Virus record (IMG/VR): IMGVR_UViG_3300029305_004519 | Location: 13,541-77,540 of that record | DNA length: 64,000 nucleotides | Source of the DNA: a virus | Direction: 5' to 3' (one strand) | Shown here: piece after piece, positions 1-64,000 of the stretch | Layout: every line of letters starts with the position of its first letter | How positions within the stretch are numbered: the stretch's first letter is position 1 | The notes under the pieces: generated by a model | What the model was told of the DNA's origin: nothing | Database searches by the model: none | The model's input: the letters and a program-made list of their open reading frames with translations, nothing else | Translations under genes and position numbers: made by a program

Positions 1-583
1 GCTCTATCAATCACTTTTACATCTTTGCCATCAAGCAGTGATAAGGGGCGGCCGGCGCGAATATCCATAGAGACTCTTATAATTTCTGACTCTTGTGCTT
101 GACGATGTACTTCTTTTAAGAATACATGTGGATTATCTAAAAGGTGATTATCCTCTTCTGGATTGATACTGGGTAATTGAAAAGGATCCCCTAGACATAT
201 GATGTGAGCATTATGTTTAAACAGTTGTTGAATTAGGTCTTTGCTTACCATTGAGACCTCGTCTACGATAACTAGTTTATAGGGAATAAATTCTACTGGT
301 CTGCGGAAAAAGGTTCCATCTCCATTTGGAAAATGCTCATATAAAAGGCGGTGAAGAGTGCAAACATTTTTATGCCCCTTCTTTTGCAAGACATTACACG
401 CTTTTCCCGTAAAACAAGAGTAAACAATATTTTCTTCTGGTATTTGCAGGGCTGCGACTAGAAATTTCACAAGCGTGCTCTTTCCACTGCCGGCCCAACC
501 CGCTATTACTGTATACTTTTCTCCTGCCTTATATCGTTGAAGTGCAATGGTAAGTCCAGTTAATTGCTGATCAGTTAAGACCA
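1..583 (-). CDS. SF1 helicase (RecD/Dda-like), N-terminal part. The gene continues past the window start.
   Basis: Hand translation of the minus strand from an ATG at 583-581 gives MVLTDQQLTGL...GWAGSGKST (Walker A) and ...IVDEVSMV (Walker B). The ORF stays open to position 1. Confidence 0.55.
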
Positions 584-949
584 TGTATCATTCACCACCT
601 TGCTTATTTCTTGCAAACGTCTAAAGTAAGCTTCTTTAGCATCGCATACTTCATCTAAAGCAATAACTAAATCTTCATTTTTACTTAATGCGTCACCAAG
701 AGCCTCTTCAACGCATTCAAGCTCTTCTCGTAGTTCTGCATTGCGCTCTTCCCAAAGAGATAGGTCATTTAAATATTGTTGTGCGCTTACAACATCTTCA
801 ATCTCTCCTTGAACTATCAGATATTTTTCTTTCATTTCTGCTTCAAAGATATTGCGTTCAAGAGCATTGCAATTTAACTTATCAAATCCTTTAGCTTGAT
901 AAAGTTGTTGCATTAAATCTTTTATTATATCTAAAACCTTGTCTTCCAT
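575..949 (-). CDS. Hypothetical coiled-coil protein
   Basis: ORF-track protein of 124 aa, heptad-rich, TAA stop. Overlaps the downstream helicase start. Confidence 0.45.
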   Translation of the reverse strand: MEDKVLDIIKDLMQQLYQAKGFDKLNCNALERNIFEAEMKEKYLIVQGEIEDVVSAQQYLNDLSLWEERNAELREELECVEEALGDALSKNEDLVIALDEVCDAKEAYFRRLQEISKVVNDTWS

Positions 950-1184
950 TATTTATCCTCCAATTTATATCCGTATTTCTTTATCATTTCATCTTCTTTA
1001 TCCTACTCAATACAAGGCTTAATTGAGAAGTAGACATATTGCGCTATAGCCCAGACTTCGTGCGGTAATGCTTTAACACATTTAAGGTTCTCTTGAGTGG
1101 AGGTTTGCTCTAACCAATGCTCATAAGTCCAATGTTTTTCTATTGCATGATAAGCACTGCTTACTAAATGTTCAATACAAAGCA

Positions 1185-1604
1185 TTATTCTTCCTCCAGC
1201 CTATTTCCATATTCTTGTTGAAATAATTTATCTGTCATAATCCATGAAATTGCTCCTTGTCCAAACATGGTAATCACCCAAAACCGATACCCATTGTATT
1301 CAAAAGGCTGAGCAAACTGTGGAAAATAACTGCCTTCTTCTGTAATATCTATTGATGGAGCATCGCTAAGTCCTGCGAACCAACTAATTCTGGAACCAAG
1401 TTCTCGATCAAGTTCTGGTTCATCACTATATAAAAACCACTCATCATCATGAGAATAGCCAGCCTCTGTATGTTTCATCATCCAGGCTCTAAACTGTGGT
1501 TCTAATGAAAGTTTTTTAATTCGTTCATCATGCTCTAAAAAAGGCAAAAAACAATCGTTACTAACAGGTTTGGTTAATTCATATATAAATTCTTGATCTG
1601 TCAT
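1185..1604 (-). CDS. Hypothetical protein
   Basis: 139-aa ORF directly downstream of a conserved promoter at 1631-1668; RBS-like GGAATAAG upstream. Confidence 0.45.
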   Translation of the reverse strand: MTDQEFIYELTKPVSNDCFLPFLEHDERIKKLSLEPQFRAWMMKHTEAGYSHDDEWFLYSDEPELDRELGSRISWFAGLSDAPSIDITEEGSYFPQFAQPFEYNGYRFWVITMFGQGAISWIMTDKLFQQEYGNRLEEE

Positions 1605-1630
1605 TATTCTTATTCCTCTTTTCTTATTCT

Positions 1631-1668
1631 TATAATATATTATAACATAATTTTAATAAAAAATCAAC
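1631..1668 (-). promoter_or_regulatory. Conserved phage promoter (middle/late class). Minus strand reads TTGATT-N17(TGt)-TATAAT.
   Basis: Reverse complement of 1631-1668 is TTGATTTTTTATTAAAATTATGTTATAATATATTATA: -35 TTGATT, 17-nt spacer, extended -10. The same ~35-nt motif recurs about 20 times in the window. Confidence 0.7.
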
Positions 1669-1674
1669 AGAAGA

Positions 1675-1899
1675 TTATTCTTCTGTTGATTTTGTTTCTA
1701 TAGTTGCAGTGTATTTTACAATAAATTGTTTATGACATATTGGACATTCAGATATTTCTGTTCCCTCAACAAGTGGCGGGATACGTCTGCCACCTTTCAC
1801 TATTTTTTCTTCTTGAACAAAATGCGCAATTACGGGTTTACCATTATGCCAACAGTTTGTTTTAAAACGACATTCTTTTTTCTTTTTCTTAAAAAACAT
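1675..1899 (-). CDS. Small zinc-ribbon-like protein
   Basis: 74 aa with C..C...CPIC cysteine pairs. Confidence 0.35.
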   Translation of the reverse strand: MFFKKKKKECRFKTNCWHNGKPVIAHFVQEEKIVKGGRRIPPLVEGTEISECPICHKQFIVKYTATIETKSTEE

Positions 1900-1972
1900 A
1901 TTTTACTCCTAAAAATTCTAAAACTGCTTTTCATTTTGAATTTACGACCCAGTTCGCTCCGAGCATTAGATA

Positions 1973-3667
1973 TCAGAAATTATACCTACTTTCACCTGTA
2001 ATTGCATATTCTTCAATGAATATCTGCGGACTTACCCAGCCATTGTATTCATTTTTATTTGGCTTCCCAATGATATCCATTTCCACATAACCTTGAGTGT
2101 TTTGAAGTTTCTCACATAAGTCATCTGGAGCATTAAATAGCATTATTGACAAGCGGTTGGGAAGTGTTATCTTGAGAGTATTGTTTTTCTTTACATATAC
2201 CGTTACCATATCTGCCGTTACTTTTAAGCCATCAATAGCAACGAATGATTCTTCCACATCTTTGCCCCAAATGCCATCAAGTTCAGCTATCTCAAGGATT
2301 TGATTAGGATCTACATTTGTGTTGTGATAGATATAGTCTACATAGTGAACTGGTTCAGAGGCCATGTGTTGAAGGGCGCGGTCGGTCGATTCAAGAAAGA
2401 AGGGCACGTCCTCTGGAAGAAGACCTAAACCAAATGCGCCTTGGTGTCCAGCCACGTATTGAATAAGTCCAGTTTCTTCGCAGATATCTTTGAAGTTAGA
2501 TACATCCGCTTTATCACAACCTCGCGCCGAACCTTCATAACAGTCATATTTGCGCGCAACGAGAGTTGGAGTTGCGTCCACTTCGCGCTCGCGGCGGGTT
2601 AAAACTGCGCATGGACGCTGATATTTTCCCATAATCTTGTTTGCCACTAAACCAGCTACATTTGGTTCTACCTCACCTGGTTCCAAGAGGAATAGCAACA
2701 CTTTGTGCGCCATCATATTCTCTTCCTCAATTCTACTTTCAAGACGCGCCATTGCGTCGTCTTGAGCCTTCGTTTGGCGCGTCTTTACATTTTTACAAGT
2801 GCGCACTGCCTGTGTTACCAACTGTTCAGTTTCACCCTGCTTATGCCCACGCTTTGTAGAATATATATAATCAAAAGCCTTAAACTTCAAGAAGGATTTG
2901 AAAAGAAGCTCCTTTTCTTCTTCTTCGCCGCTACGCACCATAGCATTAACAAATGGCGCAATATACCAAGCGGCGCCATGTGGCGTAATCTTATCTCCAA
3001 GAGAGTAAGCATTACTTTCAGCTATTGTTGCGATAAATGGATTATGGATATTCTCTGCGCGGAAGCCTTTCATTATAAGATGCTTTGTTTCTATTGATTG
3101 AAGCGACATCATATCAGCTGTATTACCAAGCGCTACAAGGTCAAGATAATTTTGCGCATAATTAGTATGCATAAGTGAATCGAGATATCTGCAGAACTGC
3201 CATGTAATACCAACACCTGATAGTTGCTTGTTTGGATAAGTGCAAAGCTGGTTGTTAATTACTATTGCATTGGGCGAGACTATATCTGCTTCGTGGTGAT
3301 CTAAGACAATAATATCTACGCCTTTATCAATAAAGGCTAGGTGATATTCATAGTCGTTAGATGATGCATCTGGACACAAGATTAATGCATAATTGGCGGC
3401 CGCCCATTCAACATCAACATCACTAAGCCCATGTTGTTTACCGCTATGAATAAACCAGTCTAAGTTATTTTGAACCCAAGCCGGGAAGTGGTCATAGAGG
3501 TAGTTGATTAAGAGCGCGGACGAGGTAAATCCGTCACAATCTGAGTCTACGATAACTAGCGCCCGGGCGCCTTGAGAAATCGTTTTTATTAAGGTTTGAG
3601 CTGCCTTGCGTAATCGATCGGCGCCCAATAAATTAAAGTCATTAATATCTGCATCTGTTGTATTCAA
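1973..3667 (-). CDS. recJ: RecJ-like ssDNA exonuclease (DHH/DHHA1 phosphoesterase)
   Basis: Motifs IVDSDCDGFTSS (DHH motif I) and VLDHHEADI (DHH). 564 aa. Confidence 0.7.
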   Translation of the reverse strand: MNTTDADINDFNLLGADRLRKAAQTLIKTISQGARALVIVDSDCDGFTSSALLINYLYDHFPAWVQNNLDWFIHSGKQHGLSDVDVEWAAANYALILCPDASSNDYEYHLAFIDKGVDIIVLDHHEADIVSPNAIVINNQLCTYPNKQLSGVGITWQFCRYLDSLMHTNYAQNYLDLVALGNTADMMSLQSIETKHLIMKGFRAENIHNPFIATIAESNAYSLGDKITPHGAAWYIAPFVNAMVRSGEEEEKELLFKSFLKFKAFDYIYSTKRGHKQGETEQLVTQAVRTCKNVKTRQTKAQDDAMARLESRIEEENMMAHKVLLFLLEPGEVEPNVAGLVANKIMGKYQRPCAVLTRREREVDATPTLVARKYDCYEGSARGCDKADVSNFKDICEETGLIQYVAGHQGAFGLGLLPEDVPFFLESTDRALQHMASEPVHYVDYIYHNTNVDPNQILEIAELDGIWGKDVEESFVAIDGLKVTADMVTVYVKKNNTLKITLPNRLSIMLFNAPDDLCEKLQNTQGYVEMDIIGKPNKNEYNGWVSPQIFIEEYAITGESRYNF

Positions 3668-3755
3668 CCAATGGTGGATATCATAGTATGGGATACCTCT
3701 GTTAGTTAATACCTACTCTATTGCTGAATAGTGCGGATTTATATTTCCTAAAAGT

Positions 3756-4124
3756 TTATAATTCATTTCTTTTCACCTGCTTTCCCCATGTGGGTGTAGT
3801 CGCAAGAGCATCGTAGTAATACTGATTACCCATTCCGCTATCTCCAAATCCGTATTCTCGGAAAGAAGCTAATTTCATATAAGAAATATAAAATCCAAGA
3901 GTAAAAGGTTTACCTTGTTTTTCTTTTGCATATCTTCGCTCCTTCCAAAAATATTCAAAATATGGGATATCAAGCTCTTCTAATATCCACATAAAAGTTT
4001 CTGGTCTATCAGGATCAAAATGCTTATTGATACAATCTTTGCAAATTTTAAAATAGTTGTTATGTTTGGTAGTTAAAAAACTTTTTTCTTCTTTTGTTTG
4101 ATGACAATTTTTACATTCTATCAC
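3756..4124 (-). CDS. Hypothetical Zn-finger protein
   Basis: CKNCH...CKDC motifs. 122 aa. Confidence 0.4.
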   Translation of the reverse strand: MIECKNCHQTKEEKSFLTTKHNNYFKICKDCINKHFDPDRPETFMWILEELDIPYFEYFWKERRYAKEKQGKPFTLGFYISYMKLASFREYGFGDSGMGNQYYYDALATTPTWGKQVKRNEL

Positions 4125-4139
4125 AATCTTGCCCCTTTC

Positions 4140-4340
4140 TTAAGCCAAAGTTAGTGGTCTATTATCCCACTCTTTTACTTGTAGTTTTTCAGTTGTTTGT
4201 AAAGTAATTTCTTTGTTACAGTAATTACATTTATAATATTCGATTTTATTACCTTGATATTCACCATAAGGGCCACCTCCTGTATGAGAGCCCTGGTAAT
4301 ATAAATATTGCAATTGTTGTTTGCATATAGGGCATTTCAT
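4140..4340 (-). CDS. Small zinc-ribbon protein
   Basis: CPICKQQ...CNYCNKE. 66 aa. Confidence 0.4.
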   Translation of the reverse strand: MKCPICKQQLQYLYYQGSHTGGGPYGEYQGNKIEYYKCNYCNKEITLQTTEKLQVKEWDNRPLTLA

Positions 4341-5452
4341 TATAATCTTACCCTTTCTTTAAATAATTTCATAAATGTTTCTGCGCCACAGTCGACGGGC
4401 GCATCTTTATATCCTAACATATCTCCCTTTTTATCAAAGATAAAAGAGATATTAACTAATTTCCTATATTTATTATGCAGCGCCGTTAGTTTCTTCGTCC
4501 ACTGCTTAAACTCTGCATCATTAGGTTCCTTAAATTGCTTATCAAAAGCAATCACTATCTCTATTGCTCCATACTGGCGCAAAAGGTCGACTTGATGCTG
4601 AATTAAGTTACTACCACAAGTTGCAACAGAGATGTCATTATCGGCACCAAACATTGATGCATATTTTAATGCGCTTTTCTCCCCCTCAAAGACTATTGCA
4701 GTTCTAAACTTACGGATGTTGTCTTTTGAGAAGTTTAAGTTATATAAAGCAAAACCTAATGGATGATTGTATTGAACGCCATTAAGAATCGCTGGTCGAT
4801 ACTTTCCGTATGCTTCTTCTTCTTTGATAAGCGTGCGTTCACGGATACCTATTAGTGCCCCATTTTCATCATAATGAGGTATCACAATACCTTGATTAAC
4901 TGGATCATAGCAGATACCGTGAGAATCCATTATCTCTTGAGTTATTCCTTCGTTAAGCCATGGCGTAATGCGCGGGCGTGGCAAATGCTGAAGAATATTT
5001 TCATCAAATTCTTTAAACTCAATTATTTTTTTATCATTACTGATGGAACTATTTTGTTGATAATTCTTTAAAATATCCCAATCACGAAGTTTTTGTTGAG
5101 AGTCTCCAAAATTTTCATCTTCAGATGAAGCTATGCTAAAGTAATGGGCAACATACCCTACGGCGCGCGATAGTGACCACTCTTCACCGCGCTGAAGCGC
5201 CCATTTGCGTGTTAGGTCAAAGATGTCGAATGAGTCACCACATTGAGTCCAACAATGGAACAACTTTGTATTCTCATAGTAGTAGAGTTTATGCGAACCA
5301 GTTCCGATTGGATTATGGCAGATGGTTCTTGAGATAAAGATTTCAGCACCATTTGAATCAAGTCGTGGTTCTCCTCCAAGCTCGGCAATATAATCGAATA
5401 CTTGTTGGAAGGTGAGTTGTTGCTTGATTGCGTCACTGTCATACCTCATTTT
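4340..5452 (-). CDS. DNA primase (DnaG-like; CHC2 zinc finger plus TOPRIM)
   Basis: CHNP...HKLYYYENTKLFHCWTQCG zinc finger; TOPRIM segment IVFEGEKSALK...VIAFDKQ. RBS GGGAGGAGAAAA upstream of the ATG at 5452. Confidence 0.8.
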   Translation of the reverse strand, partial: KMRYDSDAIKQQLTFQQVFDYIAELGGEPRLDSNGAEIFISRTICHNPIGTGSHKLYYYENTKLFHCWTQCGDSFDIFDLTRKWALQRGEEWSLSRAVGYVAHYFSIASSEDENFGDSQQKLRDWDILKNYQQNSSISNDKKIIEFKEFDENILQHLPRPRITPWLNEGITQEIMDSHGICYDPVNQGIVIPHYDENGALIGIRERTLIKEEEAYGKYRPAILNGVQYNHPLGFALYNLNFSKDNIRKFRTAIVFEGEKSALKYASMFGADNDISVATCGSNLIQHQVDLLRQYGAIEIVIAFDKQFKEPNDAEFKQWTKKLTALHNKYRKLVNISFIFDKKGDMLGYKDAPVDCGAETFMKLFKERVRL

Positions 5453-5894
5453 TCTCCTCCCTATATTTCGAACATATAAAACCAAAACCATCTATTCTAC
5501 CTTTTTTAAGCGTACAATAGTATGACCCTTGTTTAAAGGTGCAAAAAATACAATTTGGTTTGCAGAAAGTAAGATTACAAGCGTCCTCAAAAAAATTACA
5601 TTTTGCTCGCTGATCTCTTTTGTGATAATAATCGCAAGGCATATCTTTATAAAATTCTTTAAGAGGTTCAGGATGATTGAACAAACATATTGGACCTACC
5701 ATGGGATCACTGTCATCAAAATGAATACAATCATCTTGACAAGTTTTCTGCTCTCTAACAGGCTCAGTTTCTATATAACATCCGCATTTCCCATCGGCGT
5801 CAATATTAATCACATAGTTATCACATATTCCATTATAATTAAATAAGCAATTAGGATGCGCCTTACATTTTACTATTGTGTTCTTTTGATCCAT
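5439..5894 (-). CDS. Cysteine-rich hypothetical protein (about 23 Cys in 151 aa)
   Basis: ORF lying between the primase and helicase genes. No recognisable catalytic motif. Confidence 0.4.
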   Translation of the reverse strand: MDQKNTIVKCKAHPNCLFNYNGICDNYVINIDADGKCGCYIETEPVREQKTCQDDCIHFDDSDPMVGPICLFNHPEPLKEFYKDMPCDYYHKRDQRAKCNFFEDACNLTFCKPNCIFCTFKQGSYYCTLKKGRIDGFGFICSKYREEKNEV

Positions 5895-5908
5895 AATATT
5901 TTTTCTCC

Positions 5909-7453
5909 TTAAAAGGCTGATAAATCAACGCTCTTCTTTACATTTATTTTAAAGTCCTCAATATCAACTAATTCATAACTATATTTAGTTACGAATATTG
6001 GATCTAATCTACAAATACCACGGTCTGATTTAATCCAGACTAAAACATTCTTCCAACGACCTCGTCTATTCTTATAAATCGACATCTTAATATCTGGCAT
6101 TTCACATCCAAGACGCTTAACCAAAGGTGCCAACGCCTCTTTATCCTTATCCGTCGCCTCAAGCAAAATAGAACCAGCATCAATTTTATCTGCTATAGAC
6201 TTTGCACCACGAAGCAATCCTTGGTCATAAACCTCTGCCTCGTGATAATCATTACTCAGCTGAGTTGCAGACATAATGAATATTCCATACTGATTGCACA
6301 AATCTTTAAGTCTTACGGAAATCATAAAGAGAATATTATCTTCTCTAAGACGCACGCCGCCACTTCTTCGAGTAATTTCTTCGAGAATCTTCATACTTGT
6401 GTGTATATAGTCGTGGAATACATACTTGATATCATTCTCTCTAATGCCTTTCTTGATAACATTTTCAATGTCTTGCAATGAGAAATCTGGAAGTGCTTCA
6501 AAATAGATTTTTCCAGTCTTTAAGAGTTGCGCAGCATGGAGTGCGCGCTCCCATTCACCTTCAAGATATTCACCTGTAACAATATGCTCCTCATTCACAC
6601 CAGACAAAAATGCTATCATCATAGTCTGAACTTCTGATAGCTCTTGCTCTGTTGCTATATAAAGTGTTGCTTGAGGCTCACCCGTGTTTATCCAAGTTCG
6701 CTCTTCAATACTATACATAGAGCCGCATCCAATATAACACGCATCTGCTACCATAGAACGCGTTTTACCAACACCCGTTGCGGCTGAACGGAGATAGAAC
6801 TTTTTCAAGCGTGCGCCGCGGAAAATAGTATTAATATATTTCCCATATAATGGGTAGCCGAGCTCAGGATGCTGTTTTAGTTGCTCAAGAAGCAGCTCCA
6901 CATCGGCGCCCGCTTGAACAATATCAGCTTCACAGTTATCTACATAAACTGACTTAACTTCATCTATCTTTTTATCAATTAAATCTGCGATTTCTACAAG
7001 AGGTGTGTTATCTAACCAGTCCTCTTGCGCCTGTTTCTTCTTTGCATCGAAGATATTGTCCATATCATAGAGCCACGATAAATCCATTCCACAGCGCTCA
7101 TTATACATACGCAAAAGAGTCATCTTTTTGACTCTATCATAGTAATACTGAAATGCACTTATTTGTGTAGCTTCTTTAAGCTGCTCAAGATACTCTGCAC
7201 CCTTATTCGCCTTATATATCGCTTGGCGCTTAGGACGTTGCGCTAGATAGTCTTCTATTGCATTGAGAGTTATCTCCTTTGCGCCGAGTGCATGGAGATT
7301 ATATATAGTTCCAAAAAGAGTCACATGAAAATCTTCACAAAAATCCTCTTCGTGGAAGTGATAATTTTCGTTATCTAAAAGTGAGGGTTGGATATAGATA
7401 GCGCCAATAACTTGCATTATTGCGGCAGTATCTACATATTTGCTTTTGCTCAT
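5909..7453 (-). CDS. dnaB: Replicative DNA helicase (DnaB family)
   Basis: N-terminal DnaB-like domain; Walker A SAATGVGKT; RecA-like core of 514 aa. Confidence 0.8.
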   Translation of the reverse strand: MSKSKYVDTAAIMQVIGAIYIQPSLLDNENYHFHEEDFCEDFHVTLFGTIYNLHALGAKEITLNAIEDYLAQRPKRQAIYKANKGAEYLEQLKEATQISAFQYYYDRVKKMTLLRMYNERCGMDLSWLYDMDNIFDAKKKQAQEDWLDNTPLVEIADLIDKKIDEVKSVYVDNCEADIVQAGADVELLLEQLKQHPELGYPLYGKYINTIFRGARLKKFYLRSAATGVGKTRSMVADACYIGCGSMYSIEERTWINTGEPQATLYIATEQELSEVQTMMIAFLSGVNEEHIVTGEYLEGEWERALHAAQLLKTGKIYFEALPDFSLQDIENVIKKGIRENDIKYVFHDYIHTSMKILEEITRRSGGVRLREDNILFMISVRLKDLCNQYGIFIMSATQLSNDYHEAEVYDQGLLRGAKSIADKIDAGSILLEATDKDKEALAPLVKRLGCEMPDIKMSIYKNRRGRWKNVLVWIKSDRGICRLDPIFVTKYSYELVDIEDFKINVKKSVDLSAF

Positions 7454-7971
7454 TCCTCTTCCTCCAAATCATCTAAGTTAAACAAGCGCGGTGGTTTTAC
7501 GATTCTTATAGGTGGTTCAATAGAGAATTCTCTAACCTTAACTTGAAAATGCTCTACATCTTTGTCTTCATTAGCTACTGCCGCCAGATATAGCGCATAG
7601 TAATAGGCACACGCGTCTTTATACACATAGGGTACAATACCTATTGCGCCATTTGCTTTTTCTACATCGTTTCCTTTTAATTCATACCACCATTTAAGCG
7701 TTTTTAATATTCCGCTATAAGAATATTTATATACTTCTTTATATTCCTTGAGCTGTTTCCATACTCGCGGATTTAAATCCTCTCCTAAGAGGTATTTTAT
7801 ATATTCGATTAATTCATTATAGTCTCGTTCTTCTTGAGACATTGATGCCATATGTGTTTCATAGCATTTTTGATGCGCGTAACGATTACCTTTTGGTTTT
7901 GCGCAAGGCTCAGAGTTACGATCAAAAAGCTGACCACAGTAGAGGCATTTAACCATTGCTTTACTTGCCAT
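7450..7971 (-). CDS. Hypothetical Zn-finger protein (possible helicase-associated factor)
   Basis: CLYCGQ...C...HQKC. Translationally coupled to dnaB. Confidence 0.35.
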   Translation of the reverse strand: MASKAMVKCLYCGQLFDRNSEPCAKPKGNRYAHQKCYETHMASMSQEERDYNELIEYIKYLLGEDLNPRVWKQLKEYKEVYKYSYSGILKTLKWWYELKGNDVEKANGAIGIVPYVYKDACAYYYALYLAAVANEDKDVEHFQVKVREFSIEPPIRIVKPPRLFNLDDLEEEE

Positions 7972-8324
7972 TTAACACCACCAACTATAATACAAGTCTT
8001 CCTCTTTTGTAGGAATTTTTATTACTCTATATGAATTAAATGTATCATCAATGATAATAGGATGGTTTTTATACATCGGGAGACCATTTTCATCATCATA
8101 GATTCCACAATCTATTCTTTCTTTTAAATTCTCAAAAGTCTTTTGAGTCATATATAAAGATACTCTTTTGCGATTATATGCATCACCCGTACATATATAA
8201 AAATCTAATTCTGCTTCGTAAAAGTTATTCATTTCTTTACCTCTTTTGATACTTTTATATGTATATTATAACATAAATTAAATGAAAAGTCAATAGAGGA
8301 TATCATCCTCTATTGACTAATTCA

Positions 8325-9308
8325 TTATTGAGCTGCATTTATCAAATCTCTAATTGCTGTAACAATTAAATCCAAAGCTTCTGTTTGTTCGCGAGAACAT
8401 TGGCTTACGCGCATTCCTTTGCCTAAATAGCTTTCGATTATCTGAGTAATACGAGGCTGCCAATAGGTTTTAAATGTTTCTTCGTCACTTTGACCTGAAA
8501 GATCTTGAATCATTGAATTAAACTGCATCATAAGTTCATCAAAATCAAGTTCCTTTGAAACGAATGTGTGCAAATTCGCGCCAGTGTCTGTGAAGTATTG
8601 AGTTCCATCCTCAGCCGCTTGTTTATCAATAGCATCACCTATTGCGTTTACAAGAGCATTATAGTTAAAATCAATATAATCAGGTGTATATTTAAATCTA
8701 CTTCCTGCCACGAAACGAGGAGTTCCGCGCATAAAGAGTTTTGTAGATTTTTCTCCAGACTCAGACTCAACAGTTCTCGCATATCCGATAATATCTGCCA
8801 TACGGTTTACGATATTACGAGGCTTATTGTCAAGAGTGGGAACGATCTGATTATACTCGTTACCATTCTGATCCTTAAAGGTTTTATCTTGCGCGTGAGA
8901 GATAATTACTAAGCCATATCCTAATTGAAGGATTGAACGAAGCGCGCCATCAAACTCTTGCGCTGCCATTTTGAAGCCCTTTCCGTAACCAATATCTCCA
9001 ATACTATCAACTCCAATAGATCCATCGGGTCGCTGCGCGTTTGCACAAATATACTTTTCACAATAGTCATAAGCAATATCTGCAGTATCGAGAATAATAG
9101 TTTCGAATCTAGCTTTAACTTGTTCATTCTTCAATTGGCGTAGAAATTTCTTAAACTCTGACCAGCTATTGATGGGTTGCGCCATGGCGCCGGGAATTGC
9201 ATTATATCCCTTTTCAAATGCTGCCAAAAGGTGATTAGGGAATTTAGTCGCGGTAGTAGTTTTACCGGTCTTTGCGTCTCCATAAAAGAAGACGCAATAA
9301 CCGCGCAT
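8325..9308 (-). CDS. RecA-like / AAA_24 (Sak4-like) ATPase
   Basis: FFYGDAKTGKTT Walker A; IILDTADIAYDYC Walker B. Confidence 0.6.
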   Translation of the reverse strand: MRGYCVFFYGDAKTGKTTTATKFPNHLLAAFEKGYNAIPGAMAQPINSWSEFKKFLRQLKNEQVKARFETIILDTADIAYDYCEKYICANAQRPDGSIGVDSIGDIGYGKGFKMAAQEFDGALRSILQLGYGLVIISHAQDKTFKDQNGNEYNQIVPTLDNKPRNIVNRMADIIGYARTVESESGEKSTKLFMRGTPRFVAGSRFKYTPDYIDFNYNALVNAIGDAIDKQAAEDGTQYFTDTGANLHTFVSKELDFDELMMQFNSMIQDLSGQSDEETFKTYWQPRITQIIESYLGKGMRVSQCSREQTEALDLIVTAIRDLINAAQ

Positions 9309-9378
9309 ATCACGAGAGACCTAATGGGGCTAAATATCAAGTAAGTTAAAATCTGCCATTTTTACTTACCTCACTTAA

Positions 9379-10344
9379 TTAAAATATAAAATTGCCTTCT
9401 TTTGCTTTAGGAGCGGCGGGCGCTGCTACAGGATTATTCTTCTGTGCCTTATACTCTTCACTTCTCTTCTTTTCCTCGGCAAGTTTAACCTGTCTATCCT
9501 GCATAGCTTTTGTAAGCTCTTCCCCAGTAAGAACACCCTCTTCACCAAAGTCATAAGGATTCTGTGAAGCTCTTACAACGAGCCACTCTTTAGTCTTGCG
9601 CTCAAAGGTTCTTACAGAGTCGCCGCCAAAAGCACTCTCTTCTTTGAGTTCAGTCTTTACAGTGTTGCAGTTGATAACGCCTTCAACCCAAGTATAAACA
9701 GGCTCACTACCAGACGCGCCAAGTCCTTCAAAGTAGTTCATACCGTTAGGATTCTTAACCGTGAAAGTAAGAGGAAGAAGTTCCTTGCGGAAATTAAACA
9801 CCGCACCACGAATAGCAACATGCTCGTCAATATTCTTCTCTTCGTCTGCATCAATATGAGTTACATTTGTAATAACCATATCACAACGGAAATAGGTTCT
9901 TTCTGCCTCATTCTCAGGAAGAGTGTTTACGATTGTTGCAAATCCCCCCTCGTGCATTACCTGAGATACGAGCTTATCTTCGCCATTCTCGTTGATATAG
10001 AAATCATTGAGCGCGAAAGAAGGCTCGAGCTTAACCATGGGCGCAGCGTCCTTGCCATCCTTGACCCAGGTCTTACCACCATCGATAAGCGCCTTAAGAG
10101 CAGTAAAGGTATTGTTAGTTCCACCGGCCTTAGTTGTAGGACTTACAAAGGTATAGTGAACGGGGATCACATTGAGACCTGCCTCGTCTACTGCAACTTG
10201 AATGGTTCCTGCGATAAATTCTTTACCGAAGTTATCAGACTTCTCATTTTTTACAGTCTTAACCTCAAGCATATTTCTGCCATTAGCTTCTCCAAAACTG
10301 TAAACTCTTCCTTGAATTGTAATTGAATTCTTTGTGTACTTCAT
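9379..10344 (-). CDS. Putative single-stranded DNA-binding protein
   Basis: Beta-rich OB-like repeats; Ala/Pro-rich tail ending ...GNFIF, resembling SSB C-terminal tips. Sits beside the Sak4-like ATPase. Confidence 0.35.
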   Translation of the reverse strand: MKYTKNSITIQGRVYSFGEANGRNMLEVKTVKNEKSDNFGKEFIAGTIQVAVDEAGLNVIPVHYTFVSPTTKAGGTNNTFTALKALIDGGKTWVKDGKDAAPMVKLEPSFALNDFYINENGEDKLVSQVMHEGGFATIVNTLPENEAERTYFRCDMVITNVTHIDADEEKNIDEHVAIRGAVFNFRKELLPLTFTVKNPNGMNYFEGLGASGSEPVYTWVEGVINCNTVKTELKEESAFGGDSVRTFERKTKEWLVVRASQNPYDFGEEGVLTGEELTKAMQDRQVKLAEEKKRSEEYKAQKNNPVAAPAAPKAKEGNFIF

Positions 10345-10582
10345 TTCTTTCTCCTTTTTAATTTAATTATTTTACTTATTTAATATTTTTGTCCAATACT
10401 TTTATTATTATAACAAAAATTTTTTATTTAGTCAAATAAAAGCTGCATTATATCATTAACTATTTCATAAGTCATTCGAGAACTTCCATCGTTATTGTAG
10501 CAAGTTATTCCTTTTGTTTTAAGATATTCTTCTAAAACAGGAAAAGGTATATAAGAAATTGCTAAAACTATAAATTCTTCCA

Positions 10583-10963
10583 TTACTCCTCTTTCGACCT
10601 CTTTTCAGGTATTACTACTGTTACGCTCATACCAAGCTCAGTAAGTGAATAACAAGTGGGAGTTCCTTCTGTCTTACTTACATAACCATCAGTAACAAGC
10701 TTTCTCATGGCGCCAGATACTGTGCGCGAAGAACAGAAGAGCCCATCACCAATTTCCTTTGCTTTAAGGATGTTGTTATAAGACTCATGATTCTCCTGCA
10801 TCCAAATAAGAACCTTAGCGCCATTTTCTGTGAAGGGAGCCTTCTCCTTTTCAGGCGTTGCTTTAAGTTGCTCAAAGTAGGCGCGGGCGCCCTCTGAAAG
10901 AATAGTGCAACTCTTGCAAACCATATCTTCAATTTCTTTAATAAATTGCTCTTTGTTTGTCAT
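10583..10963 (-). CDS. Putative winged-helix transcriptional regulator
   Basis: SSRTVSGAMRKLVTDGYVSK, an HTH-like segment. Confidence 0.4.
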   Translation of the reverse strand: MTNKEQFIKEIEDMVCKSCTILSEGARAYFEQLKATPEKEKAPFTENGAKVLIWMQENHESYNNILKAKEIGDGLFCSSRTVSGAMRKLVTDGYVSKTEGTPTCYSLTELGMSVTVVIPEKRSKEE

Positions 10964-11044
10964 TTAATTAATTTATCTCCATTTCTATTTATTTGTTCAT
11001 TTTATATAATAATTATAATTAATTTTATATAAAAAGTCAATAAA

Positions 11045-11896
11045 TTAATCAAAGATTAGCTCTTTTGCATAAGGTAAAGTCTGCACCCATTCAAGAAAGC
11101 TATGCCATTCAGAGAGCTTATGTCCCATGCGCTGATGAGCCATGCTACGAAGATTCTCATAATTCATAGTCACTGTGCGGGTTTGGAGCCAACCATTAGG
11201 GAGCCAACGGATAAGTTCTTTCCAATAGCGTTTATCTTTTGTTTCAAGATACTTTTGACGAAGAGCTTCGAGATCTTCAATTAAGTCTTCTGCAAAGGCA
11301 CCTACTGGCATATCAACAGTAGCAGCTTCTTCAACATTAGGATAAGGATATGTGATAGAATCATCATAATCATCAGTCTCAAAGCAATCAAGCGTAATCG
11401 GCGTAAAAGCCAACTTGTGCATTGTACTAGTTGAGTTTGCCGTAGTTCCTATCTTGTAGGTGTCGAATTCTTTCCACCAATAGAGGGGAGCAGTAATGTC
11501 AACAGACACCATAATCTGACGTAAAAACTTACGATGTTCTGGACCTCCGTTTATAAGTCTACGACAAAGATCCATATCATTAGGTCCGATTAGATCAAGA
11601 GTATAGTGATGGTCTGTACCAATTAAAGCAGCCCCTTGTTGCCAGAGCCAGGTATATTTAGCATCAGAAATTTTATCAAACTCTTTATTGTAGTCTTCTT
11701 CTGTTGCAAAAGTGGCATTTTGCAGTTCATATTCTGCCCAAGCATTTGCGACATCATATACATCTTCAGAAATTGAATCTTCATATTCGCACCAAATTCC
11801 AAATTTACTATCGCTTTTCGCCCAGCTATTCATGGGGTTACGCATACCTCTTAGCGCGCCTTCAAAATTCATCACAGCAGTGTTTTCAAATTTCAT
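11045..11896 (-). CDS. ThyX-like (flavin-dependent thymidylate synthase fold) protein that lacks the RHR motif
   Basis: C-terminal region ...NLRSMAHQRMGHKLSEW aligns with ThyX ...[13 protein letters not shown]. At the expected RHR position it has ...KEFDTYKIG. Confidence 0.5.
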   Translation of the reverse strand: MKFENTAVMNFEGALRGMRNPMNSWAKSDSKFGIWCEYEDSISEDVYDVANAWAEYELQNATFATEEDYNKEFDKISDAKYTWLWQQGAALIGTDHHYTLDLIGPNDMDLCRRLINGGPEHRKFLRQIMVSVDITAPLYWWKEFDTYKIGTTANSTSTMHKLAFTPITLDCFETDDYDDSITYPYPNVEEAATVDMPVGAFAEDLIEDLEALRQKYLETKDKRYWKELIRWLPNGWLQTRTVTMNYENLRSMAHQRMGHKLSEWHSFLEWVQTLPYAKELIFD

Positions 11897-12083
11897 TTTC
11901 TTTATTTACCTTTCTATTCCATAATTCTATTGCATCTCTGCAATCTACTTTTGCTTCATCATAGTCAGCCGCCTCATAATAACAATGAGAGCATTGTACC
12001 ACCCAATAAGGACGCTGACCTCCCTCATCTCCTACCTAAATAGGACGAGCTGCATGATGGCATTTTGGACACATAGCTAACAT
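11886..12083 (-). CDS. Small zinc-ribbon protein with one in-frame TAG
   Basis: Hand translation gives MLAMCPKCHHAARPI[TAG]VGDEGGQRPYWVVQCSHCYYEAADYDEAKVDCRDAIELWNRKVNKENEI, then TGA. RBS GGAGGA upstream. Confidence 0.5.
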
Positions 12084-12362
12084 TATTCTTCATCCTCCTC
12101 TATTCCATCTTTATATTTCTTTTTAAGTTTCTTTAAATAGCGAATTGCATCGTCAAAAGAGTCTTCATAGGTCTCATGCTCGAATTCGCCGCTATCTTCC
12201 CATTCAAGAGAGATTTCAATTCTTGTTACTTTCATTATTTAATTCCTCAATTTTTATTTTAAAACAAGTATGACATACAAAATCTAAACAATCGTTCCAA
12301 GACCAAAACTCTTTTTCTTCAATGTCGCCGATTTCATCTGTCCATTCTAGTTTAATATACAT

Positions 12363-13556
12363 TTAGCTATTCCCGCGAGTTTTATTCAGGCCAAAATCAT
12401 ATGTTTGATAGAGGTCGATATAAAACTTCTCCTTTTCATTTAATTCATTGATACTACATTTTTCTAATACTTCAAAAGTAAAGTTATCAATACCTTTTTC
12501 TCTTGTGAATGCATAGAGTTGACTTGTTACAGGGGTGTCGATACCCAAGCTACATTTAACATGCGTTACCCAACGCTCTTTGATATCTTTAGCTTGTCCG
12601 ATGTATGATATGCCAGAGTCAATGTGGGTAATTTTATATATTCCACTTGCGCCCACCGCACCTACGCGCGCCGCAAGGTCATTGACTTTATCTCTATAGA
12701 ATGTAGACCATATAAGCATTCGCAAAGGTCTTGCCTCACGCAAATTATATTCAATGCTTTGAAGATATGCAACATCCCGTTTATCAGCTTCATTAATTTG
12801 AAGGGTATAAAATGTCGCTTGATTTTTAATTTCTTCTTCACGGAGTTGTGCCTCCATTGCGGCGGCCTTAGTTGCACGAATTTTTTCTAGCTCTTCACGA
12901 ATTGAATCTAAATCAGCGCGCATTGCCGCCTCTTCTTCTTGCAGCTCTTTAGACATTGATTGTTGCTTATCATAAAAGAGTTTTACAAGAATATCTAAAT
13001 CTTGACGCTGTTCTTCGATTAAACCATTTTCTCTAGCATCTAATTCTAACATTCTAGTGAAATAAAGCTCATCTAGCTTTGCGATGTCATTATTAAACTC
13101 CTGTTCTCGCTTTTGATATTCATAATCAAGAGTATCACAATATTGCTCAAATGAGGTGCGAGCAGCTGCCTTTAAACTACCTGACATCTCATCTATTGAG
13201 CGATTTAAAGTGGCGATTTGCGCCTCCACTCCTGCTTTTTCAATTTGCTTATTTTGAATTTCATTTATTAACAATAATTTCTATTGAGTTAATTGATTTA
13301 ATTCGTCATAAGAATTTTTTGTTTTTTTACAGTTCTCTTCATACTTTTGAGAAATTTCATTGTTAGATTTTATCAATAAGTCATTTTGAGCTTCTAGGCT
13401 TTTGCGAGTTGCATGTAATGACTAATTAAGCTCTTCCAGTTTCTAATTTTCTTCTGCTACATAGTGATTTGCTTTTATAGTTGTGGCTTTAGCCCATATT
13501 CCGTAAGCAAGGCCGCCTACGCCAAGAAGAATTGATATTACACATATGATTATCAT
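12363..13556 (-). CDS. GIY-YIG endonuclease with N-terminal TM/coiled-coil region and three in-frame TAG codons
   Basis: C-terminal GIYKITHIDSGISYIGQAKDIKERW (GIY-YIG). Reading up from the ORF-track start, the frame stays open through TAGs: MIIICVISILLGVGGLAYGIWAKATTIKANHYVAEEN[TAG]KLEELN[TAG]SLHATRKS...LNQLTQ[TAG]KLLLINEIQNK. Total 398 codons. Confidence 0.5.
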
Positions 13557-13569
13557 AATTACAATTTAA

Positions 13570-13605
13570 GGGGTAATTTATTCAATTACCCCTTATTTCC
13601 TTTAC
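13570..13605. terminator. Hairpin terminator-like element (9-bp perfect inverted repeat plus T-run)
   Basis: GGGGTAATTtattcAATTACCCC followed by TTATTTCCTTT. Confidence 0.4.
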
Positions 13606-13608
13606 TAA

Positions 13609-13860
13609 TTAGTCTTCTGTTGCAGTAGGATCATAGTCACGACCTGTATCAGTAAGGCGAATATATTTTACCTTACCGCCAGTGACTGCAACCTCTTCAC
13701 GCTCTAAAAGCTCGTGGTGTCTAGCCATAGCAGTGATGCATCCATTTACCGACTTTACAGGAATACCCGTTGCCTATGCAATATCTGCTGCAGTGAAATC
13801 TTCTCCGTCATGCTCTCTTACATAATTAAAAATTGTTAAACTGTTTTCTTTAAGTGCCAT
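13609..13860 (-). CDS. Small winged-HTH protein with one in-frame TAG
   Basis: MALKENSLTIFNYVREHDGEDFTAADIA[TAG]ATGIPVKSVNGCITAMARHHELLEREEVAVTGGKVKYIRLTDTGRDYDPTATED, then TAA. 84 codons. Confidence 0.5.
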
Positions 13861-14185
13861 TGCCTTAAATCTCCTTTTATTTCTTAATATTTAGCAGTAT
13901 TTATCTCTGCTATCGTAGTAATATAATTATATAATAAAATTTATTTATTGTCAAGAAGATTCTTATTATAGATATAGTCCTCAATAGCAAACATCTCAAT
14001 CATTGTGCAACTTTCAATGATGTTAGTCATTTCCTCTTCTGCTGCAGATTTATCAATGCCTGCTTTGATTTGCTTTTCAAGTTCTACAATGCGCTTGATT
14101 TTTGGCACAAGGCGCTTGTGCATTGCTTTGCGTTGCTCCCTATTCATAGGTGCATCTGCTTTTTCCGTTATGTTGTAATTTGCTT

Positions 14186-15019
14186 TCATTTCATTAACTC
14201 CAATAATTCTTCTTCAGTAATAATCGGAATGCCAAGTTCCTTTGCTTTAAGATTCTTTGATGATGTACTATCAATATCATTATTGACGAGATAATCAGTT
14301 TTTGAAGAGACCGATGATGTTACTTTACCACCTGCGGCGGTCACTGCTGCAGAAAGTTCATCTCGGTTTTTCCAGATGTGGACTCGACCTGTAACGCAAA
14401 AGGTTTTACCCTCAAGCGCATTTCCAGAATTTTCCAGCGCGCTTTCATTTGTTTTAAAGGTAATAATCCCCTTTTCTACAAGGCTATCTGCTTCCGTATA
14501 GTCAAAGCTTAAAATCGCATCTGCTTTCTCTGGTCCAATACCATCAAGCGACTCAAAATCAAAGCCATTCGCAACAGCATTTCTAAATTCTTCATAAGTT
14601 TCAAAAGTATTTGCAAGTTTCTGCGCATAGGTCTTACCTATAAGCGGAATGCTAATTGCGCTTAAATACTGTGCAAGAGTAGTCTCGCGTGCTTTCCATA
14701 TAGAGTCAATGAGCTTAGTTACGCTTTTAGGTCCGAAACCAGGCTTACTAGCCCAGAGATCAGCTACTTCACCGAGTGCGCAAATATCGCTTATAGAAGA
14801 TACCCAGCCCCAGTCGATAAGTTTCTCTAAAGTTGCTTTAGACAAGCCTTTAATATCAAGACCTTTCTTTGATACAAAATGTTCTAATTTGTTAATCAAT
14901 TTTCCACTGCAATCAGGATTATTACAAAATAATTCTTGTGTGCCGCTATCGCTCGTTTTGATAATTGTATTTCCGCCGCAAATAGGACAAGTCTTTGGTA
15001 TTTCAATCCATTCAATCAT
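14186..15019 (-). CDS. ligA: NAD-dependent DNA ligase, C-terminal half (Zn finger, HhH, BRCT)
   Basis: CPICGG...CNNPDC zinc finger, HhH region, then BRCT-like GKTFCVTGRV...ELGIPIITEEELLELMK. Own RBS and ATG. Confidence 0.8.
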   Translation of the reverse strand: MIEWIEIPKTCPICGGNTIIKTSDSGTQELFCNNPDCSGKLINKLEHFVSKKGLDIKGLSKATLEKLIDWGWVSSISDICALGEVADLWASKPGFGPKSVTKLIDSIWKARETTLAQYLSAISIPLIGKTYAQKLANTFETYEEFRNAVANGFDFESLDGIGPEKADAILSFDYTEADSLVEKGIITFKTNESALENSGNALEGKTFCVTGRVHIWKNRDELSAAVTAAGGKVTSSVSSKTDYLVNNDIDSTSSKNLKAKELGIPIITEEELLELMK

Positions 15020-15983
15020 ATTTTCTTTCCTTTTTTACAATAAATTTACTTTTATTAATATCTAAATCTTCTAAGGTTAATTGTTCAAGATGAGTATAAG
15101 GAATTCTAATTAATATAATATTATTATCCATACACCATTTATTCTTAAAAAGATCTCGAGCATTAGTTTTTTGAAATTGCTCTTCTGCGACTTTTTTAGA
15201 TATGCCTCCAAATTGTCGAGGAGTAAAATGCTGTTCCCCATCATATTCAATTAAATATTTATTTTCAACAAAAAAATCATAATATAAATGATAATTCGTA
15301 TCTGGGTAAACACAAGTATCAAAAGTTTTCTATTTTTCAAAAGTAATATTATTTTCTTTTAAAAGTTTTTCAATACAGTATTCTCCTTTTGATTTTCCTA
15401 AGCACCCACAAGAAGAAGTGTGACCTCGTCTAAGATTTAACGTTGAAACTTGGATTTTATTATGATCAGGACATGAGCATTCACATAGCCACATAATTCT
15501 ACCATTTGGATCACGTTCTTCCATTTTTTCTATAACTGTTAATTTACCAAAATGGGATCCAACAAGATTTAATGCTCTTTGTTCTCCCAATTTCTTCATG
15601 CGCTCTTTGGTAATACAACCACAAGATTTAGTACCTCCATTTTCTCCTTTTTTCAGCTAATCAGTTGGTACTTTAGTAATATTTCCACAATCACACTAAC
15701 ATTCCCATATCATACATCTTTTAGGGGTTTTTTCTCCAGTTGGACGTAAAGCCACTAATCGTCCGAATCTTTGCCCTGTTAAATCTTCAAATTTAGGTTC
15801 ATGTTTTTTACATCCACAAGAAGTTACTCGCTTTGCATTTAATTCTCCAGAAGTTACTTCTTTTTGATTTCCACACTAACATTGACAAAGCCAAACAACA
15901 GCTCCCCCTTTTCGTTTGTCTGTTTTTTCAATTACTGTTAAATAACCAAACTACTCTCCAATTAAATTTTTACAAGCTGGCAT
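15012..15983 (-). CDS. Homing endonuclease (Zn-ribbon repeats plus Vsr-like/DUF559 nuclease domain) with five in-frame TAG codons, inserted inside ligA
   Basis: RBS AAGGAGAAAAG and ATG at 15983. Frame open for 324 codons through TAGs at GE*FGY, QC*CGN, EC*CDC, TD*LKK and FEK*KTF. C-terminus has YDFFVENKYLIEYDGEQHF...ARDLFKNKW...ILIRIPY (DUF559/Vsr-like). Ends with TGA overlapping the ligA-C ATG. Confidence 0.5.
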
Positions 15984-17103
15984 CGTTTATCTTTTCTCCT
16001 TCTGCTACCTGCGGAATAATTTGATTAGCGAGGTAGACTTTAATTTTTTGTCCTTTATAAGGTCTACCTAATATTAAATTTAAAGTAGATAAATTATGCA
16101 AATTTGCCCTTGAAATTATATTTGAACCCGTATCTACATCTTTGTAAACTGCAACTGGAGTCAAGACACCAGTTCTACCCATAGACCATTCAATGTCTAA
16201 GAGTTCAGTCTCATATTCCTCGTCATAGAATTTATAAGCAAGACCGCCGCGAAAATGATGTTCTGTTCTACCTGCTGCTTGGTATTCTTTAATATTATCC
16301 CACTTAAAGACAATACCATCAATAGGATAGTCATTTAAAGAAGATAACCCTTTTATAGATGCTTCAATATATTTTTCAGTCTCACCTCCGCAAAATGGAA
16401 CACTAATAAAGCTTAAACTTTGCAAATGAGTAAGTTTGGCGCTTAAAGTAGTCATATCAATATAATTAAATCCTTGAATAATATCCCAAGCTACAAAAGT
16501 CAATTCTCTTTTAGCGCACTCATTACTATCCAAAAGTCGAATACTACCAGCTGCAAAGTTACGCGCATTAGCATGCTTGCCTTTGAATTGCTCAAAAGTA
16601 TCGAGATCGCAGATAACTTCTCCATCTACTACAAGTGTATCTTTATAAGGAATAATTTGTGGAATAGAGGGGAGCACTCGCGCATTATGGGTAATATCTT
16701 CGCCCTCAACGCCGTCTCCTCTTGTCTCGGCGCGAATTAGTCTACCTTCTTCATAAGTCAAACGACAAGTTAAACCGTCAAGCTTAAGCATTGCAATCCA
16801 TTCTTTATCACCGATAAAAGATTTAATTTCTTCAATATCTTTTGTCTTATCAAGTGAAAGCATAGGTTGATATTCATGCTTTACTTTTTTAAGCTCAGAT
16901 ACTACTTCATATCTAATCTTCTTAGTAGGTGAATTTTCAAATTCGATACTTGGAAACTCTTGTTCAAGAGCTTTAAGTTCCAAATAAGCTTCATCCCATT
17001 CTTTATCTGTTATCTTTGGAGTCCCAGCATCATATTGGTCTTGATGATAATTAAGATATTCAATTAATCTTCGCATTTTTTGCGCTACATCAAATTTCTC
17101 CAT
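15970..17103 (-). CDS. ligA: NAD-dependent DNA ligase, N-terminal half (adenylation plus OB domains)
   Basis: KxDG motif MLKLDGLTCRL and ...IIPQVAEG (OB end). Stops just before the Zn-finger region, which is encoded by 14186-15019. Confidence 0.8.
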   Translation of the reverse strand: MEKFDVAQKMRRLIEYLNYHQDQYDAGTPKITDKEWDEAYLELKALEQEFPSIEFENSPTKKIRYEVVSELKKVKHEYQPMLSLDKTKDIEEIKSFIGDKEWIAMLKLDGLTCRLTYEEGRLIRAETRGDGVEGEDITHNARVLPSIPQIIPYKDTLVVDGEVICDLDTFEQFKGKHANARNFAAGSIRLLDSNECAKRELTFVAWDIIQGFNYIDMTTLSAKLTHLQSLSFISVPFCGGETEKYIEASIKGLSSLNDYPIDGIVFKWDNIKEYQAAGRTEHHFRGGLAYKFYDEEYETELLDIEWSMGRTGVLTPVAVYKDVDTGSNIISRANLHNLSTLNLILGRPYKGQKIKVYLANQIIPQVAEGEKINDASL

Positions 17104-17123
17104 ATTTATTCTCCTTTTTATTC

Positions 17124-17165
17124 TTATAATATATTATAACATATTTTTAATAAAAAATCAAAAGA
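17124..17165 (-). promoter_or_regulatory. Conserved phage promoter (middle/late class) upstream of ligA-N
   Basis: Plus-strand ttataatatattataacatatttttaataaaaaatcaa; minus strand reads TTGATTTTTTATTAAAAATATGTTATAATATATTATAA. Confidence 0.65.
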
Positions 17166-17176
17166 AGAGAGGATAA

Positions 17177-17605
17177 TTAATCCTCTCTTTTAACCCGGCC
17201 TAGCTTATCCGCGGAAGCCTCAGTATAAAATGAATAATAACTAATATTATGCTTAATGCGGTAGCGTTCAAAACAGCCCGCCCAGATTAAAGAAGGTAAC
17301 GCAATCACTAACAGGTAAAGGGGACCAAGTTTGTGAGATTGAATAGTATGTCCGTACTCATGTGCCATATAATCTCGATGCCATTTAGATGCCATTACTT
17401 CTTCTATTGGCTTATCGAAATGCTTTCTTGGTAAAAAGATATGGTTGCTTAAAGACATTCCACCACCATGTCCCCAGAAATAAAAATGTACGCTCTCACC
17501 ATTCATGTCTGTCATATCAAGTGGCTCTGCTTTAAATACCCATTTTACGATATGGGCAAGCGCCTTTTGAGGCGCTTCCCATATTCTGCTTAACCATTTA
17601 TTCAT
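17177..17605 (-). CDS. Putative membrane zinc metallopeptidase (HExxH)
   Basis: HEYGH motif; hydrophobic C-terminal segment. Confidence 0.35.
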   Translation of the reverse strand: MNKWLSRIWEAPQKALAHIVKWVFKAEPLDMTDMNGESVHFYFWGHGGGMSLSNHIFLPRKHFDKPIEEVMASKWHRDYMAHEYGHTIQSHKLGPLYLLVIALPSLIWAGCFERYRIKHNISYYSFYTEASADKLGRVKRED

Positions 17606-19986
17606 AGTTTAATTACACTCCTTATAACGCTATTTTTAATCATTATATTGCCTTGCGCCGTACGTGCTAAGAGGGGAATTTCAGTGGCCGATATACAGAT
17701 GCTATTTGGTGAACCGACTATAAGAAGGTTATCTTCATCACTAATCAATACTGCGCCAGCCAGATCTCCACTTCCTATCTTTAGACCCTTACCACCTCTA
17801 CCCTGAACAGGGAATTCTTCAAGCAAGGTCTTGCGCCCCATACCATTTGTACTAAATGTTGCAAGAGTATCAGTGTTATGCTTAATAGGCAATCCGGTTA
17901 ATACTTCATCATCCTCATTTAGTTTAATACTCTTTACACCAGCGGTTACGCGCCCAATAGGGGCAATTTCTTTTGTTTCAAACCTAATGCTCATGCCTTG
18001 CTTGGTAATGATGATAAAATCTTCTTCATTAGCAAAAGTAACAGTAGCAAGAGAGTCGCCTTCCTTAAACTTAATTGCGGCGATGCCGGTTGCACGTTTG
18101 GTCTGGAGATATTCTTCCAATTTCGTCTTCTTGAAAAGACCTTGTTTTGTAATGAAGATTACATATTCTGCTTGGCTCTTGCGATAAAGTGAAGTCATCG
18201 CCACTACTTTTTCATCTGCTTCAAGATTAATCAACGCGCCAATACGCCCACCCTTGGAAGCATTAGTTCCAGTAGGAACTTTATCTACAAGTAAGCGATA
18301 CATTTTACCTTTATCTGTAAAGAACATTAAAGTATCAACAGTATTGGTAGAAATCATGTCAAGGATTGCGTCATCTGTTGTCTTTACTCCTTTGCCATTG
18401 CGGCGTTGCGTCTTAAAAGAAGCAGCAGGTACTCTCTTAATGTCACCATTTTGAGTCGCTATTACTACACAGTCTTCAGGCACTACTGTTTCAATTTCTT
18501 TCTCTGCTTTAGGAAGCTCGATTTGCTCAAGACCAGTTCTACGTGCGTCTCCGTATTTTTTAACGAATGCTGCAAGGCGCTCGCGCAATACTTCACGCTG
18601 CTTAGTTTCATTGAGGAAAAGAGTATTTAATTCTTCAACTTCTTTACGGAGCTCTTCTGCCTCTTGATTCAGCTCAACCTTTTCAAGTCCAGCAAGCTTA
18701 CCAAGTTTCATATCGACAATAGCTTTTGCCTGCGCTTCAGAGAATTTATAAGTGGTGATTAATGCATCCTTGGCGGCCGCCGCACTTGCAGATTTCTTAA
18801 TGAGAGCGATAATGTTGTCGATATCTTCCAATGCACGAAGCAGTCCTTCAACGATATGAAGTCTATCTTGTGCTTTTTCTAAATCAAACTGCGCTTCGTT
18901 TTGAATGCAAAGTAAGTTATGGTCTACATAAATCTCACAGCACTGTTTCAAATTAAGCTCCGTAGGAGTCTTATCAACAAGAGCGACCTGGTTGTATGAG
19001 AATGAGGACTGGAGATCAGTCTTTGCGAACAACTGCTTTACGATGGCGTCAGGGTTCGCGCCTTTTTCGCACTCGATAACAATTCTCATACCTTTCTTAT
19101 TACTCTCGTCTCTTAGATTTTCAATACCTTCAAGCTCTTTTGTATCACAAAGCTTACCAATATCCGCAAGAAGAGCTTCTGTTTGAACTCCATAAGGTAT
19201 CTCGTAAAAGACGATATTTTGTTTTTCTATATTATATCTACCGCGAACCTTTACTGTTCCGCGACCAGTTTTCATGATTGCAGGAATGTCGTTTTTATTT
19301 ATTACAACACCACCTGTTGGGAAGTCAGGTCCAGGTAACATAGGCTCGGCGCCATCCATATATGCGAAAATTGCATCTGCAACTTCAGTTAAGTTATGAG
19401 GCGCCCAATTACACGCAATAGCCCAACCAATACCCATATTCGGGTTGCAAAGTAGATTAGGAAACAATGCAGGAAGAGTCATAGGTTCTTCTGTTGTTTC
19501 ATCATAGTTGCGCATAAAGCGCACATTGCGCTTTTTTAGTCCTTGCAATAGTCCATCTTCAGTGAACTTAGCAAGGCGCGCTTCAGTATAACGATAATGT
19601 GCCGGACCATCGCCGCCCACATTTCCCATATTTCCGTGGAAATCAATCAGCGGATATCTCATTTCCCAAGGCTGCGCAAGGCGAACAAGCGCGCCGTAAA
19701 TAGAGCTATCTCCATGGGGATGGAATCTAGCCATTACATCTCCGACAATATTCGCGCATTTAACATGAGGCTTGTTAGAGCTTCTACCCGAATCATACGC
19801 GCCATAAATGATTCTTCTTGCAACAGGTTTTAAACCACTTGTAGCATCTGGTATCGCTCGGTCTTCATTCACGGCGGCTGCGTACTCAATGCAGTTATTA
19901 GATAATTCTTGTGTTAATTCAACTTTATTATACTCCATACTTAGCCTCCTTGCTATGGTCTTGAATAAACTTCTTTCTTGCTGCAA
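17602..19986 (-). CDS. Type IIA topoisomerase subunit A (GyrA/ParC/T4 gp52-like)
   Basis: AIPDATSGLKPVARRIIYGA...HPHGDSSIYGALVRLAQ...YRYTEARL signature; beta-pinwheel-like C-terminus. 794 aa. Confidence 0.85.
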   Translation of the reverse strand: MQQERSLFKTIARRLSMEYNKVELTQELSNNCIEYAAAVNEDRAIPDATSGLKPVARRIIYGAYDSGRSSNKPHVKCANIVGDVMARFHPHGDSSIYGALVRLAQPWEMRYPLIDFHGNMGNVGGDGPAHYRYTEARLAKFTEDGLLQGLKKRNVRFMRNYDETTEEPMTLPALFPNLLCNPNMGIGWAIACNWAPHNLTEVADAIFAYMDGAEPMLPGPDFPTGGVVINKNDIPAIMKTGRGTVKVRGRYNIEKQNIVFYEIPYGVQTEALLADIGKLCDTKELEGIENLRDESNKKGMRIVIECEKGANPDAIVKQLFAKTDLQSSFSYNQVALVDKTPTELNLKQCCEIYVDHNLLCIQNEAQFDLEKAQDRLHIVEGLLRALEDIDNIIALIKKSASAAAAKDALITTYKFSEAQAKAIVDMKLGKLAGLEKVELNQEAEELRKEVEELNTLFLNETKQREVLRERLAAFVKKYGDARRTGLEQIELPKAEKEIETVVPEDCVVIATQNGDIKRVPAASFKTQRRNGKGVKTTDDAILDMISTNTVDTLMFFTDKGKMYRLLVDKVPTGTNASKGGRIGALINLEADEKVVAMTSLYRKSQAEYVIFITKQGLFKKTKLEEYLQTKRATGIAAIKFKEGDSLATVTFANEEDFIIITKQGMSIRFETKEIAPIGRVTAGVKSIKLNEDDEVLTGLPIKHNTDTLATFSTNGMGRKTLLEEFPVQGRGGKGLKIGSGDLAGAVLISDEDNLLIVGSPNSICISATEIPLLARTAQGNIMIKNSVIRSVIKL

Positions 19987-21826
19987 CTCCAGCGCCCATT
20001 AATTGATCAAACAAAACATCTGCTTTCTTTGCTTCTTCAACTGTAACCTGATTCAACACTCTTAAACTTGGATCTACAAGAATTTCGGTCTCGTCTTCTG
20101 ACATCTCACCTAATCCTTTGAATCTATTAACCTGATACTTTTTTCCTCTATTTTTTTCTTGGAATTCAGCTAAATCTTTATCGTCTCTTAAATACAGATA
20201 AGTATCTTTACCCATTGTAATCTTATAGAGCGGCGCCACAAGCGCATATACATATCCTTCTTGAATAAGCTGTGGGCAGAAGTTCCAGATAAAAGTATAA
20301 AATAGGTTTCGAATATGGCTACCATCAGCGTCACCATCTGCGGCTATAATGATCTTGCCATAGCGCAACGAATCCTTGTCATAGGTAAGTTTCATTGTCT
20401 TAGGGTCTGCTTTAAGACCGAATGCCTCAATCATAGTCATAATCTCCGCATTTTTTTGGATCTTATCCAGCGTGTTCTTTTGACAATTAAGGATTTTACC
20501 TCGAACTGGCATCACAGCCTGAAATTCATTATTTCGGGCTGACTTAAGATTTCCAGAGGCAGAATCTCCCTCTGTCACATAGATCTCACAGTTGGCGCGA
20601 ATCTTTGAATAACAATCTGCTAATTTCGAATCAAACTTAAGTGCCTTTTCTTTCTTCTTTTTTTCGCCACGAGCCGCGTCGCGCGCCTTTTTGGCGGCCT
20701 CTCTTGCCTTCCTTGCATTAATTGCTTTATCTGCAATTACTTTAATTTCTTTTTCGTTATTATTTAACCAAATACCCAAATTCTCTGCAAGCGCCTGAGT
20801 AAAGGTTGTCATTCCTATTTTAGTAATATTACTCTTAACCTGCGCATCATATGACACATTAGGCGCAGTAATATTAAATACAATATACATTCCCTCTTGA
20901 ATATCATCACCTGACAGATTTTCATCAGTAGACTTCAGCCATTTTTTCTCCTTAAAGAACTTGTTAAATTCTCTTGTGAGTACTGTTTTAATCTGCGTGA
21001 TATGAGGTCCTTTCTCTGTAAGTCCAGTATTAACATAGGGGACAAGAGTAGAAGAATAATTACTAGTATAAGTGAGGATAAAGTCCATTTTCTCTTTTCC
21101 TTCACTAAAATTCATAGAAAATCTATTATTGATTATTTCTTTATCTTTTACTGCTTTATCTGCTAAATCATTTAATCCACGAGTTGAATGATAAGTTGTT
21201 TTCTTTCCATTATCATCGAGATTAATGGTAAGTCCAGGGCAAAGGCAAGTGATCGTCTCAAAGAGCGAATGGATCTTAGACACTTCTACTTCAGGGTGAG
21301 TAAAGAATTCTTCGCTTGGTTCCCACTCAACTATTGTACCTGTTGCTAACTTAGAAATACCCGTTTCTCTTTCAAAAAATACTCCTTCTTTAAAACTTAC
21401 TCTTTCCATTCTGCCATCTCTGTGTGTAACAACATCAAGCCAGTGAGATAAAAACGTAGTAATCTTTGAACCAATACCAAAACTACCAAGAGAAGTCCCT
21501 TCATAAGTTCCATCATCTCGATATTTACCAGAAGTATTTAGAACTGAGAATGCTGCTTCTAGAATAGTTTTTCCATCATCGCGCTTTTCATTTACCAAGA
21601 AGCCCTGACCGTAATCACGCACTCTTACTTTAGCTCCTCGAAGTTCTACATCGATCTGATTGCCATGACCCAATCTAAATTCATCGACACTATTCGAGAT
21701 AATTTCTACTAAGAGCTGCGTTGCATAGGTAGTATCTCCAGCATATACTCCTGGGCGTAACCTTGTGAATTCCAAGGGCGAGAGCGATTCTATACTATCT
21801 TTAGTATATAATTTACTATCTACCAT
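19928..21826 (-). CDS. Type IIA topoisomerase subunit B (GyrB/ParE-like ATPase plus TOPRIM)
   Basis: GHKL ATPase N-terminus; TOPRIM segment EGDSASGNLKSARN...MPVRGKILN. 632 aa. Confidence 0.85.
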   Translation of the reverse strand: MVDSKLYTKDSIESLSPLEFTRLRPGVYAGDTTYATQLLVEIISNSVDEFRLGHGNQIDVELRGAKVRVRDYGQGFLVNEKRDDGKTILEAAFSVLNTSGKYRDDGTYEGTSLGSFGIGSKITTFLSHWLDVVTHRDGRMERVSFKEGVFFERETGISKLATGTIVEWEPSEEFFTHPEVEVSKIHSLFETITCLCPGLTINLDDNGKKTTYHSTRGLNDLADKAVKDKEIINNRFSMNFSEGKEKMDFILTYTSNYSSTLVPYVNTGLTEKGPHITQIKTVLTREFNKFFKEKKWLKSTDENLSGDDIQEGMYIVFNITAPNVSYDAQVKSNITKIGMTTFTQALAENLGIWLNNNEKEIKVIADKAINARKAREAAKKARDAARGEKKKKEKALKFDSKLADCYSKIRANCEIYVTEGDSASGNLKSARNNEFQAVMPVRGKILNCQKNTLDKIQKNAEIMTMIEAFGLKADPKTMKLTYDKDSLRYGKIIIAADGDADGSHIRNLFYTFIWNFCPQLIQEGYVYALVAPLYKITMGKDTYLYLRDDKDLAEFQEKNRGKKYQVNRFKGLGEMSEDETEILVDPSLRVLNQVTVEEAKKADVLFDQLMGAGVAARKKFIQDHSKEAKYGV

Positions 21827-21872
21827 ATTTTCTCCTTTAATTTATTTTTATTCATTTTTATTTACTTATACT

Positions 21873-21908
21873 ATATTATAATATATTTTTTCAAAAATTT
21901 CAACAAAA
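21873..21908 (-). promoter_or_regulatory. Conserved phage promoter upstream of the topoisomerase B gene
   Basis: Minus strand reads TTGAAATTTTTGAAAAAATATATTATAATATAGTATA (TTGAAA-N17-TATAAT). Confidence 0.55.
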
Positions 21909-21919
21909 TAAACCACAGA

Positions 21920-22423
21920 TTAACTCTGTGGTTTATTATTTTCTTTATACCATTTATATCCTTCAATTTGAATTCTAAACTTCGTATACAACTCTGTTAA
22001 ACTATCGGCACATAAAAAGTTATCCTGAAAGCAGTAAAAATCTGCTCGTTGACGCAGGTTATTTTCGATTAAAAAATCTCTAAAAGCATCTGCGATTTGG
22101 TACAAGCGATCGATCTCTGCCCGAGCAGCCTCTTCACTTTTATCTAGTTCAAACCTTTTAGTGTAAAAAGCCGTATCTACAATCATGCAATACTTTTTAC
22201 TTTTCCGGTCAAAATAAACATAGGCATCATCCCACGAAAGAAAAGAAGGTGTTTTACTAGGGTCGACATTATATCCCCAAATGAATTTATTATCAAGCAT
22301 ATTAAATTCATCGTCTTCCCAATCAGGATACTCACGGCGGCAGCGCGCCTTGTCCTTAGCTAAATTCCGTGATATTGTTTTTAAATGTTTACTTATATAT
22401 TTAGTTAATTTTTGTTCTTGCAT
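21920..22423 (-). CDS. Hypothetical protein
   Basis: 167-aa ORF; RBS present. Confidence 0.4.
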   Translation of the reverse strand: MQEQKLTKYISKHLKTISRNLAKDKARCRREYPDWEDDEFNMLDNKFIWGYNVDPSKTPSFLSWDDAYVYFDRKSKKYCMIVDTAFYTKRFELDKSEEAARAEIDRLYQIADAFRDFLIENNLRQRADFYCFQDNFLCADSLTELYTKFRIQIEGYKWYKENNKPQS

Positions 22424-22467
22424 ATTTTCTCCTTTTTTGAGTAAAAGCTCCTCCTTAAATAAGAGGA

Positions 22468-22543
22468 GCTTTAAGTATGGCTGGGAGTGTGGGATTCGAA
22501 CCCACGCATAACCGGGTTAGAGCCGGAGGCCTTAGCCGCTTGG
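22468..22543 (-). tRNA. Amber suppressor tRNA, anticodon CUA, tRNA-Gln-like body (tRNA-Sup(CUA), predicted Gln)
   Basis: Hand-folded canonical 76-nt cloverleaf: AGGGAGT/ACTCCCA acceptor (A1·A72 mismatch, G2-C71, G3-C70), G73, encoded CCA, D-arm GCCA/AGGC, anticodon loop C-U-C-U-A-A-C (U33, C34 U35 A36), T-arm GTGGG-TTCGAAT-CCCAC. Shares TCGCCAAGCGG...CCCAGCCA features with the tRNA-Gln(UUG) at 42331-42408. Confidence 0.8.
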
Positions 22544-22602
22544 CGAACTCCCTATTGATTACATATAAATTATAATCAAAATTTTTGAAAAAATCAATTA
22601 TT

Positions 22603-23121
22603 TTAATCAATAGGGAACCAGTTTTCACCATTCTTAGGTTCTTTAATTTCCCAGAACTCAATTAGATCTCTGTATTTACTCCAGTTTTGAGTTGCAATGG
22701 CGTCAGCTAATTCATTACCAAGCTCTCCTTTGTGACCACTACATTTGATGATCTCGGCATTAAAAAATGGACGAGAAATATAGCCCCAAATTGCTTTCAT
22801 TAAGTCTACATTTTCTACTTCTTGCTTTTTACTGTTGCGCCAACCATTAGACGCCCAAGTTCGCATCCAAGAGTTACAACTATTAACTACATAGGCGCTA
22901 TCAGAGTAAATGACGAATTGATCATACATATGAGACTCTACATATCCAAGAGCACAAAGCATTGCCTTAAGTTCCATGCGGTTATTGGTTACATAATCTT
23001 CAGTATCATGCTCTATAAACAAGATCTCAGTATCATTTTCGTTCATTATAACCATACCCCAGCCGCCTTTTCCTGGGTTGCCGCGAGAAGATCCATCAGT
23101 ATATATATAATATTTACTCAT
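22603..23121 (-). CDS. rnhA: Ribonuclease HI
   Basis: YTDGSS...GWG, NNRMEL, SDSAYVVN, GHKGELGNELADAIA motifs. Confidence 0.8.
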   Translation of the reverse strand: MSKYYIYTDGSSRGNPGKGGWGMVIMNENDTEILFIEHDTEDYVTNNRMELKAMLCALGYVESHMYDQFVIYSDSAYVVNSCNSWMRTWASNGWRNSKKQEVENVDLMKAIWGYISRPFFNAEIIKCSGHKGELGNELADAIATQNWSKYRDLIEFWEIKEPKNGENWFPID

Positions 23122-23737
23122 TGTTTTTCTCCTCTAACCATTTATCCAAATCAAATTCAGTTGTTTCTCTTTTATATACTGATTTAAGCCATACAGGACA
23201 AAGGTCAACATCAAGCAACCATTCTTTTTTTACTCGCAGTTCATCGTAAGCAAGATTAACGAAAACGCAAGAAATAAATTCTTTAATATGAGGATGCATG
23301 GCAAGTGGTTTAGAACATTTATTAAGCCACCATTTCCATTCTTTTTGATAGGTGAAATCCTTCCCCATATAGGCGCGCCCGGCGCCGAGATAGTCACAAA
23401 GCATTTCAACAGCATCTTTATAAGGCATTGGGACAGGATTCCCACCATTGTCAAAATTGTCAACCCAATATTCATAATGGTGAGTGTTTCTACCCTTATG
23501 ATGCATCCATGCCTTAGAGACGCCTTTATCTTCTTTACAAGCATCAATAGGGGATCTATTACCTTGATAATATCTTACAGACTCCCAAAACTCAATCGGA
23601 GAGAACTTAGACCAATCATGCATAAAACCACGCCAAGGAATTCCTGCCTTGCAGCAATAATAAAATACCCACCATTTGTGTTTACAAATTTTACCAAAGT
23701 GGCGAAAAGTGTTTTTAATAGTAATTCGAGGTGTCAT
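23114..23737 (-). CDS. Hypothetical protein (His/Trp-rich)
   Basis: 207-aa ORF; no confident motif. Confidence 0.35.
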   Translation of the reverse strand: MTPRITIKNTFRHFGKICKHKWWVFYYCCKAGIPWRGFMHDWSKFSPIEFWESVRYYQGNRSPIDACKEDKGVSKAWMHHKGRNTHHYEYWVDNFDNGGNPVPMPYKDAVEMLCDYLGAGRAYMGKDFTYQKEWKWWLNKCSKPLAMHPHIKEFISCVFVNLAYDELRVKKEWLLDVDLCPVWLKSVYKRETTEFDLDKWLEEKNNE

Positions 23738-24009
23738 TTATAATCCTTTCTACTTTATATCCTTTATCTTCAATAGCCATAAAATCAATATCGTCATATA
23801 TTAATAATACAGTATGATTTGGGAAAGCTTCTTCTAAAGAGCGCTTTATATTTTTCATATCTTCAAAATCATATCCGCCATCTTTTGAAAGGCGCGCAAC
23901 AAGCACTGAATTACGCTCAAGGGTAAGTGTGTTAAGTTGCACAGGGAGAATGTTTGGCGCTTCATGATATTTGAGAATTTTCTGTTTGACAGGCGTTTCA
24001 GTGTAATAT

Positions 24010-24450
24010 TCAATCATTATTGCGCTCCTTACATCTATTTCTTTGTGCATTAAAAGAATCAAAAGTAGTAATCTTTAGATGATAAGTTTCTTTCAAATAG
24101 TTGATTTTATTCTTCCACCATTTAACAGTCAATTCAAGATCTTCAATTTGCTGCTCGATTTTCTTTACCCAAAAAGCGGCATCATCATAAGTTCTTGTCT
24201 TAGACATATTTCCCCAAAACTCTTTAAGAACTTTCACTTGAGCGTCATAATATTTCTTTTTAGCTCTTGCATATTTAATATTGGCTTTGATTTCTGCTAA
24301 CTCCCAGCCAAAATAATTAGAACGACAACTTTCGTCTTCAGGACGAATTTCTACCGTTGCGCTAAATTGCCCCATATCAGTACCGATAATGACATTATAC
24401 TGGCGTCCATCGACGCTAATGCCATTCTTAATAAGTGTCGGTCGTTTCAT
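24010..24450 (-). CDS. Hypothetical coiled-coil protein
   Basis: 146-aa ORF. Confidence 0.35.
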   Translation of the reverse strand: MKRPTLIKNGISVDGRQYNVIIGTDMGQFSATVEIRPEDESCRSNYFGWELAEIKANIKYARAKKKYYDAQVKVLKEFWGNMSKTRTYDDAAFWVKKIEQQIEDLELTVKWWKNKINYLKETYHLKITTFDSFNAQRNRCKERNND

Positions 24451-24560
24451 TTCTAAAAACCTCCATATTTATAATTTCTTTAATATAGTATTTAATTGCA
24501 TTATAATGATGCATAATCCAATCGGTCAGCACCAAACCAATGCATCCCACAATTCCTATA

Positions 24561-25127
24561 TCAATCATCATTTTCTAACAGCTCCTCACATTTCTTCATT
24601 TCTGCTTTAACATCAGCAATTGCGTCATCAAGTAAAACAGGATATCCATCATGAGAGTCTACTCCAATATGATACATCCAAGGATCTCCCTTATAGAAGT
24701 TAGATGCTTGATGAGTATGCCCAAACAAATTAATCACGACCTGCCAAATTTCTTTTTCATCCAGATTATGAGTAATAATAGGATAGTGAGAGAGATAGAA
24801 ATTTAGTTTCTTATATTTTAGTCTTGCACAAAGCTGAACATCCCAGCCCATATCTCGATAAGCCTGTTCGCGCTTAGCAGTATCGTGATTTCCAAGACAT
24901 ACATGGATTTTGCCTTTGAGTTGTTTAAGAAGCGCCAAACCTCCCTCAATGTCGCCTAATACCAAATCTCCAAGAATCCATACATCATCTTCATCAGACA
25001 CTACAGAATTGAACTTTTCAATCTGCTTCATATTCATTTCATTTACATCTGCATACCCTCTGGCGCCCCAGATAAACTCACGGTCATGCCCCAGATGCAG
25101 GTCGCTAGTGATCCAAATCTTGCTCAT
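24561..25127 (-). CDS. Calcineurin-like metallophosphoesterase
   Basis: SDLHLGH, GDLV, GNHD and GHTH motifs. Confidence 0.7.
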   Translation of the reverse strand: MSKIWITSDLHLGHDREFIWGARGYADVNEMNMKQIEKFNSVVSDEDDVWILGDLVLGDIEGGLALLKQLKGKIHVCLGNHDTAKREQAYRDMGWDVQLCARLKYKKLNFYLSHYPIITHNLDEKEIWQVVINLFGHTHQASNFYKGDPWMYHIGVDSHDGYPVLLDDAIADVKAEMKKCEELLENDD

Positions 25128-25627
25128 TTTTTCTCCTCCATATTTCCATTTTCATCAACAATATAAATTTTATTATAGGTAAAAATACCTTCATGCCACT
25201 TAGGTTCTTTAAGTGCACGATACATTTTTGCAATTGCTTCAGGCGGAACATAGGCACGTCCGGCGCGCTGTGCATTGCGCTCTTGCGCAACCTCAAGAGG
25301 AACCTTAAAATAAATTACCTCAATCTCATTAGGAATAATATCCAATGCTTTAAGCAACTTCAAGCGAGCGCCATGGTTAAGATGAGTTGCGTCTGCATAA
25401 ACAGTTTCTCCAGACTTTAAAAGAGATTCAATGCTTGCTACATAAGTTTCCCAAACCTCATCTTCCTTTGAGAAATAATTATCATTCTCTTGAAGTAAAG
25501 CAAAACGAATTGCATCTCTTGAGACAATAAATTCATCTATCTTTTTATTTTGGTTAAGCCAAGTGCTTTTCCCTGAACCCGGAATACCAACCATCAATAT
25601 CAGCTTACCATTTATCTTATATTCCAT
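25124..25627 (-). CDS. P-loop polynucleotide kinase-like protein
   Basis: LMVGIPGSGKST Walker A; AAA_33/T4 PNK-kinase-like. Translationally coupled to the phosphoesterase. Confidence 0.55.
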   Translation of the reverse strand: MEYKINGKLILMVGIPGSGKSTWLNQNKKIDEFIVSRDAIRFALLQENDNYFSKEDEVWETYVASIESLLKSGETVYADATHLNHGARLKLLKALDIIPNEIEVIYFKVPLEVAQERNAQRAGRAYVPPEAIAKMYRALKEPKWHEGIFTYNKIYIVDENGNMEEKK

Positions 25628-25977
25628 TTAATTATTACCTCTTTTACCATGAAATATACACCCAAATTTGTATATGGTTATCGACAACTTTTTGTTGTGT
25701 TTTAACATCAAAACCAAGTGTATTTATACCCAATTCCATAATGGCATTTTCAAAATCAGCCACTGGAATATTATAATCATCTAAAACAGTTTTGCTCCAA
25801 AAATCAGAGATTGAAGAAGATCCCATTGCAATAGCCCTATGAATCATGGGTTCTAAACAAGTAACCCATTCACTATTGGCAAAATTTTTAGCTTCGTTTA
25901 ACTGTGTTTCACGAATTTTATTAGTCTGTTTTCTTGCTTCTATTGCTGTAATCATTTCTTTTTTCTCCTTTTTATTT

Positions 25978-26022
25978 CTTTATAATTTATTATATCATAT
26001 TTTTTTAATAAAATCAAAAAAG
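25978..26022 (-). promoter_or_regulatory. Conserved phage promoter (middle/late class)
   Basis: Plus-strand ctttataatttattatatcatatttttttaataaaatcaa. Confidence 0.6.
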
Positions 26023-26037
26023 AAAAAGGAGAGTAAA

Positions 26038-26346
26038 TTACTCTCCTTTAATGTAGGTATCTACTTTTTCATTGTCTTGAATTAATCCTTCAAGAGTGTC
26101 TAAAGCATCATCAACTAATGTCTTGAAAGTTTCAAAAGACATAAATTTACTGATGATTGGGAATTTAGTTAAAAATGCATCATATACTTGACGCAATTTT
26201 AATTCGCCAGTTCCAGTTCCTAATAACTTTTCTGCAGTTGCAACTGCATAAAGTAGCCAATTTTTGAGATTTTTACGCTCTCTGTAGGCAAGCAATGCGA
26301 CTCCTCCAATAAGAAGTACTAATGCTACGATCCATAAGTATTCCAT
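26038..26346 (-). CDS. Small membrane protein (N-terminal TM helix)
   Basis: MEYLWIVALVLLIGGVALLAY... Confidence 0.4.
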   Translation of the reverse strand: MEYLWIVALVLLIGGVALLAYRERKNLKNWLLYAVATAEKLLGTGTGELKLRQVYDAFLTKFPIISKFMSFETFKTLVDDALDTLEGLIQDNEKVDTYIKGE

Positions 26347-26364
26347 GGTTCATCCTCCTTTTTA

Positions 26365-27144
26365 TTACATAATATACCAAGTTGAAACCGTATTCTTTAT
26401 TAATTTAATAGTTGCAGCGGTTCCTTTTGTATATGTCACAGTTAAGTTTGTTAATTCTTCTCCATCTTGTAATGCAGCGGTAAATGAGGTGCCATTTAAA
26501 GTTATTGCACCACCCTCGGTAATAGCTAAGGCAGGATTGCTATTATTAGTAGTTTTCGTTTCAATTACTCCATCTTTAATAATAGTAACGGTAGTGAGAT
26601 TAGAGGAAGCTGTTGGAGGAGTATATGCTTCTCCTTCCATAGTAATGATACATAACTCTTTATTTTCATTTGGAAAAGCATCAAATGTAAATGTAAATAT
26701 TGAAGGATCTCCGGTTGGAGCCATAGAAAGATTTAAAGTTGTTTGTAATTTTGCTTCAGGAATAGTAATAGTTGCACTATGATCTACGCCTTCATCATCT
26801 CTAATTAAGGTTGTTGCATTTACCGTATAATAAGCTGCAAATGAAGTAGTTTTAATTTTAAAAATTGTCTATGATGAGCCAGACGTTACTTCTGCTCCAG
26901 TTAGAGCATGGAATGACTCCATTGTAAGCAATGCGTCTTCTACTGTAAAAGTAAGCGTTTTTTCACCTTCCCAAGCAATTAAACGAGAATTACCTTTACC
27001 TCCTTGAGCATATACTGTTGAGCTTGTTGATTCAATTGTACTCATTTTTGCAGTATCGATAACAAAAGAGCTGGGACCTTCTCCAGAACCAACTTTTTTA
27101 GTAAAAGTTAAATCACAAACTTCACGAATACCAAATCTATTCAT
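26365..27144 (-). CDS. Beta-rich structural-like protein with one in-frame TAG
   Basis: ORF-track fragments 26869-27144 and 26365-26724 are in the same frame and joined through a TAG at 26869-26871 (...EVTSGSS[TAG]TIFKIKTTSF...MAPTGDPSIF...). 260 codons. Confidence 0.5.
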
Positions 27145-27243
27145 AAAAATATTTCCTTTTCTTTCAAAATAAAAATATAAGCGGCAAGCTTCTATATTAT
27201 ATTGAAAATTAAGGAGATATAATTAATTACTTTTGACCAATTT

Positions 27244-28434
27244 TTAAGAATGGTATTTCAAGAGGAACTCATTACTTACAGCTTTAAAGCTCAATTCGCC
27301 ATCTTCTGAACGGAATACTAAGCCTTCACGCATACCCCCATCAATCTTTGACGGCGCGGATGCGGCAAGAGTCAACACCTCTTCACAAGTAGCAGGAAGT
27401 TCTAGGCGCCCAAGCACGGGTACAGTAGGCAATCCATAGGTATCACAAATGATCTTCATATCAATAGGATTCAGGCGTTCAACCCTACCATCCTTATAAC
27501 CATAAATAACATTAAAGATAGCCAAATCACGATTCTTCATTCCATAATCGCGCTTTTGCACAGAGGCACCGTAGATTTCGCCTTGAATGGTAAGAAATTC
27601 CAATTCCCTATCACAATTGTCCATCCATTCCATCCAACGAGCCATAACATTTTCCATATCATACTTTTCCGCCATTTCAACATAAATGTTGGTGTCATAA
27701 AAACACTTCTTATCTGGCTTATCAAATACGACATTTCGAGAGCAAACATAGAACTCTCTCTTTTTGCCTTTGCCGCGCAAGGTAAAGGTTGAAGAACTAC
27801 CATCAATTTTTTCAGTCAAGATCCAAGTTTTACGCTCTGAAGTATTGAAAAGATAAGGTAGATTTTGAACGCGCTCTTCATCAGTCTTTTTTACCCAAGC
27901 CGGCCAGCCATTTTTCTTATCTTTCTTTTTACCAAAGAAGAAGAACATTAGGCGGCGACCCCATTCGCGCTTCATTAACCAACGTGCCCACTTCTTTTTA
28001 AAGATGTCAGGTCTGCGCTGAGCCATTCTCTTATACTTGTCAGGTCCAGATCCTTTACGCTCATTATCAGCAGCTTCAGAATAAGTTACACCAAGCAACT
28101 CGGTGCAATCAACATTAGTTTCATTAGGAATTTTTACATCAAAGGCATTGATAGGAAGCGCCAAGCCTTGACTAATAACTCCAAACTTAGAAAGTTTCAT
28201 ACTCTTAACCTTAAACTTTTTAGGTGCCAAAAATGCACACCATTCCTTGTCTTCGGGTAGTTTTGAGTCAATCTCAAAATATACGCAAAGGTCTCCTGCT
28301 TTAAACTCACCGATCTTAGCGATACAAGTCCATCCGCCAATCCCAACAAGCTCTATATTATCAGCACCTTCAATAGGTCTTACCCAGTCTATACGAGTAG
28401 TATAAGCCAGTGCTCTTTTATCATTTATCAGCAT
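27244..28434 (-). CDS. ATP-dependent RNA ligase (Rnl family nucleotidyltransferase)
   Basis: Covalent nucleotidyltransferase motif I, TEKIDGSS (KxDG). 396 aa. Confidence 0.55.
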   Translation of the reverse strand: MLINDKRALAYTTRIDWVRPIEGADNIELVGIGGWTCIAKIGEFKAGDLCVYFEIDSKLPEDKEWCAFLAPKKFKVKSMKLSKFGVISQGLALPINAFDVKIPNETNVDCTELLGVTYSEAADNERKGSGPDKYKRMAQRRPDIFKKKWARWLMKREWGRRLMFFFFGKKKDKKNGWPAWVKKTDEERVQNLPYLFNTSERKTWILTEKIDGSSSTFTLRGKGKKREFYVCSRNVVFDKPDKKCFYDTNIYVEMAEKYDMENVMARWMEWMDNCDRELEFLTIQGEIYGASVQKRDYGMKNRDLAIFNVIYGYKDGRVERLNPIDMKIICDTYGLPTVPVLGRLELPATCEEVLTLAASAPSKIDGGMREGLVFRSEDGELSFKAVSNEFLLKYHS

Positions 28435-28559
28435 CTTTTTTCTCCTTTTTTATCTTATCTTTTTTCTTTAATTTATCATTGCAAATAGTCTTTGCAATAT
28501 CGAAAGTAAATAATCCTACAAAAATTATGATTCCCATAATTGCTAATGCTATATCCATA

Positions 28560-29480
28560 TTATACCTCCAAACATTCTCTCAGCAATCCTGCGCGTAGCG
28601 GATTGCGCAGTTTGCGCAAGGCCTTTTCTTCAATCTGTCTAATGCGCTCTTTAGATAGCTTATATTCATTTCCAATTTCTTCCAAAGTCTGAGCTTTATG
28701 ATTATTCAAACCATAGCGACGTGTCAGCACATCTGCTTCTCTATTGTCAAGAGTTGATAATACTTGTTGAATACGCTTAGAGACTTCTTCTTTGAAAATG
28801 TCTTCAATTGGAGATTCATTATTTTCATCTGCTACTAAATCGCCAATAGTTGCATCATCTTCATCATTGATACTTTGATCAATAGAGATTGGGTCTTTAA
28901 CAATAGCTCGCAACTCTTTAATTTTCTTTTCTTCAAGTCCCATATGATTTGCAAGCTCTTGTGTGGTAGGTTCTCTATTCAGTACTTGACAGAGTTCATT
29001 AGTGGCACGACTCAGTTTACTAAGTTGCTCAATAACATGCATAGGTACTCGAATGGCTCGCGATTGCTCAACGACAACTTTAGAGATACTTTGTTTAATC
29101 CACCATGTAGCGTAGGTAGAAAATTTATAACCTAAAGTATAATCCCACTTATCTACGGCGCGCATTAATCCAATATTTCCCTCTTGAATTAAATCAAGAA
29201 ATGGCATATTGGTACGATGTAAATATTTTTTTGCAATACTTACTACCAAACGCAAATTTGCTTCAATCAGTTTATTCCTTGCTTCAATACTTCCATTTGC
29301 AATTTGGGCGCCTAAAGCTTGCTCTTCTTCGTAGGAGAGCAAAGGAATTTTACTAATTGAGTTCATATATGCTTTTGTTGCGTCTGGTAAAAAACCCATA
29401 TTATCAAAATCTACATCAATACTATTTTCTTCCTCAAGAATCAAATCTTCCGCTTCTAAAATCATTACATTATTTTCCAT
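28560..29480 (-). CDS. Sigma-70 family RNA polymerase sigma factor (regions 1.2, 2, 3 and 4 all present)
   Basis: ...[14 protein letters not shown]...[19 protein letters not shown]...[10 protein letters not shown] (region 2) ... [28 protein letters not shown] (region 4.2 HTH). Confidence 0.8.
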
Positions 29481-30076
29481 TATGCTTTACTCTTTTCTTT
29501 AATATATTTTTATTTAGTATAATATTATAACATAATTTTTTTAGAAAATCAATTATCTGCTCCTTGAAACTCTTGCATACTTATAGGGGGGATAATGGCG
29601 CCAAAACGCGACCATGAGCCAAAGTCAACAAATGTGGCATTAGATGCCATAAGATATCGCCAATACCCGCCATGATTACTGGTTACATCAGCAAGTAATT
29701 TACACGCTTCTTGAATCGAATTAGCATCGCCTATAAACAATTCATTTTCAAGCACCTCAATAGAGTCGGTTAAAAATACCTTATAGCGACCATGGGCGCC
29801 GAACAACTCAGCATCTTTAAATCTTTCACACACTTCTTGATCGGTTGCTTTACATGTATAAATACAATGATTACAGGTTTTCATTTTTATTTTCTCCCTC
29901 TTGATTATTAATTTGAGCTTTTAATTTTTCACATTCTTCTACTATTGATTCCATTTCATTTAAAATATTTACAAGTGATGTAAATTCATTCGCAAGATTT
30001 ACAAAACCAATATTAGAATAATAATTAGCTTTTTCAATGGATTTATTTTTTAATTCAAGTATTTTTTCTTTCACAG

Positions 30077-39594: not shown

Positions 39595-40009
39595 CGTTGT
39601 CCATCTCCTTTGTTAACTCAATATAAGTGCCTTTAACCCCTTGGTTTTTAACTTGCGCAATACCAAATTTTTCCATTTTCGCCAACAATGAAGTCCAAAC
39701 AGGGCGCGATAGGTTTGTTTTTTGAATCATTTTTACAATTGAAAGATTACCAGATAGCCCAATTGTTTCTCTAATTGCTATAAAAGCATTTTTTTCATTA
39801 ACAGTTAATGATTTGTAAAAATCTTCTACTAAAACAAGCTGATCGGCGCCAATCACTGCTTCTAAAAAATTCATAAGGCGCCCAATATCACCATCTAATC
39901 TAAACTCACGAATATCTTCCTCGTAGTCATGAGCTATTGAGAGTAATTTTTCGTAACTAATCATTTCTTTACACATCCTTTTATTTATTCTATTAAAATT
40001 ATAAGACAT
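39578..40009 (-). CDS. Hypothetical protein
   Basis: 143-aa ORF. Confidence 0.35.
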   Translation of the reverse strand: MSYNFNRINKRMCKEMISYEKLLSIAHDYEEDIREFRLDGDIGRLMNFLEAVIGADQLVLVEDFYKSLTVNEKNAFIAIRETIGLSGNLSIVKMIQKTNLSRPVWTSLLAKMEKFGIAQVKNQGVKGTYIELTKEMDNDDLPT

Positions 40010-40121
40010 ATTTTTGAAAATTTCAATTAAAAATATCTAAAACCAACTTTGATTTTCAAAATACGAGCCTTTGCGCCCCGCGCAGACCAAAAAGAAAAAG
40101 CCACTCAAAAGAGTGACTAAA

Positions 40122-40197
40122 TGGAGGCGACACTCCGATTCGAACGGAGACCTCGTAGCTTTGCAGGCTCGCACCTTTGCCGTTTGGCTATGTCGCC
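40122..40197 (-). tRNA. tRNA-Cys(GCA)-like
   Basis: Acceptor GGCGACA/TGTCGCC, U73, CCA encoded, T-arm CTCCG-TTCGAAT-CGGAG, anticodon loop CUGCAAA. The anticodon stem is weak (3 bp). Confidence 0.5.
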
Positions 40198-40283
40198 ATA
40201 TCCAATTACCTCGCGCCACCGAACGGCGCGAGGTAAAAGCAGAAAGGAAGGTAGGAAAAATGTTGCCCAAAATTAAAAGGGGC

Positions 40284-40358
40284 TGGAGCAAGTAGCGAGA
40301 ATCGAACTCGCACCAAATGCTTGGAAGGCACTTATACTAGCCGTTATACGATACCTGC
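40284..40358 (-). tRNA. tRNA-Gly(UCC)
   Basis: Acceptor GCAGGTA/TACTTGC, U73, anticodon stem AGTGC/GCATT, loop CUUCCAA. Confidence 0.65.
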
Positions 40359-40443
40359 ATGGAGCTGAAGGTCCGATTCGAACGGACGCGGACTCTCGTC
40401 TCTCGCTTACAAGGCGAGTGCAATCGGCCACTATGCGACTTCA
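40359..40443 (-). tRNA. Class II tRNA (long variable arm). The canonical fold gives anticodon UGU, which is atypical.
   Basis: Acceptor GCTGAAG/CTTCAGC, U73, D-arm GCA/TGC with an 11-nt loop, anticodon stem CTCGC/GCGAG with loop CUUGUAA, a 14-nt variable arm, T-arm GTCCG-TTCGAAT-CGGAC. Directly abuts tRNA-Gly. Confidence 0.45.
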
Positions 40444-41228
40444 GCATATTAAGTTTTCAATAATCGCATAAGAAAATATATAATCACTTTAACGAGCCTT
40501 CACTCTACATCGTTTCTGAAGTGCGTTATTAACATATGTTCACGGGAGGCTGAGCAATGGGTAGCGATCCCACGCTTCTCCAATGGTTCTCTCTATCTTG
40601 CCCCGATAGGAAAGCAAGTAAATTAAACTACCACACCCTCGATCAATACTAAGGGAACTTTCACCGAGCTTCAGCATTAATTCTAAAATACCTGTTTTCA
40701 TCAAATTTGAAGCTATCTTTTATGCCCGATACGGCTACTCGCACCAGCCAAATCTGTTATAGTTTGTTACCAAACATCAACGGGAACGCTTATTTTTGAG
40801 ATACCTAGTTGATTATTCGCTTCATAACGGTTTCTCACGCCGCCAACTTTAGGTGGTATGCATCACTGCAGGGACTCTTCTCGCGCCAGATTCCTGACTG
40901 TTGTTTACGCTAAATCATCAATATGCACCATTATCCGCAACCTTTGTCAGGCATACTCGTTTATTCAGTATATTCACGAGTTTTATTTACTTTAGAGCAG
41001 TATCCCACTCTGTTTCTTTCCCCGCGGATCTGTCCTAGCCATCATGCAAGATGTCTGCACTAGGATGTTAAAGGTTTATATATTTTCTTATGCAATTATC
41101 AATGAACTTTTTTCTTTTGATTACTTAATCATTATATCATAAATTTTTTAAGTTTTCAAGAGAGAGGTGAGGCTTTAGGTCAGCCGACCGCACATCTGTT
41201 GATTGCTGGAACTTTTGCTCTTCCAAAA

Positions 41229-41305
41229 TGGTGCTTCAAATAGGATTCGAACCTATACTACCGAAGGTTTGAGCTTCGCGCCTCTGCCAATTGGGCTATT
41301 AAAGC
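41229..41305 (-). tRNA. tRNA-Leu(CAA)-like with a short (5-nt) variable arm
   Basis: Acceptor GCTTTAA/TTGAAGC, A73, Leu-type D-arm GCC-CAATTGGCAGA-GGC, anticodon stem CGAAG/CTTCG with loop CUCAAAC, variable GTAGT. Confidence 0.5.
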
Positions 41306-41861
41306 ATACTAAATAAATACTACTACCTATTTTCATTATACTTTCTGGCTTAGAACTCTTTGCTCTACCAGAACCACTCCTCTTCCCTTCGCGACCAGCT
41401 TTAAGTATGCATGAAATAAAGGCTGGCAGGTACTAGGCATTATCAATGCCGTTCGCTTGCTTTTTACACGGATTAACGCCTCAAACTAATCATAGGCTTT
41501 CGTATTTATTTGTACCGAATATGCTTGTGTTTGGAAAAGAGAAGCTCTCTTTTCTCGCTTGGATCGTTACTCACTACAGATATTGTGTAACACTTAGCAT
41601 ACCGTATCGTTAATCTTTCCAAGTTCATTCAATATATGGCTAGCGCTGTATCGCTTTTTGATTTATCGCATCGTGGGCCTCGCCGCGTCATCTTTTAACA
41701 GCGATGAATCTGTCGAATTTGATACGCGGATTTCGCCCGCGCCATTGACTTTATTGAAGGGTATTCGCGGTAATGGATCGCGTTTCTTGCTTTAACGCAT
41801 CAAGACTGCGGAGGTTATCTTTTCAACCGCCCTATCCCAGTTGAGTAATGAGATCAAGATA

Positions 41862-41944
41862 ACAGATCTATTGGTGTTGATTCTGGGACTCGAACCCAGA
41901 CCCTTTCGGACTAGTTCCTAAGACTAGCGCGGCTGCCAGTTACG
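41862..41944 (-). tRNA. tRNA-Leu(UAG)
   Basis: Acceptor GTTGGTT/AATCAAC, A73, anticodon stem CTAGT/ACTAG with loop CUUAGGA, long variable arm, T-arm CTGGG-TTCGAGT-CCCAG. Confidence 0.65.
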
Positions 41945-42038
41945 CCAAACCAACATTCCAGAGGCTATTGTTTTAGCGGTAATAGCCTAAACCCGCACAA
42001 AGAAGGGAGGAAAAATTGTGAAAATCAAAACGGTTCAT

Positions 42039-42114
42039 GGTGGAGAATATCGGCTATGATCCGATCACCTTCCGCTTGCAGGGCGGATGCTCTTCCAAAT
42101 GAGCTAATTCCCCA
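42039..42114 (-). tRNA. tRNA-Ala(UGC)
   Basis: Acceptor GGGGAAT/ATTCTCC with a G3·U70 pair, A73, anticodon stem TCCGC/GCGGA with loop CCUGCAA. The T-loop is atypical. Confidence 0.55.
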
Positions 42115-42248
42115 TTTTGCACTTTACTTTGCCTCTTTATATCCCGTTTGTCACAAGCCACATACTATGAAGTGGTAGTTTAAGTGCGAAATCCATGCTA
42201 ACGGATAAGAGTGCGGCTATATAGTCTAACTTAATAGACACCGACTCA

Positions 42249-42325
42249 TGGCTGGGGAGGTGGGGCACGATCCCACGACCTACGGTTTAACAGACCGTCG
42301 CTACTACCAACTGAGCTACACCCCA
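42249..42325 (-). tRNA. tRNA-Asn(GUU)
   Basis: Anticodon stem ACGGT/ACCGT with loop CUGUUAA, G73, D-arm GCTC-AGTTGGTAG-TAGC. One acceptor mismatch and an atypical T-loop. Confidence 0.55.
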
Positions 42326-42330
42326 ATCAA

Positions 42331-42408
42331 TGGCTGGGCAGGTTGGACTCGAACCAACGAAATGCAGGAGTCAAAGTCCTGTGCCGTAACCAACTTGGCT
42401 ACTGCCCA
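42331..42408 (-). tRNA. tRNA-Gln(UUG)
   Basis: Acceptor TGGGCAG/CTGCCCA (U1-A72), G73, anticodon stem CAGGA/TCCTG with loop CUUUGAC, T-arm GTTGG-TTCGAGT-CCAAC. Confidence 0.7.
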
Positions 42409-42498
42409 ATATATGATTAGCGACCTCTTTCGAGCAATTTTGAATCGAGAATTTGTTGATGGAAGCGGTCAAATAAGCCGCTTATATTGCATCGCCTT

Positions 42499-42545
42499 TA
42501 TCTTACATATATATTATATCATAAATTTTTTATTTTTTCAACGAA
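42499..42545 (-). promoter_or_regulatory. Conserved phage promoter (middle/late class) driving the tRNA sub-cluster
   Basis: Plus-strand atatatattatatcataaattttttattttttcaa. Confidence 0.55.
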
Positions 42546-42571
42546 TTATCCTTACGCTACCTTTTTATTTA

Positions 42572-42658
42572 TGGTGAGCGTGGCGGGAATCGAACCCGCG
42601 ATGGACATAATGTCGAGGGATTAAAAGTCCCTTGTACTCGCCGCTGTACTACACGCTC
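42572..42658 (-). tRNA. Class II tRNA (long variable arm). The canonical fold gives anticodon UUU, which is atypical.
   Basis: Acceptor GAGCGTG/CACGCTC, A73, D-arm GTAC-AGCGGCGA-GTAC, anticodon stem AGGGA/TCCCT with loop CUUUUAA, a 16-nt variable arm, T-arm GCGGG-TTCGATT-CCCGC. Confidence 0.45.
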
Positions 42659-42828
42659 ATATCAAGCGATTCGCGGCAGATAAAATTATTTTTGCATTGC
42701 TCTTAACTGCCGCTCCAACTTACGGATAATTCTTCCGTTGTCGCGTTTTCGGCTCTTAAGCAGATCAATGCGCGCTTGAAGCGCTTCTACAGTTCTCATT
42801 ATTTTTATTTCCTTTCTTTTGATTACAT

Positions 42829-42868
42829 ATATATTTTATCATAAATTTTTAATAAAATCAATGATAAA
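42829..42868 (-). promoter_or_regulatory. Conserved phage promoter (middle/late class)
   Basis: Plus-strand atatattttatcataaatttttaataaaatcaa. Confidence 0.55.
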
Positions 42869-43002
42869 TCTTAAAGCTGCCTTTCATCTAATGGTGGTTA
42901 GATGATAAGGACTGCTCGCACAGCGTTTATTATTGGCTACGCTTAAACCCATACTTAGGCTTGCGCCGCAGACAGTTTTGATTTAGCTACTGACAAACTT
43001 AT

Positions 43003-43078
43003 GGTGCGGCTTGTAGGACTCGAACCTACGGTCTTCTGGATGTAAGCCAGATGCTTTAACCAACTAAGCTAAACCCGC
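43003..43078 (-). tRNA. tRNA-Val(UAC)
   Basis: Anticodon stem TCTGG/CCAGA with loop CUUACAU, A73, T-arm GTAGG-TTCGAGT-CCTAC. One acceptor mismatch. Confidence 0.6.
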
Positions 43079-43193
43079 AAGAAAGAGAGGGGAGAATTTT
43101 TATACCCAGCAAGAGATAACTCTCCAAACTCAGAGTTTTACGAGGCGCCCGTCGATACTCGCTGGCAGCATCAAGGCGCAGATTAAATCATAT

Positions 43194-43270
43194 TGGTCTG
43201 AATGAAGGGACTCGAACCCCCAGCCTCTAGATCCCAAATCTAGAGCTCTGCCAAATTGAGCTACATCCAG
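43194..43270 (-). tRNA. tRNA-Pro(UGG)
   Basis: Acceptor CTGGATG/CATTCAG (C1-G72), A73, anticodon stem CTAGA/TCTAG with loop UUUGGGA. Confidence 0.65.
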
Positions 43271-43980
43271 ATGTGGTTCCATAAGGTCGGAAACCTCGCC
43301 GCACATTTTTCACCTACTAGCAGGGTCGCCATTTGCTCAATGCGATTATAAGAGCTTTTAAGCGCTTTCACGCGGAGGCTCTTACTTTATATTCCAGCTT
43401 TTGGATGCGGGAAGCTGGACCCGCGCCATTCATAGGGTTCGCGGATAAACCATCACCTACTACTAAGCCACATCATAACTTGCCCACTTCATCTTGGAGG
43501 AGCGACTCCAGCGGATATTTGGCCCACCGCTGCCTGTGTCTTGAGACTCAACACTATTACCTGTGTTTTTATATAGCGTTTTCAGCTTCGCTTTCTACTC
43601 GCTCTGTTGATAGGGGGAGGATCGAAGGGACTCCTCCCAGAGGTCATTATAGAAAAGAACCGTAGCGGAAATCTATTGGCGGTTCAATTTGTCTGCTTTA
43701 TCCGCAATTGAGAGGGAAACGGACTAAATGCTCTCGCAGGGGTTAAGGTACCCTGTTTTTGTAAGACATTACTCGAGTTATTCTTACCACAACTTCCGAC
43801 TTTACCTAATAGGCTGGTTTTCGCATTATCCATTTACCACAGTTTTCCTCCATTCATACTTGACTTCCGGCTTCGTGGCACCTATTATCTTTCCCGTTGC
43901 TCACGGATACGGGACCCCGGACGCTCTGCGTATTACCGCACAGGTTAGTCTCCTGACCAATGATTAGGCATTGGCACCTC

Positions 43981-44146
43981 TGGTGGAATGGGTAGGAGTT
44001 GAACCTACTTTGTCGCGACACACCGTGGCTTTACCGATTGCTTACCACCCCATAAATTGTGAGCGTTTATGCTTGGTAGCTCACTCCACTTCTGACCACT
44101 GGTCTTACACTCCCAGAGCGTGAAGATTTCAATACGGTTCTTCAAC
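43981..44146 (-). ncRNA. tRNA-like 3' domain (T-arm, G3·U70 acceptor, ACCA) without D and anticodon arms. Could be a tmRNA-like or other structured RNA.
   Basis: Minus strand ends ...GTAGG-TTCAACT-CCTAC-CCATTCC-A-CCA. Candidate 5' partner strands GGGGTGG (about 40 nt upstream) or GGAATGG (about 160 nt upstream). The interior has a perfect palindrome, GTGTCGCGACAC, not an anticodon arm. Confidence 0.3.
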
Positions 44147-44287
44147 CATTCCGCAGTATGCCGTTGGCTAACGATGACATACGATTCGTATCAGACTGTA
44201 GTACTCCAGCTTTTCACCTACGGCGTCTGATAATCGCCTTTTGTTAGTTTAGGGTTAATGCCGCGACGAACTAACAAAACTCGGCAT

Positions 44288-44363
44288 TGGCGACTCTGAG
44301 GCATTCCGACAGCCCGACCTTCGCAGTGACAGTGCGATGCTCTACCCCCTGAGCTACAGAGCC
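44288..44363 (-). tRNA. tRNA-Asp(GUC)
   Basis: Acceptor GGCTCTG/CAGAGTC, G73, D-arm GCTC-AGGGGGTA-GAGC, anticodon stem TCGCA/TGCGA with loop CUGUCAC. T-arm is irregular. Confidence 0.5.
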
Positions 44364-44524
44364 AAATATTAAAATAAAAGACTGGCTCAGTATGGATATT
44401 TCACCATAAGAAAAGTTTCCTGATTTAAGACTGACTAACTTGATGCCTGTTGATACGCGTTTATCTGAACAGGTCTTATTCGTTAAAATCCAGTCACCAA
44501 ATGTTGCTTTTTTTCTTTCTTTAT

Positions 44525-44570
44525 CTTTTGTATATATATTATAACAAAATTTTTATTAAAAATCAATTAA
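44525..44570 (-). promoter_or_regulatory. Conserved phage promoter (middle/late class)
   Basis: Plus-strand atatatattataacaaaatttttattaaaaatcaa. Confidence 0.55.
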
Positions 44571-44600
44571 GAATGCTTTATCCAGCTTCAATGAAAGATC

Positions 44601-44790
44601 TTATCTAGATTTTTCAACGGGCCAATCAAGAATCTTTCGACCATCTTGGCGCTTCATATAGCTAATTTTATTACACGCTTTGCAACGAAGACGCTTTCTA
44701 GTTCCAAAATGTGGAGTCCAAAACCACTTCCAAAAGTCTGTGATTTCATTTGTCTCTTTACAATGCTTACAAGTATATCTTACTTTCATA
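44601..44790 (-). CDS. Small zinc-ribbon protein inside the tRNA island
   Basis: MKVRYTCKHCKETNE...RLRCKACNK. RBS AGGAGG. The longer ORF-track version reads through the His tRNA. Confidence 0.45.
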
Positions 44791-44809
44791 ATAAACCTCC
44801 TAAAGTTTA

Positions 44810-44886
44810 TGGGGAGAAAGGTGGGGCTCGAACCCACAACATCTGGACTCACATTCCAGTGCTCTGCCAATTGCGCTACTAACTCC
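44810..44886 (-). tRNA. tRNA-His(GUG)
   Basis: Anticodon stem CTGGA/TCCAG with loop AUGUGAG, C73 with an extra 5' G(-1), T-arm GTGGG-TTCGAGC-CCCAC. The acceptor has two U·U mismatches. Confidence 0.5.
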
Positions 44887-44970
44887 AAGTATACACCCCC
44901 AACCTTGTGTCCCATTACAGTTGGCAAGAGGATTTTCCGTGATAGTGCATGATCTCAAAGGGACGCGCTC

Positions 44971-45047
44971 TGGTGGGAAGAATTGGAGTCGAACCAACAC
45001 ACTCTGGTTTTTCAGACCAGCGCTTAGACCGCTTAAGCTATCTTCCC
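44971..45047 (-). tRNA. tRNA-Phe(GAA)
   Basis: Acceptor GGGAAGA/TCTTCCC, A73, anticodon stem CTGGT/ACCAG with loop CUGAAAA. Confidence 0.7.
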
Positions 45048-45303
45048 ATATTCGAAGTGGGGAACTGGATTTTGATCGAGAGATATCCCCTTCGCATCTT
45101 GTACTGTTTGTGGTTGATTGACACATAGTACATTCCTGTAAACTCTATCCGACTTACACGGAGCCTTCTTTATCGCGTTTCGAACCACTTAGAAAGGCAT
45201 ATTTCTCAACACGCGTGGAATCTTCTGCATCCCCTTACCATGGGTGTACCTCCTCTTATTTTAAGACGGGTAGGGAGGCCGCGTCATACAAGAGCCTTTC
45301 GGC

Positions 45304-45379
45304 TGGAGCGATATACGAGACTTGAACTCGTTGCCTTCTGCATGGCAAGCAGACGCTCTACCAAATGAGCTAATACCGC
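45304..45379 (-). tRNA. tRNA-Gly(GCC)
   Basis: Acceptor GCGGTAT/ATATCGC, U73, D-arm GCTC-ATTTGGTA-GAGC, anticodon stem TCTGC/GCAGA with loop UUGCCAU. Confidence 0.7.
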
Positions 45380-45755
45380 ATTAAGGGAGAAGGTCCCGAT
45401 CTCCCACGGGGAATGAATTTCACATTATCACTCACAACGCCAATAGTCAATAACTGGCTTTCTATTGACAAAGCCCTCATTTGCGCCGTGCACTGCGCTT
45501 CGTCTTTAGCACTGGACACAAGCCTACAGTTCCTAAAGGTTATCAAATATACACACGGTAATGAGTTACCGTTTGCTACTTTTTTAGAGCATTTTCGCGC
45601 TCATGGCTTATCGATGGTAGCTAACCAATATCACGGCAAGGTCATGACTCCTTGCGACAAATTTCAAAGCTCGCGATGAGTGTTTTAGCCTCATATCAAA
45701 CTACGCTCTTAGGCGGAGGGCATCGAACCCCCTTCTCTCTTAACTTTGAAATTTT

Positions 45756-45830
45756 GGTGTGGACTCTAGGGATCGAACCTAGGACAACGCGATTATCAGT
45801 CGCGTCCTCTTCCAACTGAGGTAAGCCCAC
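45756..45830 (-). tRNA. tRNA-Ile(GAU)
   Basis: Anticodon stem CGCGA/TCGCG with loop CUGAUAA, A73, T-arm CTAGG-TTCGATC-CCTAG. Confidence 0.65.
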
Positions 45831-45961
45831 ATATTAAAAATGGAAACTTCAAGTGGGTCGGCGTATCCTCTATCCAACTTTTCCGCGCTGTCGACTCGGC
45901 GCTTCACCGTGCTACTTTTTATCCGCGTCCAGACCTGCTCCTTACAGGTGTTTCCTATGTA

Positions 45962-46056
45962 TGGCGGAGGAGGTAGGATTCGAACCCACGGGTCAGATCA
46001 AAGCTGACACAACAGATTTCAAGTCTGTGCGCTTATGTCCTCTTGCGCACTCCTCC
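45962..46056 (-). tRNA. tRNA-Ser(UGA)
   Basis: Acceptor GGAGGAG/CTCCTCC, G73, anticodon stem ACAGA/TCTGT with loop CUUGAAA, long variable arm. 95 nt. Confidence 0.7.
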
Positions 46057-46455
46057 ATAATGCACAGATTCTCGTACTGTGCGCAGTCCCATATGGCGCC
46101 TTGAAAAGACTGCACGAGGAATGTTTATACAGGCACATTCACTCAAACCTAACCTAGACTTCTCAATAAGGTCACACTGTGTGCTTTCTCTACTACGGCG
46201 GTTCGCACGCTTTAATGTCTCGCACAAAAGACAGCTGGCAGAGAGCGCAGGTCCCGACCCTGAGCGGATAACCGCCACATCCCTTAGCAGGGGAGTGCCG
46301 CGCCTTGCGACTTCACTCTCTATAATGTGTGTTCCACTTGCGTTTTCTCTTCTTCATCGGTTTACACACAACCTACCACTTGAAGCGCCACTAATTTATA
46401 TACCGAGTCTGGCTTTCGTCGGTGAATTACACTAATTGTGTTACTTTGCGCTGGT

Positions 46456-46613
46456 GCTACCCCCGGGACTCGAACCCGGACGCCTCTAACGAGACACTGG
46501 ATTTTTGGTGCCTGAAATGAGATTTGAACTCATAATCTGAAGCTAGGTCGCCCCAGAGTTTTCCGTTTGAGCTTATTCAAGCAAGTCCAGGGCGTCTGCC
46601 ATTCCGCCACGGT
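46456..46613 (-). ncRNA. Composite tRNA-like element: a class II tRNA interrupted in its anticodon loop by an ~85-nt insert that itself ends in a tRNA-like T-arm, acceptor and CCA
   Basis: 5' half GCTACCG..CTGGA-CUUGC..., then ...GAGTTCAAATCTCATTTCAGGCACCA, then AAAATCCAG plus variable arm GTCTC-GTTA-GAGGC, then CCGGG-TTCGAGT-CCCGG-GGGTAGC-A-CCA. Confidence 0.35.
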
Positions 46614-46626
46614 AGCATAATGCGTC

Positions 46627-46986
46627 TTACCAAGGACGCACAAAACTATACAGTTTCAATATTGGGCAACCAAGTTGCTCATAAAACTCCTCTCCAAAGA
46701 ATTGGTTAAAAGCGTAAGGAATTTCATATTCTTGATTTTTAAGCCAGCCTTTAACTTCAGTAGGATCAAGTTCGATTTCATCATCAAGTCTTACTCCAAA
46801 ATACACAAAATCTGGATCAGAATATCCATTATCAGTAATGAAATATAAATCTGGAAACTGTTCATCAAGAATATCACCCAATTCCCAAAATTCTCTTCCT
46901 GTTGCCCGAAACATAGCCGCATAATTTTCATTTGTTAAAGGAATTTGAAATCCATAAATTAAAACTGAACTATAATCAACACTCAT
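46627..46986 (-). CDS. Hypothetical protein
   Basis: 119-aa ORF, RBS present, conserved promoter upstream at about 47005-47050. Confidence 0.4.
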   Translation of the reverse strand: MSVDYSSVLIYGFQIPLTNENYAAMFRATGREFWELGDILDEQFPDLYFITDNGYSDPDFVYFGVRLDDEIELDPTEVKGWLKNQEYEIPYAFNQFFGEEFYEQLGCPILKLYSFVRPW

Positions 46987-47080
46987 TTTTATTTCCTCTT
47001 TCCTTTTGATTACATATATATTTTATCATATTTTTTAATAAAAATCAATAAAGTATATGCAATTTAAAGTTATTGATAAA

Positions 47081-47167
47081 TGGTGGGAAGGGTGGGAATT
47101 GAACCCACTGAGACCGAAGCCAACGGTGTTACAGACCGCCCCAACTCTCCTACTTTGGCGCCCGCCC
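47081..47167 (-). tRNA. tRNA-Tyr(GUA)
   Basis: Acceptor GGGCGGG/CCTTCCC (one mismatch, one GU), A73, anticodon stem GCGGT/ACCGT with loop CUGUAAC, long variable arm, T-arm GTGGG-TTCAATT-CCCAC. Confidence 0.55.
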
Positions 47168-47253
47168 ATATTAAAATGACTTTAAGTCAGTCAACTGCAC
47201 ATCCATTTAGCCTCCCACATTTGCTCTCGGAGGGTAAATAATATGGATAATAC

Positions 47254-47342
47254 TGGAGCGAAAGGCGAGATTCGAACTCGCGATAGTGGAGTATTAAAAC
47301 CCGTCCCTATAACGGGCGCCTTTACCTCTAGGCTACTTTCGC
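47254..47342 (-). tRNA. Class II tRNA with an ambiguous anticodon loop (UAUAGGG; possibly UAG)
   Basis: Acceptor GCGAAAG/CTTTCGC, U73, T-arm GCGAG-TTCGAAT-CTCGC, anticodon stem CCCGT/ACGGG, long variable region. Confidence 0.4.
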
Positions 47343-47345
47343 ATA

Positions 47346-47417
47346 TGGTGCCAGAATCTGGAGTCAAACCAAACACTCAAGGTGTATGAAACCTCAATGC
47401 GCATCGGCGCTTCTGGC
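47346..47417 (-). tRNA. tRNA-Met(CAU) (elongator type or Ile2-type)
   Basis: Acceptor GCCAGAA/TTCTGGC (G1-C72), A73, anticodon stem GAGGT/ACCTT with loop UUCAUAC. Short D-arm. Confidence 0.5.
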
Positions 47418-47849
47418 ATAAAGAGGAAGTAAGAGAGACCAATCTCTTGTTTGTTTTGGTACAACATATCCTCATTCAAAACCTGCAGTCTGGTTCACTG
47501 CACGAACACTGGCTTCTTTAACGGCTACCAGCCCGACGACATGAGGGATGGGGCATCATGTATACCCATAGTATTTTTGGTCTGACCTCAACTACTCTTG
47601 GTCTGGATGCGGATCCGCAGACTCGAACTGGGCAACCTGAGCTTATGAGGCTCTGGCGGGCACCTTGCCCATCCGCAATGTAAGTGAGAGTTTCCAGCAC
47701 CCTCGTAGCTTTATCCCAACTTCCCTTTAAGCACAGCCAAGTTGGCACTGTGCGCCTTATCATTTTATACGAGTGTAAGGTAACACATACGGGCGCCTTT
47801 CCGCGGATCCCAAGCGGCGCATCTAATTCACAAAGGCTTGGCATTACAT

Positions 47850-47927
47850 TGGTGACGCTAGGGGGATTTGAACCCACCGAATACCACCGTGAAAGGGTGG
47901 TGACTTAGACCGCTTGTCAATAGCGCC
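47850..47927 (-). tRNA. tRNA-Glu(UUC)
   Basis: Anticodon stem CCACC/GGTGG with loop CUUUCAC, A73, T-loop TTCAAAT. Confidence 0.55.
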
Positions 47928-48195
47928 GTCGACCCTGAGGATTCTCTACAAGCCCCTCAGGTAGCTCTCGTGTTTTTCGTACTGTTCCGAGCAACGCTCT
48001 TTTATCATGCTTCCTCGCAACCGCTAAGAGTAAACGCGCTGCGCCATTCATCATCAAATAATCTCCGCGCCTCACTCCATTGGGCGCGCAGCTGTAAACG
48101 GTCACTCCACCAACCGTTAATTTTAGAGTGGGTTTTTTCTATTAATTCGCGTCATACCCACTAACGCTTATAGAGAGGGACTTAACGGACTCGAA

Positions 48196-48268
48196 CCGTT
48201 GCCATCATATTTAAAAATTATGAGCTCTACCATCTGAGCTAAGGTCCCAGAATCGGAGTATTATAATC
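48196..48268 (-). tRNA. tRNA-Lys(UUU), no encoded CCA
   Basis: Acceptor GGGACCT/AAGTCCC, D-arm GCTC-AGATGGTA-GAGC, anticodon stem CATAA/ATATG with loop UUUUUAA, T-arm AACGG-TTCGAGT-CCGTT. Confidence 0.6.
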
Positions 48269-48578
48269 GCCCTCCGAGGCGCGTTGATCAACTGCCAATT
48301 CCGCTCGTTACACCGCTGAGTCTCTGGCATCTCTCACCGCGTTCAATCTGTTTGGTTTTTTAACTCTCTACGAACAGAGACTCTGAGTGATTGAAACCTC
48401 TTTTGTCTGAAACGGAAAGTTTCTCCAAACTTACAAGGATAAGTTTCAATATCGGCTAAAACTTATAAAGAACGCCCTTCACTAGGGTAGTACAGCCTTG
48501 GGCTCATGAACCCTTAGCCGCATTCCAAGTAGTTGGTGCCCCGGCTGGCAACCTATGGGGACTACGGCTCCCATAATT

Positions 48579-48818
48579 TTACTCTACGATATAGTCAGAA
48601 AAATCAACCCAGTCTCCAAGAGAAGTGATGACTTCACCGCCAAACTTATCTTCATCTGCATGAAGATAAAGAGAATCAATATCCAACACTCCGCCGCAAC
48701 AACTCCAAATAACCTTATCTTCAAAAGCAATTCCTACAAAGAATTGAGGTTCTCCGTCTTCCATGCAGTCATATGCGCGAACTCTTGTAGGTTCGTCAAA
48801 CCAATATACATTTTCCAT
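48579..48818 (-). CDS. Hypothetical small acidic protein
   Basis: 79-aa ORF with RBS. Confidence 0.4.
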   Translation of the reverse strand: MENVYWFDEPTRVRAYDCMEDGEPQFFVGIAFEDKVIWSCCGGVLDIDSLYLHADEDKFGGEVITSLGDWVDFSDYIVE

Positions 48819-48879
48819 TTTTCTTTCTCCTCTCTTTATCTTACAAATATATTATATCATATTTTTTTATAAAAATCAA

Positions 48880-49251
48880 TCAACGATCAACAGTCATGAT
48901 TACGCGCCACACAGGAATTAAATCCGCTGAAACCTTACATAGGTCATGCGCATAATTCATAAGCTTTCGATTAAGGTCTACATCCGATTGAACAGAAAGT
49001 AAATCAAGAGGATCAAACACGACTGCCATATTATCATCAGAAACAGAAGGTGACCAATAGCCAAAATACCACGGTCCCTCAAGGGCGCCATAAGTATCGG
49101 TTGGACGCAGCTCAAATTCATCTATTCCATTCATTAAAAGATCTCGATCTTTATCAGTTAAGGGGCCAGCTTGCACCTCAAACCCATAACAAAGACTCGA
49201 CTTATGCTCTACGCTCATTTTACTTATCGCTCCTTTATACAAAATCTTCAA
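48880..49251 (-). CDS. Hypothetical protein
   Basis: 123-aa ORF. Confidence 0.4.
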   Translation of the reverse strand: MKILYKGAISKMSVEHKSSLCYGFEVQAGPLTDKDRDLLMNGIDEFELRPTDTYGALEGPWYFGYWSPSVSDDNMAVVFDPLDLLSVQSDVDLNRKLMNYAHDLCKVSADLIPVWRVIMTVDR

Positions 49252-49452
49252 AAGTTCCTACAAAGATAAAACGACTTCTGAGGAACTGCAATTCGCTTGC
49301 TTGACGAATTACAGTGATATGTTTTACATTATCATCGTCGATATACCAAACAGCTTTAATTACAGTTTTCATAAGTGTCTCTCCTTTGCTTTTTCAATTT
49401 TCTTTTGTAATTTATTATAACATAAATTTTTTAAGAAATCAATTTACGAATA

Positions 49453-49671
49453 TTAAATCACAATAAAATCTTCGATGTTTCGATAAATATCTTCATCAGA
49501 TTCGCACCAAAGCTCTTCAAACTCCATCGCGTACAGAGCGCCGAGCAATGACTTTGCGCTAACTTTAAGCCCTGCATTATCGGTGATATATACATTACCA
49601 TGCATACGCGTTGCGATATTTACGAAATCTTGCACATTATGCATAGTGTCTAAACGAATTTGTACTTTCAT
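49453..49671 (-). CDS. HPr-like phosphocarrier-family small protein
   Basis: MKVQIRLDTMHNVQDFVNIA...GLKVSAKSLLGALYAMEF resembles the HPr His15 region (GLHTRPA) and Ser46 region (SASAKSLFKLQTLGL). 72 aa. Confidence 0.4.
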   Translation of the reverse strand: MKVQIRLDTMHNVQDFVNIATRMHGNVYITDNAGLKVSAKSLLGALYAMEFEELWCESDEDIYRNIEDFIVI

Positions 49672-49785
49672 ACTTTTGCCTCTCTTTCATTTTATACTTT
49701 ATTTTATCATATTTTTTTATAAAAATCAATGAGGCGCACAAGCTTCACTATAAGTTTTCTTATGGTGCAGATTGAAGTATTTGGC

Positions 49786-49854
49786 AGGGGACCAAGGAAT
49801 CGGACCAAGGTCTTCGCTTTTGGAGAGCGTTATTCTACCATTGAACTAGTCCCC
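49786..49854 (-). tRNA. tRNA-Trp(CCA)-like with an aberrant T-arm
   Basis: Acceptor GGGGACT/GGTCCCC, D-arm GTTC-AATGGTA-GAAT, anticodon stem CGCT/AGCG with loop CUCCAAA. The T-arm region holds a direct repeat (CCTTGGTCC x2) rather than a stem. Confidence 0.35.
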
Positions 49855-49862
49855 TATATTTA

Positions 49863-50108
49863 TTACCAGACATCCCACCAATATTCTGATACTCTACGAT
49901 ACAATCCTTTAGAACTAAGCGCTCCTTTATAGCGACGAACAGCGCGATTGCATTTGCGCTTTACGAATTTAGCTCTTCTTGGTTGCCAATAACGAATATA
50001 TCTGCCTTTTTCATCATCATACCAGACACCGGCGCCATAGTGACGCATAGTTTTATCATAAAGACGCTTATATCTTTTCTTTGTCTCTTGGCTTCTTTTA
50101 TATCCCAT
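49863..50108 (-). CDS. Small basic protein
   Basis: 81 aa, K/R-rich. Confidence 0.4.
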   Translation of the reverse strand: MGYKRSQETKKRYKRLYDKTMRHYGAGVWYDDEKGRYIRYWQPRRAKFVKRKCNRAVRRYKGALSSKGLYRRVSEYWWDVW

Positions 50109-50181
50109 AGCGCACCTCCATTATTTTGGTATAGATTATAAAAATAGGTTTAATTACTTTATTTAACTTTGAAAAAAATTT

Positions 50182-50337
50182 TTACTTCTAATCCTCCATG
50201 GATCGACGCATTTGCGCCTTATCTCGTTTGCGATTATATTTCTTCTTACTTTCAACTACTCTTGTGCGAAGAAAAGCAGAATTTTGAATCCGCTCTTTTC
50301 TACGCTCTTTAGATTCTTTTGCTTCAAGTGGTTTCAT
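50182..50337 (-). CDS. Small basic protein whose frame runs ...MED-TAG-AAG-TAA (recoded TAG one codon before the TAA stop)
   Basis: MKPLEAKESKERRKERIQNSAFLRTRVVESKKKYNRKRDKAQMRRSMED[TAG]K, then TAA. Confidence 0.4.
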
Positions 50338-50364
50338 TTCTGCTTTTCTCCTTTTGAATAATGT

Positions 50365-50441
50365 TGGTGCGGGCGTCGGGACTTGAACCCAGCATCACGC
50401 GATTATAAGTCGCGCGCTCTGACCAATTGAGCTACACCCAC
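50365..50441 (-). tRNA. tRNA-Ile(UAU)
   Basis: Acceptor GTGGGTG/CGCCCGC (two GU pairs), A73, D-arm GCTC-AATTGGTCA-GAGC, anticodon stem CGCGA/TCGCG with loop CUUAUAA. Confidence 0.6.
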
Positions 50442-50471
50442 AATATGGCTTACGCCATACTTAATTGTGGC

Positions 50472-50547
50472 TGGCACCGCGTCTAGGATTCAAACCTAGG
50501 TCTCACTCCTTCGTAGGGAGGTACACTATTCACTATGCTAACGCGGC
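50472..50547 (-). tRNA. tRNA-Arg(ACG)
   Basis: Acceptor GCCGCGT/ACGCGGT, G73, anticodon stem CTCC/GGAG with loop CUACGAA, T-arm CTAGG-TTTGAAT-CCTAG. Confidence 0.6.
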
Positions 50548-50590
50548 ATAAAATGGTATTCCCTCAGAGACTCGAACTCTGGGTCTTCTA

Positions 50591-50630
50591 TAATTGATGA
50601 GGAAATTATTCCTCATCAATTAATTTTTGA
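50591..50630. terminator. Perfect 11-bp hairpin plus T-run, at the 3' end of gene 50606-51055
   Basis: TTGATGAGGAA-atta-TTCCTCATCAA followed by TTAATTTTTG. Confidence 0.45.
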
Positions 50631-51055
50631 TACTGTGCTTCAAAACAATAATCTTCTGCTAATCTTATTCCTATTTTTTGGTTATTTTTCGGTGGATCAA
50701 GCCTAATATTTAATTGTTGTGGAATACTCTCGTCGCTATCTTGAACAATATATAATCCGCACCAATTATTTTCTACGCAGTATAAGAAAAAAATATCAAT
50801 ATCGCGTGTAGAATAAGGCACACTTTTCCATGAACCTTTAGTATAGTTCGTAGTTTTAGTAGCAAATTCCATTTTTCCATCTTTAACTGCATTAGTAGCT
50901 TTAACTTGCACTCGATATATCTTATGATTTATTTCTACAACTAAATCATATCGTGCATTATTAGATAAAGGCTTGGAAACAATTGCTCCCTTAGATAAAA
51001 AATTCACCAAAGCTAATGCTTCTCCATAATCTCCAATTGAAACAGTATTCGACAT
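50606..51055 (-). CDS. Hypothetical protein
   Basis: 149-aa ORF. Confidence 0.4.
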   Translation of the reverse strand: MSNTVSIGDYGEALALVNFLSKGAIVSKPLSNNARYDLVVEINHKIYRVQVKATNAVKDGKMEFATKTTNYTKGSWKSVPYSTRDIDIFFLYCVENNWCGLYIVQDSDESIPQQLNIRLDPPKNNQKIGIRLAEDYCFEAQYQKLIDEE

Positions 51056-51287
51056 TTAAAAAGTCCTCCTTTAATATTTTATATTTTTCTGTTCACTATT
51101 ATATAAAAATTAAAGTAATATCTTTAAATAAAACTGACCAAATTTTTGTCAATAGGTTGTTTATTAGTCAGACGCTTTACCATCTAAGCTAAGGGAATAT
51201 ATTTACTTCCAACCGCCGAACGAGTAGCACGGTCATCTGGTCTCCTTTAATGGCAAGACGCTTACTACATTTCTCATGTTTTCCTTG

Positions 51288-51365
51288 TGGCACGGGATAC
51301 TGGACTCAAACCAGTGACCTAGCGCTTAGAAGGCGCTTGCTGCTGTTCAACTGAGCTAATCCCGC
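51288..51365 (-). tRNA. tRNA-Arg(UCU)
   Basis: Acceptor GCGGGAT/ATCCCGT, G73, D-arm GCTC-AGTTGAACA-GCAG, anticodon stem AGCGC/GCGCT with loop CUUCUAA, T-arm ACTGG-TTTGAGT-CCAGT. Confidence 0.65.
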
Positions 51366-51377
51366 ATACGAAGGGAA

Positions 51378-52124
51378 TTAGATAAAATTCCCTTCTCTAA
51401 AATAAATTGATTGCATAATAAGTTCTTCAAGTATACGATCTACTCCGGGCTTATAAGAACCCTTACCCGTATAAAAATCAAGATCATTTAAATAGTCTTC
51501 AAGAACACCTAAAAGCAACTTTACAAAAGAGGGGTCAGGTGTCTTATACCTGTGTTCGCGTACATCATCTGCCATCCAGATACAGTCTTTATAAGACTCT
51601 TTAGTATCAAGAATCTTCTCAAGAGTGCGCACAATACGCACACCATTCATAATCTTCTTTGGATCTTCTGGATTTTGTTTAATGGTATGAATAGCTTGAT
51701 GCACCATAGAATGAATGGCTTGACGAAAATCATAACGCGCTACCTTTTCTCTATCTGCAAGAGGGAATTGTTCTGCCCAAAACTCCTTATATAAAGGATT
51801 AATAATGCAATAATTAGTAAACATTATTTCAACAAAATTAATGTTCTGCTTTTTCCAATTTGCAACCATATGCATAATGCTCATACACTCACAGACTTCA
51901 AAGCCCTCTTCAGTATGAATATGAAGGTGCTTAACTTCAAAAGGCTTAATAGCAAGATTGTAAATTGAAGGAATAAGAATACATTTAGTATCTACATCAG
52001 AATCTGGAGTGTTGGTGTTATAGTTCCAGCTACCATACAGAAATACGCCAAGAACTGCTTCTTTGCCAAAATGCTCTATAGCGCGTGTATAATGTTTATT
52101 TACTCTTGCCATTACATCAGTCAT
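51378..52124 (-). CDS. Pol-beta-superfamily nucleotidyltransferase domain protein
   Basis: LYGSWNYNTNTPDSDVDT (GS...DxD). True start MTDVMARV with RBS GAGAGGGAAT. 248 aa. Confidence 0.5.
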   Translation of the reverse strand: MTDVMARVNKHYTRAIEHFGKEAVLGVFLYGSWNYNTNTPDSDVDTKCILIPSIYNLAIKPFEVKHLHIHTEEGFEVCECMSIMHMVANWKKQNINFVEIMFTNYCIINPLYKEFWAEQFPLADREKVARYDFRQAIHSMVHQAIHTIKQNPEDPKKIMNGVRIVRTLEKILDTKESYKDCIWMADDVREHRYKTPDPSFVKLLLGVLEDYLNDLDFYTGKGSYKPGVDRILEELIMQSIYFREGNFI

Positions 52125-52194
52125 TTTTATTCCCTCTCTTTCTTTTAACATATATATTTTATCATATTTTTTTGATAAAATCAAAAGAGAAATA

Positions 52195-52617
52195 TTAATT
52201 CAGCCAATTCATATTTGCATTCTTGACAATGGTTTTAATTTCTGCGGCCCGGTCATCGCGCTTTTCTTGGCGTAATTTTTCATAAGCGGCAGCAATATAG
52301 TCATAAAGCGTATTGGCATTAGGGCATATTTCATGAAACTGATTGTCTTCATCAAAAAGCCAAACACACAGATAACTACCGCAATCCGCTGTAAGCTCGT
52401 CTTTTGCTCCAAGATGCAAAGGATCAATTTCAGCATCAAGAGCGTCAAGAATAGAATCCATATACTTATCTACGATAATTTCTTGCACCCCAAGTTTTGC
52501 CATACCTTCACTGAAATCACCATTAAAATATTCGTCAAGAGCTTCAATCATTTTAACAAAATTTTCTTTTTGCATTTTTCTTTCCTCCTTAAATAATATA
52601 ATTATATTTTCGCGCAA
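52195..52617 (-). CDS. Hypothetical protein
   Basis: 140-aa ORF. Confidence 0.4.
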   Translation of the reverse strand: MRENIIILFKEERKMQKENFVKMIEALDEYFNGDFSEGMAKLGVQEIIVDKYMDSILDALDAEIDPLHLGAKDELTADCGSYLCVWLFDEDNQFHEICPNANTLYDYIAAAYEKLRQEKRDDRAAEIKTIVKNANMNWLN

Positions 52618-52885
52618 GTGCGTTAATTTTATTTTTAAACAATCGCATATCGGTTAATTTCTTCCAACTATAAACAAGAACATCTCGCTCTTGATTGTAA
52701 CGGATATAGTCAGGATGAAAATTATCTATAATCCATGTAATATATTCAGAAGGAGAGATATTCATCATTCGCGCGGGTGCCCACCATAAGCTGCGGACAC
52801 TCGAAAGATCCGATGTATCATTACAATACCAGCTCCCATTTGCGCCCTGCCATTCGACATACTTTAAAAGTTTAGGCTCGCCCAT
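52589..52885 (-). CDS. Hypothetical protein
   Basis: 98-aa ORF. Confidence 0.35.
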   Translation of the reverse strand: MGEPKLLKYVEWQGANGSWYCNDTSDLSSVRSLWWAPARMMNISPSEYITWIIDNFHPDYIRYNQERDVLVYSWKKLTDMRLFKNKINALARKYNYII

Positions 52886-52912
52886 TTTATATCTCTCCTT
52901 TTGATTTAATAA

Positions 52913-53221
52913 TTATAGTCCTAAAGACTTTAACAAATCTGCAACTGCTTGTTTTTCAGCATCAGTGGGTTTAACAGGCTCCGTACGCTCAGGAGTTGGA
53001 GCTGTCATCTTTGGAGCTGGGAAATCGCCCGGAATAGCGGCATCGGCGCCCATCTCTACATTTTCTTTTGCGCAAGTTAATGCTACTTTAATTTGCACAG
53101 TTTCGCCATTCTCTTGGCAAGGAATGCGCAATTCTTTCCCGTCATTGTATAAGAAGGAGCCGGGAAACATCTCCAAAAGTTTCTTTTGTACTTCTTGTTT
53201 TGCTATTGCTCCACGAGCCAT
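52913..53221 (-). CDS. Hypothetical protein
   Basis: 102-aa ORF. Confidence 0.35.
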   Translation of the reverse strand: MARGAIAKQEVQKKLLEMFPGSFLYNDGKELRIPCQENGETVQIKVALTCAKENVEMGADAAIPGDFPAPKMTAPTPERTEPVKPTDAEKQAVADLLKSLGL

Positions 53222-53286
53222 AATTTATTCTCCTTTTGTTTTATAATTTATTATAACATATTTTTTTAAAAAATGCAATAAAGTTA

Positions 53287-54093
53287 TTAATGTTTAATAA
53301 CCAAATGATTTTGACGCAATAAATTGCTAATATTTAATGCCGATTCACAAATACCACATCGTTCACCTTTCATGCAACGCTTGCCGCAATATTTTCGCGC
53401 TTCTGCAAAAGCTGGTAATACTCTGGTAGAGTCAAAGTTACAATCAAAATCCAAAATAATTGTGTCTAAACTACTTTTCCAAGCCTTCTTTATAGCATAG
53501 ATTCTATATAGTACCGCCTGCCTATCTTCTGGCCCCCAGAATTCAATAGTGTCAATCACATCTTGATAAGTGTCAATATCTTCGGGGCGAATAAAGAACT
53601 TTTTAATTGGCGCCGTAGCTTTGACACTTGATTGAGCAATATTCGGAAAAGCGCGAATTTGTACATTATGCGCACTACAGATACGCTTTGCGCGCACTAG
53701 GTCAAAGCAAATATCTTCGACCAAATATACTTGAGCTACTCCAAGGCTTAATGTATATTGTAATTGTTCAAAATTAGAAATAAAACTTCCTAAAAAGAAA
53801 GGTACTTTTATTTCCTTAATGCATTCTAACAACACATTATCAACTTCAAAAAACTTTTGGCGCTCACCAAAGCGAACTGTAAAGTTAGGATATGTTTCAT
53901 AAATTGCATTCAATTTATGCCACTCTTGAGTGGTATGAAAAGTCGGAATATCTTTCACTGATAAAACAATATGTTGATTAGAATGTAGTTGTAAAAATTC
54001 AATTAATTCTTCATTCTAATTCTCATATTGAATAATAACTTCATCAAATGGAATTAAATCAATTTTATTTGAAAATACTGCTGAATATCTCAT
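53287..54093 (-). CDS. Hypothetical protein with C-terminal Cys cluster and one in-frame TAG
   Basis: AGGAGG RBS and ATG at 54093: MRYSAVFSNKIDLIPFDEVIIQYEN[TAG]NEELIEFLQLHSNQHIVLSVKDIPTFHTT... in frame with ORF-track 53287-53958. 269 codons. Ends CGKRCMKGERCGIC... Confidence 0.5.
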
Positions 54094-54160
54094 TTAATCC
54101 TCCTTAATAAGAAAAGAGGCGACGTAACCCCGCCGCCTCTTTTCCGAACATGATTTTTAA

Positions 54161-54544
54161 TTATTCTGCATCTACGGGAAGAGTCCAAGCAGTCTTGGTC
54201 TTACCCTCTTCAGTCTTTACCTTGGTCTTGGAAGCTTGACCAGCCTCTACAAGATTATTCAACTTAGCCTGAATCTTAGCCACAGTCAACTCGCCATCCT
54301 CGTTCTCAAAGTGAGCAAGAATATCTTCGCGAGTCTGAGGAGTCTCGCTCAAAGTGCTCAAAACAGCAGCCTGAAGCTCATCTCCGATAGCACGCTTTGC
54401 AGCTGCGCGCTCTCTTGCCTTTACATTCTTCTTCTCCAGAAGAGCCTTCTCATTTTCGCAGTAAGCAACGATAGTCTCGTTATCTGCGCATGCCTCGATG
54501 ATCATATCGAGAACCATTGCCTTGGTGATCTTAGTGTTTTCCAT
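54161..54544 (-). CDS. Hypothetical protein, member of a three-paralog family (with 61386-61808 and 62425-62808)
   Basis: The N-terminal ~40 aa and overall layout are shared by the three proteins. Confidence 0.4.
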   Translation of the reverse strand: MENTKITKAMVLDMIIEACADNETIVAYCENEKALLEKKNVKARERAAAKRAIGDELQAAVLSTLSETPQTREDILAHFENEDGELTVAKIQAKLNNLVEAGQASKTKVKTEEGKTKTAWTLPVDAE

Positions 54545-54747
54545 TTTTTGTTTCTCCTTAAAATATATTTATTTTTTATTTGGTGTTATTATTATACCAA
54601 AAATTTTTTAATTTTTCAACTAAAGGCGGCCGCGCCTGCAAGTAACTTTTATTACTTGTATAAGATTTCTTTTTTCCTTATCTTACATTTATATTATATC
54701 AAAAAATTTTAGAATTTTCAAGTGAGCAGATTAGATCTCCTTTATAG

Positions 54748-55473
54748 TTACCACTCATTAAAGTCGGAATAATCAAGCAAGATCGGCGCGCCACAGTAGT
54801 AGCCCAAGTTTCCCTCATGAAGATCATAAATATGATGTTTTTCAAGAAATTGAGACAAGCGCACAAATTCACTTTCTCCATAATAGTTAAAAAAATCGCT
54901 GATCCACAGATCGTTAAAACATTTCACATTCAATTGAGTGCATCTTTTTCTTGTTGAATCACATTCAGATAGTCTAGAGAGTCTATCACAATCCATAGGG
55001 ACAACTCTTTGTTGGACATAAACAGGGTAGTCTTTTATCATTGCATACAATTCTTCTTTTGCAAAATATTGCGCAAGATCTTCTGCTTCGGCTTGTTTAT
55101 AAATGGCACATTCAAGAGCACAATAGTCCCATTCATTACTTGTTTCAATCTCGTCAGAACAAGCACAAAAGAATTTTTGCAGATAATCTTCAGGAAAAGG
55201 TTCTTCAGCATTTTCGTTTTCTCCAGAATCCCAATAAGAGCAGTCATCATTATATGACTCTTCATCAAACAACATTGAATAAGGAATCTTAATAACTTTA
55301 TCTTCTCCCTTAATAAGGATTACAAGCTTTGAAATCCCGCTATCCACACCAATATGTGCATTTTCTCCGAATTGCTTGCGTAAATATGAAGAAACTTGCG
55401 TATGCTCTGCTTCATATAGGTTCTCAAATTTTATATCTGAATTTTGCAACGCTGCAATAACTTTATCAATCAT
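54748..55473 (-). CDS. Acidic hypothetical protein
   Basis: 241-aa ORF, D/E/C-rich. Confidence 0.4.
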   Translation of the reverse strand: MIDKVIAALQNSDIKFENLYEAEHTQVSSYLRKQFGENAHIGVDSGISKLVILIKGEDKVIKIPYSMLFDEESYNDDCSYWDSGENENAEEPFPEDYLQKFFCACSDEIETSNEWDYCALECAIYKQAEAEDLAQYFAKEELYAMIKDYPVYVQQRVVPMDCDRLSRLSECDSTRKRCTQLNVKCFNDLWISDFFNYYGESEFVRLSQFLEKHHIYDLHEGNLGYYCGAPILLDYSDFNEW

Positions 55474-55580
55474 AGGAAATACCTCTTTATCATCTTTTTT
55501 CTATATATATTATATCATAAAAATATAAAAAAATCAATAAAAACAGAGCGGCGCAAAGCGTCGCTCTGAGAATTCCTATA

Positions 55581-55898
55581 TCAAGCATTGGCGCCCAATC
55601 TGTTAGAGACTTCTTGAATGATATATTCTCTTTCTGACTCAAACCCATCATCATTTAAGTCATACTTTTGCATAACTTGATTAAAGATGTTTGCATCAGC
55701 AATATCAACATCGTCATAGTAGAGATCTACAAGATAATTGATTGCGCTTTCAACATTAGCGTAGTGTTCTGCAATAGCAAAATTAAAATCACTCAACATC
55801 TTCGATCTCCTCCTCAATAAGATAATAACAAGCCTCTGCAAAGAGATCAAACTCAATATCCGAACAGAGCGCAATATAAAGATCATGGTGATCATCAA
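55581..55898 (-). CDS. Hypothetical protein
   Basis: 105-aa ORF; overlaps 55789-56031 in another frame, so one of the two may be spurious. Confidence 0.3.
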   Translation of the reverse strand: MMITMIFILRSVRILSLISLQRLVIILLRRRSKMLSDFNFAIAEHYANVESAINYLVDLYYDDVDIADANIFNQVMQKYDLNDDGFESEREYIIQEVSNRLGANA

Positions 55899-56147
55899 GG
55901 TAGGCGCCTACACATTCTTCAGCGCAATATTCCATCTCCTCTTGGCTAGAAATGTCTACATTGTGACACATATATTCATCTATTACTCCATTCAAAAAAG
56001 AATTTCCAACGGTTACCTTAATTACTCCCATAGCTTTTATCCTTTCTTACTTTCTTTATTTTACATATATATTTTATCATATATTTTTCAAAAAATCAAT
56101 CAAATGACTTAAAAGTGGCACAAAGCGATGGTTGCGCGCCTTAGTTG

Positions 56148-56190
56148 ACTACTTTTTAAAAATATATTATAATATAAGTAACTAAAGATA
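56148..56190 (+). promoter_or_regulatory. Plus-strand sigma-70-type promoter (TTGACT-N17-TATAAT) at the start of the plus-strand gene block
   Basis: ttagTTGACTactttttaaaaatatatTATAATataag, followed by an RBS AAAAGGAGAAAAA and an ATG at 56208. Confidence 0.55.
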
Positions 56191-56207
56191 TAAAAGGAGA
56201 AAAACAG

Positions 56208-56672
56208 ATGGTATTTGGTGGATGTTTGATTATTTGCGTGTTAATTGTACTTGGTATATGGCATGGAAAAACTTTGATAGACTATAAGCGTTTATAGGAC
56301 AATTGCGGTGATAATGGGGTCATTGGCCCAGATCATATCATTTTTGTTGCTCTTGATCAAAGTAAGTATATGCAGGATTTAGCGCAGCGATGTATTTAGG
56401 CTCGTAAAAAAGTATAGATTCAAATATTTAAAACGCAAACAACGAAAGATGGGCGGCAAGATATTTTCTTTGAAAATGGAGATATTCTAAGTATTATTAC
56501 TTATGGGGCGCAAATCGCTCCGTTAAGTAAGCGTGATATTGGTATATACACGCATCGCTTTTTCTTTGATTATAAGCTACCTGAGGGCGCAGAGCGCGCC
56601 GTAATTAAAGATTTAGGTTTATTGGATTATGTATTAGACATCGGTATTTGTACCGAGAAAAGTGGGGGTTAA
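56208..56672 (+). CDS. Membrane protein (N-terminal TM helix) with three in-frame TAG codons
   Basis: MVFGGCLIICVLIVLGIWHGKTLIDYKRL[TAG]DNCGDNGVIGPDHIIFVALDQSKYMQDLAQRCI[TAG]ARKKV[TAG]IQIFKTQ..., then TAA. 155 codons. Confidence 0.5.
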
Positions 56673-56674
56673 AT

Positions 56675-57037
56675 ATGGATACTTGGAAAAAAACAAATGA
56701 AGCTTGGTTCGGAGATACTTTTGATAGAGCTTCCATTTGTGCTTATAATAGTGCTACTACGGATGCTGTTAACGGTGTCTCTGTAACAAAAGGCGTCGAT
56801 AACAATGCAGTTTTTACTTGCACAAATACTAATAATTGGGATAATGCAACTCTTCTTGTTGGAAATAATGGAGAGATAGCTTATAAGGATTATGCGGTTA
56901 AAAGTGATGTTGATTCTATTTGCAGTCAGTTAAAGAAACTACAAGAGCAAATAGATGAATTAAAGGTACGCTCAATGGTTACTTCAAACTTGCGTTCGGC
57001 GCTTAAAACATTGCAATATAAAAGAGAGGTAAAATAA
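56675..57037 (+). CDS. Hypothetical protein (possible virion or tail component)
   Basis: MDTWKKTNEAWFGDTFD..., translationally coupled to the upstream gene. Confidence 0.45.
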   Translation: MDTWKKTNEAWFGDTFDRASICAYNSATTDAVNGVSVTKGVDNNAVFTCTNTNNWDNATLLVGNNGEIAYKDYAVKSDVDSICSQLKKLQEQIDELKVRSMVTSNLRSALKTLQYKREVK

Positions 57038-57369
57038 TGTATTATAATGGATCAAGTTTTATATATAATAGACCAACAGCAAGTAAAGTTGAAAAAACTG
57101 AATACGCTGAGATGGTACATGTCAAAGCTCTTGCAACAAGAGTTGCGGTTTTAGAAGATAGGGAAAGTAAAATAGTCAATCAAGTGGCAACAGATAAAGC
57201 AATTCTAGAGGATGCTATTGATCAAATTAGATATAATTATCAAGCAATAAATGATTTGCGCTATGAGATTGATAAGTTAAAAAATGCGCTAAGCGTTGCT
57301 AAAAAACGTCGTAGGGTAACGATTTGCGCAGGCGATCAGAAAGTAGAAATTATCCGCGTTAATAATTGA
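57037..57369 (+). CDS. Hypothetical coiled-coil protein
   Basis: 110-aa ORF; ATG overlaps the upstream stop. Confidence 0.45.
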   Translation: MYYNGSSFIYNRPTASKVEKTEYAEMVHVKALATRVAVLEDRESKIVNQVATDKAILEDAIDQIRYNYQAINDLRYEIDKLKNALSVAKKRRRVTICAGDQKVEIIRVNN

Positions 57370-57615
57370 TAAAAGGTTGCTAAGGGCAAAGATTGGCGTC
57401 TCTTAAACCAACACGATTTTGTTACGATTTTAATTGATTTTGCTTTTGGGAAAAGGCGGAATGACAACAGATTGTTGTAGATTAATTAAAAAACCTCAAG
57501 CATACGAAAAGTAGAAAAATTTTAATAGCTTTATAAATCTTGGGCAAATTCAAGCAAAAAAGTTGTTGGAATTTTTATAATAAGATAGAAAAGATAAAGA
57601 AAGAGAGGTTTTATA

Positions 57616-58413
57616 ATGACTGTTGAAGAACTTTCTGATAAATATAATATGTCAGTAAGTAGTATTAAGAATTCTTTTCCACGAACTCAAGCTTCTATTT
57701 TGAAAAAACATGGAGTAAAAATTGTGAAATAGGGTAGAGGAGATAATGCTTAGTATTATGAGGAATGGGTCGATGACCAGCGCGCCTTAACAATGTATGA
57801 AGAAACAAAAGGAACGGTAATGATTAGTAGTGAACAATTATCAATGGTGAATTGGGACTTCCATGTTTTTTTAGGTATTATTACAACTCCAATGTTAGTT
57901 TTTAGAGGAAGTTATGAGGATTTTTTAAGATATACTTCTATCCCTGTTAATAATAATAATATATGGGAATTAAAAATGGCGCTTTAGCATCTTGTTGCGC
58001 GCGATTATATTAGCTATTAGATAGATAAAACTAATGAGAATTATTTTGTAGCCGCCCTTTGGTATTAGACGGAAAAAGATATGGAAATTGGAATAGAAAT
58101 GGTGCGCACTTGTAAATAGTTAGCGGAGTCTTATAATAAAAGAAGTTGGGTGCCATTATTAAAAACTTGGTTGGGTGTTTAGATGATGTCTAAGCATTAG
58201 CCTTATACAGTTGCGCAATTAGCGGAGATTACTGGGCTAAGCGATTATGCAATAAGAGAAAGTACAAAGATACTAGGAGATTGCGCAGTGTTTTAGACAT
58301 CGCGCGCATATAAATCTTATTAGAAATGTATTGGTACAAATGTAGAGTTTATTCATGAGGCTTTTTATGATTTGCCAGAAGATGGAGAAAAGAGGAAAGT
58401 GCCGAAGAAATAA
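57616..58413 (+). CDS. HTH-containing protein encoded with 11 in-frame TAG codons
   Basis: RBS AAAGAGAGG, ATG at 57616. 266 codons open through 11 TAGs to a TAA at 58411. Contains HTH-like segments SVSSIKNSFPRTQASILKKHG and PYTVAQLAEITGLSDYAIRESTKIL. ORF-track 57793-57987 is an internal fragment. Confidence 0.5.
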
Positions 58414-58630
58414 TACAAAGTTGTTGGAATTTAATACTTTTCTTAAGGATATATAAATAATATATAATGTTTAAGTAAAGTATTAAATCCAAACGAAAGT
58501 TGTTTATTATCGACCATGAGTTTAAGTAATTTATTAAATTCCAACAAATTTGGTTTAAAATGTCGAAAGATGGACTGCCCTAGCGAAGCGACGGGCAGGA
58601 CTTCTTGAGGAATGGAGGTGAAATAGATAG

Positions 58631-58840
58631 ATGGATGAATTTTTAATATTAGCTATGGCGCAAATTTTTGAAATACCAGAAGTAATAATGAAGGATACAG
58701 AAGTGTCTGAATGGTTTCTTGAAGAATTAACTAGATTGTTAGAAAGAGTAGAAGTGCAAACGTATTTAAAGAAATTCATGGAAAATGAACATTGGAAATA
58801 TAAAAGATGGTATGGGAAAATAGAAGAAGAAAATGAGTAA
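58631..58840 (+). CDS. Hypothetical small protein
   Basis: 69-aa ORF. Confidence 0.35.
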   Translation: MDEFLILAMAQIFEIPEVIMKDTEVSEWFLEELTRLLERVEVQTYLKKFMENEHWKYKRWYGKIEEENE

Positions 58841-59028
58841 TGATACTTGAAAAGGTGGAATTGTAATAAAGTATAATAAAGTGCGGGTGTGTGGTGGCAC
58901 CTAATCCAAACCCACTTCACTACACCCTCGTCTCCGTTATCCTTATGGAGATTAATATCTCTTATTTGATTTATAATAAAATATATGATATAATATATAT
59001 AGAAAATGGAAAGGAGAATATAAATAAT

Positions 59029-59349
59029 ATGAATATTCTTGAATTGCTGAAAAATGGTAAAACAGTAGAAGATATTACTGAAGACTTTTTTGCTGCTGTA
59101 GAGGAGTCTCAAGCAGCTTATGAGAAGTGGAAGGAAGAGGAAGAGGAAAAGAAGCGCGCGGCCGCTCAAAGAGCGCTGGAGCTAGAGTATAAGAAATCTA
59201 AGCAAGAGCAGGCGCGTAAGGCCTTGGGCGCCGCAATTGTTGATTACTTCTCTTCTCTTGATATCAAGGTAACTGAGAAGACCTTGGAAGATGTAGAGTG
59301 GATCATCGATGCGCTGCCGCAGATTAAGGTGGTGAGAACCTGGAGATGA
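59029..59349 (+). CDS. Hypothetical coiled-coil protein
   Basis: MNILELLKNGKTVEDITEDFF... (internal Met of ORF-track 58891-59349, with RBS GGAAAGGAGAA). Confidence 0.4.
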   Translation: MNILELLKNGKTVEDITEDFFAAVEESQAAYEKWKEEEEEKKRAAAQRALELEYKKSKQEQARKALGAAIVDYFSSLDIKVTEKTLEDVEWIIDALPQIKVVRTWR

Positions 59350-59633
59350 GCAATATGAATGAAGGTGTTATCAAGGAAGGCCGCGCCTATATTATCAATG
59401 GTCTCTTGGCTTATGGCGAAGGGTTTGGCGTATTGGCGCCGGAGGAGATTCCTCAGGAATTGATGGAAGACTTGGATGAAGGGCTTGAGACTATTGAAGC
59501 GGCGATCCCGGTTTTGATCAGCTTATGGGAAATGAGTAATAAACTTAAGGACAAGGATGAACAACAGACATTCCTAGAGTTTTTAGCAGAAATTCTGAAA
59601 GATAGACAAGATAAGCATGGATTATTTGGTTAA
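59346..59633 (+). CDS. Hypothetical protein
   Basis: 95-aa ORF. Confidence 0.4.
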   Translation: MSNMNEGVIKEGRAYIINGLLAYGEGFGVLAPEEIPQELMEDLDEGLETIEAAIPVLISLWEMSNKLKDKDEQQTFLEFLAEILKDRQDKHGLFG

Positions 59634-59636
59634 AGG

Positions 59637-59672
59637 GAGGCGCTTGAGGGCGCCTTTCCTTATTTTTACAAT
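59637..59672 (+). terminator. Rho-independent terminator ending the plus-strand block
   Basis: GGCGC-ttgagg-GCGCC followed by TTTCCTTATTTTTAC. Confidence 0.6.
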
Positions 59673-60189
59673 ATTTCCAAATTTTGGAAGGGCGCATCGT
59701 ACACTATCCCCGAGTCATGGCTTCCCTTCATTTCTATTATAATTATATCATAATTTTCACTAAAAATCCACTTATTCTCTTGACTCTAGGCGCATAATAT
59801 CATTTTTTCGTTTCTGGGATCAAATTTTAGCACTATTGAAAGAACAAAAACAAGTAAAATCTGTTAAAACTATGCGTTTTTGATTAAGAATTCACAGTTT
59901 ATGCGGAAAAATGAATAAAAATGCTAATTATAGGAAAAAATAATGGAAATCAAACAACCAAAAACCGCGGCGCATATATGCGAAGGTCTAGCCTAGCGCG
60001 GAAGACGGGGGCTTCCCGATGGTCAGCGGCCCGCGCAGAAGTTGGGTATTGCGGGAAAATAGGTGAAGATTGAAACATTCAGATTTCGAATCGCATATGT
60101 GTGAAGAGATAGCTGGAGTGTGGAAACGGCAGGCGACGAACGCCGCCGTGCCGAAATTATGAACAGATTGTGAACACGTTTGGCGCAGA

Positions 60190-60226
60190 TAAAAAACAGA
60201 GGGCTTTACCCTCTGTTTTCTTTTAG
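60190..60226. terminator. Bidirectional hairpin terminator at the boundary with the high-GC early-type block
   Basis: AAAAAAC-AGAGGG-cttta-CCCTCT-GTTTTCTTTT. Confidence 0.55.
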
Positions 60227-60387
60227 TAACGTTTGGCGCTAATCCAAAAACCAAAACGAGCCATCTACGCAAAACTTAAAGAGTATATTTCCAATTCCTA
60301 TCAATGGGCCATTGGGTGCATTTAGCTCTTCATAATTTTCTTTTGGAAGGTGTTTTTCACACCATGCTTTCAGCTCTTCATATGCAG

Positions 60388-60588
60388 TCATTGTTTTAAT
60401 ACCCCCATATATCCAAATTTGATATTTAATATTTCGGTCACATCATTGCGCGCCTCAATATCGGCTTTAAATTCTTCTTTGGCTTGCAACCGCGCCTCGT
60501 AAGGATTGTTTGCTTCAACGGCATAACTCTTTGTAATAGAAGAAACGCACTCGCCCGTGACTTCAACTTCATATACATGTAATTTCAT
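60388..60588 (-). CDS. Hypothetical small protein
   Basis: 66-aa ORF. Confidence 0.4.
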   Translation of the reverse strand: MKLHVYEVEVTGECVSSITKSYAVEANNPYEARLQAKEEFKADIEARNDVTEILNIKFGYMGVLKQ

Positions 60589-60836
60589 ATTTCTTTTCCC
60601 TCTGCATTATAGATTTTTGTATCTCCATCCTCGGTTTCAATGTTATAACCGCAATACTGGACAGAAAAATTATCATCCCACTCTGCGCCACATTGATTGC
60701 ACCTCATATGCGCATATGCGCACATATCCTCGAACCCACTGCTTACTTCGGTGGTATCGTCACTGTGGCAAATAGGACAAATCCATTCGCTTGTTTTAGC
60801 CATTTTCTTTTTCCTCTCTTTCGTTTTATGTAGCAA
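60585..60836 (-). CDS. Zinc-ribbon small protein
   Basis: CPICHSDD...CNQCGAEW. Confidence 0.4.
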   Translation of the reverse strand: MLHKTKERKKKMAKTSEWICPICHSDDTTEVSSGFEDMCAYAHMRCNQCGAEWDDNFSVQYCGYNIETEDGDTKIYNAEGKEI

Positions 60837-60843
60837 GGGGTTT

Positions 60844-61308
60844 TCACCCCTTGCTTTCCTTTTGCGGTCTCTGCCGAATAAGGTCTACCTTGAAACTGTC
60901 TGTACCGACCTTAAAGGTAATCAGTTTACCCTTTTTCTCGATATTTACCTCTGTTGCTTCAAGGCTTGGGAGTAAGTCTGCGATTGCTTGGATAATGCCC
61001 TCTTTGACTTTATCCTCTTTTACCACTCGCTCTCGCTGGGTTTTCTGCTTGACTTCGGCTTTTGCTTCATGGATGGTTGCGGTAATGCGGTTTTCTTTTG
61101 CCTTTGCGGTCAAGGCTTGCTCTTCCTCATTCTCGATATAGTCATGGTCGAATAGCCATAAGTCAATAGCCTCGGCTTTGGAGTTGCATACCGCCATATT
61201 CCGTGCAATTTCGGCATTGGGGATATTTACCACTTTGCCACTTGCCAACTTATAGGGGGTATATGCACTTGCCATTGGTAACACCTCTCTTTCTTGTCCT
61301 CTTGACAC
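60844..61308 (-). CDS. Hypothetical protein (early region)
   Basis: 154-aa ORF directly downstream of early promoter 61310-61342. Confidence 0.45.
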   Translation of the reverse strand: MSRGQEREVLPMASAYTPYKLASGKVVNIPNAEIARNMAVCNSKAEAIDLWLFDHDYIENEEEQALTAKAKENRITATIHEAKAEVKQKTQRERVVKEDKVKEGIIQAIADLLPSLEATEVNIEKKGKLITFKVGTDSFKVDLIRQRPQKESKG

Positions 61309-61309
61309 T

Positions 61310-61342
61310 TATATTATACCACATTGTGCGCTAAATGTCAAG
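61310..61342 (-). promoter_or_regulatory. Early-class promoter. Minus strand reads TTGACA-N17(TGg)-TATAAT.
   Basis: Reverse complement is CCTCTTGACATTTAGCGCACAATGTGGTATAATATAAG, a sigma-70 consensus, flanked by the AT-rich aaaaatttttcaaaaaattttt. Confidence 0.65.
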
Positions 61343-61385
61343 AGGTTTGGGAAAAATTTTTCAAAAAATTTTTGGGGTTGGGGGC

Positions 61386-61808
61386 TTATGCCCCCTCTCC
61401 CTCAACCTCGGTATCCTCGCCATACGCAAGCGCATAATAGGATACCTTCTTCACCTTGGTGTTCACAAAGTCCTTGGGATTCTTGGTGAAAATTGCGGTA
61501 ATCATCTGCGAGGACACCTTATGTCCGTCTGCCTTGACATAGGCTTGGATGCGGTCATCTTTGAGAATGTCTCCCACGGTCATGCCGACCTCTTCCTTGC
61601 ACTCGGCAAGAATATCCTTAACGATTTCGGCAACCGCCGCCGCATCTTTCTGTGCAGGGGTTTCCTTACCGCTCTTGGACGATTTGCGCGACAAGAGTTC
61701 AATCTCATGCGCCATAACATCTGCCCACTCGGTTTTGCCCTGTTCGGTGAGGAACGCCATAATGCCCTCAAAATGTTCTCTTTTGGTAACTCTGTTCTTT
61801 TCTGCCAT
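61386..61808 (-). CDS. Hypothetical protein (paralog family member)
   Basis: 140-aa ORF. Confidence 0.45.
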   Translation of the reverse strand: MAEKNRVTKREHFEGIMAFLTEQGKTEWADVMAHEIELLSRKSSKSGKETPAQKDAAAVAEIVKDILAECKEEVGMTVGDILKDDRIQAYVKADGHKVSSQMITAIFTKNPKDFVNTKVKKVSYYALAYGEDTEVEGEGA

Positions 61809-61865
61809 GATTCTCTACCTCATTCTTTCTTTTAGTCAGTAGGGATTGGCTTTCCCTTACTGCTC

Positions 61866-61899
61866 TTATATTATACCACATTTCGTGGGTTTTGTCAAG
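61866..61899 (-). promoter_or_regulatory. Early-class promoter (TTGACA-N17-TATAAT on the minus strand)
   Basis: Plus-strand cttatattataccacatttcgtgggttttgtcaagg. Confidence 0.65.
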
Positions 61900-61995
61900 G
61901 GGTTTTTTGAAATTTCTTCAAAAATTTTCGTGGAAAGGGAAACGAAATAAGTTTTTACGCGCGCCTTCGTCCTTGCTTTCCCCCCTTGATTACAT

Positions 61996-62030
61996 TAATA
62001 TTATACCATAAAAATAAAAATTTGTCAATA
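61996..62030 (-). promoter_or_regulatory. Early-class promoter
   Basis: Plus-strand taatattataccataaaaataaaaatttgtcaatagg. Confidence 0.55.
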
Positions 62031-62158
62031 GGTTTTGGGAAATCTAAATGCACAAAGTTTGGGCAGTTTTTGGTAGGAAAATTGTGCAACTTGCACAGAA
62101 ACGCACAAATCGGCTCAAACGCGACCGCGCTTGAGCCGGCAAAAAGAAAACAAGGTGT

Positions 62159-62368
62159 TTAAACACCTTGTTCAACTTTCTTAATTCCGAAAACTTTGCA
62201 CACCTTGCAAAAGGCTTTGCGAGTTTTCTTTTCTGCTTTTTTGATTTCCTTCATAGGAATTTCAAAATCTTCGTGTAATTCAAACTCTGCTTTGTAACAT
62301 TCTTTTACATAAATTTCTGCGATAGTGTCCATAAGTTTGTCTGCGCTTGATTGCTTAATACTTTTCAT
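62159..62368 (-). CDS. Hypothetical small protein
   Basis: 69-aa ORF. Confidence 0.4.
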   Translation of the reverse strand: MKSIKQSSADKLMDTIAEIYVKECYKAEFELHEDFEIPMKEIKKAEKKTRKAFCKVCKVFGIKKVEQGV

Positions 62369-62424
62369 TTTTTTCCTTCCTTTTAGTTTTATGTATGGGG
62401 CGGTTTAAACCGCCCCTTGTGCGC

Positions 62425-62808
62425 CTACTCCGCAAGGGAGAACAGAACATCCTTGCCCTTTTCGGTGCGGATTACCTCACCCGAGCCGTCGGGGTTCTTG
62501 TCGCTCGGGGGAAGCAACTTACGAAGCATAGCATTGATCTTGGACGAAGAAAACTTGGTGCCATTTGCGGCGTTGACCGCTTCCATGATTGCATTGCACT
62601 TCATGGGGGAATCGGAGTTGCAGAGGACGGATACAATCATATCCATGACCTCGCGGTGTTCTTCATTCTTCTTGGTGTCGGTCTTGGAAGTCTTGTTTTC
62701 CAACTGCGCCAACTTCTTCTCGCACATTGCAACAACATTTTCGTTGTCGGCCATAGCCGCCATGACTTCCTCGTAAAACTGCTTTTGAGTGTAGGTTACC
62801 TTTGCCAT
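62425..62808 (-). CDS. Hypothetical protein (paralog family member)
   Basis: 127 aa, MAKVTYTQKQFYEEVMAAMADNENVVAMCEKK... Confidence 0.45.
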   Translation of the reverse strand: MAKVTYTQKQFYEEVMAAMADNENVVAMCEKKLAQLENKTSKTDTKKNEEHREVMDMIVSVLCNSDSPMKCNAIMEAVNAANGTKFSSSKINAMLRKLLPPSDKNPDGSGEVIRTEKGKDVLFSLAE

Positions 62809-62878
62809 AATTTTTTTCCTCTCTCGCTATTGGTTGCGACCCTTTATTTTTATATTCAGTAGGTTTTCCCTTACTGCT

Positions 62879-62913
62879 CTTATATTATACCGCACTTTTG
62901 TGGATTTGTCAAT
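62879..62913 (-). promoter_or_regulatory. Early-class promoter
   Basis: Plus-strand cttatattataccgcacttttgtggatttgtcaatagg. Confidence 0.65.
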
Positions 62914-62958
62914 AGGTTTTTGAAAAATTTTTTTATTTTTTTTATGGGGAAAGAGGTT

Positions 62959-63657
62959 TTACCCTCTTTCCTCAAAGTCGACCACAGTGCCATCAAGGCG
63001 AATCCAACCGCCACGGGAAACATACTCGAAAATGTTTTGCCCTCGCTTGCCACACTCACACAAAATGCGCAACTCCCAATATACATCGGATAGGGCGGTG
63101 TGTTCCTCAACAAAATCCACATTTTGATTGAGGTACTTGGTTACACCCTCAACAGAGGTCGGGAAGAATTTTCCGCTTTTGGTTTTGAGGTCATATGCAA
63201 GACAGAAATCTTGATATTCTTTGCTTGTGCAGATATTCCAGTATGCAAAGCCCCAAAGGTCGAATACTTTAATTTTTTCAAGCGGATTGGGAAGTCCGTA
63301 TGCGATTGCGGTCTTGGCAAATTTGTCGGTATCAAACTGACAGTTGTAGGCATAGCCAAACTCAACTCCGTAGCGGTCAAGGTCTCGCTCCAACTGTTCA
63401 AACACTTGCTTTTCGGTGCGCTCGATTGCGCCCTTATGCTTGACATTGTGCGCCATTACCGCCAACTTATCATCACCTACGAACATATCGTTACGCATCC
63501 ACATGGTATTGCGGTAAATATCTCGCATGAGGTAGTCTCGCTTTACCTTGGTGCGGTAGGTGAAAGTGGTTAAGTCAAGGTCTACAATCATGTAGCCTAC
63601 ATTGAGTAGCGATTGGGTTTTACACCCAGCCGTTTCGGTGTCGAACACAATAATGTT
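62959..63657 (-). CDS. DEDDh 3'-5' exonuclease (DnaQ-like)
   Basis: MNIIVFDTETAG (Exo I) ... EEHTALSDVYWE (Exo III, H-x4-D). Confidence 0.65.
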   Translation of the reverse strand, partial: NIIVFDTETAGCKTQSLLNVGYMIVDLDLTTFTYRTKVKRDYLMRDIYRNTMWMRNDMFVGDDKLAVMAHNVKHKGAIERTEKQVFEQLERDLDRYGVEFGYAYNCQFDTDKFAKTAIAYGLPNPLEKIKVFDLWGFAYWNICTSKEYQDFCLAYDLKTKSGKFFPTSVEGVTKYLNQNVDFVEEHTALSDVYWELRILCECGKRGQNIFEYVSRGGWIRLDGTVVDFEERG

Positions 63658-63718
63658 CATGTTTTTCTGTTTTCCTCTCTTTCTACCATAGTGGGTAGCC
63701 CTCGCTCCCATCTCGGTA

Positions 63719-63754
63719 CTTATATTATACCACATTTCTGCGGTTTTGTCAAGA
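63719..63754 (-). promoter_or_regulatory. Early-class promoter upstream of the exonuclease gene
   Basis: Plus-strand cttatattataccacatttctgcggttttgtcaagagg. Confidence 0.65.
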
Positions 63755-63771
63755 GGTTTTGAAAAAATTTT

Positions 63772-63978
63772 TTAAATTTTTTTCAAAACTTCAAGAACTT
63801 CAAAGATTTCGTGAGGCGCATATGCTTGCCCATTTCCCGCCCATTCTTCACGATTGCGCTTTTCGTCATCGAACAAAATACCGATAGTTTCAGCAACTTG
63901 ACTTTTGGGCGTGCCATATGCTACAATATGAATTTCGTCAAAATGCACAGAACCGAGGTGTTCAGCAAGCCATGCCAT
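63772..63978 (-). CDS. Hypothetical small protein
   Basis: 68-aa ORF. Confidence 0.4.
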   Translation of the reverse strand: MAWLAEHLGSVHFDEIHIVAYGTPKSQVAETIGILFDDEKRNREEWAGNGQAYAPHEIFEVLEVLKKI

Positions 63979-64000
63979 TTTTACAGCGGATACAAGCGCA

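Follow-up and report, generated by a model that had tools for sequence, protein, structure and literature searches.

How a phage comes to encode its NAD-dependent DNA ligase in two genes with a third between them, and whether the two can still act as a ligase, is the question raised by a locus in the 64,000-nucleotide stretch of viral DNA analysed here, which we call the window. The locus consists of three consecutive ORFs with sites upstream of the first:

15970..17103, minus strand: ligA-N, 377 aa, with its own ATG and a TAA stop; domain Ia, adenylation domain (KLDG motif) and OB fold.
15012..15983, minus strand: putative free-standing homing endonuclease gene, 323 aa; three Cys-rich repeats of ~60 aa and a C-terminal Vsr-like (EDxHD-type) nuclease domain.
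14186..15019, minus strand: ligA-C, 277 aa, with its own ATG within the 3' end of the endonuclease ORF; Zn finger, HhH and BRCT.
17165-17189, minus strand: terminator-like hairpin upstream of ligA-N; consensus match only.
17133-17161, minus strand: promoter-like TTGATT-17-TGnTATAAT, 3' of the hairpin and upstream of ligA-N; consensus match only.

The original prediction of a split ligase is borne out by this layout, in which ligA-N and ligA-C tile E. coli LigA with nothing missing. ligA-N matches the Pfam families DNA_ligase_aden (PF01653, E 8e-42) and DNA_ligase_OB (PF03120, E 7e-14) and has the KxDG lysine motif in the form KLDG, while ligA-C matches HHH_5 (E 6.5e-13), HHH_2 and BRCT (E 6.6e-13) and has a four-Cys Zn finger reading CPICGG...CNNPDC. 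Residues 6-367 of ligA-N align with residues 4-388 of E. coli LigA (2owo) and residues 6-276 of ligA-C with residues 403-669; the halves therefore abut in the linker between the OB fold and the Zn finger, and no domain is missing. The LigA domains are nevertheless not on one polypeptide: a TAA closes the N half 10 residues past its last LigA-homologous position, and the C half has a separate ATG 950 nt downstream, 5 residues before the next homologous position. An AAAGGAG lies 8 nt upstream of the ligA-N ATG, and the start region of ligA-C is unusually unstructured by RNA folding (z +2.0). No terminator-like site was found between the three ORFs on the same strand, and no promoter-like site above chance within the endonuclease ORF.

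The endonuclease ORF extends from the ATG at 15983 to a TGA at 15012-15014 (323 sense codons plus the stop). As predicted, its start overlaps the last codons of ligA-N, by 14 nt (15970-15983); its TGA had also been described as overlapping the ligA-C ATG, but the two codons have no bases in common, the TGA lying 2 nt downstream of the ATG at 15017-15019 (ATGATTGA), and it is the two ORFs that overlap, by 8 nt. The product appears to be a live homing endonuclease. Its nuclease domain has a fold similar to that of Vsr and I-Bth0305I, in agreement with an earlier call of a Vsr-like/DUF559 domain, and is placed by structure comparison only, because sequence searches against the PDB gave no match with either the single query or a profile of 61 sequences; nor was a Pfam family found. 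Among 61 homologues, D236, D248, H252 and D277 are invariant and E201 is nearly so (at least 90%), and these five residues match the catalytic E170/D196/N208/H213/D222 of I-Bth0305I in parallel order and spacing (PMC3239194). The N-terminal part has no Pfam match to NUMOD and consists of the three Cys-rich, beta-rich repeats instead of NUMOD/HTH modules. RNA folding gives no hairpin that would sequester the endonuclease start, as reported for other free-standing endonucleases (z -0.35), and the 64-kb window holds no second copy of the gene.

Relatives free of the endonuclease confirm that the halves derive from one gene: LigA is contiguous in two syntenic relatives (L001 and L002; 642-662 aa) and in protein fragments such as P0123. 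L003-L006, L013 and L014 have this endonuclease at the same site, with ORF overlaps as in the window, and in other relatives unrelated HNH or I-HmuI-like endonucleases interrupt the ligase within the OB/Zn-finger linker. The split recurs in this clade, by way of several endonuclease families. Between phages, the endonuclease together with short flanking stretches is 90-100% identical, the distal parts of the ligase 45-70%, and the GyrA-like gene, taken as reference, 90% or 70%. Such high identity of the endonuclease and its flanks amid a diverged ligase looks like the signature of homing and co-conversion, the extent of which can be given as follows:

14860..16340, minus strand: approximate mobile block (endonuclease and co-converted ligase flanks), 93-100% identical to L013.
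about 15044-16120, minus strand: minimal block common to L014, from sliding-window and per-codon identity.

Against INPHARED phages, the DNA of the region gave short weak matches only, and the phage therefore has no close cultured relative.

Altogether, we think it likely that a homing endonuclease gene landed in the LigA linker and split the ligase into two separately translated genes giving two polypeptides, with neither RNA nor protein splicing. The insertion would have supplied the stop codon of the upstream half (tail ...INDASL, then the stop) and the RBS and ATG of the downstream half (leader MIEW...), so that one transcript would yield both ligase polypeptides. The adenylation/OB subunit and the Zn-HhH-BRCT subunit would then associate non-covalently, probably on nicked DNA, and seal nicks, as is presumed for the two ligase subunits (A and B) of T5-like phages. 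The tails that the insertion created have only about 4-6 residues and therefore provide no obvious assembly domain. The endonuclease, in turn, would cut endonuclease-free ligA alleles in co-infecting relatives, and recombinational repair would copy it in, carrying flanking ligase sequence along. From the asymmetry of the co-converted flanks, the cut is predicted to fall within the last ~150-350 nt of ligA-N. Activity of the paired polypeptides as a ligase is our inference; ORF integrity, the dN/dS of the halves and the prevalence of split forms support assembly from two pieces.

An alternative is that the insertion inactivated the ligase, leaving halves that are non-functional or decaying, or of which only one matters, with host LigA or another phage ligase sealing nicks. 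Bacterial LigA fragments without Zn-HhH seal nicks poorly, which speaks for this alternative, as does the possibility that the endonuclease arrived recently in each lineage. However, both halves are full-length ORFs that retain KLDG, the four Zn-finger Cys, HhH and BRCT, and their dN/dS is 0.10-0.34 in nine of ten pairs, wherever estimable, although this is weaker proof of selection after the split because much of the divergence may predate the arrival of the endonuclease. Moreover, 87 of the 120 closest ligA-C homologues are intact ORFs of the C half only, with 60 different leaders, implying long persistence, and in T5-like lytic phages this two-gene form has been kept in hundreds of genomes. 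Inactivation of the ligase is, on this evidence, unlikely.

Less probable again is an intron of group I (or II) that encodes the endonuclease, with the halves as exons spliced into one ligase mRNA. Phage group I introns can carry Vsr-like endonucleases, for instance I-Bth0305I in recA (PMC3239194), and divergent phage introns may escape the Rfam (group I) models. Against this, the Rfam group I and II models give no family match at E<=10 in 14000-17300, no match reaching the gathering score anywhere in the window, and none at E<=1 in six related loci. The endonuclease ORF takes up 100% of the gap and extends into both halves, so that no non-coding core is left; each half's own stop or start is conserved with the element; and the ORF-only inserts of relatives are even smaller (477-513 nt, with overlaps of 1-11 nt).

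The endonuclease ORF itself raises a further issue, as its reading frame is interrupted by exactly five in-frame stops, the number predicted, all of them TAG (codons 11, 36, 96, 109 and 218), and the window encodes a tRNA that could read them:

15951-15953, 15876-15878, 15696-15698, 15657-15659 and 15330-15332, minus strand: TAG (Gln) codons of the endonuclease.
22478..22553, minus strand: amber suppressor tRNA, anticodon CTA (ARAGORN and Rfam).

Under the standard code the ORF breaks into pieces, and the JGI gene calls do fragment it, as would be expected of a dead pseudogene full of nonsense mutations. This reading is nonetheless very improbable: the 323 codons contain no TAA, TGA or frameshift, homology and repeat register run on unbroken across the TAGs, and the dN/dS of the endonuclease is 0.10-0.15. 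Furthermore, some orthologues have CAA or CAG where others have TAG, and one orthologue without any TAG reads CAA at four of the five positions. The tRNA(CTA), aligned with the window's tRNA-Gln, has Gln-like acceptor features (A1/A72 mismatch, G2-C71, G3-C70 and G73), and in-frame TAGs also occur in other genes of the window. The features of a phage with TAG recoded to Gln (code 15 type) are thus present, namely a tRNA(CTA) and in-frame TAGs aligned with Gln of homologues. TAG appears, from these alignments, to encode Gln, and the endonuclease would therefore need the suppressor tRNA, in line with the original prediction. By contrast, the ligase halves, the GyrA-like gene and the neighbouring large replication genes contain no in-frame TAG, with the exception of a GIY-YIG ORF (12363-13556) that has three. 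If the phage tRNA(CTA) reads the five TAGs as Gln, completion of the endonuclease would have to await active suppression, whereas the ligase halves, having no TAG, would be translated regardless.

That the halves are a 'fractured gene' joined by protein trans-splicing of split-intein pieces, as in the loci of Dassa et al. 2009, where Vsr-like free-standing endonucleases accompany split genes, a DNA ligase among them (PMC2677866), is hardly credible here, since the termini are flush with intact LigA and carry no extra N-intein (~100 aa) or C-intein (~35 aa) sequence.

The endonuclease-split ligase is real and recurs in related phages, yet it adds to a phenomenon already known and does not overturn current understanding: annotations of T5-like phages place a ligase break at this very point, and gating of an endonuclease by recoded stops had been proposed earlier. 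The interest of the locus is that a two-subunit NAD-dependent ligase is caught here as it arises, with the endonuclease still in place and apparently still moving, whereas T5-like phages show the end state only. More broadly, we lean, if only slightly, towards the view that the OB/Zn-finger linker is a recurrent landing pad for at least three unrelated endonuclease families (Vsr-like, NUMOD-HNH and small HNH/EndoVII-like), that repeated landing has thereby made the two-subunit ligase the majority form in a clade of large, tRNA-rich, TAG-recoded phages, that this form arose independently in T5-like phages, and that the Vsr-like elements are time-gated by their amber codons. If so, LigA would be a natural model for enzymes that tolerate fragmentation at domain boundaries. 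The matched intact and split alleles, with several endonucleases at one linker, make a comparative set for studying two-piece LigA and for finding new endonuclease specificities. Loci of this kind are prone to misannotation, since gene callers that assume the standard code break the endonuclease ORF into fragments.

Among known systems, an NAD-dependent DNA ligase is annotated as subunits A and B in T5-like phages (Demerecviridae; PMC4319617). It is broken at the same point as the ligase of the window, and its two genes lie side by side and point the same way: the end of subunit A is a few residues past the IIPxV motif of the OB fold (...IPCIVERVYD, then the stop), and subunit B begins about 8 residues ahead of the first Cys of the Zn finger (MKIEIPTQCPSCGS). 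The T5-like halves are, however, just 24-33% identical to those of the window, and the window's nearest relatives have intact LigA, which argues that the split arose independently of the T5-like one. Where the window has an intact mobile endonuclease, Tequintavirus has an empty 204-nt gap between the ligase genes and Vibrio phage Javier has two unannotated ORFs.

In 2007, Friedrich et al. are said to have described the splitting of nrdA of Aeromonas phage Aeh1 by the free-standing HNH endonuclease mobE. The analogy to endonuclease-split phage genes drawn in the original prediction is apt, an ORF here lying between halves that are contiguous in relatives, with no intron or intein. In both cases a free-standing endonuclease inside an essential nucleotide-metabolism gene gives two polypeptides, and the new tails originate from the insertion. 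The assembly of the Aeh1 pieces has been shown biochemically (Crona et al. 2011, PMC3045599). The tails in the window, unlike those of Aeh1, are short, and the Aeh1 insertion is of an HNH endonuclease within a domain of nrdA, that in the window of a Vsr-like one in an inter-domain linker of the ligase. Known EDxHD/Vsr-like endonucleases (I-Bth0305I, Hef and the 'fractured gene' endonucleases) use NUMOD/HTH motifs where the window's endonuclease has its three N-terminal Cys-rich repeats, and its sequence has no detectable similarity to 3r3p. Finally, in 'Agate' phages an endonuclease enriched in recoded stops lies within an early gene, and this has been proposed to delay the endonuclease until late (Borges et al., bioRxiv 10.1101/2021.08.26.457843). 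As with the ligase of the window, the gene that harbours the endonuclease itself lacks recoded stops; the Agate endonuclease, however, is intron-encoded and uses TGA for Trp, while the one described here uses TAG for Gln, is free-standing and splits its host gene.

Altogether, our results support a NAD-dependent DNA ligase gene encoded in two halves around an endonuclease ORF. Both ligase ORFs were found on the minus strand where the original prediction had placed them, and the region comprises the following features, together with a distant tRNA:

15970-17103, minus strand: ligA-N, 377-aa ORF with NAD-ligase adenylation and OB domains (Pfam).
15983 (ATG) to 15012-15014 (TGA), minus strand: endonuclease ORF, one frame, open except for five in-frame stops.
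14186-15019, minus strand: ligA-C, 277-aa ORF with HhH and BRCT domains (Pfam).
22478-22553, minus strand: tRNA with anticodon CTA (ARAGORN/Rfam).

The two halves match a single 656-position PHROGs NAD-ligase profile at positions 4-379 (ligA-N) and 389-654 (ligA-C), and they cover residues 4-388 and 403-669, respectively, of E. coli LigA (2owo). They therefore tile LigA and join in the linker that connects the OB fold to the Zn finger. The endonuclease ORF shares 14 nt with ligA-N and 8 nt with ligA-C; its TGA, thought earlier to overlap the ligA-C ATG, sits 2 nt downstream of it, although the ORFs themselves do overlap.

All five in-frame stops are TAG (codons 11, 36, 96, 109 and 218). TAG encodes Gln here, and the endonuclease ORF is a live gene. 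Homology to phage endonuclease families runs on through the TAGs, the register of three internal repeats is unbroken across them, and codons 34, 218 and 251 alternate between TAG and CAA/CAG among orthologues from other metagenomes. In L005/L006, an 80% identical orthologue free of TAG, four of the window's five TAG positions read CAA. With TAG counted as Gln, dN/dS is 0.10-0.15 against three orthologues; the ORF has five TAG and ten CAA/CAG codons. In alignment, the acceptor stem of tRNA(CTA) resembles that of the window's tRNA-Gln (A1/A72 mismatch, G2-C71, G3-C70, G73), features that by E. coli GlnRS rules would confer Gln identity. In-frame TAG is absent from the window's other large replication genes (ligase halves, GyrA-like gene, neighbours) and recurs in a neighbouring GIY-YIG-domain ORF (three) and in plus-strand ORFs near 56-58 kb (up to ten).

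In the GIY-YIG-domain gene (12363-13556, minus strand), reading TAG as Gln joins three standard-code ORFs into a single 397-aa protein with 3 in-frame TAGs; it has a TM helix at the N-terminus, a long coiled coil, and the GIY-YIG domain at the C-terminus. The gene is conserved in relatives, with 3-8 TAGs in all four checked (L009, L010, L013, L014), and the adjoining genes have none. The plus-strand ORFs lie within 56208-58413 (10 TAGs in 265 codons at 57616-58413; 3 TAGs at 56208-56672), and a flip in GC skew sign over 56-60 kb marks this divergent gene block. A full-length ROOL RNA (40474-41088, minus strand; Rfam RF03087, 175 bits; gathering score 99) lies within an array of ~25 tRNA genes (40122-51365). 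A tRNA at 44291-44363 (minus strand) was found by Rfam, at 44.9 bits, and not by ARAGORN, while tRNA-Tyr (47081-47167) and tRNA-Arg (51288-51365) were found by ARAGORN and are absent from the Rfam list.

The endonuclease has more than 7000 homologues and matches no Pfam family. An AlphaFold model of P0001, a homologue 91% identical to it, built with 61 homologues supplied (mean pLDDT 90), has an alpha/beta domain preceded by three Cys-containing repeats rich in beta structure. D236, D248, H252 and D277 are invariant among the 61 aligned homologues and E201 is nearly so; as a set they parallel the E-D-x-H-D arrangement described in I-Bth0305I (PMC3239194), whereas the N-terminal part differs from the NUMOD/HTH modules of that family. 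On the basis of the model, these residues and the N-terminal difference, we predict it to be a Vsr-like homing endonuclease of the EDxHD type whose DNA-binding region is different.

Uninterrupted LigA (642-662 aa) occurs on two IMG/VR contigs that share the window's gene order (GyrA-like, LigA, small ORF, GIY-YIG-domain ORF), and the linker is contiguous in several closer fragments, including P0123 (86%), P0135 and P0142. Among the 120 best ligA-C homologues, 87 consist of the C half alone (about 267-287 aa); these start 6-14 residues ahead of the first Zn-finger Cys and carry 60 distinct leader peptides. Another 27 have the OB fold upstream. L003-L006, L013 and L014 share the window's endonuclease together with the DASL* tail and the MIEWI leader. 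Genomic context shows that the same linker holds different endonucleases in other relatives:

L009: NUMOD4-HNH_3-NUMOD1 protein, 170 aa.
L010: HNH/EndoVII-like protein, 158 aa.
L011: 247-aa member of the window endonuclease's family, without TAGs.
L012: I-HmuI-like NUMOD protein; the contig begins within this ORF and does not include ligA-N.

Between the window and L013, the endonuclease is 96-100% identical, the distal ligase 45-70% and the GyrA-like gene 90%; for L014 the values are mostly 90-97%, 45-70% and 70%. The high-similarity tract reaches about 150-370 nt into ligA-N and 0-150 nt into ligA-C, and the middle part of the window's ligA-C is closest to that of L009, which has a different endonuclease. 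Such a mosaic is what homing with co-conversion would be expected to produce. Because the upstream tract is the longer, the predicted cut site may lie in the last part of the sequence coding for the OB fold, by the conserved KANQIIPQV motif. Within the shared tract in L014 ligA-N (1917-3050), the conserved IIPQV motif itself has TAG as its Gln codon. L013, a close relative, also has a second Vsr-like endonuclease (6810-7541; Cys-rich repeat, IEFQGKQH motif, 7 in-frame TAGs) elsewhere in its replication module, at a place where the window has none.

Within the sensitivity of the Rfam models, an intron between the halves is very unlikely. As in the original prediction, which recognised no group I core, the group I and II intron models had no hit along 14000-17300 even at E<=10, a gathering-score search of the whole window was likewise negative, and six related loci yielded nothing at E<=1; moreover, the endonuclease ORF spans the entire gap and overlaps both neighbours, leaving a ribozyme core no space. 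A "fractured gene" with split inteins (Dassa et al., PMC2677866) is excluded because the new ligase termini have only about 4-6 residues more than intact relatives.

A terminator-like hairpin and a promoter-like site (TTGATT-17-TGnTATAAT) precede ligA-N and no terminator-like site lies between the three ORFs on the same strand, and the three are therefore likely to share one transcript. AAAGGAG lies 8 nt 5' of the ligA-N ATG; AAGGA lies 8 nt 5' of the ligA-C ATG, in a start region folding worse than 199 of 200 shuffles, consistent with independent initiation of ligA-C. In our model, the two polypeptides would associate non-covalently and function as one ligase of two subunits, as suggested by ORF integrity, motif retention, dN/dS (0.10-0.34 for the halves, estimable in nine of ten pairs), how common split forms are, and the precedent in T5. 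Full endonuclease would be made only while tRNA(CTA) suppression is active, which might delay it until late infection.

T5-like phages have annotated NAD-ligase subunits A and B (PMC4319617), broken at the same point as here (A ends ...IPCIVERVYD and B starts MKIEIPTQCPSCGS), but their gap is empty, as in Tequintavirus (204 nt), or contains unannotated ORFs, whereas the window's holds the endonuclease. In the T5-like Vibrio phage Javier (L008, 2380-3338), the hypothetical ORFs gp53 and gp52 between the subunits have no significant Pfam match and could be remnants of an old insertion. Because identity is 24-33% and the window's nearest relatives have intact LigA, its split is an event independent of the T5-like one. 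The ligase split is real and well supported, and it is a phenomenon of an already known kind because, besides the T5-like precedent, a free-standing endonuclease fragments an essential gene with function kept in Aeh1 nrdA/mobE (PMC3045599) and, in the TGA-recoded Agate phages, an endonuclease located within an early gene was noted to be enriched in recoded stops (Borges et al., bioRxiv 10.1101/2021.08.26.457843). To these precedents, the window and its relatives add an endonuclease caught in place and a single LigA linker as the recurrent target of several endonuclease families.

Follow-up and report, generated by a model that had tools for sequence, protein, structure and literature searches.

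The stretch of viral DNA analysed here, 64,000 nt long and referred to below as the window, carries on its minus strand a tRNA gene with the anticodon CUA, the only one with this anticodon among the 25 tRNAs called by ARAGORN in the window. The gene, whose sequence is AGGGAGTTCGCCAAGCGGCTAAGGCCTCCGGCTCTAACCCGGTTATGCGTGGGTTCGAATCCCACACTCCCAGCCA, lies directly downstream of a TAG-free gene for RNase H and has a hypothetical gene encoding 167 aa as its other neighbour, after which come gyrB and gyrA (Table 1). This is the setting, between a hypothetical gene and rnhA, that had been given in a preliminary description made from the letters of the sequence, though the positions named there (22,468 to 22,543) were displaced by 10 nt and the strand was missing.

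The locus is recognised as a tRNA by both ARAGORN and the Rfam tRNA model (RF00005), the latter at a score of 48.2 bits (gathering score, 29), and in the ARAGORN drawing C34, U35 and A36 occupy a 7-nt loop, C-U-C-U-A-A-C, with U33 before them and a purine at position 37. ARAGORN had been proposed beforehand as a check on the call of an amber suppressor with anticodon CUA; it returned a CUA tRNA of 76 nt, and neither a failure to fold nor a shifted register of the anticodon was encountered, so the call stands. The preliminary account of the anticodon loop, G73, the encoded CCA, the GG of the D loop (G18G19) and the perfect T arm (GTGGG-TTCGAAT-CCCAC) was also accurate, and the variable loop is 5 nt long. 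The stems had been drawn too regularly: the acceptor stem consists of six Watson-Crick pairs and an A1·A72 mismatch rather than 7 bp, the D stem of 3 bp and A13·A22 rather than 4 bp, and the anticodon stem of 4 bp and a U27·U43 mismatch rather than 5 bp. With a score above the Rfam gathering threshold, G18G19 and a T loop that fits TTCRANY, the gene has the features of a canonical elongator tRNA. Five independent metagenome contigs, each from a different sample, carry this tRNA and 120 nt of flank without a single base difference, which excludes an assembly artefact. A blastn search with the tRNA returned generic tRNA matches only.

Sequences resembling transcription signals lie on both sides of the gene. 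The sigma-70-like promoter lies upstream, 15 nt from the 5′ end of the tRNA, and is a pattern match, of which 2.3 are expected by chance in the region. The terminator-like hairpin follows directly after the CCA, and its 3′ arm has UUU as its last bases, with one more U after it; this T run is too short for the terminator scan, which left the tRNA-adjacent hairpin unflagged. In a relative whose RNase H is 77% identical to that of the window (L007), a hairpin of unlike sequence and equal energy is found at the same place. Because a promoter-like site lies upstream and a terminator-like hairpin downstream, the suppressor gene looks like a self-contained transcription unit within the replication module.

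Table 1. The tRNA locus, the ordinary tRNA-Gln and the TAG-containing genes of the window.
Feature	Position	Strand	Support
GIY-YIG homing-endonuclease-like gene, 3 TAGs	12363..13556	-	Pfam and PHROGs (GIY-YIG)
HTH-like gene, 83 codons, TAG at codon 29	13609..13860	-	phrog_142 stretch 8-60 spans the TAG
HNH homing-endonuclease-like gene, 323 codons, 5 TAGs	15012..15983	-	phrog_374, 1.7e-52
Hypothetical gene, 167 aa, neighbour of the tRNA	21920-22423		
Terminator-like 12-bp hairpin	22444..22472	-	RNAfold, -17.5 kcal/mol
tRNA-Sup(CUA), 76 nt	22478..22553	-	ARAGORN, Rfam RF00005
Sigma-70-like promoter, TTGATT-17-TATAAT	22569..22597	-	Consensus scan, 10/12 matches
RNase H gene, TAG-free, directly upstream of the tRNA	22603..23121	-	Pfam RNase_H, 3.3e-32
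Tail-like virion structural protein gene, 259 codons, TAG at codon 92	26365..27144	-	phrog_2729, 1.7e-42
tRNA-Gln(UUG), ordinary	42331..42408	-	ARAGORN
268-codon gene, TAG at codon 26	53287..54093	-	L135 orthologue has CAA at the aligned codon
HTH-like gene, 265 codons, 10 TAGs	57616..58413	+	175 homologues

Genes with in-frame TAG codons

At least six genes of the window hold in-frame TAG codons, 21 in total. Those of the HNH homing-endonuclease-like gene, which is inserted within the gene for an NAD-dependent DNA ligase, fall at aa 11, 36, 96, 109 and 218, inside repeated Cys-rich motifs and the nuclease domain, and homologues of full length exist. The 265-codon HTH-like gene is the richest in TAG, and most of its homologues among the matches listed (175 in all) are likewise of full length. 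For the tail-like virion structural protein, the match to phrog_2729 spans the TAG, and the tail-like proteins of Enterococcus phage EF1 and of Phass-1 show conservation of both halves. The three TAG codons of the GIY-YIG gene are all in the N-terminal 94 codons, a transmembrane and coiled-coil region; this N-terminal extension was placed by ORF layout rather than by homology and occupies a gap that is otherwise non-coding. Pfam was little informative on the TAG-containing genes, and PHROGs more so.

In a mechanical comparison, ORF coverage of the window rises from 78 to 86% once TAG is counted as sense, but much of this gain is an artefact. A plus-strand chain of TAG-linked ORFs at 30746-33244 was rejected, together with others, as the antisense of minus-strand genes in which CTA codons are read as TAG, and the candidates at 4343-5695, 58558-59367 and 60557-61489 were discarded as antisense or low-complexity shadows. 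The many in-frame TAG codons of the preliminary description are thus genuine in a minority of genes, whereas the most striking chains are antisense shadows. To judge from homologues, TAG does serve as a sense codon in the window, and conservation across the TAG positions shows that several of the predicted phage genes need it to be read for a full-length protein.

Recoding is partial. The 21 homology-supported genes that are TAG-free, amounting to 7900 codons, contain no TAG in frame, compared with 148 and 102 in the other two frames. They include genes for a RecJ-like protein, a DnaB-type helicase, an AAA_24 protein, both LigA halves, GyrA, GyrB, RNase H, an RNA ligase, a sigma factor, an MVP-like protein, NAMPT and an SPFH protein; the replication genes, among them those around the suppressor tRNA, are TAG-free. 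Within the 64,000-nt window no homology-supported gene is terminated by TAG, all 21 TAG-free genes and all six TAG-containing genes ending in TAA or TGA. The 12 ORFs of the naive set that do end in TAG are tRNA overlaps, antisense ORFs, upstream halves of read-through genes and unsupported small ORFs.

Codon usage offered a further argument, that TAG had replaced CAG in the TAG-containing genes, which have 5 CAG to 47 CAA as compared with 125 to 149 elsewhere (p = 3e-7). It was dropped as non-specific after a control for AT content, because the TAG-containing genes are generally AT-rich (GC 33.9% vs 39.9%) and all NNG codons are depressed in them, AAG/AAA and TTG/TTA equally so.

The amino acid at TAG and the body of the suppressor

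Comparison with relatives indicates which residue the TAG codons stand for. An orthologue of the HNH gene that uses the standard code (P0002, 79% identity, encoded at locus L010) has no TAG and carries CAA or CAG in six of the seven columns in which the window or a second relative, L008, has TAG, with TCT in one (binomial p about 6e-8 against a Gln background of 4.5%). Among homologues of the 265-codon gene, five of the ten TAG columns have Q as their most frequent residue, in up to 73 of 83 sequences and against a background of 3.9%. A verified standard-code orthologue of this gene with 53% identity (L137) has Gln codons at 4 of 16 TAG columns (background 2.8%), and between the window and a recoded relative (L135) TAG exchanges with CAA or CAG at six columns. 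Taken over the real gene pairs with L007, L135 and L137, 12 of the 32 one-sided TAG pairs have CAA or CAG opposite TAG (p about 7e-9). When residues were ranked by their BLOSUM62 fit to the aligned positions, Q came first in both the HNH and the 265-codon families, with K a close second in the former. W occurs at no TAG column in the homologue alignments of these two genes, and in distant homologues Q is outnumbered by K, E, N or S at several TAG columns.

Some database homologues have already been translated with TAG as Q, and independence is verified for L010 and L137 alone. The closest homologue of the HNH protein (P0001, 89% identity), which has Q at all five TAG positions, was accordingly set aside as independent evidence, its DNA (L008) having TAG, as was P0130, a close homologue whose Q at TAG positions is a database translation of TAG. 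The TAG positions are common to relatives and exchange with Gln codons, and the alignments show that they correspond to Gln codons in relatives. The earlier proposals that the phage reassigns the amber codon, and that TAG stands for glutamine, are both supported by these columns, in the HNH gene with its five TAGs and in the 265-codon gene with its ten.

The tRNA body bears on the same question. An openable 1:72 pair together with G73 is the acceptor-end signature read by E. coli GlnRS, and U35 is the main anticodon determinant of this enzyme, hence amber suppressors tend toward glutaminylation. The suppressor has a GlnRS-type signature, with A1·A72 unpaired, G2-C71, G3-C70, G10 and G73, as measured by identity rules (weak 1:72, G73, G2-C71, G3-C70, G10) that come from E. 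coli biochemistry. It also has U35 and A37; position 36 is A, necessarily for an amber anticodon, and position 38 is C, so that G36 and U38, both determinants for E. coli GlnRS, are absent. C38 is found in the phage's own tRNA-Gln(UUG) as well. The D arm and acceptor end are like those of bacterial tRNA-Gln (xGGG..., TCGCCAAGCGG-N-AAGGC, ...CCCAGCCA); the D arm, TCGCCAAGCGG-N-AAGGC, matches that of E. coli tRNA-Gln, and the suppressor as a whole is 70% identical to E. coli tRNA-Gln2. That the reading of U35 by GlnRS favours glutaminylated amber suppressors is also stated by Borges et al. (2021; 10.1101/2021.08.26.457843).

The preliminary description had likened the body to the ordinary tRNA-Gln(UUG) of the phage, which belongs to an array of 24 tRNAs called by ARAGORN and one found by Rfam alone, and from which the suppressor is isolated. 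This tRNA is indeed the best match of the suppressor among the 25 other tRNAs of the window (50 of 78 positions identical, 64%) and has G73 and a weak 1:72, but the margin is small, with several others at 60-62%, and the resemblance is weaker than had been implied. A search of genomes with the 16-nt D-arm word gave at least 120 matches and was not Gln-specific, the genome tRNAs among the matches listed being Gln(UUG) in 40 cases, Cys in 26, His in 16 and Met in 5. A longer pattern of 25 nt, covering the acceptor and the D arm, had no match in genomes, and the exact pattern of a Gln-type D arm with CUCUAA had none in IMG/VR. Sequence similarity alone is suggestive rather than decisive for the Gln identity of the suppressor.

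Suppressors of relatives extend the comparison. CUA tRNAs lie next to gyrB in eight family members, the window included, and have four different bodies, of which two are short and Gln-like and two have variable arms of 27-28 nt. In L007 the tRNA is at the same spot after RNase H; its Rfam-aligned loop, CUCUAAA, gives the anticodon CUA, and it has U1-A72, G73, CCA and a variable region of 28 nt. The four-base anticodon "taaa" that ARAGORN assigned to it was rejected as a register error arising from the long variable arm. With RNase H as bait, IMG/VR yielded one useful relative and the metagenomes only a 40% match without a tRNA, and with GyrB at least 238 relatives were found in IMG/VR. Six of the 80 GyrB relatives that were fetched carry CUA tRNAs 0.65-1.5 kb upstream of gyrB, which add two further sequence types. 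The suppressor is carried by a minority of the GyrB relatives. When two suppressors of Phass-1 are included there are six distinct bodies, in which 1:72 is A:A, U:A, A:C, U:U, A:U or U:C, never G:C and mismatched in four; G73 is always present, the loop is always CUCUAA(A/C), and G3-C70 is retained in four of the six.

Decoding of UAG and competing explanations

On the strength of the alignments and of the tRNA itself, the phage very probably possesses a working amber suppressor tRNA, through which UAG is read as glutamine during infection (genetic code 15). The suppressor would be transcribed early by the host polymerase from its own sigma-70-like promoter, and its transcript, in which the CCA is already encoded, would be matured by RNase P. 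Pfam scans of the window's ORFs found no encoded synthetase or release factor, and because no synthetase was found in these ORFs, charging with glutamine is attributed to a host enzyme, most simply GlnRS, which would read U35, G73 and the opened 1:72 and tolerate A36 as in E. coli supE. The charged suppressor would then compete with host RF1 at UAG, and the TAG genes, comprising homing endonucleases, small regulators and at least one virion protein, would be translated only after it has accumulated. To translate a 265-codon gene through ten TAGs, suppression would have to be highly efficient, and the window yielded no RF1 antagonist. The hosts are likely Bacillota, many of which make Gln-tRNA through a non-discriminating GluRS and GatCAB and not through GlnRS. 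The nearest cultured relatives by the tail-like protein are Enterococcus phages, and Clostridia have been proposed as hosts of Phass-1.

The competing explanations differ in the residue inserted, in the target of the suppressor and in whether the tRNA works at all. ARAGORN labels the gene tRNA-Pyl, a labelling convention that it prints for any CUA anticodon. A pyrrolysine tRNA folds atypically: its variable loop is 3 nt and its anticodon stem 6 bp long, its small D loop is without G18G19, the T-psi-C consensus is missing, and PylS and PylBCD genes lie nearby. The anatomy of the suppressor contradicts the label, as the tRNA has G18G19, the T loop TTCGAAT, a 5-nt variable loop and an anticodon stem of at most 5 bp; Pfam scans covering ORFs of the window brought up no Pyl gene, TAG aligns with Gln, and a pyrrolysine tRNA is barely credible. 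A functional suppressor might instead insert another residue, namely Glu, supplied by a non-discriminating GluRS and not amidated, or Lys or Trp. K or E is commonest at several TAG columns in distant homologues and K scores close to Q in the HNH family, while A1 and G73 are common to the suppressor and the window's tRNA-Trp. Set against this are the overwhelming exchange of TAG with CAA or CAG in verified standard-code or close orthologues, the lack of W at any TAG column, and the retention of a GlnRS-type weak 1:72 and G73 in six independent suppressor bodies; moreover, the phage-specific reassignments of TAG described to date all lead to Gln (Borges et al., 2021; 10.1101/2021.08.26.457843), and insertion of a residue other than Gln is considered unlikely.

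A different role would be that of a weapon of takeover or interference aimed mainly at TAG stops of the host or of competitors, with the phage's own TAGs being secondary, or tolerated nonsense mutations in dispensable selfish genes. Models of phage-host and phage-phage antagonism have been discussed (Borges et al., 2021; 10.1101/2021.08.26.457843), and the TAG-richest genes, homing endonucleases and small regulators, may be dispensable. The two conserved halves of the conserved virion protein, however, are joined only if read-through occurs, TAG positions are common to relatives and swap with Gln codons rather than decaying, and the conservation of the 10-TAG gene at full length shows purifying selection on the read-through product, which together render this role decidedly unlikely. 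The two stem mismatches, A1·A72 and U27·U43, and the isolation of the gene from the main tRNA array would also suit a decayed or non-functional copy of a tRNA-Gln with a mutated anticodon, the TAGs then being true stops or pseudogene lesions. Yet the mismatched positions recur in independent suppressors of relatives and so look selected, L007, whose RNase H is 77% identical, retains both the CUA anticodon and the locus, the promoter-like site and the terminator-like hairpin are intact, and no supported gene stops at TAG, so that decay is highly improbable.

Beyond the favoured reading of a suppressor that makes UAG a glutamine codon, the site next to gyrB could be a conserved "suppressor slot" of a large family of phages of ~110-180 kb, where at least four CUA tRNAs of unlike structure were introduced or reshaped, all converging on an unpaired 1:72 and G73. 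The long-arm versions might be charged by another route, for instance by a class II-type synthetase, and the amber code may chiefly gate selfish homing endonucleases and regulators and not lysis genes. Taken jointly these propositions are speculative and rather doubtful; if true, they would provide a natural comparative series for the evolution of suppressor identity and for the purpose of recoding.

Relation to known code-15 phages

Phages that use code 15, carry suppressor tRNAs and keep their early genes in the standard code have been described (Borges et al., 2021; 10.1101/2021.08.26.457843), and glutamine at TAG has been demonstrated by proteomics in crAss-like phages, as reported by Peters et al. 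(2022; PMC9523058). TAG recoding in Phass-1 (OQ749652) and its EF1-like relatives was described by Babkin et al. (2023; PMC10607447), and the Phass-1 record is filed by NCBI under "Caudoviricetes code 15 clade". The phenomenon is thus already known, and the window's phage adds a distinct lineage of TAG-to-Gln phages.

Judged by its predicted tail-like protein, which is 41% identical to a protein of Phass-1 and 46-47% identical to that of EF1, the window's phage is a distant member of the broad EF1-like/Phass-1 group. The features in which it resembles this group are large siphovirus-like genomes (about 120-140 kb), probable Bacillota hosts, 28-36 tRNAs, CUA suppressors, TAG as Gln in a subset of ORFs, and the absence of a dedicated synthetase (Babkin et al., 2023; PMC10607447). 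The suppressors of Phass-1 also have a weak 1:72, G73 and the loop CUCUAAA, but they cannot be aligned with that of the window by blastn, and two or three of them lie beside an anaerobic ribonucleotide reductase gene, whereas the window has one, between rnhA and gyrB. The genome of Phass-1 and the window show no nucleotide-level similarity, and a megablast search with 11 kb around the suppressor against 50,697 phage records gave no match. Recoded ORFs make up 28% in Phass-1 and far fewer in the window, though the main structural module may be outside the window, which covers part of a longer source contig.

With code-15 phages at large (crAss-like, Lak and other clades) the window's phage has in common a phage suppressor tRNA alongside a host assumed to use the standard code, early or replication genes that fit the standard code with recoded codons in other genes, a low GC content, and the rarity of TAG as a terminator. 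It differs from them in belonging to another lineage and in that no "code change module" of RF2 or a synthetase was seen in the window. TAG is most abundant in its homing endonuclease genes and an HTH-like gene rather than in lysis genes, and no lysis genes were identified in the window.

A laboratory counterpart is the E. coli allele supE44 (glnV44), a tRNA-Gln2 whose anticodon is changed from CUG to CUA and which, charged by GlnRS despite A36, inserts Gln at UAG. The two tRNAs have in common a tRNA-Gln-type body, with a near-identical D arm, G73, G2G3 and an openable 1:72, and the anticodon CUA. Whereas supE44 is a point-mutant chromosomal allele with partial suppression, the suppressor of the window is encoded by a phage gene of its own, maintained in nature, with A1·A72, C38 and U27·U43, and serves genes dependent on it.

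The current picture of phage stop-codon recoding is left unchanged by the window's phage, whose main value lies in correct annotation and in the suppressor series. What is gained is a small series of natural suppressor tRNAs that can be compared with one another at a conserved locus; the mismatched 1:72 and G73 that they share accord with the view that the Gln-charging enzymes of hosts are easily hijacked. The contig and its relatives need gene calling with translation table 15, without which the homing endonucleases, the virion protein and several regulators appear fragmented. A public protein collection already applies TAG = Q to some of the relatives.

Composition and translation of the TAG-containing genes

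The six TAG-containing genes of the window form a compositional class apart from its TAG-free genes, with a GC content of 33.9% against 39.9% and a general avoidance of NNG codons. In the public protein collection, P0001 and P0130, from recoded relatives of the phage (L008, L009, L135, and L136), agree with their own DNA only if TAG is translated as glutamine. Code 15, in which TAG is read as glutamine, is already used by some pipeline upstream of this collection, and the glutamines in matches such as P0001 and P0130 are not independent evidence for this assignment.

Interrupted ligase and gyrB genes

The NAD-dependent DNA ligase of the window is split into two halves, one carrying the adenylation and OB domains and the other the HhH and BRCT domains, that are separated by a TAG-containing HNH endonuclease gene whose junctions with both halves consist of overlapping stops and starts (see table). 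An Rfam search turned up no group I intron. In L007, a relative with a suppressor tRNA of its own, the ligase is, by contrast, uninterrupted and encoded by one 649-aa ORF (18492-20459). The interrupted gene there is gyrB (pieces 12250-13527 and 14582-15268, within the region 11403-15268), and a TAG-containing HNH gene homologous to that of the window lies at 11403-12257. The gap between the gyrB pieces contains another ORF.

Features of the window discussed in this part, with the supporting evidence
Feature	Position	Strand	Evidence or remark
DNA ligase (NAD-dependent), two halves	14186-15019 and 15970-17103	-	HNH gene 15012-15983 in between
P-loop kinase (AAA_33/KTI12-like), metallophosphoesterase, RNA ligase with OB domain	24561-25627 and 27244-28434	-	Clustered
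Vault-like protein, 855 aa	30716-33283	-	Major-vault-protein shoulder domain PF11978 (1.2e-23); vault repeat
Isochorismatase-family protein (nicotinamidase-like) and nicotinamide phosphoribosyltransferase	33506-34027 and 35348-36607	-
SPFH/Band 7 protein, 512 aa	37476-39014	-	Flotillin-like region; phage-encoded
tRNA-Thr(UGU) and one tRNA-Lys(UUU)	40360-40445 and 42572-42658	-	86 and 87 nt
ROOL RNA	40474-41088	-	Rfam RF03087, 175 bits, full length
Extra tRNA	44291-44363	-	Rfam, 44.9 bits; missed by ARAGORN

The tRNA array and related suppressors

The ROOL RNA is located within the tRNA array, flanked by tRNA-Thr and tRNA-Leu. Both tRNA-Thr(UGU) and one tRNA-Lys(UUU) carry stem-loop variable arms, unusual for these isoacceptors. 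The extra tRNA has an anticodon loop read by eye as GUC (Asp), an aberrant T arm, and no CCA. The suppressor tRNAs of relatives (L007, 10580-10678; L141, 6371-6467; L014, 12446-12533) have variable regions of 21-28 nt. A second related phage, represented by L149 (IMGVR_UViG_3300032167_000460) and L150 (3300029705_000054) and with a 76% identical GyrB, shares both its JGI samples with contigs identical to the window; its CUA suppressor, 75 nt long, differs from that of the window.

RNA repair-like, putative NAD salvage, and vault-like genes

The clustered kinase, metallophosphoesterase, and RNA ligase genes resemble an RNA/tRNA repair set. The isochorismatase-family protein together with the nicotinamide phosphoribosyltransferase, an enzyme also encoded by Phass-1, suggests NAD salvage. 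The vault-like protein, 88% conserved in L007, has phage-database relatives only in the huge phages LR756500, LR756501, and LR756503 (462-735 kb), at 42-43% identity.

Follow-up and report, generated by a model that had tools for sequence, protein, structure and literature searches.

Genes and transcription units at the locus

The DNA analysed, referred to here as the window, is 64,000 nucleotides long and derives from a large, amber-recoded, tRNA-rich phage of gut type. As the preliminary description had read from the letters, a kinase, a metallophosphoesterase (MPE) and a ligase are encoded on the minus strand, each with complete catalytic motifs. None of the three genes contains an in-frame TAG. 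The features of the locus are as follows.

24561..25127, minus strand: stand-alone MPE of calcineurin type and the aq_1665-like clade, 188 aa (Metallophos_2, phrog_547, AF2/Foldseek)
25124..25627, minus strand: stand-alone P-loop kinase of Pnkp type, 167 aa, proposed 5′-OH polynucleotide kinase and 5′ end-healing enzyme (AAA_33, phrog_505, PDB matches)
25644..25955, minus strand: orf103, 103 aa, first gene of the kinase–MPE unit, directly downstream of the promoter at 26017–25989 and upstream of the kinase
25989..26017, minus strand: predicted promoter of the orf103–kinase–MPE unit, TTGATT-N17-TG-TATAAT, of a recurrent phage promoter class
26025..26049, minus strand: intrinsic-terminator-like hairpin (11-bp stem) and T-run, at the end of the upstream sigma–ligase unit
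27244..28434, minus strand: predicted Rnl5-family ATP-dependent RNA ligase, 396 aa, end-sealing enzyme (PF21189, PF09414, phrog_968, NgrRnl 5cot)
29524..29552, minus strand: predicted promoter of the sigma–ligase unit, of the same class as the kinase–MPE promoter

Both transcription units share one promoter class; the minus strand carries about 13 copies of its extended consensus, among them those at 29552 (sigma–ligase unit) and 22597 (suppressor tRNA). The predicted sigma–ligase unit comprises, in order, a sigma factor, a 45-aa ORF, the ligase, a recoded virion gene and orf102. An AAGGAG site serves the ligase ATG, which overlaps the end of the 45-aa ORF situated after the sigma gene. The terminator and the amber-recoded virion gene separate the ligase from the kinase–MPE pair; the ligase gene ends 1,616 nt before the kinase start, with three genes between, closer than the 2 kb first estimated. 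A single operon for all three genes was rejected, as the kinase–MPE pair has its own promoter and the ligase is transcribed with the sigma-factor gene. The orf103 product has no Pfam or PHROG match, and the gene is not conserved across related loci.

The kinase stop and MPE start overlap as ATGA, and the 3′ end of the kinase gene contains a GGAGGAG ribosome-binding site, ahead of the MPE. The translational coupling suggested earlier for this pair is therefore plausible.

The kinase

In Pfam the kinase matches AAA_33 (E = 6.2e-21), and among the PHROGs phrog_505, annotated 'polynucleotide kinase' (E = 2.3e-26). Its best solved relatives are the kinase domain of Clostridium thermocellum Pnkp (CthPnk, 4gp7, E = 6.6e-8) and T4 Pnk (1ly1, E = 7.9e-8), the two proteins proposed for comparison in the preliminary description, with Pnkp1 (4xrp) matching at E = 7.2e-6. 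The closeness of CthPnkp and T4 Pnk, and the retention of D38 and R41, speak against the concern voiced there that the protein might be an unrelated NTP-binding protein.

The P-loop GIPGSGKST spans residues 14–22 (G14, K20, S21 and T22). D38 and R41 (D38-x-x-R41) align with the SSDFCR segment of CthPnk, and R117, R121 and R124 with its ERNKNRTDR segment, such that the GxxxxGK[ST] P-loop, Asp-x-x-Arg and lid arginines of Pnkp-type kinases are all present. From the literature on CthPnk and T4 Pnk, we take D38-x-x-R41 to be catalytic and to contact the 5′-OH nucleotide, and R117, R121 and R124 to be the lid arginines.

PSTK (47 bits) and KTI12 match the kinase about equally well, and it is the gene context that favours a polynucleotide as substrate. 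As the protein has 167 aa and its PSTK match covers positions 1–136 of the 249-position model, it lacks the C-terminal tRNA-binding domain of PSTK. No HAD (DxDxT) 3′-phosphatase domain was found in the kinase or its neighbours, and with a kinase domain only, the protein is not a T4-type bifunctional Pnkp. Membership of the trifunctional Pnkp family was likewise rejected: the functions are spread over three genes, the ligase is of Rnl5 type and the kinase scores 42.8 bits against the NCBIfam bacter_Pnkp model TIGR04075, far below its cutoff of 750.

The metallophosphoesterase

The MPE matches Metallophos_2 (E = 5.8e-11) and phrog_547 (E = 2.4e-40). Its five motifs, SDLHLGH (residues 8–14), GD (53–54), GNHD (79–82), H114 and GHTH (136–139), are invariant over 20 homologues at D9, H11, D54, N80, H81, H114, H137 and H139, and the dinuclear metal site is complete. 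Within the phage clade, H14-D15-R16 and H153/D157/H159 are also invariant.

The fold was confirmed with an AF2 model (pLDDT 90.6), whose Foldseek matches are MPEs. Aquifex aeolicus aq_1665 (1xm7) is both the top fold match (E = 4.7e-8, TM 0.68, identity 19%) and the top sequence-profile match in the PDB (E = 1.7e-7). The phosphatases of CthPnkp and of lambda were absent from the PDB profile search at E ≤ 10 and from the 50 Foldseek matches listed. Placement in the lambda/CthPnkp phosphatase clade was therefore rejected, the best matches being aq_1665, MJ0936 and LpxH, and the MPE is placed in an uncharacterised clade of aq_1665-like proteins. On the basis of its gene context, we propose that it is a 2′,3′-cyclic phosphodiesterase/3′-phosphatase, the 3′ end-healing enzyme.

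The ligase

The ligase consists of an N-terminal OB domain (PF21189, E = 7.8e-22, residues 10–95, aligned to NgrRnl residues 8–124), a basic linker insertion of 57 residues and, at the C-terminus, a nucleotidyltransferase. It matches PF09414 RNA_ligase (E = 4.1e-20), phrog_968 'RNA ligase' (E = 2.5e-65) and, across both domains, NgrRnl (5cot, E = 8.6e-38). The E-values of the Pfam and PHROG matches lie far outside chance expectation. KIDG occupies residues 209–212, and K209/D211/G212, S232-R-N, Q284-G-E286, E370-G and K384 align to the NgrRnl motifs. K209/D211/G212, SRN 232–234, E286, E370 and K384 are invariant over 12 homologues, and nucleotidyltransferase motifs I (KxDG), Ia, III, IV and V are all present, as is the lysine nucleophile. 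These comparisons show that the kinase and the ligase belong to their respective families and that the active sites are intact.

The linker (residues 121–177) is conserved, basic (20 of 57 residues are Lys or Arg) and partly hydrophobic. There is no C-terminal appendage, as motif V residue K384 lies only 12 residues from the end of the protein. The match to NCBIfam TIGR02306 (RNA_lig_DRB0094), which is split by the linker insertion, reaches 106.9 bits (E = 9.3e-31) against a cutoff of 151.15; the protein is therefore an Rnl5 member by architecture and not a DraRnl equivalog. Judged by its sequence, the ligase is an Rnl5 RNA ligase of NgrRnl/DraRnl type, which upholds and narrows its first assignment as an RNA ligase. 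It is neither a DNA ligase nor a capping enzyme, possibilities considered at that stage, and the phage has a separate gene for an NAD-dependent DNA ligase. Characterised Rnl5 enzymes seal duplex nicks, which they favour over breaks in loops, and single-stranded RNA feebly (PMC4408790); sealing of a 3′-OH/5′-PO4 nick requires ribonucleotides at the 3′-OH end (PMC4408790, PMC5397189).

Conserved linkage of the three genes

Genomic linkage of the trio is demonstrably conserved. In 82 of 86 related loci, the gene immediately upstream of the MPE, in the same orientation, is the kinase. Of the 64 loci with at least 9 kb of flank, 49 have an RNA ligase upstream in this orientation. These raw counts overstate independence because many related loci are near-duplicates. 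When the MPEs are clustered at 70% identity, kinase and ligase are both present in 26 of 45 clusters; by comparison, only 330 of 50,697 phage records contain an Rnl5 homologue. The spacing of kinase and MPE is typically −16, −4, −1 or 0 nt, and in one locus (L029) the two are fused as a single 369-aa ORF.

In two close relatives (L003 and L008), the slot immediately after the sigma gene is taken by Rnl1 in place of Rnl5; for L003, this ligase matches PF09511 (E = 5e-18) and T4 Rnl1 (2c5u, E = 1e-7). An Rnl1 gene also lies directly upstream of the MPE gene in a further locus (L036). A survey anchored on Rnl5 found kinase and MPE in 38 of 62 loci, and in 14 of the 62 a kinase–HD fusion of ~300 aa, in which HD replaces the MPE and which often lies immediately 3′ of the ligase. 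In the cultured and independent Aeromonas phage 2L372X, an MPE of the same family, a ligase of Rnl1 type and an AAA_33 protein are encoded side by side. Surveys of jumbo phages describe PNK and phosphoesterases, occasionally calcineurin-like, alongside ATP-dependent RNA ligases (PMC7824862). The conserved linkage, the single fusion and the two non-orthologous replacements, of ligase and of phosphoesterase, support a bond between the three genes, and the replacements fit a pathway of 5′-kinase, 2′,3′/3′-phosphoesterase and ligase.

A proposed pathway for RNA end healing and sealing

We consider it probable, at roughly 70%, that the kinase, MPE and Rnl5-type ligase constitute an RNA end-healing and end-sealing pathway of the phage. 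The kinase would phosphorylate the 5′-OH end of a broken RNA, the MPE would strip the 2′,3′-cyclic or 3′-phosphate to yield a 3′-OH, and the ligase, via a Lys209-AMP intermediate, would seal the 3′-OH to the 5′-PO4. Ends of this kind are left by host metal-independent ribonucleases, among them anticodon nucleases, toxin RNases and RNases associated with CRISPR, and the likely purpose would be to undo the damage that these cause. Mending the cut RNA would let translation continue during infection. Several observations weigh against this reading: the MPE shows no specific similarity to the CthPnkp or lambda phosphatase, characterised Rnl5 enzymes favour duplex nicks, the kinase scores about equally well against PSTK and KTI12, a virion gene separates the transcription units of the ligase and the kinase–MPE pair, and more distant MPE homologues occur without kinase or ligase neighbours.

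We infer the substrate of the MPE, that the three enzymes share one target molecule, and that this target is tRNA or another structured RNA. Anticodon-nicked tRNA, named in the preliminary description, is a putative substrate. ARAGORN identified 25 tRNAs in the window, including one CUA suppressor, and Rfam one further tRNA plus one below threshold; the suppressor noted earlier is present, and the earlier figure of about 28 tRNAs was slightly high. A role of the trio in protecting the tRNAs and suppressor encoded by the phage itself is speculative.

It is unlikely that the trio instead acts at the DNA level, healing and sealing nicks in DNA or RNA–DNA hybrids during phage replication or recombination, such as nicks with a ribonucleotide 3′ end or 3′-phosphate/5′-OH breaks made by host nucleases. 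Rnl5 in vitro needs only an RNA 3′-OH and accepts a DNA 5′-PO4 strand and template (PMC4408790, PMC5397189), and DraRnl has a DNA-repair phenotype, in that irradiated cells lacking it reassemble their genome with a delay (PMC5397189). DNA ends are also acted on by healing enzymes of T4 type and by HD-Pnk (HD-Pnk: PMC6097658), and genes near the locus are of replication type (RNase H, gyrase B/A, DnaB and the NAD-dependent ligase). However, the phage already encodes a dedicated DNA ligase, and the corresponding slot in close relatives holds Rnl1, described as tailored to RNA stem-loop breaks (PMC4408790). In other phages, moreover, Rnl5 is found beside tRNA arrays and RtcB.

Kienbeck et al. (2024) reported that 54.5% of theta-ribozyme phage genomes encode an 'RNA ligase, DRB0094 family' (Rnl5), without addressing the cyclic-phosphate end; this 140-fold enrichment in phages bearing tRNA ribozymes argues against a DNA-level role and at the same time lends something to a reading of lower probability still, namely programmed RNA maturation (PMC10879173). 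Here, the enzymes would remove the 2′,3′-cyclic phosphate left by HDV-like theta ribozymes on tRNA 3′ ends, or rejoin programmed cleavage products of phage tRNAs or other structured RNAs, and the present phage, amber-recoded and tRNA-rich, is of the same general kind as the theta-ribozyme phages. Yet Rfam found no HDV-like ribozyme in the whole window at gathering thresholds or in the tRNA regions at relaxed E-values. CCA is genome-encoded in nearly all tRNAs, a terminator hairpin follows the suppressor tRNA, and the extra length of the long Lys and Thr tRNAs lies in long variable arms rather than introns. Maturation would, in addition, not need a 5′ kinase and ligase.

Least probable is that the three are unrelated neighbours, with an MPE acting on small-molecule phosphodiesters (e.g. 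cyclic nucleotide immune signals), a nucleotide or aminoacyl-tRNA (PSTK/KTI12-like) kinase and a lone ligase. In favour, the structural neighbours of the MPE include the small-substrate phosphodiesterases MJ0936, Rv0805, LpxH and GpdQ, a role against nucleotide signals has been proposed for calcineurin-like phosphodiesterases of phages (PMC7824862), the kinase matches PSTK and KTI12, the ligase occupies a separate transcription unit and distant members of the MPE family are without kinase and ligase neighbours. But kinase and MPE almost always adjoin or overlap and are once fused, a ligase is found in most lineages, the HD domain that stands in for the MPE is joined to the same kinase beside the same ligase, the PSTK tRNA-binding domain is missing and PADLOC returned no match.

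Comparison with known systems

The repair of cut RNA, the reading preferred here, looks like a known kind of phage counter-defence, carried out by what looks like an uncharacterised combination of enzyme families. T4 Pnkp and Rnl1, a tRNA repair pathway that counters the anticodon nuclease PrrC, are phage-encoded and perform the three steps proposed here, with a kinase for the 5′ end, a phosphoesterase for the 3′ end and an ATP-dependent RNA ligase; the T4 Pnk kinase domain is homologous to the kinase described here, and close relatives of the phage use the T4 type of ligase, Rnl1, where Rnl5 stands here. T4 Pnkp joins its kinase to a HAD (DxDxT) phosphatase in one protein, whereas here a stand-alone kinase is accompanied by a separate binuclear MPE, and the Rnl5 ligase has an N-terminal OB domain and no C-terminal tRNA-specificity domain.

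The route through kinase, MPE and ligase is common to the phage, Clostridium thermocellum Pnkp/Hen1 and Capnocytophaga gingivalis Pnkp1-Rnl-Hen1. In the last of these, the ligase is a separate polypeptide, as in the phage (PMC4411300). Bacterial Pnkp combines the kinase and a lambda-phosphatase-like MPE in one protein, to which CthPnkp also fuses an Rnl4 ligase domain; the phage has three separate proteins and an Rnl5 ligase. Pnkp/Hen1 further includes the Hen1 2′-O-methyltransferase; among the neighbouring genes scanned against Pfam within 22.6–28.4 kb, and among ten further window genes, no Hen1-like methyltransferase was found. Of the likeness to Pnkp/Hen1 or T4 Pnkp-Rnl claimed at the outset, the healing-and-sealing logic holds; the analogy to Pnkp/Hen1 is limited to that logic because the genes scanned lack Hen1 and the MPE is of another clade than the lambda/CthPnkp enzymes.

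Among individual proteins, aq_1665, of the phrog_547 clade, is similar in size to the phage MPE (~190 aa) but shares only 19% identity with it, and the phage clade has the additional invariant residues H14-D15-R16 and H153/D157/H159. Deinococcus radiodurans DraRnl and Naegleria gruberi NgrRnl have the same domain order and catalytic motifs as the phage ligase; NgrRnl and the Rnl5 of phage phiPMW are without its ~57-residue linker insertion. The phage Rnl5 is genomically tied to end-healing enzymes.

Runella slithyformis HD-Pnk unites a Pnk-type kinase with a metal-dependent 2′,3′-phosphoesterase and is encoded beside an ATP-dependent ligase (PMC6097658). It resembles the phage system in pairing kinase and metal-dependent phosphoesterase with an ATP-dependent ligase, although its phosphoesterase is an HD domain and that in the window is an MPE unfused to the kinase. 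The kinase–HD fusions immediately 3′ of an Rnl5 gene in gut-phage relatives, with the kinase preceding HD and thus in the reverse of the Runella order, resemble the Runella cluster.

Protein families and active sites

Every gene in the 22-31 kb region of the window lies on the minus strand. The three genes under study are free of in-frame TAG codons and encode the following proteins.

24561-25127, minus strand: calcineurin-type metallophosphoesterase (MPE), 188 aa; Pfam Metallophos_2, E=5.8e-11; phrog_547 'phosphoesterase', E=2.4e-40
25124-25627, minus strand: P-loop kinase, 167 aa; Pfam AAA_33, E=6.2e-21; phrog_505 'polynucleotide kinase', E=2.3e-26
27244-28434, minus strand: RNA ligase, 396 aa; PF21189 OB domain, E=7.8e-22; PF09414 RNA_ligase, E=4.1e-20; phrog_968 'RNA ligase', E=2.5e-65

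The preliminary description had proposed a P-loop kinase gene coupled to a calcineurin-like phosphoesterase gene, with an RNA ligase nearby. All three are real ORFs, and the coupling is made plausible by an ATGA overlap of the kinase stop with the MPE start, with a GGAGGAG site just upstream. Sequence comparison establishes the family of each protein, the integrity of its active site and the genomic linkage of the three genes.

Besides its AAA_33 and phrog_505 matches, the kinase is assigned to the polynucleotide kinase (Pnk) type by its best matches among solved structures: Clostridium thermocellum Pnkp in its kinase domain (CthPnk; 4gp7, E=6.6e-8), T4 Pnk (1ly1, E=7.9e-8) and the Pnkp1 of Capnocytophaga (4xrp, E=7.2e-6). 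PSTK, a tRNA-dependent kinase, matches about as well (1e-7). P-loop residues K20/S21, the D38-x-x-R41 motif and arginines 117, 121 and 124 align with the CthPnk segments SSDFCR and ERNKNRTDR. The best 120 of 755 homologues in the database reach 217 aa at most, nearly every one being a stand-alone protein of 140-180 aa, and no second domain was found among them.

The MPE has a complete set of metal-binding motifs: 20 aligned homologues show no variation at D9, H11, D54, N80, H81, H114, H137 and H139, nor at the clade-specific residues H14-D15-R16 and H153/D157/H159. A single-sequence phmmer search of the PDB returned no solved structure, and a profile search returned Aquifex aq_1665 (1xm7, E=1.7e-7). 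The same protein is the best fold match of the AlphaFold model (pLDDT 90.6; E=4.7e-8, TM 0.68), followed by MJ0936, LpxH, PptH, Rv0805 and SbcD. Neither lambda phosphatase nor the CthPnkp phosphatase domain is among the profile or structure-model matches. By sequence and modelled fold the window protein is thus an MPE, but it falls outside the clade for which healing of RNA 3' ends has been demonstrated, and its substrate is therefore one that we infer from gene context. The phrog_547 family has homologues in 897 cultured-phage records, and the window MPE has 1,422 homologues in the database.

The ligase matches the characterised Rnl5 ligase of Naegleria gruberi (NgrRnl; 5cot, E=8.6e-38) across both the N-terminal OB and the nucleotidyltransferase domains, and T4 Rnl2 at just E=0.035. 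Motifs I (K209-I-D-G), Ia (S232-R-N), III (E286), IV (E370) and V (K384) show no variation across 12 aligned phage homologues. Because the protein ends 12 residues past motif V, its architecture is that of Rnl5. Against the NCBIfam DRB0094 equivalog it scores 106.9 bits, under the 151.15-bit cutoff, in part because of a 57-residue insertion, KYKRMAQRRPDIFKKKWARWLMKREWGRRLMFFFFGKKKDKK, in the linker between the two domains (residues 121-177; window about 27904-28074). This insertion is basic and hydrophobic, with Lys or Arg at 20 of its 57 positions; it is kept across the gut-phage Rnl5 clade and is missing from NgrRnl and Pseudomonas phage phiPMW. It is conjectured that it might adapt phage Rnl5 to structured RNA.

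Since the phage also encodes an NAD-dependent DNA ligase, Rnl5 does not serve as its replicative ligase. The DNA ligase (14186-17103, minus strand) is itself split, with adenylation and OB domains at 15970-17103 and HhH and BRCT domains at 14186-15019. Between the halves lies a 323-aa HNH/homing-endonuclease ORF (15012-15983; phrog_374, E=1.7e-52); an intron, an intein and a true split gene are the candidate explanations.

Transcription units and amber recoding

A very regular promoter class, TTGATTTTnnTAAAAAAAtaTGaTATAAT, occurs in about 13 copies on the minus strand, spread through the window (55537, 49442, 48879, 44566, 39086, 33283, 30673, 29552, 26017, 22597, 17161 and 1667). A second class, ACCTnTTGACAAA...TGTGGTATAATATAAG, has five copies clustered at 61.3-63.8 kb (61313-63752), and the two probably mark different temporal classes. 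The features around the three genes are as follows.

29552-29524, minus strand: TTGATTTTnnTAAAAAAAtaTGaTATAAT copy heading a unit of RpoD-like sigma factor, 45-aa ORF, Rnl5 ligase, 259-aa gene and orf102
28560-29480: RpoD-like sigma factor gene
26365-27144, minus strand: virion structural gene between ligase and kinase, 259 aa; a single ORF broken by an in-frame TAG at 26869-26871
26049-26025, minus strand: hairpin terminator closing the sigma factor-Rnl5 ligase-orf102 unit
26017-25989, minus strand: TTGATTTTnnTAAAAAAAtaTGaTATAAT copy driving orf103, kinase and MPE
22597-22569, minus strand: TTGATTTTnnTAAAAAAAtaTGaTATAAT copy preceding the amber-suppressor tRNA
22478-22553, minus strand: suppressor tRNA-CUA, with its own promoter and its own terminator

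As the terminator and the promoter at 26017-25989 separate them, the ligase and the healing genes (kinase and MPE) are not a single operon; they are separate transcription units of one promoter class.

When its TAG is read through, the 26365-27144 product matches phrog_2729 'virion structural protein' (E=1.7e-42). Other long ORFs also contain in-frame TAGs: five in 15012-15983 (the homing-endonuclease ORF), three each in 12363-13556 and 4340-5803, and two in 8325-9359. In a related locus (L008), a TAG in the homologue of the 26365-27144 product aligns with a Gln of the window protein, and TAG is therefore probably read as Gln (code 15) in this phage.

The tRNA array contains a full-length ROOL RNA (40474-41088, minus strand; Rfam RF03087, scoring 175 bits where the gathering score is 99). 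Two of the minus-strand tRNAs are long, tRNA-Lys(UUU) at 42572-42658 (87 nt) and tRNA-Thr(UGU) at 40360-40445 (86 nt); the long variable arm of the 87-nt tRNA-Lys(UUU), as folded, is unusual for Lys/Thr isoacceptors, and a second tRNA-Lys(UUU) at 48175-48248 is of normal length. Beside the array, 51378-52184 (minus strand) encodes a 268-aa Pol-beta-type nucleotidyltransferase (phrog_388, E=1e-13; Pfam NTP_transf_2, E=0.0014, below cutoff). It does not match the RlaP family PF10127, and may act in RNA repair or, as a CCA-type enzyme, on tRNA 3' ends.

Linkage in related loci

No close DNA relative of the window was found among deposited phages, in which just short patches match, in the sigma gene and the virion gene. 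Homologues of the MPE identify related loci. In the closest described here (L001; 79% MPE identity, 142-kb contig), the order is Rnl5, one gene, kinase, MPE, DUF5662, RNase H and gyrase B/A. At 61% identity (L003) it is sigma factor, Rnl1-type ligase, small ORF, kinase, small ORF, MPE, DUF5662 and RNase H, and at 52% (L005) kinase and MPE are adjacent, with an Rnl5-like ligase 7 kb upstream. The DUF5662 gene of the window (23114-23737) encodes an invariant pattern, H...HD...HH...HH...D, and its product has no significant Foldseek match; a second, HD-type phosphoesterase is an unproven lead here.

A scan of IMG/VR added 80 loci, mostly on contigs of 100-200 kb, for a total of 86 MPE loci, whose neighbourhoods were taken as flanks of +/-10 kb. 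In 82 of the 86, the gene immediately upstream of the MPE is the kinase in the same orientation, usually at a spacing of -16, -4, -1 or 0 nt, and in one (L029) the two form a single 369-aa ORF. A same-strand RNA ligase lies upstream of the MPE in 49 of the 64 loci with at least 9 kb upstream. Since many loci are near-duplicates, the MPEs were clustered at 70% identity: among 45 clusters, 34 have the kinase, 28 the ligase and 26 both. For comparison, 330 of 50,697 deposited phage records contain an Rnl5 homologue.

Near more distant MPE homologues (44% identity or less) on gut Bacillota MAG contigs, kinase and ligase are both absent, and Herelleviridae homologues adjoin a 3' exoribonuclease instead; the kinase/ligase link is therefore specific to one MPE clade. 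The cultured Aeromonas phage 2L372X, which has a Gram-negative host, carries contiguous genes for a phrog_547-family MPE, an Rnl1-type ligase and an AAA_33 protein. The last aligns weakly with the window kinase (E=0.003), and its identity as a polynucleotide kinase is uncertain. PADLOC defence-system models matched none of seven neighbouring proteins.

Replacement of the ligase and the phosphoesterase

The slot just 3' of the sigma factor holds Rnl5 in the window and an Rnl1 ligase in two relatives (L003 and L008), whose sigma is 58-63% identical to that of the window and whose vault-like protein is 68% identical. In L003 the ligase gave matches to PF09511 (E=5.3e-18) and T4 Rnl1 (2c5u, E=1e-7). 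In a further locus (L036), an Rnl1 gene is directly upstream of the MPE gene.

The phosphoesterase is replaced as well. Among 62 IMG/VR loci drawn from the Rnl5 alignment, with at least 8 kb downstream of the ligase, 38 have kinase and MPE, 16 the kinase only, three the MPE only and five neither. In 14 loci that lack an MPE, among them most of the 16 with the kinase only, the kinase is about 300 aa long and carries an HD domain at its C-terminus. The fusion proteins match PF01966, with a classic HD motif near residue 208, their kinase halves match CthPnk (E=9.4e-12), and the gene often follows the ligase immediately. There are two independent non-orthologous replacements, Rnl1 for Rnl5 and a fused HD domain for the MPE.

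The vault-like protein of the window (30716-33283, minus strand) has 855 aa, and its L001 homologue has major-vault-protein shoulder and Vault_3 Pfam matches. Its gene recurs in related phages, as do those for an SPFH/flotillin protein (37476-39014, minus strand) and a nicotinate phosphoribosyltransferase (35348-36607, minus strand).

Proposed pathway and alternatives

In the simplest reading, to which we give a probability of roughly 70%, the kinase would phosphorylate the 5' end of a broken RNA, the MPE would dephosphorylate its 3' end and the ligase would seal it. That the three act jointly on one molecule, and which molecule that is, we infer. A tRNA nicked in the anticodon loop, as the preliminary description proposed, is a plausible target, because Rnl1 replaces Rnl5 in the same slot and because the Rnl5 gene of Microbacterium phage Cece adjoins a tRNA array and an RtcB gene. 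Against this target stands the biochemistry of the characterised Rnl5 enzymes, which favour nicks in duplexes over breaks in loops.

A broader proposal is more tentative, and we regard it as possible but doubtful. Rnl5 and the tRNA-repair ligase Rnl1 would be interchangeable in this lineage, and the partners of Rnl5 would always be a Pnk kinase and either an aq_1665-type MPE or an HD domain. Phage Rnl5 enzymes would be repair ligases for structured RNA, probably tRNA, guarding the translation apparatus, the phage's own suppressor tRNA included, in amber-recoded gut phages rich in tRNAs, and at least the kinase-linked phrog_547 clade would be an unrecognised class of RNA 3'-end-healing phosphoesterase.

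Repair of DNA or hybrid nicks by the trio is unlikely, although it fits the replication-gene neighbourhood and the biochemistry of Rnl5. NgrRnl and its Deinococcus radiodurans counterpart DraRnl join nicks within duplexes and have little activity on single-stranded RNA. A DNA-repair phenotype is known for DraRnl, and the physiological substrates of both are described as uncharted (PMC4408790, PMC5397189). The exchange with Rnl1 and the separate DNA ligase weaken this explanation.

Programmed RNA maturation has a still smaller chance of being the role of the trio. Rnl5 is enriched 140-fold in theta-ribozyme phages (PMC10879173), but Rfam searches of the whole window at gathering thresholds, and of the tRNA regions at relaxed E-values, found no HDV-like ribozyme, and the window tRNAs encode CCA. 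A theta/HDV-like ribozyme link in the window was rejected on these grounds, with the proviso that a minimal theta motif may lack an Rfam model. Splicing of tRNA was also rejected: no intron interrupts the long Lys and Thr tRNAs, whose folds show long variable arms, and no group I intron was found in the window. Least probable, if only slightly so, is that the three genes have unlinked functions, against which the kinase-MPE fusion and the ligase and phosphoesterase replacements argue.

Comparison with known systems

T4 provides the textbook case of RNA repair as a phage counter-defence. The gene context of the trio, with its tight kinase-MPE coupling and two replacements, provides a concrete candidate assignment for the Rnl5 and aq_1665-like MPE families. 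It points to RNA-cleaving host defences as a routine challenge for the abundant, uncultured and amber-recoded gut phages of Bacillota, the likely hosts of those carrying the trio. The enzymes may also serve as reagents, the 5'-kinase and the 3'-phosphoesterase as separate proteins, alongside a nick-sealing RNA ligase.

The kind of system is already known, since Iyer et al. (2021, PMC7824862) reported that polynucleotide kinases and phosphoesterases track ATP-dependent RNA ligases in jumbo phages, the phosphatase of a few phages appearing calcineurin-like or HD-like. Uncharacterised so far are the set of stand-alone Pnk kinase, aq_1665-type MPE and Rnl5, a combination that may already be listed by Burroughs and Aravind (2016), its alternation with kinase-HD fusions and Rnl1, and its prevalence in amber-recoded gut phages. 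Current understanding is not overturned; rather, a known strategy is extended to new enzyme families and new hosts.

Follow-up and report, generated by a model that had tools for sequence, protein, structure and literature searches.

A phage tail-tube-family gene with an in-frame TAG, most likely read as glutamine, outside the morphogenesis module

When a reading frame in viral DNA is interrupted by a single TAG, does the codon end a gene, separate two genes, or stand for an amino acid within one? This question is raised by a minus-strand locus in a 64,000-nucleotide stretch (the window) of IMG/VR virus record IMGVR_UViG_3300029305_004519, positions 13,541 to 77,540. The ORF list gives two pieces here, 26869-27144 (91 aa) and 26365-26724 (119 aa), in one shared frame. 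The original prediction joined them across the TAG into a single product, and the minus-strand translation of 26300-27300 bears this out: from the ATG at 27144 to the terminal TAA at 26367-26365, the sole internal stop is the TAG, and the sequence reads MNRFG...TSGSS, the TAG at 26871-26869, TIFKIK...STWYIM and then two stops. With the TAG taken as Gln, the sequence across codon 92 becomes ...VTSGSS-Q-TIFK... (AEVTSGSSQTIFK). The length first given, 260 aa, is right for the number of codons if the stop is counted, but the protein itself has 259 residues. Its composition is rich in Thr (17.8%), Ser (8.1%) and Gly (7.3%), as had been claimed. Runs of at least 259 codons free of TAA and TGA occurred in none of 20 shuffled windows. 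The features of the locus and of other genes that bear on the question are collected in Table 1.

Table 1. Features of the window discussed in the text (window coordinates; aa, amino acids).
Feature	Position	Strand	Remarks
RecJ-like exonuclease	1973..3766	(-)	in-frame TAG 3715-3713, codon 18; PHROG 2484 match from residue 5
tRNA, anticodon CUA (amber suppressor)	22478..22553	(-)	ARAGORN; Rfam tRNA 48 bits; hairpin next to it
Phosphoesterase	24561-25127	(-)	downstream neighbour
Polynucleotide kinase	25124-25627	(-)	downstream neighbour
Terminator-like hairpin and T-run	26025..26049	(-)	at end of membrane-protein gene
102-aa membrane protein	26038..26346	(-)	start 19 nt past tube stop; own GGAGG ribosome-binding site
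Tail-tube-family CDS, complete	26365..27144	(-)	259 sense codons including one TAG, then TAA 26367-26365 and a second TAA next
Variable all-beta C-terminal domain, codons about 165-259	26368..26652	(-)	conserved ...STWYIM end (WYII in homologs)
Codons 93-160, second half of tube domain	26665..26868	(-)	conserved; invariant columns S101...D155
In-frame TAG, codon 92	26869..26871	(-)	read as sense, most likely Gln; aligns with variable hairpin-turn position G90 of homolog P0004
N-terminal 91 codons, first half of tube domain	26872..27144	(-)	near-invariant hairpin VYAQGGKGNSRLIAWEGEKT; PHROG 2729, profile match
Upstream intergenic region	27145..27243	(-)	ribosome-binding site AAAGGA and conserved element
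RNA ligase, upstream neighbour	27244..28434	(-)	PHROG 968, E=2.5e-65
Gene without named function, 10 in-frame TAGs	57616..58413	(+)	uninterrupted homologs up to 92% identical

Taken at face value, the TAG could be an assembly or sequencing error, or the locus could hold two genes, the second starting at the ATG at 26724. Public standard-code gene calls on contigs identical to the window do split the gene into 91-aa and 119-aa ORFs. However, two JGI contigs, one from sample 3300029705 and one from 3300032167, match the window at 100% identity over 5080 and 2680 bases, TAG included. Three contigs thus agree base for base, which makes a random assembly error unlikely, and the suspicion of a sequencing error at 26869-26871 found no support. 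The 119-aa piece begins at the internal ATG as the ORF listing restarts at the next ATG, but the intervening 48 codons, from the TAG up to this ATG, contain no stop and encode protein sequence that is conserved in homologs (FAAYY...AKLQT.LNLS), and no sequence resembling a ribosome-binding site was seen ahead of the ATG. The chance that either of these explanations holds is practically negligible.

The two parts also belong together by descent. The joined protein matched PHROG 2729 ("virion structural protein") with E=1.7e-42, its N half aligning to profile positions 2-87 (E=1.2e-25) and its C half to positions 170-246. Since the halves follow the same order as the profile, they are collinear parts of one family rather than sequences with unrelated homologies. 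A search of 5.8 billion proteins returned 3394 homologs, with uninterrupted matches down to E=3e-72. The best 120 of these were mostly 250-280 aa long, uninterrupted and 45-57% identical at 99-100% query cover, and all belonged to PF27173 (YomU_Tube), for which precomputed matches exist on the 91-aa N-terminal fragment and on every listed homolog. A Pfam scan of the joined protein, run on a Pfam copy without PF27173, gave only a chance match to VPS11_N (E=0.085). Among GenBank phages, uninterrupted homologs are found in Clostridium phage D-1873, Brevibacillus phage Sundance, Lactococcus 949-like and Enterococcus EF1-like phages, and phAss-1, the taxonomy line of which reads "Caudoviricetes code 15 clade".

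Residues 5-92 gave a profile match to the SPR-type tail tube chains 9jgh and 8k98. As a stand-in for the window protein we used a structural model of homolog P0004, which is 57% identical to it (pLDDT 82.7). The model matched the solved SPR tail tube (Foldseek E=1.5e-8), with DSR2 defence protein complexes also among the matches, and has the tail-tube (Hcp-like) beta-sandwich fold with a long assembly hairpin. The beta-rich, virion-type protein foreseen from the sequence is thus a member of the siphophage tail-tube family, of the YomU/SPbeta-SPR type, and would be expected to polymerise as tube proteins do. With the YomU/SPR tail tubes (SPR polymer 9jgh/9jgi; 8xkn and 8k98, including DSR2 complexes) it shares the sequence family, the predicted fold, the long conserved hairpin and the combination of a tube domain with an extra C-terminal domain. 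It differs from them in lacking the ~80-residue insertion of the PHROG profile and of its relatives' canonical tubes (profile positions 93-170 found no match in the window protein), and in that its gene contains an in-frame TAG and lies away from the portal/capsid/tape-measure block.

Where the TAG falls within this fold is informative. In the P0004 model a helix (73-80) precedes strands 83-87 and 90-94, and the TAG column lies in the turn between these strands. Four further core strands of the tube domain come after the turn, and a C-terminal beta domain starts near residue 165; P0004 residues at about 185-265 are modelled as strands with pLDDT around 90. Codons 93-160 carry the conserved pattern FAAYY..A.TL.R...G.DH.A.I.IP.AKLQT.LNLSMAPTGDPS.FTFTFDA. 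Judging from the model, the C-terminal beta domain is probably an outward-facing decoration domain. As the TAG occupies a hairpin turn at the centre of the tube domain, a 91-aa product would be half a domain. This bears on the idea of programmed readthrough, by which a short and a long functional tail protein would be made in the manner of SPP1 gp17.1 and gp17.1*. For many siphophage tail proteins two versions are known, one with and one without a C-terminal Ig-like domain, and the modelled C-terminal extra domain of the window protein would suit such a scheme. As in SPP1, where gp17.1* is structure 6yeg, a long tail-tube product with a C-terminal decoration domain depends on non-standard decoding. 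SPP1, however, uses a frameshift, whereas the window has a reassigned stop and a suppressor tRNA. Moreover, the TAG falls at residue 92, still within the tube domain and short of the domain boundary near residue 160. As 91 aa span only about half of the tube strands, no complete tube subunit would result and no functional short form is expected. An SPP1-like arrangement is ruled out on this ground, and we regard programmed readthrough to two functional forms as highly improbable.

Does this genome read TAG as a sense codon elsewhere? It does: at least five more genes in the window use TAG in this way. The RecJ-like gene (codon 18), the Sak4-like gene (codons 10 and 13) and the HNH endonuclease gene (5 TAGs) each have a PHROG match that continues over the TAG positions. 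At RecJ-like codon 18, relatives have TAG in 5 cases, CAG in 2 that are 95-98% identical, and CAA in 6 that are more distant. Sak4-like codon 10 is CAA in seven relatives and TAG in one, while codon 13 is CAA or CAG in four, TAG in three and AAA in one. In the gene with 10 in-frame TAGs, Gln was the majority residue at 6 of the 10 sites among the 20 closest uninterrupted homologs, against a background of 4%. Replication and recombination genes as well as homing endonucleases carry TAG, so recoding here is not specific to morphogenesis genes. The original prediction had held that recoding extends to morphogenesis genes on the minus strand; the recoding is supported by the tRNA(CUA) and by the exchange of TAG with CAG and CAA in other genes, and the protein is of virion type, but the gene itself lies outside the morphogenesis module.

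Across the window TAG is a minor codon, making up at most 39 of 564 Gln-type codons, with CAA at 344 and CAG at 181. Of the 80 gene models made with TAG as a sense codon, 60 finish at TAA and 20 at TGA, a result that is partly due to how the models were built. Four small ORFs have a TAG 1-17 codons ahead of their TAA or TGA, and in certain settings TAG may yet terminate translation.

A means of decoding is encoded nearby. The window holds 25 tRNA genes, one of which has the anticodon CUA and lies 3.8 kb downstream of the tube gene on the same strand. This tRNA has an unpaired A1/A72, the pairs G2-C71 and G3-C70, and G73, and its D-arm resembles that of the window's tRNA-Gln(UUG). Such acceptor features are of the Gln type, corresponding to tRNA-Gln identity and to the classical supE amber suppressor. 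Tube loci of three related contigs (L182, L264 and L266) have CUA tRNAs at the syntenic place, and a further one, misparsed by ARAGORN, is present in L099, a close relative. Searching beside the tRNA(CUA) for a theta- or HDV-like ribozyme, an idea taken from published work (PMC10879173), gave no Rfam match at gathering score; 3' of the tRNA is a plain hairpin.

Could the codon stand for a residue other than Gln, such as pyrrolysine? ARAGORN does label the tRNA "Pyl", but it names any CUA tRNA in this way, from the anticodon alone. The tRNA shows the usual cloverleaf, its score is that of an ordinary tRNA and it carries the Gln-type acceptor features; no pyl genes were found among the window proteins scanned; and at conserved TAG positions relatives have almost exclusively CAA or CAG. 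A residue other than Gln is therefore hardly credible. Codon 92 on its own gives no pointer to Gln, since the TAG column is variable in tube homologs (G/K/S/A/R/L, mostly G/K/S). A TAG/CAG comparison at this codon found no informative pair, the nearest IMG/VR tube being only 49% identical and the other copies 100% identical, and for lack of a close variant among tubes the codon comparison was made on the other genes. From their TAGs and from the features of the tRNA, Gln is the residue most likely inserted at codon 92.

Our combined findings argue that the locus is an intact tube-family gene in which UAG is translated as Gln by a phage-encoded tRNA(CUA), that is, by genetic code 15; we give this reading a probability of about 0.88. 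The UAG, met by the ribosome as codon 92 at a surface hairpin turn midway along the tube domain, would be decoded as glutamine by the tRNA(CUA). The full-length 259-aa protein would then be made, consisting of the tube domain (about residues 1-160) and the variable beta-rich C-terminal domain.

Comparable recoding is known from other phages. In phAss-1 and its relatives code 15 is used, with TAG read as Gln via a phage-encoded suppressor tRNA (PMC10607447), and in crAss-like phages code 15 was validated by metaproteomics, with Gln at TAG shown at the protein level (PMC9523058). The window resembles such code-15 phages in its split conserved genes, its tRNA(CUA) with Gln-like features and its TAGs aligned to Gln. 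It also resembles the group of phAss-1, Enterococcus EF1 and Lactococcus 949-like phages in its tail-tube family and in the genome size of its relatives (123-138 kb). It is nonetheless distinct from phAss-1: the tube proteins are only about 36-40% identical, there is no megablast match (a search of window positions 20000-40000 against GenBank phages gave none), phAss-1 has three CUA tRNAs and the window one that was found, and the TAGs of the window are sparse and lie both in replication and recombination genes and in the virion-type tube gene. The phAss-1 paper mentions no tail tube, sigma factor, RNA ligase or vault genes (PMC10607447).

The surroundings of the gene raise a second question, namely what a tube gene is doing at this place. 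Along the direction of transcription, the upstream genes are a major-vault-protein-like gene, an HNH endonuclease, a sigma-70-type factor and the RNA ligase, leading up to the tube gene. Downstream come the small membrane protein, the terminator-like hairpin, a 103-aa ORF, the polynucleotide kinase, the phosphoesterase and RNase H, followed in the same cluster by the tRNA(CUA) and then by topoisomerase II subunits. The membrane protein matched PHROG 36029 (E=1e-19) and, weakly, a holin family (PHROG 6918, E=0.002), and the hairpin probably ends the tube transcription unit. Tube genes typically lie in the tail-morphogenesis block, after the head and connector genes and before the chaperones and tape measure; the window gene does not, and we treat this position as a typical feature of the family and not as a strict criterion.

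Upstream of the tube gene we found, by comparing by eye the window with the upstream sequences of four relatives, a conserved element consisting of TCTCCTTAATTTTCA (27217-27203) and AGCTTGCCGCTTA (27190-27178). The window has no second copy of it, and in a set of 266 loci it occurs only ahead of tube genes placed in this way (hereafter ectopic). We rejected it as a general class of promoter for these same reasons, one copy in the window and ectopic tubes only among the 266 loci, and consider it a candidate for a private promoter or leader. No sigma-70-like promoter scored above chance in 27145-27243.

Comparison with relatives indicates two kinds of tube locus. In the cultured relatives phiL47 and Sundance the tube gene follows the head and connector genes and precedes the tape-measure gene, a canonical position also seen at three further loci (L004, L019 and L234). 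The arrangement of the window recurs in four other phage contigs found via the tube protein (L177/L182, L264, L265 and L266), with a sigma factor, a 374-478-aa gene (RNA ligase in the Pfam-annotated cases), the tube, a kinase, RNase H and gyrase-like genes; in L264 and L266, too, RNA ligase precedes the tube. Both kinds occur together in the 135-kb record IMGVR_UViG_3300029705_000054, whose RecJ-like protein is 95% identical to that of the window and which has syntenic blocks of 68-93% nucleotide identity. Its ectopic tube (P0041, in L182) is at about 44 kb, and its canonical tube (307 aa, L234) is at about 120 kb, 8 kb downstream of the portal gene. A second tube gene seemed to exist in Brevibacillus phage Sundance as well, but the two places of match both fall inside one gene, gp030. 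The close relative L099 has no ectopic tube here, its RNA ligase and kinase genes being direct neighbours in that order, and no tube gene was found near RNA ligase at any of 78 IMG/VR RNA-ligase loci. A literature search for phages with two tube genes and for "YomU" gave nothing relevant.

Within the phage group, the ectopic copies form a clade of their own, separate from the canonical tubes. They are 50-60% identical among themselves, between phages with RecJ-like proteins that are 95% identical, and the assembly hairpin VYAQGGKGNSRLxAWEGEKT is almost unchanged across them. On the sequence comparisons, the window gene is probably a second, ectopic tube paralog, and the canonical tube of the window's phage would lie in a portal/capsid module outside the window. 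The ectopic tube would be carried in a cluster of sigma factor, RNA ligase, tube, kinase, phosphoesterase, RNase H, tRNA(CUA) and topoisomerase, under its own conserved upstream element.

Several traits of the ectopic tube would fit an arms race: its fast divergence and its patchy presence in close relatives, as well as its private upstream element and its place adjoining RNA ligase and kinase genes. Genes of the latter type elsewhere repair RNA damaged by host nucleases.

The patchy presence of the gene gives some ground to the view that the TAG simply terminates, and that the ectopic paralog is a recently inactivated pseudogene in a dispensable gene. The tube gene is accessory, being absent from L099; its ortholog P0041 has no TAG; and the contigs in which the TAG allele was seen are all 100% identical and come from two samples, maybe of one project, whose contig names have adjacent prefixes (Ga0224413/Ga0224414). 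With the gene missing from one relative and free of TAG in another, a recent nonsense mutation would look the same in the DNA. Against this, the genome reads TAG as sense in the RecJ-like, Sak4-like, HNH and other genes and encodes a suppressor tRNA, so that the TAG of the tube gene would be suppressed as well. In addition, the 167 codons 3' of the TAG contain no TAA, TGA or frameshift, and every family-invariant residue is retained. A nonsense allele is therefore very unlikely.

If the TAG of the intact gene is indeed decoded as Gln, it might also serve to gate the timing or dosage of the product. The full-length tube paralog would then depend on the build-up of suppressor tRNA relative to host release factor 1, and would appear only after expression of the tRNA(CUA), together with a 91-aa truncated by-product. 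We count this as a refinement of the reading as a translated Gln codon and not as an alternative to it. Such gating is a model proposed for recoded phages in general. The distribution of TAGs in IMGVR_UViG_3300029705_000054 speaks for it: in the portal-side module the portal gene has 8 and a 586-aa gene has 15, with none in a capsid-size 350-aa gene or in the canonical tube gene, and in-frame TAGs are rare in its early-type cluster (L182). This dense-late, sparse-early pattern agrees with the enrichment of recoded stops that has reportedly been found in late and lytic genes. The interrupted genes of phAss-1 are likewise mostly virion genes (PMC10607447), and the tRNA(CUA) belongs to the same cluster as the tube gene. 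On the other hand, among the 259 codons there is but a single TAG, which falls in a variable loop, and its absence from P0041 means that it is no conserved feature of the gene. The RecJ-like and Sak4-like genes also carry TAG, and suppression would thus already be working when such genes are expressed, while the low share of TAG among the Gln-type codons of the window fits drift between CAG and TAG. Gating by the TAG thus appears unlikely.

The ectopic tube may also be no part of the tail. It could instead be a factor expressed with the sigma-factor/RNA-repair cluster, acting through its intact tube-assembly surface as a decoy for or blocker of tube sensors such as DSR2, or as a modulator of tail assembly; this is an unlikely role. 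The DSR2 defence system is triggered by tail tube proteins of the YomU/SPR family and binds the SPR tube.

Phage recoding of TAG as Gln is already established, including in large Firmicutes-type siphophages related to phAss-1, and the window adds another lineage. What it contributes beyond this is the position of the tube gene, probably a second copy, between RNA ligase and polynucleotide kinase, outside the morphogenesis operon. From the genomes compared, phages of this group seem to maintain two tail-tube genes, a canonical one and one in an early-type sigma factor/RNA-repair cluster. For annotation, the standard code splits the tube, RecJ-like, Sak4-like, homing-endonuclease and other genes, which code 15 restores; public data already list the tube gene as separate "hypothetical proteins". 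Finally, since this tube family triggers DSR2, a fast-evolving extra copy of the tube may bear on defences that sense phage tubes.

The tail-tube gene lies within an RNA-repair-type gene set. In 78 related loci, the RNA ligase was accompanied by a polynucleotide kinase in 49 and by a phosphoesterase in 35. We also found a Major Vault Protein-like gene in the window. Phage homologs of this protein were described in a 2023 preprint (10.1101/2023.11.10.566534). The protein encoded here is 88% identical to its copy in L099, a close relative without the extra (ectopic) tube gene, and in relatives L177, L264, L265 and L266 the same gene precedes the sigma-factor gene.

Genes for the phage-encoded amber suppressor tRNA, tRNA(CUA), lie at one syntenic site following the RNase H gene in the window and in relatives L182, L264, L266 and L099, and diverge strongly between relatives. 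Two of them (92 and 99 nt) have a long extra arm. ARAGORN labels the genes at this site as 'Pyl'; the L099 tRNA was reported as '???' with a 4-base anticodon, yet its loop reads CUCUAAA. Elsewhere, the phage tRNA array (40-51 kb, 24 tRNAs) encloses a ROOL RNA, and Rfam detected an additional tRNA that is absent from the ARAGORN calls.

Features in the window and at the syntenic tRNA(CUA) site of relatives (relatives' positions refer to their own loci).
Feature	Position	Strand	Details
Small ORF	949-1185	-	TAG 1-17 codons ahead of TAA/TGA
Small ORF	50182-50337	-	as above
Small ORF	60206-60391	-	as above
Small ORF	62389-62895	-	as above
GIY-YIG protein	12363-13556	-	397 aa; N-terminal membrane helix, long coiled coil, C-terminal homing-endonuclease domain
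NAD-dependent DNA ligase	14186-17103	-	two ORFs
Ligase ORF one	15970-17103	-	PHROG 3869 NAD-dependent DNA ligase match
Ligase ORF two	14186-15019	-	HhH + BRCT domains
HNH homing-endonuclease ORF	15012-15983		five in-frame TAGs
tRNA(CUA)	22478-22553	-	window
tRNA(CUA)	14902-14976		L182
tRNA(CUA)	11026-11100		L264
tRNA(CUA)	10892-10983		L266
tRNA(CUA)	14571-14669		L099
RNA ligase, polynucleotide kinase, metallophosphoesterase	24561-28434	-	RNA-repair-type set flanking tube gene
Major Vault Protein-like	30716-33250	-	844 aa; shoulder domain PF11978 (E=1.2e-23), vault repeat
ROOL RNA	40474-41088	-	full-length; 175 bits to Rfam RF03087 over model positions 1-574
Additional tRNA	44291-44363	-	Rfam, 44.9 bits
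Function-unknown gene	57616-58413	+	265 codons, 10 in-frame TAGs (3.8%)

In-frame TAGs are also found in homing-endonuclease genes. The HNH ORF separates the two DNA ligase ORFs. The domain layout of the GIY-YIG protein, whose coiled coil contains three in-frame TAGs, is unusual among homing endonucleases. Within the window, TAG density is by far the highest in the function-unknown gene, part of a small plus-strand block (56.2-59.6 kb); its homologs are uninterrupted, one being annotated as an Lrp-family DNA-binding regulator.

In structural modules of relatives that read TAG as Gln (L019 and L234), the portal gene, the connector-size gene and a gene of 559-586 aa are densely populated with in-frame TAGs (up to 15 per gene), whereas the 350-aa capsid-size gene and the canonical tube gene have none. 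This pattern points to TAG being avoided in the virion genes with the highest expression. Finally, TAG might still be the real terminator in the four small ORFs; if so, its meaning would be context- or timing-dependent.

Follow-up and report, generated by a model that had tools for sequence, protein, structure and literature searches.

A highly conserved promoter type, here called class A, and a short SigA-like sigma factor occur as a pair in a deep clade of large phages, represented by contigs of 100 to 400 kb. Both are present in the 64,000 nucleotides of phage DNA analysed here (hereafter, the window), where promoters fall into two classes that are distinct in location, class A and an early-block type, class B (Table 1). 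The literature search returned no description of this motif or of this clade.

In the window, nearly all genes at 1-56 kb and at 60-64 kb lie on the minus strand, and a block at 56-59.6 kb lies on the plus strand. The genes of DNA and RNA metabolism include those for RecJ, a DnaB-type helicase, GyrA, GyrB, a split NAD-dependent ligase, an RNA ligase, NAPRTase and RNase H, and the window additionally encodes a vault-shoulder-like protein, an SPFH/flotillin-like protein and 25 tRNAs found by ARAGORN, one of which has the anticodon CUA. The helicase shares 36-38% identity with YorI from SPbeta-like phages that infect Bacillus, Enterococcus and Staphylococcus, and all its matches are in phages of Gram-positive bacteria, nearly all of them Firmicutes. 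The closest bacterial relatives of the sigma factor (45-51% identity) come from Clostridia MAGs of gut, caecum and rumen, and JGI metagenome contigs, the longest of 135 kb, encode the identical sigma protein. From the helicase matches and these sigma relatives we infer that the window belongs to an uncultured Firmicute phage, a distant relative of SPbeta with a genome of about 135 kb, whose hosts are probably Clostridia. A megablast of the 27-31 kb region against INPHARED gave no match, and the search beyond the left edge of the window recovered a single 2-kb contig. The IMG/VR search for the sigma factor gave no near relative, with a top match of 50% identity; the near relatives discussed below were all drawn from ENA, Logan and JGI contigs.

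The initial annotation had described a sigma-70-family protein with regions 1.2 through 4.2, and the profile searches agree. The Pfam models Sigma70_r1_2 (residues 33-63), r2 (71-134), r3 (151-226) and r4 (240-293) all exceed their gathering scores, and TIGR02937 reaches 119.9 where its cut-off is 42.9. RpoD/SigA models head the NCBIfam ranking, yet the protein misses the equivalog cut-offs of RpoD/SigA (NF004208, 346 versus 555; NF006666, 323.9 versus 572; TIGR02393, 312 versus 354) and of the proteobacterial group 2 factor RpoS (TIGR02394, 290.8 versus 378.7). The best solved-structure match is SigA of Clostridioides difficile (7l7b_F, E = 8e-82), and SigA of Bacillus subtilis (7ckq) is also matched. 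On these matches, and with about 47% identity to SigA, the phage protein is nearest to Firmicute SigA. The structure alignments start just before or at region 1.2 (residue 103 of the C. difficile chain and 98 of the B. subtilis chain), so that only an acidic N terminus of 32 residues stands in place of region 1.1, the region expected of a group 1 factor. A promoter lies 43 nt upstream of the ATG, which leaves the open reading frame (ORF) no room for an upstream extension. The bacterial SigA ORFs compared have about 20-110 additional residues before region 1.2, and some have more.

The residues that contact promoter DNA are largely kept. These comprise (in Escherichia coli numbering) the -10 contacts Y430, W433, W434 and Q437, the TG contacts H455 and E458, and the -35 contacts E585, R588 and Q589. 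Conservative changes occur at T440S, R441K, R436K and R584K, and region 1.2 has several further changes. Judged by these residues, the protein has the promoter specificity of group 1 and group 2 factors (contacts to TTGACA, TGn and TATAAT), and no switch of specificity is evident. The sole base-contact substitution weighed as a possible change in -35 specificity was R584K, at the position of the arginine that contacts the base pair at -31.

Class A spans about 45 nt and reads TTGATT-TTTtatAAAAaaTATGa-TATAAT-ATATAT. A generic sigma-70 consensus scan of the window was uninformative (77 sites found versus 63 expected), and only the extended motif separates the signal. The loose expression TTGA-N17-TAnAAT has 40 matches on the minus strand and 7 on the plus strand, and the pattern TTGATTTNNNNNNAAAANNNTGNTATAAT, with up to 3 mismatches, has 26 matches versus 0.25 expected. 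A 49-nt position weight matrix (PWM), with strands de-duplicated, gives 33 sites of at least 15 bits (31 minus, 2 plus), most of them above 35 bits, and none in 30 Markov-2 simulated windows. Thus, the conservation described in the initial annotation holds, while its count of about 20 copies was too low. One of the 31 minus-strand sites is a TTGACA hybrid within the early block, and both plus-strand sites fall in the plus-strand gene block.

The spacer positions of class A are as conserved as the hexamers, with a T-tract at -31 to -26 and an A-tract at -23 to -20 (26-31 of 32 sites). They are followed by the Firmicute SigA "-16 region" TRTG of extended -10 promoters (T-17 in 32/32, A/G-16 in 25/32, T-15 in 30/32 and G-14 in 26/32), by TATAAT and by the A/T-only discriminator ATATAT. 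By these elements, class A comes close to the SigA consensus and has an extended -10. The earlier description of the motif as deviating from the host consensus was therefore overstated, since TTGA, the 17-bp spacer, TRTG and TATAAT make up canonical SigA architecture.

The sites are intergenic, typically 28-48 nt before ORF starts, or stand before tRNA and noncoding RNA genes, which bears out the correlation of motif copies with gene starts. Among the 53 minus-strand gaps of at least 60 nt at 1-56 kb, 24 contain class A, and most of the empty ones separate co-transcribed tRNAs. Several sites abut terminator hairpins. Class A precedes gyrB/gyrA, the ligase, the helicase operon, the vault-shoulder-like and SPFH genes, the CUA tRNA, the ROOL RNA and the sigma gene, and it precedes nine positions in the tRNA island, an arrangement noted from the first.

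Class B is restricted to the ORFan early block, which spans 61-64 kb and runs on for more than 10 kb past the window. At 61.3-63.8 kb, TTGACA-N17-T(G)TGGTATAAT-ATAAG occurs five times (0 expected), in each case with UP-like A/T tracts of the type aaaaatttttcaaaaacct upstream; the proposal of an early block with TTGACA-N17-TGnTATAAT promoters and UP elements is thereby upheld. A contig with the same exonuclease-like protein (L091) extends the window by 10 kb and carries 12 more TTGAC[AT]-N17-TATAAT promoters before tiny ORFan genes, nearly all with TRTG and G+C-containing spacers, which brings the block to 17 such promoters across about 13 kb. No informative family match was found for the early-block proteins, and the region has the make-up of a typical early, host-takeover block. 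When promoters were sorted by location alone (early block versus elsewhere), C at -31 was present in 17/18 early-block promoters versus 4/28 elsewhere (Fisher p = 5e-8), and the spacers held about 6 G+C in the early block versus about 1 elsewhere (p = 2.5e-5). Furthermore, the A+T fraction at -59 to -40 is 0.76 for class B in the early block versus 0.63 for class A. The division into two classes by location, as initially suggested, is confirmed.

Table 1. Sigma gene and promoter sites of the window (positions in the window).
Feature	Position	Strand	Evidence
Class A, upstream of ORF 1185-1604	1639..1667	-	pattern + PWM
Class A (TTGACT variant), upstream of ORF 7972-8232 and DnaB operon	8265..8293	-	pattern + PWM
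Class A (TTGACT variant), upstream of ORF 9379-10344	10407..10435	-	pattern + PWM
Class A (TTGACT variant), upstream of winged-helix protein (10583-10963)	11012..11040	-	PWM
Class A, upstream of NAD-ligase adenylation/OB part (15970-17103)	17133..17161	-	pattern + PWM
Class A (TTGAAA variant), upstream of gyrB/gyrA; conserved in relatives	21875..21903	-	pattern + PWM
Class A, upstream of tRNA with anticodon CUA	22569..22597	-	pattern + PWM
Class A, abutting terminator hairpin	25989..26017	-	pattern + PWM
Phage sigma factor, 306 aa	28560..29480	-	Pfam, NCBIfam, solved-structure matches
Class A-type, directly upstream of sigma gene (TTGATT-ttctaaaaaaattatgt-TATAAT)	29524..29552	-	pattern + PWM
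Class A, abutting terminator, upstream of HNH ORF 30077-30607	30645..30673	-	pattern + PWM
Class A, upstream of vault-shoulder-like protein gene	33255..33283	-	pattern + PWM
Class A (TTGTTT variant), abutting terminator	35287..35315	-	pattern + PWM
Class A (TTTATT variant), overlapping terminator tail	37408..37436	-	pattern + PWM
Class A, upstream of SPFH/flotillin-like gene	39058..39086	-	pattern + PWM
Class A (TTGAAA variant)	39998..40026	-	PWM
Class A (TTGAAA variant), 43 nt upstream of ROOL RNA	41131..41159	-	PWM
Class A (TTGAAA variant), tRNA island	42513..42541	-	PWM
Class A, tRNA island	42833..42861	-	pattern + PWM
Class A, tRNA island	44538..44566	-	pattern + PWM
Class A, tRNA island	47020..47048	-	pattern + PWM
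Class A, tRNA island	48851..48879	-	pattern + PWM
Class A	49414..49442	-	pattern + PWM
Class A	49701..49729	-	pattern + PWM
Class A	52156..52184	-	pattern + PWM
Class A (TTGCAT variant)	53250..53278	-	pattern + PWM
Class A (TTGAAA variant, weaker)	54591..54619	-	PWM
Class A (TTGAAA variant)	54693..54721	-	PWM
Class A	55509..55537	-	pattern + PWM
Class A, left arm of divergent promoter region	56071..56099	-	pattern + PWM
Class A-like (TTGACT), for plus-strand gene block	56145..56173	+	pattern + PWM
Class A	58966..58994	+	pattern + PWM
Class A-like (TGGATT), before short ORF-free hairpin-plus-terminator stretch	59742..59770	-	pattern + PWM
Class B (early), TTGACA-N17-TGTGGTATAAT with upstream A/T tracts	61313..61341	-	
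Class B (early)	61870..61898	-	
Hybrid in early block: TTGACA with A/T-only spacer	62000..62028	-	PWM + class B scan
Class B (early)	62884..62912	-	
Class B (early); block runs on past the window, 12 further copies in L091	63724..63752	-	

The motif and the sigma factor are shared well beyond the window. Synteny with the window extends to relatives whose sigmas are 63-82% identical, and in these class A recurs at the orthologous positions. The promoter block before the sigma gene and before gyrB does not vary among them, whereas the distal flank has diverged too far to align; the sigma-gene promoter of the relatives has TTGATT or TTGACT. Three distant IMG/VR phages, found through the sigma alone (L004-L006; contigs of 156-194 kb, sigmas 44-50% identical), share few other proteins with the window, mostly about 30% identical. 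They contain 8-16 class A copies per 20 kb with the same consensus, including the spacer and the downstream part ATATATGTAAGA. In 77 other sigma-bearing viral loci, there were no class A matches of at least 25 bits, and 80 bacterial sigA loci (510 kb) gave one such match (28.6 bits) and 9 of at least 15 bits. No copy of the motif was present in MT835471, a human-faecal record with a sigma of 46% identity. At least 120 motif loci came from an exact-pattern scan of IMG/VR; most of their contigs measure 100-200 kb, and the longest 402 kb. Among the matches listed (946 kb), there were 407 motif copies and 9 sigma genes, or about 1 sigma per 105 kb, roughly one per genome. ROOL RNA, tRNA islands and an amber-suppressor tRNA are also carried by motif-marked phages.

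All sigmas from phages with the motif are short, at 272-306 aa, and none has a region 1.1; with a single exception, the bacterial SigA ORFs used for comparison have 337-536 aa. In a neighbor-joining tree, these phage sigmas and the family of the window group in a single clade that excludes 40 bacterial SigA proteins (27/30 bootstraps). Substitutions that separate the clade from bacteria are T440S, T459Q/L, N461S, E508D, G512N, S517A/T, F522L, F580Y, V582L and H600N, and residue 584 is K in 31/36 clade sigmas versus R in 40/40 bacteria. Clade-specific changes map to regions of DNA and initiation contacts (T440S, N461S, F522L, V582L and R584K). The members of this clade are probably large gut and rumen phages of Firmicutes.

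It is important to consider that the link of the phage sigma to class A is correlative, a co-occurrence at the level of the clade that may simply reflect shared ancestry within it. The -35 hexamer stays the same whether residue 584 is K or R, and R584K was consequently rejected as the determinant of TTGATT: L004, L005, L232 and L175 have R584 yet the same TTGATT. Moreover, the sigma gene itself lies behind a class A-type promoter, so class A cannot strictly depend on the phage sigma, and at least that copy must be read by the host holoenzyme. Host SigA would be expected to read class A in general, given the canonical elements of the promoter and the canonical contact residues of the sigma. Deep conservation of the motif is expected even with a host reader, since the RNA polymerase and SigA of the host vary little from one Firmicute to another.

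Within these bounds, we tentatively favour, at slightly less than an even chance, a scheme in which class B is the early class, class A is the middle class and the phage sigma takes over or boosts class A on the host core polymerase. Whereas the domains and contact residues of the sigma, the two promoter classes with their positions, and their conservation and clade-level pairing with the sigma are direct observations, the assignment of holoenzymes to classes and its timing we infer. Class B, before small ORFan host-takeover genes, would be read at injection by the unmodified host SigA holoenzyme, to which its design (TTGACA-N17-TRTGnTATAAT with UP-like tracts) appears suited. The host holoenzyme would first make sigma at a low level from the sigma gene's own class A-type promoter. 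The phage sigma would then bind host core RNA polymerase and drive or boost class A in a positive feed-forward loop, drawing the polymerase away from host and early promoters. Class A would be a middle class that covers replication, nucleotide metabolism, the tRNAs, the ROOL RNA and the sigma gene. Discrimination, or resistance to a putative inhibitor of host SigA, may reside in the missing region 1.1 and in the substitutions specific to the clade.

A serious alternative, if on balance an unlikely one, is that host SigA reads all the promoters, with class A as the optimised strong promoter of the lineage, class B as duplicated early cassettes and the sigma as an auxiliary. The phage sigma would then add vegetative-type capacity with specificity unchanged, for instance in hosts that grow slowly, have entered stationary phase or sporulate. 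The TTGA, 17-bp spacing, TRTG and TATAAT of class A all agree with this, as do the canonical contact residues of the sigma, the independence of residue 584 from the -35 hexamer and the class A promoter of the sigma gene. The host-read strong promoters of T5, SPO1 and phi29 likewise share conserved A/T-rich flanks. Extended -10 promoters are very common in Clostridia, with 245 transcription start sites in C. difficile (PMC7438776), and Clostridia already have duplicate SigA genes for different growth phases. However, reading by host SigA alone leaves unexplained why early promoters, which are necessarily host-optimal, use TTGACA, G+C spacers and UP tracts, why class A avoids C at -31 and why the T-tract/A-tract spacer is kept across phages with proteins only about 30% identical, and nothing comparable occurs in the 510 kb of bacterial DNA.

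At the other extreme, the clade may have co-evolved a private SigA-like sigma and its promoter of about 45 nt into a channel effectively orthogonal to host SigA, with the host core retained, which we consider rather improbable. The T-tract/A-tract spacer, the T at -31/-30 and the A/T discriminator would be read by noncanonical contacts involving the clade-specific changes in regions 1.2, 3.0, 3.2 and 4.2, and the canonical hexamers would remain common to the phage promoter and the host.

The gene content behind class A bears on the scope of the phage sigma. The initial annotation had extended class A to late genes, and this part is unsupported: the identifiable genes behind it all belong to DNA/RNA metabolism or are otherwise nonstructural. 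No structural gene was recognized among the identifiable genes of the window or among 31 clade ORFs of at least 300 aa downstream of class A, a sample biased to motif-dense regions. The identifiable genes after clade copies encode Pol III alpha-like and GyrB-like proteins, ligases, a Ro-like RNA-binding protein, peptidases, vault-like proteins and sigma. In addition, the yomU-like gene lacks class A and has a different conserved upstream element, AAGGTCAAAAnnAA. A third, "late" promoter class built on this element was dropped, as the element is single-copy in the window and no late class can be defined from it. The lack of structural genes behind class A and the case of the yomU-like gene would both fit a phage sigma that serves late or structural promoters outside the window or reprogrammes host genes, with class A unrelated to it. 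This is an improbable reading, against which the -10, TG and -35 contacts of the sigma predict a target TTGnnn-N17-TGnTATAAT, that is, class A, and the window yielded no repeated motif besides those of class A and class B.

Most doubtful is the proposal that the parts of class A outside the hexamers (the T-tract at -31 to -26, the A-tract at -23 to -20 and the ATATAT discriminator) are a site for a phage activator or repressor, or confer a supercoiling dependence set by the phage gyrase, so that class A would be timed by these parts and not by the choice of sigma; the hexamer-like conservation of the spacer, the phage-encoded GyrA and GyrB and a winged-helix protein gene itself behind a class A copy suit it, but no candidate factor was identified, the spacer is only loosely symmetric and the motif tracks the sigma clade, as it would for any clade-specific protein. 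The initial annotation had also allowed for a sigma-appropriating factor, which is disfavoured by a -35 element at canonical spacing and by the lack of AsiA- or MotA-like proteins among the 9 early-block and 3 sigma-neighbouring ORFs scanned.

Should class A in fact be read by the phage sigma, as we favour, a temporal switch would be made with a near-copy of the housekeeping sigma and not with a diverged one. Discrimination would lie in the spacer and flank rather than in the hexamers, which bears on sigma selectivity outside the hexamers, and compact orthogonal promoter/sigma pairs for Firmicutes might be derived from such a system. Whatever the mechanism, a large uncultured phage clade (100-400 kb contigs) can be recognized in practice by the short sigma combined with the 45-nt motif, and the motif supplies operon boundaries for annotating its genomes.

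Several known systems resemble parts of this arrangement. In the SPO1 cascade, an early block of many strong SigA promoters is followed by gp28 for middle genes and gp33/34 for late genes. The window phage would be similar in being a Firmicute phage with early SigA promoters before small host-takeover genes, followed, in the scheme proposed here, by a phage sigma on the host core. However, the SPO1 sigmas are highly diverged and their promoters unlike the host consensus, whereas the present sigma is close to SigA and class A, as TTGAtt-N17-TATAAT with TRTG, departs from the gp28 type. Many near-identical host-read promoters with consensus hexamers and conserved A/T-rich spacers and flanks are found in T5 (early), phi29 and SPO1 (early). 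These use the host primary sigma only, while class A goes together with a monophyletic clade of sigmas private to its phages. Middle promoters of the T4 AsiA/MotA system are similar in combining a good extended -10 with an altered upstream element, but T4 has a MotA box at -30, where class A has a -35-like TTGA at the canonical 17-bp spacing.

Likeness to SPbeta is seen in the YorI-like helicase (36-38% identical), the YomU-like protein and the genome of about 135 kb; the late genes of SPbeta are reported to be transcribed by the single-chain polymerase YonO (PMC5467207). RpoD-like sigmas have been noted in jumbo phages (Iyer et al. 2021, PMC7824862). These are group 2, T4-like phages with gp23-type capsids, different from the distantly SPbeta-like window phage, and the passages of that survey consulted describe no cognate promoter set. 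Among bacteria, SigA1/SigA2 of C. difficile exemplify second SigA-like sigmas serving a different physiological state, and it is C. difficile SigA that gives the best solved-structure match to the phage sigma. Unlike the clostridial duplicates, however, the phage sigma has no region 1.1, and its branch falls outside the bacterial SigA proteins sampled. Thus, what sets this case apart from the known ones is a sigma of near-primary type, a putative promoter class with canonical hexamers, and the fact that the pair marks a deep uncultured clade.

Amber read-through or recoding in this phage is suggested by the conjunction of a tRNA with a CUA anticodon, preceded by its own class A promoter (the TTGATT-type element of about 45 nt), and a yomU-like gene interrupted by a single in-frame TAG. 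With this codon read through, the gene yields a product of 259 aa, which aligns over its full length to the 258- to 276-aa proteins of relatives. Three further reading frames, namely the endonuclease-like ORF, the GIY-YIG protein, and the N-terminal extension of RecJ, are coherent only when TAG is read as an amino acid. TAG is also the rarest stop codon, terminating 5 of 66 ORFs. Upstream of the yomU-like gene lies an element that occurs once in the window and is kept in four relatives, and which may be a promoter or regulatory site of another type.

The TAG-containing endonuclease-like ORF sits between the two parts into which the NAD-dependent DNA ligase is split, an arrangement that suggests the insertion of a mobile element. 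The vault-shoulder-domain protein and the SPFH/flotillin-like protein are each kept in relatives.

Features of the window discussed in this section
Feature	Position	Strand	Remarks
RecJ	1973-3766	-	N-terminal extension (...IExVLTNRGI...) with TAG decoded
GIY-YIG protein	12363-13556	-	3 TAGs, in N-terminal coiled coil
NAD-dependent DNA ligase, HhH and BRCT part	14186-15019	-	
Endonuclease-like ORF	15012-15983	-	5 in-frame TAGs, within repeated Cys motifs
NAD-dependent DNA ligase, adenylation and OB part	15970-17103	-	
tRNA, anticodon CUA (amber suppressor)	22478-22553	-	own class A promoter
yomU-like gene	26365-27144	-	single in-frame TAG
Element AAGGTCAAAAnnAA	27145-27243	-	upstream of yomU-like gene
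Protein with major-vault-protein shoulder domain, 855 aa	30716-33283	-	class A promoter in front
SPFH/flotillin-like protein, 512 aa	37476-39014	-	class A promoter in front
ROOL RNA (RF03087)	40474-41088	-	Rfam match, 175 bits, model positions 1-574
Additional tRNA	44291-44363	-	Rfam call; absent from ARAGORN output
Class A-like promoter with ORF-free stretch	59640-59770	-	ORF-free part of about 100 nt, behind class A-like promoter 59742-59770

Neither standard-code ORFs nor Rfam matches were found at 13275-13940, 43271-44290, 46057-46626, 48249-48850, and 53959-54590, five large stretches located both within and outside the tRNA island. TAG decoding may account for some of them, and others may be novel RNAs of no recognised family. 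The shorter stretch behind the class A-like promoter may likewise be a small RNA, since it has no ORF and includes a terminator-like stem as well as the hairpin gaaggg...cccttc. In the adjoining 600 nt or so (59650-60280), a convincing ORF was not found.

The early promoters, at 61300-63760 (minus strand) and at 1-13000 of L091, the contig that extends the early block, form sub-families, of which one carries AAAAnTTTGTGCAAnnTnACCTA upstream and another has the near-palindrome CC(G/A)CA-N4-TG(T/C)GG, which could be an operator, in its spacer. At 0.39-0.47, the early block is richer in G+C than most of the remaining window sequence outside the tRNA island, where the value is about 0.35-0.42.

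Within the tRNA island, the ROOL RNA is full-length, and its promoter is clearly defined, a class A copy at 41131-41159 lying 43 nt upstream of it. ROOL RNAs are known from prophages and from the neighbourhood of tRNAs (PMC5737381).
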